Both the position numbers and the translations under genes were made by a program. A stretch of 20,000 bases of DNA from Euglena gracilis (Eukaryota). The stretch covers positions 42,206,247 to 42,226,246 of the forward strand of contig CP154954.1 in the NCBI GenBank assembly GCA_039621445.1. The letters are read 5' to 3'. Within the stretch, counting starts at the first letter, position 1; every line of letters starts with the position of its first letter. Under the pieces are notes generated by a model. The model was given only the letters and a program-made list of their open reading frames with translations, was not told the DNA's origin and made no database searches. Positions 1-20,000 of this stretch are shown here, piece after piece.

Positions 1-822
1 GCCTGGGGCTTGGAAAATCAAAACAATTGGATTAAGGCGTCAGCCACTTGGTCTGTGGTGGCTTCGTGGGGGGGGACCCCCATTTACTCCAAAATTACCC
101 ACAGAAGCGTAAACACATTCTGGTAACGCTTCAAACTGGGGTTTCTTCCCAGGAAATCGTTAATGGTTTGAATCTGTGCTTGTTTCCCCTCCAAAATTTG
201 CCTGAGCAAATTTTCCTATAATCCTAAAATCCTTTGTCCAATACACCTTTCTCACCCTCGGGGTGAGCCACTCTCAAGGGGTAGTTGTTCCACACACAAA
301 AGACAGGCGATGGAATATGGTCATTTTTGGGTCTGTTTTGCAATGAAAGATCACAAAAAATGACTGCCAGAAGACCAAAAATATTGAGATTTACCATCAT
401 TTTCTTTGAGATGTTTGATTTCCCCATTCTTTTTTCAGAGAACCAAAATTTTTTGTTATTTGCTTTTTCTGTATTTCTTTCTGTATATTCCATTTGTCTC
501 CAAAGTTTTTTTGTCTTCTTGTGTTTTGAACGGGGATTAAATATTTTTTTCCCATCTGTGGTAGCAACTGCTTGCTCAAGGTGCTGAAAATTGAAGTCTT
601 TTCTGAAGAAAAATAAAATGCACAAGAGATAAAACGAAAAAATTGTAAAATAGTTGAATGATTGTCCCATTGAACTGCCCCAACTTCTGTCAGTTCCCTC
701 CAGCAATCTGGCAGGACCCTTGCCACCTGAATGGAAGTTGTTAGGGTCCCCACGTCGGCAGTCATGGCGTGGCTGGTCCACCTGCCACTTGGGTGCCCGT
801 CACACCCCCATTCCTCGGAGGC

Positions 823-930
823 AACGGCGTGCCGCGGATGGCGAAGGCCGTGGCGGGGGTGCGGCAGGCGGACATCGATGGGCCGGAGGACTTCCGGTAC
901 CTGACGAGCCTGCGGTTCTCCAGCCAGTGC
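823..930 (+). CDS. Cyclase gene exon A (NGVPRMAKAVAGVRQADIDGPEDFRYLTSLRFSSQ); both ends approximate
   Basis: GC3-rich island within ORF 769..990. It shares a frame with exon B, and CGCCCGC is repeated at both candidate junctions. Confidence 0.65.
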
Positions 931-3900
931 CGCCCGCCACCACTGCCCCCCCCCCCAAAGAAAGACAACCTAAAATTGTCGGAGTTCTGAAAGGGATTGG
1001 GGTTAGGGTTTGACGAATAGGATGAAATGGACCAGAATTCATGCCTAAAGTCGGACCACTGTTACACTTAACTGCCTAATTTGGCCTAAATCTTTTCCCT
1101 GATCCTTTTCCCAACGCCAACCATAACCCTGACCCTATCCCTGCGTGTTTGAAAAGTGGACCCCCATTTAATTTGAATCCCATCCATAAAAGGGGTTATT
1201 GTTATTTTTTATTTGTGCGTTTTATAATTTGGGAATTCATCCCCCGCCAGTCGGGCAGATGCTGATGAGAGAGAGATGCTCTTTCAGCTTGAAAGAGAGC
1301 ACATACCATACAGGTGTGGGTGTTTTTATTCCAAGAGGATTGTTTGGGTACAAACAACAGTTGTACCCACGACACCAGCAGAATATCACATGAGAAATGA
1401 ATCAACGGCCAACAAAAATAATTACATGCATATCATATGTGTAGATGGCAGCTCCCGCATATATATCTACATATAACATGCATAATCCTTTAATCCCATA
1501 ATCCATTAATCCATGCATGATCCGATAATCCTTTAATATATAACTGCACATATCCTTTATAAATGAATTCACCAATCGTTCGTTTTTTTTATGTATGTTT
1601 TTCCCCATATTTTTTCTTCCCATGATTTTTGCACCGACTGCAACAGCCCCATGCCCATTGTTGCTGTGCTGTGGCCCGGAGCACCCCCCCCCCCCCCCGA
1701 CCCCCACTGGGCAGGGCGGCGCCCGCAAAGTCTGCGGTGCGGGGAGGGGCTTGACGCCGCCGCCCCCATCCTCCGTGCCCTGCAGGGGGAGTCGGGCGTC
1801 ACGCTGGGCGACGACTACCGCCCCGTCCTGGTCATCTCGGCGTACACGTACCTCCCGGCCCTCCAGGCGGCGCTGGAGCTGAAGGTCGCCCACGGGGCTG
1901 CACGTTGGCTCTGCAACAGGTGGGAAGCACTCCCCAGCCTCCAGCACTGTGACAATGCACACTACACGAGGTCTAAAGCACACCCCCAGGGTTGACGTTT
2001 TCTTTAAAAAAAAACACAAAAAAACACGTTTTCTAAAATCAACTAAATTTTTCCCCTTTTTTTTAAAACTGCAAAATGCACATTTTTGGTTCAAAAACAC
2101 CTTAGGCGGTCGACTTCGCACTTAAGCTGTTCAGAAGTTCTTTGCGCAATCGCACCAGTTCAGAAAATAATTTTTGTGCTCCATCCTTCGCTAGCAAAAC
2201 GAGGTTCATCCCCTTTTTGTGCTTTCGACTGGGCTGACTCCGGCTGGTTTTTAAGTGGCCTCTGGGAGATGCCCAGCCCCAACCCCCCCCCCCTTCTTTG
2301 GCTAGTGGCACGTTTTTGGCGATCGACAGAGACGATGTCTAGCAACCTGAGAATGGGGGAAAACACACAAAAACACTTTTTCCCCTTGGTGCTGGCACAA
2401 AAGCCTTGTGGAAAAAAGGCCCCCTTTTCGTTTAAATCGGCGAAAACCCCGTGAAAGAGGTTTCTGAAAAGCTTCTTTCCCCCCATTTCCTCCCAATAGA
2501 AGAGCGGGGCCGCTGTAAGCGCAGGGTCCAAATAAGGCGCTCCCCCGCGACGGTCCGCTACAAGTCTCAAGTCCGCTACAAGCCCCCCATTTTGATGGAA
2601 TTTCTAAAGGAAATCAACAAAAATCACGCGGCTAGGGTCCAAATGAAAACGTAACCCCCCGCTGTAAGTGCGCCAGCGCTTGTGCTAGGGGGGGGGTCGA
2701 CTTTGGGATCAGGGGATGTGGACCAGTGAAGAAAAGCCACGGAGCACCAGTTTGGGAAGGTTGAGAGGTCTGGAATGTGGGGAGAGAGTTATTGATGTTT
2801 TCAGGGTGTCGGCAGGCGTGAGTGGTGAGGGCACCGGTTACAGCCCACAACCGGCCAACGGGGAAGGGCTCTGGGAGCCAGGGTTGGAAGATGTGCTAAA
2901 GGACGTTTTCCCTGGTTTTAGAGGATGGAAGTTGGCGCCGCGTCTTTATTGTGAAGTGGAAGGGGACATTGCCACTGAATGGGATGTTGAAACAATGGAA
3001 GCTCTTGCACAATGCGCAAAAGAGTTGGTGTGCCGAGTTGTTTGTTTCAAACTGAGTCATGCACCCCCTGATTTTCATGGGGAAATGAAGCTGCTCGGAA
3101 AGGCCGACAGGATCCACTGCTACAGATGCCTTGGGGACAGGCGTGGCAAAACACAGTAGGAGATAAATTCTGTCAATCTGTCAACAGTATCAGAAGCCCT
3201 TGTTTTCACCGATATGTAGAGTCCATAGAGTAAAGACTTTTTTTTTCAGCACCCCGTGGGAATGGGAAGTGAAGAATTGTATTTATTTTTGAAACTCAGT
3301 TGCGCAATTGCGCAAGTGTTTGAAATTTACACGCCTTTGCGCAATTACGCAAGCAGCTTTTTGGTTTTTGTTTGCGCGGTTGTGCAACGAAAGGGCGATA
3401 GGACTCTGGACATCCCGAACCCGTCATTTTTGTCCCAAACGGCAGCCATTCTGGCAGCAGTTGTTGCCAGGCAGATACTCTTCGGAGCTTGTGAACTTGT
3501 CGATCAGCTCCCAGGTTCTTATCTGTGAAATTTGACTGCGTCTGAATGCGGCTCTCCCAAAAGGGCGAAAGGGGGAAAAGATACGGAGGAAAAAATGATG
3601 GGAAAAAGAACGATGGGAATAATTGGGGCACCCAATCATTTATGTTTCCCATCATTTTGCCTGGACCGTAAAATTAGGATTTCCAACATCAGATTAGGAT
3701 TTTGGCTCCAAAAATTAGGAATATCTGGTGGTTTTCCAAAGAAACCTTTTAAGTCCACTTCACCCGAAATGGATTTGGCCAAGTCCACTTTACCCCAAAA
3801 TGGACTTGGCCAAGTCCACCTTACCCCAAATGGACTTGGCCAACTCCATTTTACCCCAAAAGGACATTGCCAAGTCCACTTTACCTCAAATGGACTTGGC

Positions 3901-4932
3901 CAAATCCACTTTACCGCAAATGGACTTGGCCAAGTCCACTTTTCCCCAAACGGACAAAATATTTTCTTAGAACCCTAGATGACAAATTAAAACAACAACA
4001 ACAATAGTTATTTTTTGAAAAATAACGTTTTTTTTAGTAAAAAAACTATCAACTTTGGCAAAAGGCCAAGCCATTTGCAAAAGAAATGCTGACAAACTGG
4101 ACCAGACAGATGGCTGATTGTTGGTCATCATTCTCAATTTTTTTTCAAGAAAATCGCCCAGTCAAATTGAAGGCACAGTGACCTTGCAAGAGGAAGCGAA
4201 GCACTGCTTGGTCACTTGGCGTGAGCGATCGCAAGCAACCCCTGTACTCGTGGTCACGCTGCCCAAAGAAATGCTCCAACAGGGTGCCTTTCTGTTTGCT
4301 CTCCAAACCAGGACGTCCTCGGCGATCCCCGCCGCCCTGTGTGGGGGATGCCTCCGAGGCCGAACAGCCCTCCATCACCGTGGCCAGCCGCCCAGGCTGG
4401 GGTGCCCCCCCAGTTGCACTGAGGCTTCTTGTCCGTTTATGACTTAACTTCGCTTCTGGCCCAGTTTGTGTGGTGTGTCTGGGGTGCCCCCCCCCCCTCC
4501 AGCAGGACGGCTGTGGTGGGTGGGGCGGGGGGGGGGCACCTCGTGAGACAGGGCTGGGCCGGGCCACCCCCCCCCGCCGCCCACCCCGGCGCTGCGGGCC
4601 GCCTGGCGCTGCTCTGTGTGGAGGCGGCGGCGTGCTGCCTGGTCGCCCTCGCCTTCATCATCAAGGCCATTGTGGCGTGGATCGAGAAGGTGTGGGCGGA
4701 GGGCCAGCGCACGGTGCGGGACCAGCGCCGAGGCCGGCCCCCGCTTTTTTTTTTTTTCTTTTTTTTTTTTATTTTTTTGTTTTTTTTTCCTTTTTTTTTT
4801 TGCCTTTTTTTTCTTGTTTATTTTTTTTGTTTAATTAGTTTTTTGGTTTTTTTTTTTCTTTTTTTTTTTTTTTTCTTTCTTTTTTTTTTTTTATTTTTCT
4901 TTTTTTTTTGTTTTCTTTTGTCTTTTTTTTTT

Positions 4933-4983
<51 letters not shown>

Positions 4984-5655
4984 TTTTTCTTTTTTTTTTT
5001 TTTTTTTGCCTTGCCCCTTGCCCTGGGCCCGTGGACACCGCCGGGTGGGGGACTGGGTGGGGGGAGGGCAGCCCCTGTCTCAGCATCATTTTCCCCTTTG
5101 GGGGGCGCTTTGGGGGGGCGTTGGGGCCGCTGTTTCCGCCGCCCGTGTCCCCCTGGGGGCGGCGGGGGCGTTGTGGGGGGCGGCCTCCCGCCGGCAGCAG
5201 CTGCTGACCTTCCTGGACCGGATGTACCCGGCGTCCGTTGGCCAGCCTGCCGGTCACAAGCCAGCCCTCCTCAGCCGCAAAATCCACCCCTACCCCTTTC
5301 CCCAGGCCAATGATCAAACCTGTGTTTGCAGGAAGAGGATGATCAACGGATGAAGTGTGCCAAAAATGTCCTACAGCAAACGGGCAGCACCGCACCGCAC
5401 AACAGCGTCGCCCACACTGCCCCCGTGACCGGCCGCCTGCCGTTGCCCGGGACCTCATCCTGACGCGGCCGCGGTGCGGTGGTATGATCAGCTTCATGGT
5501 GGCGGTGCCCCACGCCTCCGTCGTGTTCGCGGACATCCACGGCTTCACCAGCACCTGCCACCGCCTCACCGCGCAGCAGCTGATGGCCGGGGCTGCCCCA
5601 GTTCCAATGCGCTTTTCGTTCTCTGGCCTCCATCTGGCCCAAAGCCTTCCTGATG

Positions 5656-5721
<66 letters not shown>

Positions 5722-8013
5722 AAGAATGGTTCATGCGTGCGGGTGTGTGTGCACTTGTCCTTCATGTGCATGCAGGTTGACCAAAGATTCTCAAACAAAA
5801 TTTTTGGTAAGGACACAAATTTTGCTGCATTTTTTTTAACTGTAATTTCCAACCGGTTTCCCAACCAGGCGTCCGTTCAAGGGCTCCCAGCCAGCACCTG
5901 CCCGTGGGTTGGGCCAGATCCCGAGGCAGACCTTCCTCGGGTACACGTTCAGTGTGATGGACGTCGTGGCCAGCCGGGCCGGGATGTGCCGCGTGAAGCT
6001 GGTCGGGGACTGCTACATGGCGGTGGCTGGGCTGCCGGGCAGCGCTGACACGCCGTGCCGCAGCGCCGTCTTCTTCGCCACGTGGTGTGCCCAGGTCTTC
6101 AGCGACCGGCCTGCCCGCTGTGCATGAACCCGAGCTGAGTCGTGTGGGGAATCTCACTGTCTTGACGCCAAACCCCACTGGTGTTTGTTTTCACCTGGCC
6201 CCTCCCCATGCCTGACAGGAATGGTGGCATGGTTGGTGTGATTGATCCCCGGGCCACGCATAATCCCTCTTTGATTTGACAAATGGATGATTGGAAACGA
6301 AGGAGGGGTGCCCGCCTGGGCAGGCACTCCAAGGCACTCCTGATCCGACCTCCCCCCCGTGGGGGGTAGCGCACACGGCCAAAAGTGCCCTAGCACAGAC
6401 CCCAGCGCCGAAGGCGCAGGGGAGCCAAGAATGGCCTATTTTCAAAAGAATGTGCCTGGGCACATGCCGAAATCAGACCCCATTAGTTGCACTAAGGCTT
6501 CTTGTCTGTTTATGGCTGGCGCCAACTCCGCTTCTGGCCCAGTTTGCTGTGTAGTGGAGAAAGTTGTCAGACAGTCATGGTCCTCGCCGAAGTTTCCTGG
6601 GAGGGGCAAAGAAAGGGAACATGACAGCTTGACATCGACCACCCCAGCACACCTTTTTGCCAGGAAGAGGTTCAAAGTATCATGCAAGCGTCATTCTTCC
6701 TAGCACAGGTATTTGCTTTTTGTGGTGTGTTCATTTCATTTTTTTTTGGTCATCAGTTTAGCTGTCTCAAAGCGTGGTGAGGGGGGTCGTCAGAAGGCAA
6801 TGTGCAACAGCAGTCTTAGCGAGCCTTTTTGCTTTGTTCTGTCTCTTCCCTGTTTCGGGGGGGGGGGGTGGGCATGGAAGGCCATTGCGGCACAGGGGGG
6901 CAGCGGGCGCTACACCCACCCGCTGCAGAACCAGGCCACCATGGACGGATTGGCCGCCTTGGCTTGCAACAAGGGGCCCTGGCCGGACCCGTGGCGCACC
7001 GATTCCACCACCACCAGTGAGATCGGGGCCGGGCTCTATGGCTTCGCGTATGTGTGTACGTGCGTTCGTGCGTGTGTCCATTTGTGCATTTGTGCATTTG
7101 TGCATTTGTGCGGTGCGGTGCGTGTTTGCGTGTGTGTGTTTGCGTGTGTGTGCGTGTGCGCGCGCGCGTGTGTGTGTGTGTGTGTGTGCATGTGTGTTCC
7201 GTGTGTGCCCCAAGTGATCGGTGTGTTTGCCATTAAGAAAGGCTTGCGCCGCTGCCTTGATGCCTGCCTCCGCCCTCAGTGGCGCTGGGCGAAGTGAAGT
7301 GCCGTCCCTGGTGGAACCCGCAGGCCATGACGCTGGCCGGCCACGGCACGCCGTGCGTCCTGCGGTACGGCATCGCCACAGGCCGCGTCACGGCGGGCGT
7401 CCTCCCCGGCAACACCCCGCCCGCCCCGGCGCTGCTCCCCCCCCTACGACCCACCCCCCTGGTCGGAGGAGAGATTATCATTGGAGGGGACAGTCCTGTG
7501 TTTCTGCATTCTTGTGGACACTGCCGCTGCTGTTTTCGCCCCTGGGTGTTGCTAACCGTCAAAAGCCAAGAGCAGGCATCAACTCAAACCCGCCAATGCA
7601 GCCAAGTCTGCCCCGAAGATGTTCAGCGGGTAGTTTTGTTGCCCCAAAGTGGTTGACTTTTGCTTTCCACCGCGGCGCTGCTTTGCCGCTGTTGTGTGAT
7701 GCCGGGGGTTCCGCCTGCCTGGCCTCTTCCAACCCCCCCCCCCCCATGCCTCGTCCCTCCGGCCACGCGGGGGCCGCCGGGATCCTGGACGTGTGGGGCA
7801 AGGTGGTCACCTTCGCCAACCAGATGGAGCGCCTCAGCCAGCCGGGGCGGGTCCTCCTCTGCTCCCAGACGTACAAGTCTGTCACGCCCAGGGCGGCGGG
7901 CAGCCTGCCCGCCCGGCAATGACGTACTCCTTTAGGGGGCGGCGACCTCTGGAAGGGGGGACAGGTGTCCTTGCCACCAGGTAAAGGTCAGACAGGGAGA
8001 CAGACACATACAC

Positions 8014-8055
<42 letters not shown>

Positions 8056-11000
8056 GGACTTGCATGCATTGATGCATGCGTGCATATATGTATGTATGCA
8101 TGCATGATGCACACATCATTCATGCATACCAGGGCGTTGCTTACCTCCCCCCCCTTGTCCAACGACTGGCCTTGTCCCCCGGTCAGTAGCGATCTTTTTC
8201 CAGGTAATCTTTTTTTCAGACGTTCGCGTTCTTTTTCTTACAACTTTCATGGCAGATTTTGTACCGAGTTAGCCAGCACATACGGGAGCCTATGTGTTGG
8301 TGCCTTGTTGATTGCCGCACGTTTCTCCCTTTTTTTCATCATGAATCTGAGAGTTGTGGCCATGTCAGGCAAAGGAAACTTTTTTTCTTCACCTTGGGGC
8401 AAAGCAGGAGGAAAAAATTTTGACCCGGTCTTGTCTAACGGCCACCCCCCCGGTCAGTAGCGAAAATAGCGACCCCCCCCCCCCACGGTCAGTAGCCATG
8501 TTCAGCGGTCGTTGGACAAGGGGGGGGGGGGTAAGAAAAATTTGATCCCCCCAGGGGGGACCCTGCCAGCCAAGCCTTTTTCCAGCTGGCAGCCCTTTTC
8601 CAGCCCCGGACCCCCTCCCCCCATCAACGAGATTGATTTATTTCCGGCCGCCCGAAGGGTGGCTAGACGGCAACAGATTTTTCACTTCCAGGAGGTACAG
8701 AAATGGGCCAAAAATGGGCCAAAAATGGCTTAGAAAAGGGTTGGCAAGGGCAAGGAAATCGTTGTTTTTTTTTAATTGGCAGTTTTTTGGACATTTTTGT
8801 GACTTCATTTTTTTGAACCCGGTTCGACCCCAAGTCGGGCCCAGCTCCAGCCTGGGACACCTATGGGGCGGGGAGGGAGGGGGTCAGCCAGCAGCCTTTT
8901 TCCAGCCAGCTCACGTTTTCCAGCCCCTGAGCTGGACCCCCCGGGAGTCCTAAGCAACTCCCTGATGCATACATACAGACATGCATTCATACATACAGAA
9001 AGAGAAATGGACAGACAGACAGACGGACGGACGGACGGACAGATGGACATACACAGGGATAAAAGTGAATTTATTCACCTTATCTATTCTCCTCTGAGTT
9101 GCATGTCAAACAAAACAAACACATGAAAGCTTTGCTTTTGCAGTTTGATTTTTTTCTTCTGCTTTTTTAAAAAAGGAGGAACCAATTGTTGTTTTTTTTG
9201 CCCCGGTTTGGCCCTGCGGGGTCCTGGAACGGCGCCGGATCTGGGCAAACTCGGTCGACTGGGGGAGATTCGGCACTTAATTAGAAGGATAGGGCTAGGG
9301 TTGGGATTGGCGCGCCGAAAATTGGCACTTTTGAGGGACCCAGTTGGGCCGGACAGTGGGTTCCGTTTTGGGAAGATCCTGAATCGCCCGTTTTTCCCAA
9401 AAATGCCCGAATTCGACCCAAATTCCCCCAAAATTCGCCCGCTGTGCAGCCGAACTCCTCCCTGAATTCCGAAACGAGGGGGCCTCCGGGAATCCGGCCG
9501 CGACCCTAACCCCATCCCTAAAAATAGCCCGACTTTCGCCTGAGGGTCGGACGGGGGGATGCTACATGGACCACTCCCCTGGAGCTACTATTTGGCCCGC
9601 GGGCCAAGTTGTAGCTTGCTGCGATTTCTTCCATCAACTTTTTGCAGCTGTCTTCATTTTTGGCTGCCGAGAGCTTTCGCCCCTCCTCGTCCCCATGGGG
9701 GTGGGGACCCGCTCTCGGCTTCCAAAAAGTCTATGCGGCCGAGCGAGAGGCCCCGGTGCCCGGCCTCCCCGAAGCCCGGACCACATCCTGGGCCGCAACC
9801 TTGATGCCTCCCGGGGACCCCCTCCCCCCGGCCCTCCCCGGGGTGGGGCCCTCCGCCCTGGCCCCGGCGGACGACGTCGCCAGCCACGCCTTCACGTTCG
9901 AGGACGGCCCGCCGCTGCCAGCCCGCCCCTCGCCCAGCGCCGCCGCCACCAGCCACTTCGTCCGCTCCGCCCGCGGCCTCCCGCCCTGCCTCGTGCCTGG
10001 GGGGGCCCCGGCCGACGTCCCCGACACGGGGGGGGGGGCGGGGGGAGGGGGCAGCTGTTGATTGCAAAGGCAGTGGTGGAGCGCAGAGCTTGCGTTGCAT
10101 GTCTGCCTGAACACTCACCTGCACCACAGGCACAGTTTTCTTTCCGAGCTCTATAGCCCTGATGTTGTTGCCAGAAACGCGAGATAAAAATTCAAACTCA
10201 ACCATCCAAAAGGAGAGGTCAAATCCTTTTCTGGAGTGCAAGGGAACTCACTGTGCCAGCAACACTGTTAGAGTGAAAATCAGATCATTTATTTCAAATC
10301 AGATCTAAAATCAGATCCAGAAATGAAAAATTCCTGGAATTATTATGAATTTTACCCGGTGATTATGGTTTTTACCTGGTGAGACTTATTTGAGCCGAGA
10401 ATCTATGGATTTCGCATGACCTATTTGTTTTTGGGGGCTCATGCCAGCTTCCATCTCTTATTGGCCACACTAATCACGAACTGTACAGAGAGTTAATTTC
10501 ATTCTTTGTATCAAGCAATTTCACTGAAATCAAACACCCGTGGATGGGTCGCGGTCGGGCTGTACAGGATTCCCCGAAACCCAATGGGTGGTCGGTGGAG
10601 GGGGTCCAACCCCCCCCCCACCCCTTCCGTATTTCTGGTGGGATTATTCGGCCAAAGTTTTCTTTACGCGACTGCCATGGTGGGTGGGGGTCGACCCCTC
10701 CCTGGGTGGGGTGCCAACCCCCCCACCAGGCCTTCCCGTACAGCCCTGGGGTGGATGGATATGAAAATAATGTGTGTGTGTGTGTATGCGTGTGTGTGCA
10801 CATGCGTGCGTGCGTGCATGTGTGGGTGGGTGGGTGGATGTGTAGGAGGGTGGGTGGGTTGGTGTTGAGATGTGGGGGTGTTGGCAGGATGGCAGTGATC
10901 TTTGCCCCCCCATGCCGCGTCGCCGGGCGCCTCGCCGGTGGAAGCGGATCGTTGGTTTGGCTGTCGGACGAACCCCGGTTGGCCACTCCCCCCCCCCCGC

Positions 11001-11758
11001 TTCTGTGAGGGCCGCCCCACCGACGGCGGAGCTGGGGCTCTCCCCCGTCGCATACGACGCTGCCGGTCCTCCGCCCCCGGACCCCACAACCTCTGCAGAC
11101 CCCAGCTCCCCAGCCAGGCAGGGACTGCTGTGCGGGCTGCCCCCCTCCCATGGAGCGCACTGCTGCGCGCTGTTTAGGCCAGAGTTCCGAGGTTCAGGGG
11201 CACAGGGCAAGAACCAGGGAGGCCCAGGAATGTGTCGAACGGGGGCCTTTTTTTGCATCAATTCCCAACTGCTCAACCTTTCATTGCGTTTTCGACAACG
11301 TTCAAATGGATATTTTCCCTCTGCATTGCATGGGTCAAAGCTGCTGATGAAGGATCCTTTGACGCTTTTCGGCAGGGGTCTCGCAGGGCAGGGTCGAAAT
11401 AATTTGGGATTTGCTCAAAATGAGGACATTGCACACTCGGGGCGATTATGAGGCAGTTACACCATCGGCAGTGATACAGTGAGGCAGTTCTTGCGCAGGA
11501 GAGTGCGTGGCCGTTCCCATCAGCTGAAAGGTATTTTGGAATCCATGATTCTGGAGGGGGCACAGCAGTACTTCCTGCCTTGTCTGCCCGTGCTTGTTTT
11601 GCTTGCGTGCACAGTTCAGTGCACACACATAACGTTCGGTGTGTTTTCTTTGTTTTTTTTTTTGGTTTTCCATCCACTGCAGGCAGGGACCCCCACAGGT
11701 CCCTGACGCCGACGACGCACCGTTGGTCCTCCTCACGGAGGCTTCCTCTGGTACTTGA
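823..11758 (+). CDS. 5'-partial multi-exon gene: receptor-type class III adenylyl/guanylyl cyclase-like protein (Cache-like domain, TM helix, cyclase domain)
   Basis: Predicted exons ~823-~930, ~1721-1887, 4347-4389, 4601-4726, 5193-5239, 5445-5584, 5929-6107, 6909-7016, 7280-7418, 7781-7885, 9866-9994, 11025-11115, 11711-11758 join into one stop-free frame. Motifs occur in the expected order: GDDYRPVLVISAY..LKV/DASEAEQP, a hydrophobic helix, FLDRMYPASVA, VVFADIHGFT, VKLVGDCYMAVAG, LRYGIATG, LDVWG..ME, PGRVLLC. Confidence 0.88.
927..1724 (+). other. Nonconventional intron 1 (exact ends ambiguous: 927-1724, 929-1720 or 932-1720 all keep frame)
   Basis: CCGCCC (930-935) pairs with GGGCGG (1714-1719). 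No AG at any of these candidate 3' ends. Confidence 0.6.
1721..1887 (+). CDS. Exon B, Cache-like segment (..AAAPILRALQGESGVTLGDDYRPVLVISAYTYLPALQAALELKV); start within 1721-1725
   Basis: RAL.G.SG....DYR...VI.AY........L.LKV resembles the C-terminal half of dCache-type domains (recognised by eye). High GC3. Confidence 0.8.
2896..3225 (-). pseudogene. Possible decayed non-LTR retrotransposon AP-endonuclease fragment
   Basis: Minus strand reads WTLHIGENKGF*YC*QIDRIYLL..VGLSEQLHFP, resembling the (W)T..RIDRI..SDHxP C-terminal motifs. Recognised by eye only. Confidence 0.3.
3751..3955. repeat. 30-bp minisatellite, about 7 units, palindromic
   Basis: Unit AAGTCCACTTTACCCCAAATGGACTTGGCC starting at 3751, 3781, 3812, 3842, 3872, 3902 and 3932. 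Confidence 0.95.
4347..4389 (+). CDS. Exon C, 43 nt (DASEAEQPSITVAS)
   Basis: Joining to exon B gives LKVDASEAEQP, matching the KxDxxExxxP end of Cache domains. The preceding intron's ends pair. Confidence 0.75.
4390..4600 (+). other. Nonconventional intron 3 (211 nt)
   Basis: C|G..C|G junctions. CAG-GCTGGGGTG pairs with CACCCCGGC-g-CTG, with the register shifted by one (+4/-7). Confidence 0.7.
4412..4478. repeat. Short dispersed repeat, copy 1, flanked by a 15-bp direct repeat
   Basis: AGTTGCACT.AGGCTTCTTGTC.GTTTATG..CGCTTCTGGCCCAGTTTG recurs at 6485-6546. CTGGGGTGCCCCCCC occurs at 4397-4411 and 4479-4493. Confidence 0.8.
4601..4726 (+). CDS. Exon D, transmembrane helix plus linker (RLALLCVEAAACCLVALAFIIKAIVAWIEKVWAEGQRTVRDQ)
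   Basis: Hydrophobic stretch of ~20 aa followed by a charged helix, within ORF 4429..5313. Confidence 0.8.
4727..5192 (+). other. Nonconventional intron 4 (466 nt)
   Basis: gcc-GAGGCCG pairs with CGGCCTC-ccgcc; C|G..C|G junctions; +4/-6 register. Confidence 0.75.
4745..5007. repeat. ~260-nt interrupted poly(T) tract in intron 4
   Basis: Directly visible. Confidence 0.95.
5193..5239 (+). CDS. Exon E (RQQLLTFLDRMYPASV)
   Basis: Resembles the LL..MLP..VA segment that precedes class III cyclase domains. Both flanking introns show +4/-6 pairing. Confidence 0.82.
5240..5444 (+). other. Nonconventional intron 5 (205 nt), textbook CAG/CTG type
   Basis: T|ggcCAG..CTGccgtt|G, plus a perfect 9-bp pair GCCGGTCAC/GTGACCGGC. 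Confidence 0.88.
5445..5584 (+). CDS. Exon F, start of cyclase domain (ARDLIL..ASVVFADIHGFTSTCHRLTAQQL)
   Basis: FADIxGFT motif with the first metal-binding Asp at codon 5532. Confidence 0.92.
5585..5928 (+). other. Nonconventional intron 6 (344 nt); sliding 1 nt gives GC..AG ends
   Basis: ggc-CGGGG pairs with TCCCG-aggca (+4/-6). The join gives QQLMTFLG. Confidence 0.78.
5658..5720. repeat. (TG)n microsatellite
   Basis: Directly visible. Degenerate TG tracts also occur at ~7050-7207 and ~10771-10825. Confidence 0.97.
5929..6107 (+). CDS. Exon G (TFLGYTFSVMDVVA..RVKLVGDCYMAVAGLP..CAQVFSD)
   Basis: KxxGDCYM motif: Lys codon 5996, second metal-binding Asp codon 6008. Confidence 0.92.
6108..6908 (+). 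other. Nonconventional intron 7 (801 nt), reversed CTG/CAG stem
   Basis: C|ggcCTGCCCgCTGTGC pairs with GCACAG..GGGCAGcgggc|G. Confidence 0.78.
6485..6546. repeat. Short dispersed repeat, copy 2
   Basis: Closely similar to 4412-4468 apart from a short central indel; same left boundary. Confidence 0.8.
6909..7016 (+). CDS. Exon H, insertion within the cyclase domain (RYTHPLQNQATMDGLAALACNKGPWPDPWRTDSTTT)
   Basis: Upstream intron ends pair in the +4/-6 register. Downstream GTGAGA donor is phase-compatible with the CAG acceptor ending at 7279. Confidence 0.72.
7017..7279 (+). other. Conventional GT-AG intron 8 (263 nt)
   Basis: GTGAGA donor, pyrimidine-rich CAG acceptor, phase 1 on both sides. 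Confidence 0.75.
7280..7418 (+). CDS. Exon I (MALGEVK..PCVLRYGIATGRVTAGVLPGNT)
   Basis: RxGIxTGxVxAGV cyclase motif. Confidence 0.9.
7419..7780 (+). other. Nonconventional intron 9 (362 nt)
   Basis: GCCCCgGCG (7423-7431) pairs with CGCgGGGGC (7766-7774), i.e. +5/-7 on the same register. It restores motif spacing. Confidence 0.78.
7781..7885 (+). CDS. Exon J (PILDVWGKVVTFANQMERLSQPGRVLLCSQTYKSV)
   Basis: DVWG..V..A..ME....PGRV motif. The join gives GVLPGNTPILDVWG, the same spacing as canonical GVIGxxKPxYDIWG. Confidence 0.92.
8015..8055. repeat. (GACA)n microsatellite; related GACA/GACG run at ~9010-9045
   Basis: Directly visible on both sides of the 8130-8964 insertion. Confidence 0.93.
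8130..8964. mobile_element. Non-autonomous hAT-like TIR element (MITE), 835 bp, inside intron 10
   Basis: TIRs CAGGGCGTTGCTTA / TAAGCAACTCCCTG (13 of 14 match). Perfect 8-bp TSD ATGCATAC at 8122-8129 and 8965-8972. No transposase ORF. Confidence 0.88.
9866..9994 (+). CDS. Exon K (ADDVASHAFTFEDGPPLPARPSPSAAATSHFVRSARGLPPCL)
   Basis: FxFE..TxxFV-like end of the cyclase domain. Both flanking introns pair in the +4/-6 register and keep the frame. Confidence 0.78.
9995..11024 (+). other. Nonconventional intron 11 (1030 nt)
   Basis: T|gccTGGGGGGGCCC pairs with GGGCCGCCCCAccgac|G (10 of 11 positions). Confidence 0.7.
10555..10748. mobile_element. Possible degenerate MITE in intron 11
   Basis: GGGCTGTACAGGA at the left is nearly complementary to TCCCGTACAGCCCTG at the right. 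No TSD found. Confidence 0.4.
11025..11115 (+). CDS. Exon L (AELGLSPVAYDAAGPPPPDPTTSADPSSPA)
   Basis: Defined by stems of both flanking introns and by frame continuity; no protein motif. Confidence 0.62.
11116..11710 (+). other. Nonconventional intron 12 (595 nt)
   Basis: C|aggCAGGGACtgCTGTG pairs with CACAG-GTCCCTGacgcc|G. Confidence 0.62.
11711..11758 (+). CDS. Probable last exon M (DDAPLVLLTEASSGT*)
   Basis: Follows a GTCCCTG-acgcc intron end complementary to CAGGGAC at 11119. Phase 0, ending at TGA 11756-11758. Confidence 0.55.
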   Translation, partial: DDAPLVLLTEASSGT

Positions 11759-14700
11759 CCAGCGTGTCAAATAGCCACCCACCAGTCGGCCGGGCGTGTT
11801 TTCTGACACAGGTGAGAGAGTCAGGGTGGAGAGCCTGGCCTTTCCCCTCAGGCCACAGTGTCTCTCAGGCTTGCTCACCCAGGAGCCCCAACCCACCATC
11901 ATTTCCGGGCTGTGGCGTCCCTCAGAGAGCGCCCGGAGCCCACCCTTCCCTCCTCCCCACGTTTCCACCGCCTGATCCCTTTCCTCCTCTGGGTCTGGAT
12001 GGGCCGAGGGAAGCCCCCTTTGCCTCGCAACGCATCCTGCATGACGTAGCACCTTCGAACCAGGTCTTCCCCACCTGCCAGCTTTTTGTTATTCCGGCGG
12101 GGTGTTTCCTGGCTTTCCATGTCTGGCTGATGGAGGGTGCTTGAAGACACGTTATCGGAGGTGACATTTCCTTTGAAGGCAGCAGCCCATATGCCAGTGT
12201 GCTGTGGTATTTTGAAGGCTCCAGCTCGCTCCAGGGAAACACCTTAATTGGTTCAGCTTGACAGTTTATTTGGGAAAATTGAAACGCAGCTTTTTTAAAA
12301 AAAAAAAAAGTGTTTAAGGGGTCAGGTGTTGGTTTTCACGTGATGGTGCGGCGTTGCTGGAGCGGGCAAATGCAGAGTGATGGAATGCGTCCTGGGGGGG
12401 GGGGGGGCGCAGCGCTCCTCCCGGCGCTCCTCCTGGAGCGGGGGGACAGATGGAGGCGGCGGGGGCAGCCCTGGGTGTCGGGGCCGCGGCCACTTTGTTT
12501 GCATCGCATGCAAACCCCCGCCACTGCCGGGCCCCTCGCCCCTTTCCCCTCCGTTAACCTTGGCCCGGCCCCCGTCCCGGCCTACCCCCCCCCCCCCCCC
12601 CCCCCTAAACCCCAAATATAAATCCCAAATTTGGATCCCAAACTAAGATAAATAAGAATAAAAGGCAACATACAAACCTCCCTGATTTGGCGACCAAAAA
12701 TAATCCCCTCTTGGAAGCGCCGATAGCTGGATCGCGAACGTTGAGGGGTGGGATGTCACGGGAGGTTGGTCTGTGGGAGGTGGGTGCCGCGGCCGGCCGT
12801 GGCCCAACCACGGCGAATTTTGGCTTTCAAAATTTTCTTTTGGTTAGGCCAAAAGAAAAGAGGAAACCCAACGTCGAGAGACAGCAAAATTCCTGAAAAT
12901 GTATGATTTTGTTACAGTTTTTAGCAATTCATTGGACTTTACATTTTTTGCTCCAAAAATGGTGACCAACTAGAATTTTGCTTGAAAAAATGGTGAATTT
13001 GGGCGAGATGAGGGCAAATTTGGAAACATCATGCTTTCAGCCACAGAGAACTCCTGGGGGGTTTCGGTGCCAAGCGCCGGAAAACTTTTTTTTGGAATTG
13101 CCTTGGAATTCCGATTCGGGAAATCCCCGGGGGGGGACTGAGCCCGCGAAGCCCGTCACGCAGTCAAACGCTCTGCTCCCCCGAGGATGCGGCCTGCCCC
13201 CGGCACTGCCTCCCCCGCATCGCCCTCTGTAGAGTACGCACAGAGCGCCCGACCACTTGTCACGCGCTCCAACACTTTGCCTTCTCACTGGTGTTTTTTT
13301 GGCCCCACCTGCCGCCGCCGCGCGATGGCATCCGGCCGGGAGCCAGGCCTGTGGCGGGACGACACTGTGGATGTGCAATTTTCCCGGATTGTGTTGCACA
13401 GCAGGGGTTGGTTTGAAGCCAGAGGGAACCCTACCCACCAGGGGGTCCAGCCATCCAGCACTTTTTCCCCGGCCCGCACCTCCCAGATGGGCTGCGGAGG
13501 TGAAAAATGCCCAAAATAGGGCATTTTTTGGGTGGTTTTTGGTTTTTCACCTCTAAATTTGGTTGAAAAAACGGCAACTCAGTTGGATTTGGTCTTTTCC
13601 TTTTTTTTTGTACCTGCCGAGTCCAGCTCCTAGCCCGGTCCCCCCCGAACCCCCACCCCTTTGGGGGGGGGGGGGCAGCAAGCACCTTTTTTTCCAGCCA
13701 GCACCTCTTTCCAGCTGTCCCGCAGGACCCTGGAACGTCAGTAACTGGAGGGGCTGATGTGGTTTGACACACACAAATGCGGAAATCCTTTCCTCCATTT
13801 GTTCCCGCCCTAATCACTTTCTCTGGCAAAATGAAAATGCCTTCAAGGCCGGGCTGAACAGCTGGCTGTGCTGGCAGGTGAGTGAATCCATAGAAACAGT
13901 CCAATTGCTCCCTGAAAGGAGTGCCCCGAGGAAGTGGAATGGCTTGCATCATACTGGTGGGTGTCGGGATAATCTGTGGGTTTGCTGGTGCCGGGAACGA
14001 TAGTTTCCAGGGCAGGACCCTGACAGGCTTTTGGAAACGACAAGCCAAGCCAAGGCCAAGGCCAGCCAAGGCCACCGCCATACTCCCCCCCCCCTGGTCC
14101 CCGTCCTGCTTACATGCAAACTTGGCCCCCCTGAAGCTGGCCTTTGGCCTTCTGCATATGGCGACCAAAATTTTTAACGTGCAAATTTAGCCCCCAAAGA
14201 TTGGCCCCCAAGCATCCCGGGGGGGGGGGGAGGGTGCCAAAGGCACTCTCGTTTCCCGGAATGGAAACGGCGTGATCCCGTCTTTTCCCGACCTGCCGAC
14301 GATGAAGTGGACCTGCCCTCGTCACCCACGCTCGCTGTGATGGGGGACGCTGACCCCCTGTTGTGTCGATTCAGGTCACCCCGTCCCCCGGCCCCCGCAG
14401 ACGGCTTTCTTCCCTTCCCTTCCCCCCTCTCCCTCCGCCCAGCACCGATGCTTTTCCCATATACCAGCCTGGCTCCCTACCCAGGCTGCGCCAACCCCCC
14501 CTCCCTCCCCTCCCTCCTCCCCCAGGGAATTTGTTTCACTGGAGATCACAGGCAGCATTTTCTTGTTTCCCCAGCCAGCTGCTCTCGCTGGGCTGCAACC
14601 CCCCAGGTCAACAGAAATAATGTTGCCCCCTTCGCTTGATGGAAGTACAGGTGCGCTTATAGCGGACCACGGCCTCCGGCGGCAGGGGGGGGCATTTCTA

Positions 14701-15004
14701 TTTGGGCCCCACCTGCGTGATTTTTGTTGATTTTCTTTGGAAACCCCAGCAAAATGAGGTTGCACTTGTGGTGGCCTGCCACCTTCGGTGGCGGGGGTCC
14801 GCTTTTGTTTGGACCATGGCGGACCTGTGCTTCTATTAGGGGGTATTAGGGGGGTATGGGCACGAGACACCAGGAAAATAAACAAAAGAATGGCTGTTTC
14901 TCGTAATCTTGGCTGAAAAGTCCTTACCCAGCTTTGATTTGGGCTTTTTTACCAGTCGTCGGGTTGCCAGTTTTCAGGAACCAGCTGGGTTCAGCATACA
15001 ATCA

Positions 15005-15290
15005 CCAGTCACTGTCCCCCCCCCCCCGGATGGGTGATTGGTTTTTTTTTCAGAGTGACTGGCTGAGGGACAGGCATGGACCCTGCTTCCCGGGGGGGGG
15101 GGGGGGGTTAAAAAATGCCTCAAGTGACCCGGCGCCGAAGGCTCTGGAAATCCTTTCGCCTTTTTCATGTTTGTGGTCAAATTTCCTTTGGATTACGGAG
15201 TGGCTGCCCCCCTCCCCCAGGGGGGGAGTGACTGACTGGTTTTCTGGAAAACAGTGACTGACTGGTTTTTGAAAGAGTGGGAGTGACTCC
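15005..15290. repeat. Cluster of GTGACTG(ACT)GG motifs in both orientations, probably a TIR-element remnant
   Basis: CCAGTCAC at 15005; GTGACTGG or GTGACTGACTGG at ~15055, 15228 and 15254, between C and G runs. Termini not resolved. Confidence 0.45.
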
Positions 15291-17639
15291 CCCCCACCAG
15301 GGGTCGGTAACAATTTTTGTATGCCCCCAAGGGGCATCGGTCCAGCCAGCACCTTGCTTCAAATTCCCTGACACCCCCCCCCCCCGACCCTCCTCATCCC
15401 TAACCCGCAGAATTGCACTGCCCAGGCCCACCCCCTCGAGTTGGCTCTGGCCTGGCAACAGCTATTGCGGCAAACGGGCTGCAAGGTTGGAAGGCGGAAG
15501 GGGGGAGCGCATTTCTTGGGGCATGGCCATGCTGGGAGTTCTGCGCACAGCAAAGCGGGGGCGAAGTTTTCTCTCTTGACTGAAGGGGGGGGGCTCCAAG
15601 TTTTTCGATGGGCATGAATCATGCTCCTTGGCATTAGCCCGCCAGGCCACCCTGCCTGGCCTGGAAAGCCTGGCCTGGCTGGAAAGGCGCACACGGCACC
15701 TTTCAACTCACCTCTCCCCCCTTCCTGGCAGTTTGCCAACCCCCACCCTTTTCCCCGCTGCTGTTTTGTTTTGGAAAAAGGCCAAATGCGTCCGGGATGG
15801 GGGGATCACGCTTATTGCTTTTGTTGCATGGAAACGCAAGTAGGTGCCCAAGCCAGAATTTCTGGGCAACGGAAAAAGCATCGTCAGCAGTGCGGGGCCG
15901 TTTGGGGGCCCCACATTGCTGGTCTGCAGTGGGACAGCGGAAGCAACCCCCCATGGCCGGCTGCATTTGACTGCCCGGCACCTTTCCGATAACCCGCGCC
16001 GCCGGGCTGGACGCTGGGCGGGAGTGGCCCTGGCAGCCACTCAGCATCCCAGTGCCCTGGCCTCTCAGCGCCCCGAGGAGGACAGCGCCGCTGCCACCGC
16101 CAGCCGTTCATCCCGGGCACCGCTGTGACAGGCGTGGACCGCGCCCGGTCAGTGCTGCCGGGGCCGGCAAATTATCCCCAGACAACGTTGCACTGCTCCA
16201 AAGCTTTGTAAACCCGAGCACCTTTGCAGGGGGTGGTGGGACGTTAAGTGTGTCCTTTACCTGCAATTGCAGGGGGCAACTTGCTTGGGAGGTCACTTCT
16301 CGCCGAACCAAGCCGTCCTTCTTTTAACTTGGTGGACCCCCCCCGGGACGGTGGGGGGGTCCTGCAACAAGGAGCCGGGGCAAACCTCAAGCATTGTAAG
16401 GCGCCAGAAATTTTTTAGACATTTCCTGCAACATGGCCCGTTGTTTTATGGGGTATGGGGATTTGCGCCACCTTGGGTAGGTGGCGCCCTCCAGGGTCTA
16501 GTTGAACATCTGACCACGATGAAAAAGGGGTTTTTTTTGACTGCTGATCGAAGGACGACGCTATCCATTACCCCAAAACCTGGGACACGGCAGGGCGCGG
16601 GCTGAAAGTTTCTTGTTTGTCCATGCCCTCCTCCTCCTCCCCTTCCCTTTTTCCTTTCCTCTCCGCTCCGGTGTCCCCCCAGCCTCACCCAGCCCTCCCT
16701 CACAATACACCGAGGCCACCATCGAGTTGGTGCCTGGCCGCCACGCGCGACATTGCCGCCACATCACAACCCACACTGTAACCCTGCACATTATCTCTTT
16801 ACCACATGCACTCTGGTGAGTGCCGTCTCTCTCTTTTGAATTGGTGTTGCTGGGGGAACTCATTTGGGGGGGAACTCCTTACCGACGCGAGAGTGTGTGC
16901 TTGTGGGGGAAGTGTGTTGTCAGTCGGTGTGGTGCGTGATTGGAAGTTTGCTTCCGATTTTTTTTGTGCAAGCATGAAATGCACGATGTCTCATGGTTTC
17001 CCCCAGAAAAGAATAAAAGTTACAGGAATAAATTTGCAACAAGTTTCAATTCAATTTCAACCCCTTTTGGGAGTTGAGGTTTTTTCAGTCCAAGCACCAA
17101 ATCTTCATTTACCACAGGGACAAGGTGGGTGGTGCCGATCCTCAAAAACTCCGGTTTGGGTTTCAGAAGCTTTCTTCTCTCAGCTAGCCCTGTGCAAAGG
17201 CCCTGCATCCTGGAGCTATTGAGAGTCCACTGTGACCACACCGAATCTCCCTCCGAAGCTTTACCACGTCCACAATCAAGGCGGTGGTAGTTTGCAAGCA
17301 CCCGACAAGTTTTGACAGATTGTTCATCCTGGTCCACGCCGTCATCTCCTGCTGGGTTTCTCGCCATATCCCTCGCCGCTCAGTCAAACTGCCCACTTCC
17401 ACCTCACCTAAACAGCACCCCCAACACCACCTAACACCGCAAACCACGCAACCGGCCACACAGACTCCAGGGACACGAAACCCTGCTCAGAACCCGACGC
17501 TCACAGCACAGACAGCCACCCTTCAAACGGGTGTACGGGTTTTGGGTAGGGTAGGGTAGGGTAGGGTGTCCCCCCAGCCACCCTTCCTGGGCCGGGGGGG
17601 GGGTCCTACCCCCCCACTGCCATCGTATATCGAACCCTG

Positions 17640-17675
17640 CTTCCTCCTCCCACCGCCTCCTGTCACTCCCCACAG
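17640..17675 (+). promoter_or_regulatory. Putative spliced-leader trans-splice (or cis) acceptor
   Basis: Pyrimidine-rich run ending in CCCCACAG, 37 nt before the ATG. SL trans-splicing is established in Euglenozoa. Confidence 0.45.
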
Positions 17676-17712
17676 ACCCGGCCCGCCCCCCCCACCCGAA
17701 GCCACCCACACC

Positions 17713-17840
17713 ATGTACGGCTCTGTGCCCGCGGACCAGGTGGCGCCGGACCCCCGGCCGAGGGACGGCGCCGAGGGGCAGGGGCTGCTGCGCGGCCAGC
17801 CCCAGCCCCGGCCCACGGCCCCAGTGGTCCTGTTCTGCGC
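17713..17840 (+). CDS. Probable first coding exon of a second gene (MYGSVPADQVAPDPRPRDGAEGQGLLRGQPQPRPTAPVVLFC..); 3' end approximate
   Basis: ACC-ATG context, high GC3, and an upstream pyrimidine tract ending in CAG. Confidence 0.55.
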
Positions 17841-19350
17841 GACTCGCTGGCGGGGGGTTGGGCACCTGCTTCCTCCTGGTAGCGGGAGGGGAGGGCACGG
17901 CCGAAGCCCCCCCGAACCAGCGGAGAGAAAAAGAGGGCCCACCGGCCACCCAGTTCCCTTCCTATCTGTGTAACCCCCCCCTCGAAGGTCCGCTGGGACT
18001 TGCCCTCCTGGTAGGAAAAGGAAAGTGGGGGCTGTTGTTGACTTGCCAGGGGTGTTTTTTTTTAAAAAAAAGAAAATGCCCCCCCCCTCCCATGTCCAAC
18101 ACCACCCCCCCCCGGTCGGAGCCCCCTTTCGGGCGGAGGGCATCTTTACGGGGTTTGACAAATTTTTGGTCCCGGTGCTCTGGCCAAAAGTTTTGCGCTG
18201 AGAATCAGCCAATATCGGTCAAAATGTCATTTTTGGAACTTTTTGAGCAAAAATTTGTCAAAATTGCCCAAAATTTTCGGCGCGAAGCGCCAGAAGGGAA
18301 ATTTGGCCTTTTTTTCGGGGGGGGGGGTCCCCGGGTGCCCTCAGATGATTTTTTGGACCCTTGTCCTCCCGATCGGAAACAGAGGTTACCGAATCGTTGG
18401 ACAAAAAAATTGTGTAAAATAATCACATGCAAGAAGATGGCACGCATAGTATGTATGTGTTTTGTTTTAAGAAAACAACGGCCCCCCAAAAAACAAAGCT
18501 GACGGGGCACACCCTGCAAGCCAAGCCCCACTGACCATGGCAGGGGACCCTCGTACTTTACCCCACTCTCCTGCAGCCGCCCCCAAGATCCCAACCAGCC
18601 CCCGGTTCCCCTCCCACACCCGACGGAATTTGGGTAGTGACTTCGTGACATTGGTTCCATACTCCCGACTTTATGCTCGTCCACGTGAAGGAGCTGACCT
18701 TGCCCATACACATGCATCCCCCCGCCCCTGGCCCCCGCCCAGCCCCTACCGCGGCTCATGGCGGCATCAGAGGTCCCCTTGTCGTATCTCGGTTCCGAAC
18801 AGCTGTTCGACGCGTGCGTCCTGGCATCCCTTTGTAGGTCAACTGATTCTCCGTCAGAAATGGAGGGCAGGCCCCGCCGTTGGGGCTGCCTCGGGCCTGC
18901 CCCACCCCCCATCTCAGTCTTGCTTGTCTACCACACTCCACGGCTCAGCTTGCCTCCGGGTGCCCTGTCTCACCGTGCGGCTCAACCTGCACCCAGACAG
19001 ACACTGGAGGGGTGGGCTGGGGCGCCGGCTTTTTTGCCCCCCAAGCACTGGGAAGCCCCCGCTGCCGAAGGGCAACCTGGACATCAATGGGGAGTGCCGG
19101 GACCGCGGGGAGTTCGGGTGGACGGCGTGTTCGAGAACCACGCGACTCCCCGTGTGGGTGGCCGGCATCGGGCCGCCCCACCTACCACGCCGGACCCGCC
19201 ATCACCGGCTAGGCTGCGACTGCCAGCGACAGCAGCCTGCCATAGCACCTCCTGTCCGAAACCAAAAAAGGGAAAAAAGAGAAAAAGAGAGAGAACGGTG
19301 CATTCCCCAAAACATTCATTGTTGTGACCTTGGACAGGTGCCCCAGGGAG

Positions 19351-19816
19351 CAGGGGGGGGGGGAAATGCAACTTGCATAATTTGCATTTTTTTGCATAAT
19401 CGGCTTTTCCCGAAATTTGCATTTTTTTGCATTTTTTTGCATTTTTTTGCATAAAATATTTTCCCTGTAAATTTTTTTTTAAATTTGGGTTTTGTTAGTT
19501 TTTTTGGAATTTTTTTGCATATTTTTGCATTTTCTACATAAAATATTTTGCCCTGGAAAGAAATTTTGTTGTTGGTTGCCATATTTATGGATTTTTTTTG
19601 CATTTCTTTGCATTTTTTTTGCATAAAATATTTTGCCCTGGAAATTTTTTTTGATCTTAGGCAGCAAAGCTCGGTTATCCCTTCCGACCCAGCTTTTTCT
19701 CATGTTTTTCATGCAAGTTGCATTTTTTTGCATTTTTTTTGCATTTTTTTGCATTTTTTTGCATTTTTTTGACTTGCATAATTTGAAGGGCCCAGTTGCA
19801 TTTTTTCCCCCCCCTG
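19351..19816. mobile_element. MITE with CAGGG termini and internal T(n)GCA arrays
   Basis: CAG(G)nAAATGCAACT / AGTTGCA(T)n(C)nTG inverted ends. CAGGGAG directly repeated at 19344-19350 and 19817-19823 (7 bp). Three internal copies of CATAAAATATTTT(G/C)CCCTG. Confidence 0.8.
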
Positions 19817-20000
19817 CAGGGAGGCAGTGTGCACAACAGACCCAACGAGTCCGCTCGGCCAAAGAATTATTTCTTCGGTTTGTTTTCTCTTCTATGGCTG
19901 CATTGTCGTTGTTTTGCTGCTACCTTGGCCCCTAATGCGACGACCCCCCATTTAACGACAGCACCAGACGAGGGCAACGCAGGAATCAGGCTGGTGCGTT

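Follow-up and report, generated by a model that had tools for sequence, protein, structure and literature searches.

The nonconventional introns of euglenids (Milanowski et al. 2014, PMC3935182; Nomura et al. 2025, PMC12501133) are the closest described relatives of the introns reported here. In the 2014 description, intron positions +4 to +6 pair with −8 to −6 (or −9 to −7), the 5' cut falls between a pyrimidine and a purine, and a purine opens the next exon (PMC3935182); an excerpt of PMC6221363 describes the same pairing and junction features. Knock-ins in 2025 set the rule N3-CDG...CH'G-N5-6^R (the caret marks a cut, here and below), in which the 5' spacer is strictly 3 nt and the 3' spacer is tolerant (PMC12501133). 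Single substitutions in CAG or CTG abolished splicing, CTG-CAG alone worked among compensatory swaps of the middle base, and knock-ins together with fully synthetic introns established that motif, spacers and pairing are required and sufficient for splicing (PMC12501133). The CDG/CH'G rule covers 61.2% of nonconventional introns; 38.8% do not fit. A MITE-like origin has been proposed for these introns (PMC12501133), and excision as circular RNA (Guminska 2021), independent of the spliceosome, has been reported, as cited in excerpts of PMC12621601 and PMC12501133.

Two other systems invite comparison. Diplonemid noncanonical introns, which belong to a different lineage, likewise lack canonical borders and have 5' and 3' ends that base-pair, and it is on these points, as given in an excerpt of PMC12621601, that we compare them. 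In tRNA and archaeal bulge-helix-bulge introns the cut sites are likewise set by distance from a helix, an analogy proposed in PMC3935182 and PMC12621601. Unlike those introns, the introns described below have no bulge-helix-bulge: pairing across the cut sites, in spacers plus flanks, was found in 3–8 of 14 introns per position, where chance gives about 5.

On its plus strand, the window (the whole 20,000-nucleotide stretch of Euglena gracilis DNA that we analysed) probably carries a euglenid class III adenylate cyclase gene of the receptor type, of which it covers the C-terminal half and whose introns follow the noncanonical splicing rule known from Euglena. The N-terminal half sits upstream of the window. 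Thirteen exon pieces between about 856 and 11758 join without a stop codon into a model of 500 codons, with zero internal stops and a frame that stays open across 12 joints. One intron is a conventional GT-AG intron and about eleven are nonconventional (Table 1). This rebuilds almost exactly the gene model of an earlier note on this DNA, including its intron spans of 205–2,459 nt. The note's observation that the cyclase is split by sequences without GT-AG ends holds: matches to the cyclase profile PF00211 are scattered over separate plus-strand pieces, and every intron except intron 8 lacks an AG end. In a Pfam profile search of the separate pieces, the match at 5846–6127 has an E value of 3.2e-05 (24.0 bits, against a cutoff of 21.9), and the matches at 7218–7922 and 5343–5780 fall below the cutoff. 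Rfam and tRNA scans across the window gave no match.

The introns share many features with euglenid nonconventional introns: no 3' AG; pairing of +4..+6 with −8..−6, with 3-nt 5' and 5–6-nt 3' spacers; a 5' cut with a pyrimidine on its exon side and a purine on its intron side; a purine-first next exon; the pairs CAG/CTG, CGG/CCG, CGG/CTG and CTG/CAG; cuts that can slide because of short direct repeats; and a mixture of conventional and nonconventional types in one gene. All 11 candidate introns lack a terminal AG, and their starts are GC (7), GG (3) and AG (1). The seven that start with GC are therefore intermediate/nonconventional under the 2014 nomenclature. Set against the euglenid rule, five of the eleven cyclase triplets lie outside CDG/CH'G (CGC, CAC, GAG, CGC and TGG), in line with the published 38.8% misfit, and intron 9 is mismatched at its first pair. 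The introns are typical of a splicing rule that has already been described, and nothing in them is new in kind. The earlier note had assigned these introns to the euglenid nonconventional class, with its geometry, and both match the published description (PMC3935182; PMC12501133).

Table 1. Exons and introns of the cyclase locus, with the three nonconventional introns past its stop codon. Intron ends are written as 5' spacer, triplet ... partner, 3' spacer ^ first base of the next exon.
Feature	Position	Strand	Remarks
Exon 1 (as far as seen)	856..931	+	tblastn of P0002 covers 856-930; spliced alignment begins here
Intron 1, best candidate	932..1726	+	GCC CGC ... GCG CCCGC^A; 4 pairs
Exon 2	1727..1887	+	HSPs of at least 10 relatives end at 1887
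Intron 2, 2459 nt	1888..4346	+	GCC CAC ... GTG TGGGG^G; 8 contiguous pairs; non-CDG triplet
Exon 3, 43 nt	4347..4389	+	both joints gapless to P0002
Intron 3, 211 nt	4390..4600	+	GCC CAG ... CTG CGGGCC^G; 6-nt 3' spacer; 7 slide-equivalent cuts
Exon 4, transmembrane segment	4601..4726	+	P0002 spliced alignment
Intron 4	4727..5192	+	GCC GAG ... CTC CCGCC^G; 7 contiguous pairs; non-CDG triplet; holds a T-rich tract of about 280 nt
Exon 5, 47 nt	5193..5239	+	P0002 spliced alignment
Intron 5, 205 nt	5240..5444	+	GGC CAG ... CTG CCGTT^G; 9-bp helix further in
Exon 6, cyclase domain start	5445..5584	+	weak PF00211 match; HSPs of relatives end at 5585
Intron 6	5585..5928	+	GGC CGG ... CCG AGGCA^G; 5 pairs; contains (TG)n run
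Exon 7, cyclase core	5929..6107	+	PF00211 match; 65% identity to P0002
Intron 7	6108..6908	+	GGC CTG ... CAG CGGGC^G; 6 pairs; joint restores SD-R-Y as in P0002
Exon 8, variable insert in cyclase domain	6909..7016	+	P0002 spliced alignment
Intron 8, conventional	7017..7279	+	GTGAGA ... C-rich pyrimidine tract ... CAG; in frame in model
Exon 9	7280..7418	+	HSPs of relatives end at 7410-7413
Intron 9, homology-favoured cut	7419..7780	+	GCC CGC ... GCC GCCGG^G
Exon 10	7781..7885	+	PF00211 match; HSPs of relatives end at 7883-7886
Intron 10, 1980 nt	7886..9865	+	GCC CAG ... CTG GCCCC^G; 8 pairs
Exon 11	9866..9994	+	P0002 spliced alignment
Intron 11	9995..11024	+	GCC TGG ... CCA CCGAC^G; 5 pairs; non-CDG triplet; gapless to P0002
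Exon 12	11025..11115	+	joint in mRNA writable as 11112^11708 up to 11115^11711
Intron 12	11116..11710	+	AGG CAG ... CTG ACGCC^G; 8 pairs; RNA-supported
Coding sequence end	11711..11758	+	stop at 11756-11758; exon continues to 12057
Nonconventional intron past stop codon	12058..12479	+	AAC CAG ... CTG GGTGTC^G; 6-nt spacer; unslidable cut
Nonconventional intron	12563..13202	+	GCC CGG ... CTG CCCCCG^G; RNA joint 12561>13202
Nonconventional intron	13334..14402	+	GGC CGG ... CCG CAGAC^G; RNA joint 13332>14402

The joints are anchored by homology or by RNA. The spliced model aligns to residues 583–1027 of an E. gracilis transcript protein from a paralogue (P0002), without gaps over about 265 residues spanning introns 1–7 and again at introns 10 and 11. 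The spliced product aligns with 124–126 relatives at a score of at least 120, and the modelled exon ends are where the HSPs of relatives start and stop. Seventeen alternative cuts scored against P0002 were no better (model 731, alternatives 698–730). Summed over all relatives, same-length cuts of intron 3 (4386..4596), intron 7 (6106..6906) and intron 11 (9984..11013) score equally or slightly higher. Homology pins intron length better than exact cut position.

Intron 1, which the earlier note had called ambiguous, has three candidate cuts. The cut in Table 1 is the sole option tried that fits P0002 without a gap and keeps a conserved cysteine; a GC-AG intron (929..1714) and a cut at a 9-bp stem (924..1727) score 707 and 703 against 731, and both fit less well by homology. 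The open frame of exon 1 extends back to 745. For intron 2, the joint coincides with the top-scoring helix, is in frame and gapless to P0002, and is the sole shift that fits. A rival cut of intron 5 (5246..5438) adds four residues and scores 717 against 731. The intron 6 joint is gapless in all 120 relatives spanning it. Intron 8, which reads GTGAGA from 7017 and closes with CTCCGCCCTCAG at 7279, was searched for a terminal helix at the register and none was found; a C-rich pyrimidine tract is described for E. gracilis conventional introns in an excerpt of PMC11170887.

How much of the stem geometry could be chance? If the joints are left free, the 3-bp register match alone is worthless, because homology-sized windows hold 97–499 in-frame candidates per intron (ten introns scanned, introns 1–10). 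We counted joints anchored independently, by gapless paralogue alignment or by RNA. Of the 14 introns anchored in this way, 13 show a register of three unpaired 5' bases, five or six unpaired 3' bases, at least three pairs and a purine-first next exon. Elsewhere, the 98 remaining register cells average 4.53 of 14, with a maximum of 11, and same-length shifted joints fit the register in 15 of 216 cases. All 14 donors are complementary to their own acceptors (with the stem cut used for intron 9), against 55 of 182 mismatched pairs. Folding the first and last 25 nt of each intron as a duplex, a check proposed in the earlier note, proved weak: it barely separates the introns from shuffles (z −0.43 to −3.53, with −1.39 for the conventional intron), and the G+C-rich arms fold well even after shuffling.

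In the rebuilt model, the 5' cut runs between a pyrimidine and a purine and the next exon starts with G in all ten introns listed by the earlier note, and three introns end in a purine, as it had stated. Across introns 1–7 and 10–12 and the three downstream introns, the upstream exon ends in a pyrimidine in 11 of 13, intron +1 is a purine in 13 of 13, and the next exon begins with G in 12 and with A in one (intron 1). An inferred intron further downstream (15420..16037) is followed by an exon that opens with C. Intron 3 is off by one, as the note had seen, with a 3' spacer of 6 nt.

The sole misfit among the 14 anchored introns is intron 9. With the cut that homology favours, its CGC at +4..+6 stands opposite GCC at −8..−6, not GCG, giving a C.C mismatch at +4/−6 followed by five pairs from +5/−7. 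Cuts that preserve the loop length (362 nt) are gapless in 96 of 109 relatives (7414..7775) and 100 of 112 relatives (7419..7780). A cut that restores a perfect 7-bp stem (7422..7786) drops one residue of a conserved loop, and it was rejected because it is gapless in none of 105 relatives. The claim that frame-restoring joints coincide with complementary ends on a +4/−6 register stands for 13 of the 14 and fails at intron 9. The same holds for its companion, that triplet and partner co-vary: CAC/GTG, CAG/CTG, GAG/CTC, CGG/CCG, CTG/CAG and TGG/CCA do, but the CGC of intron 9 does not.

RNA was aligned to the window from three contig runs (X1, X2 and X3) and one raw RNA run (X21). Considering the 15 best-supported joints listed and an overhang search, intron 12 is the sole cyclase intron with direct support: an X1 contig overhangs at 11708 by 12 bases identical to 11101–11112, a match unique in the window and seen once. 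The remaining eleven cyclase joints are absent among those 15 joints. Past the stop codon, contigs cover 11749–11969, and a joint lies at 12057. The joint 12057>12480 is seen in contigs of all three runs and in 4 raw X21 reads, 12561>13202 in contigs of all three, and 13332>14402 in contigs of all three and in 2 raw reads. At each of these three joints and at the intron 12 overhang, one slide position fits N3-C[AG]G...C[CT]G-N5-6^G. Joined together, the exons between 11708 and 16216 contain no long open frame.

It might be argued that the joints are mis-assigned, that the gene is a silent or decayed paralogue, and that a stem-guided reading picked up chance matches in G+C-rich DNA. The abundance of in-frame candidates at free joints and the foldability of shuffled arms would allow this. 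So would the RNA: cyclase exons are nearly absent from the three contig runs (depth 0–2, with the shared sequence there mostly intronic repeats), and no protein fragment from the gene's own transcript was found with exons 4, 7 and 9 as queries (exon 7 against longer proteins returned only an unspliced open reading frame, P0001, and the paralogue P0002; exons 4 and 9 against proteins of similar length gave zero matches). Against it stand the open 500-codon frame with its gapless fit to P0002, the enrichment of the register, raw X21 reads at depth 1–4 in the exon-holding bins from about 5% of that run, and the one cyclase joint seen in RNA. We consider this explanation highly improbable, and retain the reading of a cyclase gene with noncanonically spliced introns.

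Is the helix all that is read? The earlier note had concluded that eleven of the twelve introns are defined by a positional RNA stem, not by sequence. In its strictest form, this would mean that the machinery responds to nothing but a helix and where it lies, whatever the bases, and that any co-varying pair defines a cut. There are observations in its favour. CAC/GTG, GAG/CTC, TGG/CCA and the CGC/GCG of intron 1 sit exactly at the register with joints gapless to the paralogue; a ±15 nt scan gives the register helices of introns 2 and 4 as the strongest, both in frame; the five non-CDG introns have donors that match the acceptors of other introns in just 9 of 65 cases; and the published rule leaves 38.8% of such introns outside it (PMC12501133). 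However, the 14 introns tabulated in the window share a strong 5' consensus, G-S-C-C-R-G-G (in order, G 12/14, S 13/14, C 13/14, C 12/14, R 13/14 with T in the other, G 12/14), so that +1, +2, +3, +4 and +6 each agree in 12–13 of 14. Nine of the 14 triplets are CDG, a share near the published 61.2%, and the full CDG...CH'G motif is present in 6 of the 11 cyclase introns. Among the 15 best-supported joints listed, RNA support falls on zero non-CDG joints. Moreover, published single substitutions abolish splicing, and just one of the compensatory middle-base swaps worked (PMC12501133).

The three RNA-supported downstream introns point the same way. When placements are ranked by their strongest local helix, the true joints of these introns come 25th to 84th of 1,922, and a short C[AG]G/C[CT]G pair marks the joint. 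We rejected the strongest terminal helix as a predictor of the cut because it fails on RNA-supported introns too. Reading by helix alone is therefore unlikely. The cut does keep a constant distance to a terminal helix, as the note had claimed, but "not by sequence" is unsupported in view of the 5' consensus, the nine CDG triplets, the helix ranks and the published knock-ins: pairing and a short sequence context probably both contribute. The reporter experiment the note had proposed, with disrupted and compensated stems, has in essence already been done (PMC12501133).

Terminal complementarity and direct repeats could instead be nothing but scars of transposon insertion that the excision machinery never reads. 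Owing to direct repeats, 13 of the 14 introns can indeed be cut at 2–7 equivalent positions, the figure being 7 for intron 3 and likewise for intron 5. Introns 3 and 7 also carry a dispersed repeat (4405–4444 and 6478–6517, 85% alike) that is abundant in RNA contigs (bin 6004–6670, depth up to 2,607), and the MITE-like origin proposed in PMC12501133 would agree. Yet origin and function are not mutually exclusive, and the published knock-ins and fully synthetic introns contradict scars as the sole explanation (PMC12501133). We give this account very little credence.

In the combined reading that we prefer, recognition of helix and short context together, the two ends of each intron would pair in a helix whose 5' strand begins at +4 and whose 3' strand begins at −6, or sometimes −7. 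Excision would then take place 3 nt upstream and 5–6 nt downstream of the helix, and a purine, here nearly always G, would open the next exon. Both the pairing and the context (5' G-S-C-C-R-G-G and its partner C-Y-G) would contribute to recognition. Following the literature, the machinery may read the geometry of the helix, and the introns may leave as circles.

The non-CDG introns of the cyclase gene (those with CAC/GTG, GAG/CTC, TGG/CCA and CGC/GCG, and the one with the mismatched first pair) all keep a 5' G-C-C, spacers of 3 and 5 nt and a purine at the start of the next exon (four times G, and A after intron 1). If four or five of them are indeed spliced in this way, any Watson-Crick pair may be accepted at all three triplet positions, given a long helix or the G-S-C context, a possibility that we put forward tentatively and regard as rather doubtful. 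Natural non-CDG stems cut at the same register would, if real, loosen the published code: it would be a preference and not a requirement, and part of the 38.8% of introns that it leaves unexplained would be accounted for. The known Euglena noncanonical rule can be read from the raw sequence of one gene, which is useful for annotating such genomes.

The DNA of the window is G+C-rich, nuclear and euglenid in type; its + strand encodes a class III cyclase domain in pieces, split over separate open frames. The closest named protein is P0002 (eukprot:EG_transcript_764; 1055 residues, with PF00211), which is 66% identical to exon 7. Its tblastn matches to the window are piecewise at 30–65% identity, so P0002 is a paralogue and not the window gene's own product. 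Of the gene, the window contains the C-terminal half alone, from about residue 583 of P0002. A 137-aa protein from public run assemblies (P0001) is an unspliced open frame that begins within intron 6 and continues into exon 7. Over the exon its identity to the window is 97%, over the intron 6 part far lower; a second, diverged copy of the gene therefore exists, interrupted by an intron at the corresponding position.

We rebuilt the gene model from reading frames, P0002 and the pairing triplets listed in the earlier note (see table). All the properties reported there were regained: intron spans of 205–2459 nt, a 5' cut of the type Y|R, a G-first exon in 10/10 and a terminal purine in three introns. 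Splicing the exons together yields 500 codons whose one stop comes at the end (11756–11758), and the product aligns to P0002 583–1027 gap-free for about 265 residues over introns 1–7, and also at introns 10 and 11.

Introns of the cyclase gene, Pfam matches and simple repeats
Feature	Position	Strand	Basis or remark
Intron 1 (best candidate)	932..1726	+	GCC CGC ... GCG CCCGC|A
Intron 2	1888..4346	+	frames, P0002, listed triplets
Intron 3	4390..4600	+	frames, P0002, listed triplets
Intron 4	4727..5192	+	frames, P0002, listed triplets
Intron 5	5240..5444	+	frames, P0002, listed triplets
Intron 6	5585..5928	+	frames, P0002, listed triplets
Intron 7	6108..6908	+	frames, P0002, listed triplets
Intron 8 (GT-AG)	7017..7279	+	frames, P0002
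Intron 9 (candidate cut)	7419..7780	+	frames, P0002, listed triplets
Intron 10	7886..9865	+	frames, P0002, listed triplets
Intron 11	9995..11024	+	frames, P0002, listed triplets
Intron 12	11116..11710	+	frames, P0002, listed triplets
PF00211 match	5846-6127	+	Pfam, E 3.2e-05, 24.0 bits (cutoff 21.9)
PF00211 match	7218-7922	+	Pfam, E 0.00041
PF00211 match	5343-5780	+	Pfam, E 0.11
T-rich tract, ~280 nt	4741-5010		intron 4
30-nt unit x7	3737-3986		intron 2
(TG)n	5654-5720		intron 6
(GACA)n	7982-8064		intron 10
TTTTTGCA-type repeats	19395-19800		near 19.4-19.8 kb; RNA-contig depth up to 5620

The joints were compared with 150 relatives from a profile-free search with P0002. Their tblastn matches end at 1887, 5585, 6109, 7410–7413 and 7883–7886 and begin at 5930/5933 and 7767–7785, all modelled exon ends. 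Among relatives spanning a joint, scored within 8 residues of it, the alignment is gap-free in 120/120 at intron 6, and in 32/41, 33/46 and 49/71 at introns 2, 3 and 4. Fractions are lower at introns 1 (14/29), 5 (27/95), 7 (15/112), 8 (13/110), 10 (2/63), 11 (2/17) and 12 (0/2), positions at which the family is itself variable. With P0002 as the reference, all 17 alternative cuts fell short of the model (731; alternatives 698–730). Summed over all relatives, three same-length alternatives scored slightly higher (intron 3, 4386..4596; intron 7, 6106..6906; intron 11, 9984..11013), so homology constrains the length of an intron more tightly than its precise cut positions.

RNA data for the whole window came from three contig runs (X1–X3) and one raw run (X21, of which about 5% was read). 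Over the cyclase exons contig depth is 0–2, the words shared with the window coming from intronic repeats, and raw-read depth is 1–4 in exon-holding bins. The earlier note had proposed alignment of RNA-seq or cDNA, or RT-PCR across each junction; no cyclase joint is among the best 15 of 132 joint rows from these runs. An X1 contig starting at 11708 carries 12 extra letters, unique in the window, that equal 11101–11112 (+). This overhang is the intron 12 joint, which after a slide of 3 becomes AGG CAG ... CTG ACGCC|G with 8 pairs. Three joints beyond the cyclase stop (12057>12480, 12561>13202 and 13332>14402) are clean in X1, X2 and X3, two of them also in raw reads, and each has exactly one slide position with N3-C[AG]G ... 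C[CT]G-N5 or N6|G. A fifth intron, drawn from piece coordinates only, would span 15420..16037, with GCC CAG ... CTG N5 but a C-first exon.

The transcribed region past the stop (11759–16216) has at least three, probably five, further nonconventional introns. Its joined exons contain no long open frame, and contig depth there is 13–83 vs 0–2 over the cyclase exons. A long 3' UTR with introns or an independent transcript could explain it, as could reads of better-expressed paralogues, since several bases of the contigs do not match the window. At homopolymer G/C runs (10028–10051, 12584–12606 and 15107) raw X21 reads pile up, their joints switching strand and their loose ends consisting of G or C alone; sequencing or mapping artefacts, and not biology, seem to be the cause.

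Is the pairing at intron ends more than chance? A 3-bp match at a fixed register, taken alone, is not evidence. With joints left free, homology-sized windows over introns 1–10 yielded 97–499 in-frame candidates per intron, many with helices of 7–11 pairs, and we therefore anchored the joints without using stems: ten by gap-free alignment to P0002 and four by RNA, allowing every slide-equivalent cut. In 13/14 anchored introns, at least 3 contiguous pairs follow 3 unpaired 5' bases and 5–6 unpaired 3' bases, before a purine-first exon. The other 98 register cells average 4.53 introns of 14 (maximum 11), the high cells adjoining on the same helices. For nine introns, 15/216 off-model positions of the same length pass the same loose test. 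An intron's own 5' and 3' triplets are complementary in 14/14 cases, with the stem cut used for intron 9, vs 55/182 swapped donor–acceptor pairs; donors of the five non-CDG introns are complementary to swapped acceptors in 9/65.

Intron 9 is where stem and homology part. The best stem nearby, 7422..7786, has seven G-C pairs, spacers of 3 and 5 nt and a G-first exon. We rejected this cut: one residue is lost from the loop before D-V-W-G, and the alignment is gap-free in 0/105 relatives. With the loop length preserved, 96/109 (7414..7775) and 100/112 (7419..7780) relatives align without a gap. The latter, the cut of the earlier note, scores highest and would give N-T-P|I-L-D-V-W-G. It places CGC (+4..+6) opposite GCC (−8..−6), with a C.C mismatch at the first pair and then five pairs from +5/−7, so that the partner co-variation claimed for all ten introns fails here.

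Are the introns then defined by a positional stem, not by sequence, as had been proposed for eleven of the twelve? Three results argue otherwise. Firstly, the 5' ends of the 14 introns share a consensus: G at +1 (12/14), C or G at +2 (13/14), C at +3 (13/14), C at +4 (12/14), a purine at +5 (13/14, the other being T) and G at +6 (12/14). Secondly, CDG triplets are found in 9/14. Thirdly, when all cut pairs within ±15 nt were scanned, the RNA-supported post-stop cuts ranked 25th, 42nd and 84th of 1922 by helix strength. In introns 2, 4 and 12 the model cut is also that of the strongest register helix; in intron 10 this helix exceeds the model's by one pair, and in intron 9 it is found only at the cut that relatives reject. 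What marks the joint is a short C[AG]G/C[CT]G pair and not the strongest helix. The check suggested earlier, a fold of the 25 nt at either intron end, gave z-scores of −0.43 to −3.53 for the 14 introns vs −1.39 for the conventional intron and failed to discriminate in such G+C-rich DNA. Spacers and exon flanks pair no more than by chance (3–8/14 per position, about 5 expected). The 5' 'spacer' bases are themselves constrained, being GCC or GGC in 11/14 introns (5' ends within 932–13336). C at +3 has been published (PMC11170887); the portions of the euglenid intron literature examined contain no statement of the whole G-S-C.

Simple repeats are abundant in the introns and at the window's 3' end. 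Introns 3 (4405–4444) and 7 (6478–6517) share a 40-nt stretch, 85% alike, and RNA-contig depth reaches 2607 in the bin around the latter copy. Most of the 211-nt intron 3 falls on this dispersed repeat, which is consistent with some of the introns having arisen from transposons. Intron circular RNA is reportedly the subject of a 2021 paper by Guminska.

The rule is in print. Earlier papers give the +4,5,6/−8,7,6 pairing (PMC6221363), describe it together with Y before and R after the 5' cut and an R-first downstream exon, suggesting a tRNA-type endonuclease as well (PMC3935182), and report 28,337 E. gracilis introns, a consensus of CCAGG at +3..+7 and CCTG at −9..−6, and paired ends in nonconventional introns (PMC11170887). 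Knock-ins in E. gracilis defined N3-CDG ... CH'G-N5-6|R: splicing was abolished by single substitutions in CAG or CTG, compensatory middle-base swaps worked for CTG-CAG alone, and loss of pairing behind the motif broke function. The 5' spacer is strictly 3 nt, whereas the 3' spacer tolerates +1, and +2 with less product; exons preferably begin with a purine, and synthetic introns are spliced. This code accounts for 61.2% of nonconventional introns, which make up 71.8% of introns in E. agilis (all PMC12501133). The mechanism was still listed as open in December 2025, with RNase III plus ligase, a tRNA-like pathway and the spliceosome as candidates (PMC12621601).

The original observation was real and, with the exception of intron 9, well read; within the cyclase gene, RNA supports one joint, that of intron 12. 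The reporter experiment it proposed is already published. A modest further point concerns the four or five introns whose stems, outside CDG/CH'G, occupy the register exactly; homology, and not RNA, supports their joints. This type of intron and the rule that it follows have both been described before, and the cyclase gene of the window is a textbook case of euglenid nonconventional introns.

Follow-up and report, generated by a model that had tools for sequence, protein, structure and literature searches.

A predicted divergent receptor-type cyclase gene of Euglena gracilis that lacks the transition-state residues of its family

A 20-kb stretch of Euglena gracilis DNA, the whole of which is called the window here, includes a class III cyclase domain in which the two metal-binding Asp are both present and the transition-state Asn and Arg (NxxxR) are absent, raising the question of whether the protein is an enzyme by itself or half of one. 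The original prediction described it as a half-enzyme like the C1 domain of mammalian adenylyl cyclase and soluble guanylyl cyclase (sGC) alpha. The C1-type pattern, with the Asp pair kept and NxxxR lost, is clearly present; the original prediction credited sGC alpha with the same loss. Judged from its sequence, the gene belongs, as a divergent paralogue, to the class III adenylyl cyclases of euglenid receptor type, which are single-pass and single-domain. As the residues that drive the reaction are lost, the protein probably functions either as a regulator or only in a pair with a normal sister protein.

Gene model and splicing

Transcription of the cyclase gene and its splicing via nonconventional introns are shown by RNA contigs and raw RNA reads. 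Spliced contigs come from 3 runs, and of the 8 joints listed between 5234 and 11708, 7 are spanned by raw reads. The encoded protein comprises, in order, a putative ectodomain repeat module, one transmembrane helix, a transducer helix, the cyclase domain with a long alpha3-beta4 insert, and a short tail. The features are listed below.

838..930 (boundaries approximate), + strand: putative exon of the ectodomain, encoding the first half of a repeat module close to the membrane (...FRYLTSLRFSSQC); predicted from tblastn of relatives, best E 0.008-0.039
1735..1887 (boundaries approximate), + strand: putative exon of the ectodomain, encoding the other half of this module (...LGDDYRPVLVISAYTYLP...); tblastn with many relatives, best E 1.5e-9
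4585..4725, + strand: exon for the single transmembrane helix and the start of the juxtamembrane helix; 3' end RNA-supported, 5' end approximate
5192..5234, + strand: cyclase transducer-type helix exon (QQLLTFLDRMYPA); joint 5234->5440 in 3 contigs and 9 raw reads
5440..5584, + strand: cyclase domain exon with the first metal Asp (FADIHGFT, Asp 5532-5534); RNA, translation, family profile, Pfam profile 8-32
5929..6106, + strand: cyclase domain exon whose VKLVGDCYM holds the base-specifying Lys and the second metal Asp (6008-6010); joints covered by 3 contigs and 8 raw reads, Pfam 24 bits, family profile E 1.8e-22, PDB alignment
6908..7020, + strand: exon within the long alpha3-beta4 loop insert, missed in the original prediction; both RNA joints in 3 contigs, 6106->6908 with 3 raw reads and 7020->7278 with none
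7278..7418, + strand: cyclase domain exon with LRYGIATGRVTAGVLPGNT, structural Arg kept, Asn at the phosphate-binding Lys/Arg position; RNA, translation, PDB alignment, family table, profile
7781..7884, + strand: cyclase domain exon with the adenine-specifying Asp (LDVWG) and TxxxQ for NxxxR (Thr 7809, Gln 7821); RNA (joints 7418->7781 and 7884->9865 in 3 contigs each, with 3 and 9 raw reads, respectively), PDB alignment, family table
9865..9994, + strand: exon for the last domain strands (FTFEDG...A-RPSP versus C-KGFG) and the start of the C-terminal tail; RNA, translation, family alignment
11025..11112, + strand: C-terminal tail exon (AELGLSPVAYDAA, matching the family tail motif); joint 9994->11025 in 3 contigs and 2 raw reads, alignment
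11708..11786, + strand: last coding exon, TGA 11756-11758, then 3' UTR; joint 11112->11708 in 2 contigs and 1 raw read, translation
11941..12000 (continues beyond), + strand: 3' UTR exon after an intron within the UTR, acceptor 11940 or 11941; joints 11786->11940/11941, with the X3 contig extending 447 nt past 11786

The second half of the module directly precedes the transmembrane helix in relatives. The consensus of the loose ends before 5192 (X2, X3 and 8 raw reads of X21) corresponds to window 4696-4725, and the transmembrane-helix exon is also matched by the family profile (4594-4728, E 1.3e-4). All three contigs end 717 nt upstream of 5440, a point that could be either the end of the mRNA or a break in the assembly.

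The gene model first proposed, with the cyclase domain at 5526..9960, was correct in its residues but not in its structure. It lacked the exon at 6908-7020, and the TGA at 7920-7922 is intronic since the RNA splices out at 7884, ahead of it. Three further coding exons follow the Thr/Gln exon in the RNA contigs, the stop being the TGA at 11756-11758. The expectation that the protein ends soon after the cyclase domain is borne out, with its end 89 residues past the Thr/Gln exon.

The reason that the additional exon went unnoticed is the departure of the introns from GT-AG. As placed by read alignment, none of the RNA-defined introns has GT..AG ends; among alternative registers, one of 5234->5440 starts with GT and one of 5584->5929 reads GC..AG. 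The code of euglenid nonconventional introns, given in PMC12501133 as non-GT-AG ends of the form 5'-N3CDG ... CH'GN5-6|R, is fitted at an allowed register by 7 of the 10 RNA-defined introns, and those off the code are 4725->5192, 7418->7781 and 9994->11025.

The reading frame is intact over at least 10 RNA-supported exons. Among the 12 transcript variants listed for the coding exons, 8 are synonymous and the other 4 are conservative replacements, which favours purifying selection on the gene. The X3 contig has no other letters across exon 7781-7884 and none of the differences listed for 4 RNA runs, in a listing that omits 4 differences, falls in it, so the Thr and Gln codons are present in the RNA.

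The cyclase domain and its residues

The 12 ORF pieces were scanned with Pfam Guanylate_cyc (PF00211; cut-off 21.9 bits). Three matched, collinearly, at profile positions 8-32 (12.5 bits), 35-69 (24.0 bits) and 123-156 (20.4 bits), and only the middle piece clears the cut-off alone. A profile built from 61 relatives matches five exons in order (E 1.3e-4 to 1.8e-22). The window product shares 39.7% identity over 335 residues (E 5.7e-69) with EG_transcript_764, which scores 91 bits against PF00211 over profile positions 10-182. Chance likeness is excluded by the five-exon profile match together with the match to EG_transcript_764, and by these comparisons a class III nucleotidyl cyclase homology domain is present in the window protein.

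In the transcript-supported frame, the metal-binding Asp of FADIHG (5532-5534) and VGDCYM (6008-6010) lie exactly where they had been predicted, as do Thr (7809-7811) and Gln (7821-7823) of VTFANQME. PDB alignments pair LDVWGKVVTFANQME with FDVWSNDVTLANHME of AC5 C1 and DIWGNTVNVASRMD of AC5 C2, so that in NxxxR the place of Asn is taken by Thr and that of Arg by Gln. The RxG Arg that had been described as kept is that of LRYGIATG (7363-7365), which is matched in alignment by LRVGLATG in a mycobacterial cyclase. The adenylyl-type Lys/Asp pair is likewise retained, and the Lys in VKLVGD lines up with that in KIKTIG of C2. The reported absence of the KGKG motif also stands: the family C-KGFG is A-RPSP here, so that KGxG is gone and Arg occupies the Lys position, this stretch being less securely aligned because the family profile misses exon 9865-9994. 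A further change is seen in GVLPGNTP, which corresponds to GVLQGKTP in the family and GVLGLRKW in AC5 C1, with Asn at the position equivalent to C1 Arg484, the C1-side phosphate-binding Arg.

Relationship to C1 and to euglenid receptor cyclases

Kinship by descent with C1 or sGC alpha was not upheld, as the tree and alignments place the domain within the euglenid single-domain receptor cyclases. Its likeness to C1 is convergent, because the domain is that of a divergent euglenid receptor cyclase and not C1 by descent. Like AC5 C1 (PDB 8sl3/1azs), it keeps both metal Asp and has VT.AN.ME in place of VN.ASRM., and its GDCYM exon scores 16.2 bits against C1 and 3.1 against C2. The C-terminal half of EG_transcript_764 scores 26.9 bits against C2 and 12.8 against C1. 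Unlike C1, the window protein has lost the Arg484-equivalent phosphate Arg, has no partner cyclase domain in the same chain, and keeps the adenine-specifying Asp, a C2-side residue; the base-specifying Lys occurs in C1 too.

The euglenid receptor-type class III cyclases are the expanded 'NCIII' family of E. gracilis, as named by Ebenezer et al. 2019 (PMC6366073). Family build was compared by alignment with 30, then 61 relatives. The window gene shares with NCIII the membrane-proximal ectodomain module, transmembrane helix, transducer helix (..MYP..VA..), insert after CAQ.FSDR..H and tail motif, and the long alpha3-beta4 insert is found in all family members aligned. The ectodomain of relatives consists of approximately 700 residues of repeated modules, none with a Pfam match, and one module was seen upstream here (~838-930 and 1735-1887); any others would fall beyond the window.

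The family table covers 61 relatives with full domain coverage, gathered by a canonical query and not representing a whole proteome. All 61 keep both metal Asp, the Lys and the adenine Asp, while NxxxR retains Asn in 60/61 and Arg in 61/61, and Lys or Arg is found at the Arg484-equivalent position in 59/61. Where NCIII reads FDIWGxTVNLASRME, the window gene has TxxxQ, with Asn for the preceding Lys/Arg. As the family keeps these residues, their loss is specific and not general decay. The sole other exception to Asn is the sister, EG_transcript_764, a transcriptome entry and thus expressed, which has Val for Asn and Leu for Lys/Arg and keeps the Arg, both metal Asp, the Lys and the adenine Asp. 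In the tree this pair groups as one clade (SH-aLRT 99) inside the euglenid family, with a stem of 2.0 changes per site and tip lengths of 1.2 and 1.66, where the median is 0.18. On this tree, the binding residues have survived very fast evolution in both lineages; the long branches also fit relaxed constraint.

A partner domain upstream in the same chain had been suggested, but upstream are the transmembrane helix and ectodomain exons. Neither tblastn with relatives nor the family profile found a second cyclase domain or gene in the 20-kb window, and each of 7 euglenid-family relatives scanned has one Pfam cyclase stretch, or two covering a single domain. As the upstream part lacks a cyclase domain and these relatives are single-domain, only a separate subunit or a regulatory role remains of the options originally raised. 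The complementary Asp-less, Asn/Arg-positive paralogue that had been proposed as a search target did not emerge, with 0/61 relatives Asp-less in the canonical-query sample, which is not a whole proteome. Any canonical paralogue could be the partner.

Candidate role and alternatives

Our tentative preference, at a probability a little short of even, is that the gene encodes a divergent euglenid receptor cyclase acting as a C1-like, or more exactly chytrid-NeoR-like, subunit that would need a canonical paralogue. A homodimer should lack the transition-state residues; it would bind ATP and metal, with poor or no catalysis. A head-to-tail heterodimer with a canonical paralogue would have one competent site, formed from the Asp pair of the window protein and the Lys, Asp, Asn, Arg and Lys of the partner. 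The other site, combining the partner's Asp pair with Lys/Asp/Thr/Gln of the window protein, would be non-catalytic and may still bind nucleotide and regulate. The window protein would then take the role of C1 in transmembrane adenylyl cyclase (tmAC) or, more exactly, of NeoR in NeoR/RGC heterodimers. The transducer helix and family C-terminal tail motif are kept in the alignment. Loss of the C1-side phosphate Arg equivalent could cripple even the competent site.

As described in PMC12264004, NeoR carries T455 and K459 where NxxxR would stand, retains the metal Asp and base residues, is inactive alone, and forms active heterodimers with one catalytic site, to which it supplies the Asp side. 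Both proteins appear to be single-domain membrane receptor cyclases with Thr at the Asn position and with metal Asp and base-recognising residues kept. They differ at the Arg position, which is Lys in NeoR and Gln here, and NeoR has a rhodopsin sensor, guanylyl specificity and a fungal origin. NeoR partner genes are clustered and adjoin NeoR according to the same source, whereas no partner gene is found in the 20-kb window. Back-mutation of NeoR to NxxxR did not restore activity there, and the motif alone therefore does not decide activity. The likeness is one of functional analogy only.

The main rival, which we consider rather unlikely, is a pseudo-cyclase receptor that keeps the fold, and perhaps ATP or metal binding, and takes no part in any catalytic site, serving instead as a scaffold or nucleotide sensor, or damping canonical receptor cyclases by holding them in dimers of poor activity. 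The joint loss of three catalytic-side residues (Asn, Arg and the Arg484-equivalent Lys/Arg), the loss of KGxG and the very long branches are all consistent with it. So is a trypanosome strategy described in PMC6027212, which counts towards the NeoR-like reading as well: ESAG4 in which the transition-state Arg and one of the metal-binding Asp had been replaced was overexpressed as a dominant negative, giving a transient growth phenotype, in a description that does not state mixed dimers. ESAG4/GRESAG4 proteins, as described there, resemble the window protein in having one transmembrane helix and one cytosolic cyclase domain that needs dimerisation, and have a large ectodomain as euglenid relatives do. 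Both have an alpha3-beta4 loop insert, a 36-residue Delta-subdomain in the trypanosome protein. Trypanosomatid and Euglena cyclases are both euglenozoan, and their ectodomains differ, with Venus-flytrap domains in trypanosomatids, by the same account, against the modules lacking Pfam matches in euglenid relatives. No trypanosomal cyclase is among the PDB matches of EG_transcript_764 at E up to 1e-5. Against a pseudo-cyclase, the metal Asp and Lys/Asp are kept in the window protein and its sister despite approximately 60% divergence, and a pure scaffold needs neither; moreover, one site is expected to be competent since the partner's Asn/Arg side would meet an intact Asp pair.

It is improbable that the protein is a weak but real homodimeric adenylyl cyclase without NxxxR, with compensation from, for example, the Arg that stands where KGxG has its Lys. 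Every residue that binds substrate or metal is present, and the gene is expressed, seemingly under purifying selection, but the near-invariance of Asn and Arg in the 61 relatives indicates that the family depends on NxxxR. Mutations at the matching Asn and Arg of mammalian C2 reportedly cut turnover by one to two orders of magnitude (Yan et al., 1997), which also counts against this reading, as does the inactivity of NeoR alone after the same kind of loss (PMC12264004). An expressed, functionless, decaying paralogue of a very large gene family is very improbable, as the long terminal branch, the loss of several catalytic residues and the absence of the exact spliced protein from the public protein collections searched are opposed by the intact frame, the predominantly synonymous variants, the conserved binding residues, transducer helix and tail motif, and an expressed sister with a partly shared pattern.

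If the NeoR-like reading is extended to the Euglena clade, which is doubtful, the window gene and EG_transcript_764 would represent non-catalytic subunits that pair with many canonical receptor cyclases in asymmetric dimers, in each of which one site is active and the other binds nucleotide and regulates. Should the contigs begin at the true 5' end of the mRNA, the window copy would lack most of the ectodomain and would be a ligand-blind modulator of ligand-sensing partners. For annotation of the Euglena genome, reading of ORFs fails as a route, the apparent stop past the domain being intronic. The receptor-cyclase family of Euglena is very large, and if the NeoR-like reading is true, published counts of active euglenid cyclases would be too high. 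Some Euglena receptor cyclases would then signal as mixed dimers that combine a catalytic site with a regulatory one, an arrangement reached independently by animals (tmAC, sGC) and chytrid fungi (NeoR/RGC).

Cyclase domain and transcript structure

The Pfam Guanylate_cyc profile matched 3 of the 12 plus-strand ORF pieces scanned, and the matches are collinear.

Matches to Pfam Guanylate_cyc
5343-5777, + strand: ORF piece, profile 8-32, 12.5 bits
5846-6124, + strand: ORF piece, profile 35-69, 24.0 bits
7218-7919, + strand: ORF piece, profile 123-156, 20.4 bits

In the transcript-supported frame, Asp 5532, Asp 6008, Arg 7363, Thr 7809 and Gln 7821 fall exactly where the original prediction had placed them. 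Alignment to solved structures sets LDVWGKVVTFANQME opposite FDVWSNDVTLANHME of AC5 C1 and DIWGNTVNVASRMD of AC5 C2, VKLVGDCYMAVAGLP opposite IKILGDCYYCVSGLP of C1 and IKTIGSTYMAASGL of C2, FADIHGFTS opposite FADIEGFTS, and LRYGIATGRVTAGV opposite LRVGLATGPVVAGV. These alignments bear out the reading that both metal-binding Asp and the adenine-type Lys/Asp are retained, with TxxxQ replacing the transition-state motif NxxxR, and together with the exact coordinates they confirm the residue observation. The sGC-alpha motif was not found among the structure alignments listed. The family profile revealed no alternative exon with a canonical NxxxR, the sole other match to that region being at 8838-8870 (E 170).

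The window is eukaryotic in character, composed of GC-rich coding pieces interspersed with microsatellites and T-rich tracts, and a long ORF is absent. RNA evidence was drawn from assembled (Logan) contigs of three runs (X1, X2 and X3) and from the unassembled reads of an RNA-seq run (X21), placed on 5010-12000. Each of the three runs gave one spliced contig, with lengths of 1603, 1687 and 2142 nt.

Exons of the window gene; all except the first are defined by the spliced contigs
...-4725, + strand: exon, 3' end from a loose-end consensus identical to window 4696-4725
5192-5234, + strand: exon, joint to 5440 in 9 raw reads
5440-5584, + strand: exon, joint to 5929 in 8 raw reads
5929-6106, + strand: exon, joint to 6908 in 3 raw reads
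6908-7020, + strand: exon, joint to 7278 in 0 raw reads
7278-7418, + strand: exon, joint to 7781 in 3 raw reads
7781-7884, + strand: exon with Thr and Gln, joint to 9865 in 9 raw reads
9865-9994, + strand: exon, joint to 11025 in 2 raw reads
11025-11112, + strand: exon, joint to 11708 in 1 raw read
11708-11786, + strand: last coding exon, contains the TGA stop
11940/1 onward, + strand: 3' UTR exon

Of the 8 joints listed from 5234 to 11708, 7 are crossed by raw reads. The X3 contig has no letter differing from the window in any of the eight listed pieces, including 7781-7884, and the Thr and Gln codons are therefore present in RNA. The gene model proposed earlier had overlooked exon 6908-7020. 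The spliced contigs place TGA 7920-7922 within an intron, the ORF exiting at 7884, and they and their translation add three further coding exons. The stop codon is TGA 11756-11758, 89 residues beyond the Thr/Gln exon. A nonconventional intron (11787-11940) interrupts the 3' UTR, and its acceptor register, 11940 or 11941, differs between contigs. On the upstream side, all three contigs stop 717 nt before 5440, either because the mRNA itself ends there or because the assemblies break at a common point.

Both halves of a membrane-proximal ectodomain module lie upstream, at ∼838-930 and 1735-1887 (tblastn), and several in-frame pairs of exon borders are compatible with the intron code. Upstream ORFs 654-1010, 1567-1992 and 2689-3156 gave no Pfam match. 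No second cyclase domain emerged when the six frames of the window were scanned with the family profile, and no partner cyclase gene was found there. The peptide GAWKIKTIG (5-31, + strand) resembles the YKVKTIGD motif of the family and was rejected as a second-domain exon (family profile i-E 85, no further domain pieces following); it is probably a chance match or a stray fragment at the window edge.

Relatives and loss of key residues

A phmmer search of 1.84 billion representative proteins with the 59-residue exon as query gave 61 hits, and a 5.8-billion-protein collection yielded a single find, P0001, an unspliced genomic ORF (96% identical) that is an allele or recent copy of the window gene. 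The spliced window protein was not found in either collection. The gene is also transcribed in another version, again an allele or recent copy: in exon 5929-6106, contigs of X1 and X2 and some of the X21 reads differ at 5-6 sites (Val to Ile, Thr to Ala, the remainder synonymous) in agreement with P0001. After this near-copy, the best phmmer match is P0002, identified by word-index search as EukProt EG_transcript_764 of Euglena gracilis, which shares 39.7% identity with the spliced window protein over 335 residues (E 5.7e-69). The P0002 cyclase domain as query returned only 4 hits and a canonical family member 99 proteins, the best 56 of the 99 being for the most part unnamed or from euglenid transcriptomes (EG_transcript_*, GGOE01*, Eutreptiella), with lengths of 730-1284 residues. 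Family chains contain a single Pfam cyclase domain, whose alpha3-beta4 loop carries an insert of 60-120 residues, and no Pfam-recognised ectodomain; they also have one transmembrane helix, a transducer helix (MYP..VA) and a conserved tail. The window protein shares this layout of transmembrane helix, transducer helix, cyclase domain, insert and tail. Homology of the insert with the trypanosomal Delta-subdomain is not claimed, as the PDB hits include no trypanosomal chain.

For the residue census, 72 relatives were collected at E up to 1e-20, and the 61 covering the whole domain were retained (11 partial sequences excluded). No Asp-less paralogue was found among these 61, a sample smaller than a proteome.

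Number of the 61 relatives keeping each key residue, with the window-protein and P0002 states
Both metal Asp, base Lys and adenine Asp: 61/61; window protein kept; P0002 kept
Asn of NxxxR: 60/61; window protein Thr; P0002 Val
Arg of NxxxR: 61/61; window protein Gln; P0002 Arg
Lys/Arg at the equivalent of C1 Arg484 (phosphate-binding): 59/61; window protein Asn; P0002 Leu
Lys of KGxG: 54/61 (4 rows gapped there); window protein Arg; P0002 Arg

In the tree the window protein groups with P0002 as its sister (SH-aLRT 99). Their shared stem measures 2.0 changes per site and their tips 1.2 and 1.66, the median tip being 0.18. The grouping could reflect long-branch artefacts, but KLVGD, PWWN.Q and PG..P are common to both proteins. 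As P0002 shares the loss of the Asn and of the Arg484-equivalent Lys/Arg and has kept the NxxxR Arg, the former losses look old and the loss of the Arg looks private to the window gene. Both lineages have evolved fast, yet the binding residues are retained.

Introns and repeats

None of the 10 introns has GT..AG ends as placed by the alignment tool, though among alternative allowed registers 5234->5440 can begin GT and 5584->5929 can read GC..AG. At an allowed register, 7 of the 10 fit the nonconventional Euglena code, given in PMC12501133 as 5'-N3CDG...CH'GN5-6|R, and 3 do not.

The long intron that precedes the transmembrane exon holds a tandem array (3751-3955) in which a 30-nt unit is repeated 6.8 times, and a T-rich tract (4745-5007; 263 nt, 80% T) occupies most of the intron between that exon and the next. 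A short interspersed element occurs twice (4405-4444 and 6478-6517, 85% alike), each copy in a different intron or flanking part of the gene. Around the second copy, RNA word depth reaches thousands (6505 in X1) and loose ends are numerous, indicating that the element is high-copy and present in many transcripts. The 1980-nt intron 7885-9864 contains a segment (7982-9069) flanked by (CAGA/GACA)n and TGCA-rich arms (direct repeat family D3, inverted pair 8072-8101/8965-8994). RNA depth in its interior is 80-750, and contig joints there are often rearranged, so that the segment probably represents a repetitive mobile element inserted into the intron. Unspliced RNA or a separate transcript is suggested within intron 9995-11024, where contigs of low depth (3-7) cover 10082-10554 and 8 raw reads share a loose end at 10028.

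Predicted role of the window protein

Class III domains dimerise head to tail, and every site combines the Asp pair of one protomer with NxxxR and the base-recognising residues of the opposite one, as outlined in passages of PMC6027212 and PMC12264004. On the residues present, the window protein may be a C1-role, NeoR-like subunit that catalyses only with a canonical paralogue, and this assignment is tentative. That it is instead a non-catalytic pseudo-cyclase or damper is unlikely. A weak homodimeric enzyme is decidedly improbable; both sites of a homodimer would be without NxxxR. A functionless paralogue is very improbable, as the reading frame is intact over at least 10 exons and the 12 listed coding-exon transcript variants (4 further differences fall outside this listing) comprise 8 synonymous and 4 conservative changes, a pattern that argues against a decaying gene.

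The proposed role corresponds to that of C1, with an intact Asp pair and a partner supplying NxxxR, and the closest documented case is the chytrid non-catalytic subunit NeoR. The relevant passages of PMC12264004 describe NeoR as having T455 and K459 at NxxxR with the Asp and base residues retained, as inactive alone, and as active with RGC1 or RGC2 via a single catalytic site, the other site being regulatory. The original prediction of a C1-like domain in need of a partner is supported in part, with C1-like refined to NeoR-like and the gene model corrected. The literature searched, which lay outside subscription journals, yielded no account of euglenid receptor cyclases that lack NxxxR. As a C1-role, NeoR-like subunit paired with a canonical paralogue, the window protein would contribute to one site complete save for the Arg484-equivalent residue, and the other site of the heterodimer would be degenerate, perhaps still nucleotide-binding.

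Follow-up and report, generated by a model that had tools for sequence, protein, structure and literature searches.

Spacer geometry of nonconventional introns in a Euglena gracilis cyclase-like gene and its possible relation to transposon target duplications

In a class III cyclase-like gene of Euglena gracilis, the introns that could be placed fit cuts 3 nt before and 5 nt after a terminal stem, and the 20,000-nt window analysed here (GCA_039621445.1 CP154954.1:42206247-42226246, the whole stretch to which all coordinates refer) weakly supports a link between these 3+5=8 spacers and transposons. We infer that the spacer sum of 8 is no accident and that it matches the 8-bp target duplication of CAG..CTG-ended transposons. 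The causal claim, namely that such introns began as transposon insertions, which would account for the junction repeats and for the spacers, stands in our judgement at even chances. The introns here are ordinary euglenid nonconventional introns of the cyclase gene, accompanied by a transposon with inverted repeats, non-autonomous and lying inside intron 10.

The gene lies on the + strand, is of the euglenid type and has 12 introns, six of which (4, 5, 6, 7, 10 and 12) were placed to the base; introns 1, 2, 3, 8, 9 and 11 were not placeable to the base. The relevant features are as follows:

4727..5192, + strand: nonconventional intron 4 of 466 nt with ends GC..CC; the highest scorer among frame-compatible candidates having 3+5 spacers; stem GAGGCCGGCCCCCGC / GTGGGGGGCGGCCTC
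5235..5242, + strand: 8 nt on the left of the intron 5 stem, CCGTTGGC (5 exon and 3 intron bases)
5240..5444, + strand: intron 5, nonconventional, 205 nt; stem arms 5243-5257 / 5425-5439, CAG..CTG, 13 of 15 Watson-Crick pairs
5440..5447, + strand: 8 nt on the right of the intron 5 stem, CCGTTGCC (5 intron and 3 exon bases); 7/8 against the left flank
5586..5926, + strand: intron 6, 341 nt; stem GGGGCTGCCCCAGTTC / GGGTTGGGCCAGATCC with 4 G-U pairs, not CAG..CTG; acceptor exon begins with C
5927..6107, + strand: exon 7, class III cyclase domain core (VKLVGDCYMAVAGLPG); PF00211 at 25.4 bits against a cut-off of 21.9
6108..6908, + strand: intron 7, 801 nt; stem CTGCCC / GGGCAG (CTG..CAG, not CAG..CTG); pieces of RNA-type run X15 end near 6107 and 6907
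7886..9865, + strand: intron 10, 1980 nt; stem CAGGGCGGCGGGC / GCCCTCCGCCCTG (12/13), CAGGG..CCCTG; holds the transposon
11116..11710, + strand: intron 12, 595 nt; stem CAGGGAC / GTCCCTG; equivalent to 11113-11707 by a 3-nt slide

As the sequence-only reading had claimed, the terminal stem begins 3 nt inside the 5' cut and ends 5 nt inside the 3' cut in all six introns, as far as they can be placed. This geometry is frame-compatible in 6/6 cases (frames alone also permit sums of 5 or 11), and the spacer total remains 8 however the introns slide; sliding by at least 1 nt is possible in every one of them, with a long repeat in one alone. Intron 12 is supported by a junction in an RNA-type contig (11112|11708): the contig aligns from 11708 onwards and carries, just before that, the 12 letters of 11101-11112. 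Its spacer sum of 8 follows from this junction. After its removal the reading frame continues to a TGA at 11756-11758. Removal from mRNA is seen for intron 12 through one contig junction and is suggested for introns 6 and 7 by the ends of contig pieces, among them an X15 piece covering exon 7 at about 5928-6107 (worked out from contig end values); the matches listed for the raw RNA run, 15 of 322, include no splice joint. Removal of intron 10 joins ..SQTYKSVT to ADDVASHAFTFEDG.. in frame. For intron 6, the spacing of the Pfam cyclase profile across exons 6-7 favours 5586-5926 over a GT-AG alternative (5601-5929).

None of the six introns has GT/GC..AG ends (intron 4, GC..CC; 5, GG..TT; 6, GC..GG; 7, GG..GC; 10, GC..CC; 12, AG..CC). 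CAG at +4..+6 with CTG at -8..-6 occurs in three of them (5, 10 and 12), the stems of introns 10 and 12 reading CAGGG..CCCTG as reported earlier, and the stem end triplets of introns 4, 6 and 7 are GAG/CTC, GGG/TCC and CTG/CAG. The acceptor exon starts with a purine in five cases, the exception being intron 6 (C). Within intron 4 lies a tract rich in T (4741-5007, 87% T).

Experiments have already established the 3+5 geometry as a splicing code (PNAS 2025). The rule comprises a spacer of 3 nt ahead of CAG, one of 5 nt (5-6) following CTG and a purine as the acceptor exon's first base, and it was proven with knock-in mutants and with fully synthetic 50-bp introns that follow it and are spliced (PMC12501133). 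The arithmetic of the sequence-only reading is correct and builds on this rule, from which it follows that a CAG..CTG element with an 8-bp duplication would be cut from RNA together with exactly one duplicate. The 5-6 nt tolerance of the 3' spacer counts against a transposon origin; the proven rule, the RNA-confirmed geometry of intron 12 and the fit of all six introns count for it. The introns here are like other euglenid nonconventional introns in their non-GT-AG ends, terminal stem (with CAG/CTG in three of the six), 3/5-nt spacers, acceptor purine and sliding junctions (PMC12501133; PMC3935182; PMC4770533; PMC11170887). No essential difference from the accounts in these sources was found; the other three have different end triplets, of which only GAG/CTC resembles the published derivative motifs of CAG/CTG (C-D-G / C-H-G).

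The case for junction duplications comes mainly from intron 5, the sole intron of the window that looks like an element inserted with its target site duplication. Its flanks agree at 7 of 8 positions (CCGTTGGC/CCGTTGCC), which reproduces the earlier observation; the intron slides 5 nt back and 1 nt forward, the repeat being bounded exactly at -5, and its terminal stem also occurs within the minimum-energy fold. A 13/15 stem with a 7/8 repeat exactly in the predicted register is counted in favour of a transposon origin. The values given before for the remaining introns held at 5/8 for introns 4 (CCAGC|GCC / CCGCC|GGC) and 10, and at 3, 4 and 3 of 8 for introns 6, 7 and 12, which is no better than cross-paired flanks. 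The 6/8 given for intron 3 did not hold up: it is reached only in a G-run register (GGCTGGGG/GGGGGGGG, donor 4400, acceptor 4532), and the stem candidates that score best in the three frames, one per frame, have flanks matching at 1 to 4 of 8. The flanks of the top-scoring candidates for the unplaced introns (1, 2, 3, 8, 9 and 11) likewise agree at 1 to 4 of 8, which speaks against a transposon origin.

Flank identity was compared with two controls. Against 22,623 CAG..CTG pairs with poor stems in the window (mean 2.06/8), the six introns show an excess with P about 2e-5. The second control cross-pairs flanks between introns and so allows for GC bias and for the Y|R consensus at the cut sites; here, own flanks average 4.5/8 vs 3.33/8, and 15 of 720 permutations reach the observed sum, or 79 of 720 when the two cut-site positions are dropped. 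The excess is mostly due to intron 5, without which the mean of own flanks is 4.0. Two further results count for a transposon origin: the in-register flank sum of 27 is the largest among 17 registers tried, and of the 19 CAG..CTG pairs in which 13 or more bases pair, 3 show flank matches of 6/8 or better (expected about 0.16). The proposed identity beyond Y|R and GC bias is present as an excess over cross-paired flanks, and this excess is weak.

The transposon in intron 10 and a second element with the same ends are described by the following features:

8122..8129, no strand assigned: left 8-bp flanking repeat of the element, ATGCATAC
8130..8964, no strand assigned: terminal-inverted-repeat (TIR) element (MITE), 835 bp, non-coding; TIRs 8130-8143 / 8951-8964, 13/14
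8965..8972, no strand assigned: right 8-bp flanking repeat, ATGCATAC; 8/8 against the left copy
19351..19816, no strand assigned: second TIR element with CAGGG..CCCTG ends, TIR 20/23

The first of these, with its CAGGG..CCCTG ends and 8-bp duplication, was found as the sequence-only reading had described it, the duplication being read from one copy in a low-complexity context. Its ends are CAGGGCGTTGCTTA / TAAGCAACTCCCTG (13/14 inverted match), and a long inner inverted repeat lies at 8144-8166 / 8508-8530. The 8-mer ATGCATAC occurs in the window at 8122 and 8965 and nowhere else. It sits amid ATRCATRC-like low complexity, with one-mismatch relatives in the flanks (3 upstream, 4 downstream), so that an 8/8 repeat is less surprising than the raw odds suggest. 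The element is small, non-coding and multi-copy: none of 7 ORF translations has a Pfam match, contig depth in DNA run X8 is 7,800-19,100 over 7888-9321 and exceeds the roughly 26-67 of single-copy bins by a factor of hundreds (contig depth is not an exact copy number), and internal-deletion variants are present in the DNA runs. Among the matches listed for these runs, no empty-site joint for the element was seen. Were the element placed in an exon, its 3' cut would be followed by T and not by the preferred purine, a point against a transposon origin of the introns. The second element is flanked by a 7-nt repeat (CAGGGAG at 19344-19350 / 19817-19823; 4/8 in the 8-nt register), which also counts against it, whereas the presence in the window of two elements with intron-like 5-nt ends counts for it.

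Elements of the hAT superfamily have 8-bp target duplications, ends that usually start C/T-A-purine-N-G, and targets fitting nTnnnnAn. The element at 8130-8964 resembles hAT MITEs in its 8-bp flanking repeat, CAGGG-start ends, lack of coding capacity and many copies, and ATGCATAC fits this target pattern; it differs in that no transposase or autonomous partner was seen, two metagenome scans included, that one clean copy was examined, and that the second element has a 7-nt repeat. It thus looks hAT-like by its ends and duplication length, the superfamily being a provisional assignment, and the earlier "hAT-type" label draws on these two features; that no transposase was seen counts against a transposon origin of the introns. 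No report of a hAT element from Euglena was found in the literature searched. According to PMC8101967, Merlin is the only DNA transposon with 8-bp duplications documented in E. gracilis; its ends start with GG, and in the aligned E. gracilis copies inspected the sequence they share ends ..CAAGTAC, not ..CCCTG as here, which is counted against a transposon origin.

The sequence-only reading had also suggested looking for multi-copy intron families matching MITEs and for presence/absence polymorphism. Neither was found: bins with introns 5, 6, 8 and 9 have depths of 26-67 in X8 and stand at single-copy level in both DNA runs (the search works at 95% likeness in 478-nt bins and would miss old families), self-comparison of the window gave no match between an intron and a MITE, and no intron was seen to differ in presence across the two DNA runs. 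Intron 5 occurs in both (contigs X2 5114-5563 and X8 5117-5563), which, like the single-copy depth, counts against a transposon origin. Inverted ends plus a duplication around an intron are clear in one of six cases (intron 5, 7/8).

Coincidence is a possible, if somewhat doubtful, explanation of these observations. The 3/5 offsets would then be the shape of the cutting enzyme, the junction repeats would stem from a weak shared cut-site preference (pyrimidine|purine, C-rich) and GC-rich coding sequence, and the intron 10 transposon would be an unrelated passenger sharing common CAGG..CCTG ends. A 2-nt stagger across the helix is common among double-strand RNA nucleases. Cross-paired flanks at 3.33/8 against a background of 2.06/8 indicate that a shared consensus explains most of the excess, and the 79 of 720 permutations without the cut-site positions point the same way, as does the failure to see a multi-copy intron at the depth of the DNA runs. 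The stems of introns 4, 6 and 7, which are not CAG..CTG and use G-U pairs (intron 6 leaning on them), suggest selection on RNA and not DNA inverted repeats, and synthetic introns with arbitrary spacers splice (PMC12501133). However, coincidence leaves unexplained the 7/8 repeat of intron 5, bounded at -5, the eight-nucleotide repeats of one recently gained intron (PMC4770533), and the C that published data show conserved as third base in the downstream coding exon, which mirrors the C at intron +3 (PMC11170887 for the latter). That the spacers should add up to the very duplication length of same-ended elements would moreover be a roughly 1-in-10 accident by our own estimate.

The intron with eight-nucleotide direct junction repeats is gapC intron 4 of E. 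agilis ACOI 323, the one strain-specific new nonconventional intron in print; it is counted for a transposon origin here, and its authors read the repeats as double-strand-break repair by analogy with Daphnia (PMC4770533). Repair of staggered breaks with filler DNA, giving variable-length repeats, with stems and CAG/CTG selected on RNA and no transposase involved, appears improbable to us. Besides being the reading of those authors, it gains from the fact that all six placeable introns slide, only one with a long repeat, and that the same is possible for 84.4% of E. agilis introns, a figure that covers conventional ones too; yet it does not predict that introns are born with inverted ends or that repeat length is fixed at the spacer sum, and TIR elements sharing these ends, with 8-bp flanking repeat, do exist in the same gene. 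Very improbable is the reverse direction, in which the dispersed CAGGG..CCCTG repeats would descend from excised, circularising introns copied back to DNA. Full-length circles of excised nonconventional introns are known (review PMC11282704), and elements and introns share end motifs, but reinsertion of an RNA copy predicts no fixed 8-bp duplication abutting inverted ends, the internal-deletion variants of the 835-bp element are typical of DNA-transposon families, and the ORF translations of 8130-8964 showed no reverse-transcriptase trace in Pfam comparisons.

A transposon origin of such introns had been proposed by others, as the sequence-only reading noted: a MITE origin was published in 2014 and "TSD-like" junction repeats in 2024. 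Neither the 3+5=8 arithmetic nor a hAT link for these introns was found in print. Precedents exist for elements removed as introns. Huff et al. (2016) are said to have described introners as spliceosomal introns that derive from transposons and make use of the target duplication in their splice sites, and Giroux et al. (1994) reportedly found that the hAT element Ds of maize is removed from transcripts by splicing, as a de novo intron. In Ds, a hAT-type element in an exon is likewise removed at the RNA level, but its removal is spliceosomal and imprecise, whereas here it would be precise by geometry. Introners share with the proposed introns the inverted ends, the flanking duplications and the removal of the element plus one duplicate, seamless at birth (PMC11282704; Gozashti et al.). 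They differ in that the spliceosome cuts them, at GT..AG sites to which the element contributes in part, whereas the introns here have their cut measured from an RNA stem and would have the duplicate split 5|3, and in being recognised as multi-copy intron families, none of which was seen in this window.

For the transposon origin, intron 5 fits, as do, independently, the published repeats and the mirrored junction logos, neither of which the sequence-only reading cited, and the weak excess and the lack of multi-copy or polymorphic introns in our data do not. Under this origin, a CAG..CTG-ended element would insert in an exon and duplicate 8 bp of target, and its inverted ends would pair in the RNA. 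The machinery that removes introns from pre-mRNA would recognise the CAG/CTG-closed terminal stem and cut 3 nt upstream and 5 nt downstream of it, both of which others have shown for these introns, and the cuts would take out the element together with 3 nt from the end of the left duplicate and 5 nt from the beginning of the right one. As the element plus exactly one duplicate is removed, the original mRNA would be restored. A duplicated 8-mer also predicts mirrored junction rules at the two cuts, and in print both obey like rules, with a pyrimidine before, a purine after and logos that mirror each other. Intron 5 would be a fairly young insertion of a CAG..CTG-ended element, and older introns would have lost the intron-side half of their duplicates, keeping only the parts needed by RNA structure and cut sites.

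The plus strand of the window carries a 13-exon class III cyclase-like gene (~745-11758). PF00211, the adenylate/guanylate cyclase catalytic domain, matches exon 7 with 25.4 bits and exon 10 with 24.2 bits (Pfam cut-off 21.9), and exon 6 with a score under the cut-off. Alignments of exons 9 and 10 to bacterial adenylate cyclases of solved structure are weak (E 0.27 to 1.3), the two exons covering successive stretches. Searches for a spliced protein with exon 7 as query returned either nothing or only an unspliced genomic ORF (P0001). To place the introns, all frame-compatible donor/acceptor pairs in each gap between coding segments were collected and scored by the stem that leaves 3 nt outside it at the 5' end and 5 nt at the 3' end, a score that is blind to the identity of the flanks. 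Six introns could be placed in this way.

Placeable introns of the cyclase-like gene, each with a stem 3 nt inside the 5' cut and 5 nt inside the 3' cut
4727-5192, + strand, intron 4
5240-5444, + strand, intron 5
5586-5926, + strand, intron 6
6108-6908, + strand, intron 7
7886-9865, + strand, intron 10
11116-11710, + strand, intron 12

All placeable introns of this gene follow the rule of 3 nt and 5 nt, and none of the six has GT..AG ends. CAG..CTG stands at +4..+6 and -8..-6 in introns 5, 10 and 12, and the stems of introns 10 and 12 indeed read CAGGG..CCCTG, as had been noticed from the sequence alone; the end triplets of the other three (introns 4, 6 and 7) are GAG/CTC, GGG/TCC and CTG/CAG. 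To our knowledge, such a nonconventional architecture is known only from euglenids and diplonemids, so that the window is probably nuclear DNA of a euglenid.

Read evidence came from two RNA-type and two DNA runs over 5020-19350, introns 1-4 being without it. Since the read joints (15 of 322 rows listed) were mostly repeat-driven, support for the introns consists of the ends of contig pieces and one loose end. For intron 12, the alignment of a contig from the RNA-type run X15 starts at 11708, and the 12 letters in front of it are unique to 11101-11112; a 3-nt slide makes this junction coincide with 11116-11710. Given a stem at 11119/11705, the spacers add up to 8 under any sliding. Pieces of X15 contigs also end near 5928, 6107 and 6907, which supports introns 6 and 7, and for intron 6 the spacing of the Pfam profile favours the nonconventional over the GT..AG reading.

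Introns 1, 2, 3, 8, 9 and 11 were not placed to the base. Introns 3 and 11 close with stems of a G run and a C run, whose register is not fixed. For intron 9, whose expected length is 362 nt from the spacing in solved cyclases, a check by hand rather than by script found no stem of more than 4 pairs with the 3+5 geometry at that length. A conventional GT..AG reading is possible for intron 2 (1920-4311), where GT stands at 1920 and AG at 4310-4311, with a C/T-rich tract between them. Its nonconventional alternative (1914-4303) has flanks that agree at 7/8 (CTCTGCAA/CTCTCCAA), but its stem combines 6 Watson-Crick pairs with 5 of the G-U type, and the two readings give different frames for exon 3.

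Several introns contain repeats of other kinds. Intron 2 holds seven tandem copies of a partly palindromic 30-nt unit (AAATGGACTTGGCCAAGTCCAC.., 3737-3986), and intron 4 a 267-nt tract (4741-5007) that is 87% T. Introns 3 and 7 share a repeat of ~67 nt (4412-4480 and 6485-6551, copies 84% alike), and the intron 3 copy has the 13-nt direct repeat GGGGTGCCCCCCC on both sides (4399-4411 and 4482-4494). In the DNA run X8, contig depth over 5976-6931 is ~88,000-90,000, compared to ~26-48 in the adjacent bins, which would place the ~67-nt repeat among the commonest of the genome. This repeat has no Rfam match, and no Rfam family was detected anywhere in the window.

Intron 10 encloses the 835-bp element 8130-8964, which the sequence-only reading had taken for a CAG..CTG-ended MITE with an 8-bp target duplication. 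Its inverted ends CAGGGCGTTGCTTA and TAAGCAACTCCCTG agree at 13/14, and ATGCATAC, an 8-mer absent from the rest of the window, stands on each side; this 8/8 identity is less improbable than in random sequence, since the flanks are ATRCATRC-like and of low complexity, and contain variants of the 8-mer with one mismatch (3 upstream and 4 downstream). None of seven ORF translations of the element has a Pfam match. Contig depth over 7888-9321, which is not an exact copy number, is 7,800-19,100 in X8 versus ~26-67 for single-copy sequence, and 36,700-48,000 in the DNA run X2 versus ~120-440. Internally deleted copies elsewhere are seen from the DNA-run joints among those listed. The element nested in intron 10 is a non-autonomous TIR element present in multiple copies. 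Its end motif does not recur above chance (3 matches versus 2.06 expected, two of the three being its own ends), and one metagenome scan each for Euglena DNA, with the MITE end and with a high-copy repeat, found nothing. The MITE also interrupts a symmetric microsatellite block (7990-8129 and 8965-9045): on the left, (GACA)n comes first and ATGC/ATAC-type repeats after it, and on the right this order is mirrored, an arrangement that fits insertion into a pre-existing simple-repeat block.

A scan for inverted repeats with exact outward extension lost true elements at the first mismatch and was dropped, and a loose scan that allowed G-U pairs gave 899 pairs, mainly noise.

Further TIR-like pairs in the window
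19351-19816, second element, CAGGG..CCCTG ends agreeing at 20/23, flanking repeat of 7 nt
14523-15370, third pair, perfect 11-nt inverted ends CAGGGAATTTG / CAAATTCCCTG 848 nt apart, flanks 5/8

The pair at 14523-15370 may belong to a further element or to an intron of a transcript downstream. Mismatch positions in the X15 contig depth class 61.4 imply pieces that end near 13333 and span ~14401-14502 (limits derived from from_end values), a pattern suggestive of a transcript that is spliced and lies downstream of the cyclase gene. Besides, a CAG..CTG inverted pair at 15729-17868 (13/16, 2.1 kb apart) has flanks CTTCCTGG and CTTCCTCC that agree at 6/8. It may be due to chance, as ~0.6 such cases are expected at ≥6/8 among the 71 pairs listed at the background rate of poor-stem pairs. 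Long runs of G and of C (10028-10055, 12584-12606 and 15089-15107) collect RNA reads by the hundreds, whose homopolymer ends are loose, and give rise to an 'opposite strands' joint at 10051/12605; both look like mapping artefacts rather than biology.

For the flanks of the introns, we compared the 8 nt before each stem with the 8 nt after it, the true register running from exon -5 to intron +3. In intron 5, whose stem has 13/15 pairs, the flanks CCGTTGGC and CCGTTGCC agree at 7/8, in exactly the register that had been predicted. The intron can be slid exactly 5 nt back and 1 nt forward, so that the repeat ends where the predicted 8-mer does. Identity is 5/8 in introns 4 and 10 and 3, 4 and 3 of 8 in introns 6, 7 and 12, again as first read from the sequence. 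The 6/8 assigned to intron 3 fared worse: only a G-run register (GGCTGGGG/GGGGGGGG) yields it, and the top stem candidates of the three reading frames give 1-4 of 8. The whole of intron 5 folds no better than its shuffles (z 0.69), the notable part being the terminal stem only. Two variants fall in this stem: A5428G, seen in X8 only, turns a U-A into a U-G pair and keeps the RNA structure, and T5248C, seen in X8 and X2, changes a position that is already unpaired.

Among 22,623 poor-stem CAG..CTG pairs in the window, mean identity is 2.06/8, with P(≥5) 0.040, P(≥6) 0.0083, P(≥7) 0.00115 and 8/8 in none. The 19 CAG..CTG pairs in which ≥13 bases are paired include 3 at ≥6/8 versus ~0.16 expected, and their mean is 3.05/8 versus 2.1-2.7 in shifted control registers. 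For the six placeable introns the flank sum is 27 (P ~2e-5, or 1.6e-3 without intron 5, against the poor-stem background, which disregards the junction consensus). Both junctions resemble C-S-N-N-C|G-S-C, and flanks cross-paired between introns already reach 3.33/8 (30 pairs). With this cross-pair control, 27 is reached in 15/720 permutations and in 0/265 derangements, and it is the largest of the 17 registers tried, the next being 22. With the two cut-site positions dropped, the observed 17/36 is reached in 79/720 permutations. The sequence-only reading had named a lack of excess over Y|R and GC bias as its refutation; with n=6, this refutation neither applies nor clearly fails. The excess of own-pair identity is real but small, and comes mainly from intron 5.

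In the accessible parts of the published accounts, the geometry itself is well described. CAG at +4..+6 was reported in 2014-2016 together with CTG at -8..-6 (PMC3935182, PMC4770533), and the E. gracilis consensus has CCAGG at +3..+7, with CCTG at -9..-6 (PMC11170887). Knock-ins in E. gracilis in 2025 showed a strict donor spacer of 3 nt, an acceptor spacer of 5 (5-6) nt and a preference for a purine as the first base of the acceptor exon; 50-bp introns that are fully synthetic and follow the code are spliced, and the machinery measures 3 nt and 5 nt from the CAG/CTG-closed stem (PMC12501133). An origin of nonconventional introns from MITEs was proposed in 2014 and restated in 2018 and 2025, and a 2024 review describes the stems as TIRs and the junction repeats as TSD-like (PMC11282704). 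The 3/5 geometry is not new, and the features themselves are of known kinds. In the openly accessible literature that was searched, we found no published statement that 3+5 equals the duplication length, nor of a link to hAT. This link, which makes an old hypothesis of origin sharply testable, is apparently unpublished.

An element with CAG..CTG ends that inserted into an exon would be an intron of this class at birth, and would later retain RNA-level signals only. The spacer sum would equal the target duplication because only then could an exon insertion be removed without a scar. That the introns of this class began as such insertions seems to us an evenly balanced proposition. The duplicated 8-mer would be split 5|3 by both cuts, which predicts mirrored junction rules, and published junctions, as far as accessible, do follow the same rules at both cuts: a purine starts the intron as well as the exon downstream, and C as the third base of that exon is paralleled by C at intron +3 (the latter in PMC11170887). 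A shared preference of the enzyme could also produce the Y|R part of this mirroring. Together with the 3.33/8 of cross-paired flanks, this would fit a coincidence of geometry and cut-site consensus, an explanation that we find rather doubtful but take seriously. The label hAT, given to the element tentatively, comes from a comparison of its duplication length and CAGGG ends with hAT patterns. Merlin, in the accessible sources the only transposon with an 8-bp duplication documented in E. gracilis, was set aside as the source because its ends differ from those of the element.

The only strain-specific, and hence recent, nonconventional intron described in the accessible literature is gapC intron 4 of E. 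agilis ACOI 323. Fitting the transposon origin, it has eight-nucleotide direct repeats at its junctions, the longest in that study; its authors read them as a trace of double-strand-break repair (PMC4770533). As the origin of these introns, such repair appears improbable to us, and a derivation of the elements from introns, in the reverse direction, very improbable. Regarding the transposon origin, a multi-copy intron family, which the sequence-only reading had proposed to look for, did not emerge: the bins of introns 5, 6, 8 and 9 have single-copy depth, and no similarity between introns and the MITE was seen. Neither did a presence/absence difference, intron 5 being present in both DNA runs.

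The question of how euglenid nonconventional introns, which make up ~70% of Euglena introns, arise and are removed has stood since the 1990s. The 3+5 sum joins three separate facts, namely the 3/5-nt code, the TIR-like ends and the 'TSD-like' repeats (including one 8-nt case, read as break repair). In its broadest form, which we advance only tentatively, the transposon origin would make the 3+5 rule the footprint of one transposon superfamily: the excision machinery would have evolved or been recruited to undo 8-bp-duplicating CAG..CTG insertions, so that every exon insertion is born as a seamless intron, and the nonconventional introns would mostly be fossil hAT-like MITEs with the duplicate split 5|3. 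If the transposon origin is true, 8-nt identity in register should fade with intron age, CAG..CTG families with 8-bp duplications should have members in exons as introns, and such an element should be spliced seamlessly in the EgGSL2 knock-in assay. Non-spliceosomal excision would then let a DNA transposon colonise Euglena coding sequence at no cost, which would explain the huge intron load, and the introner idea would reach beyond the spliceosome.
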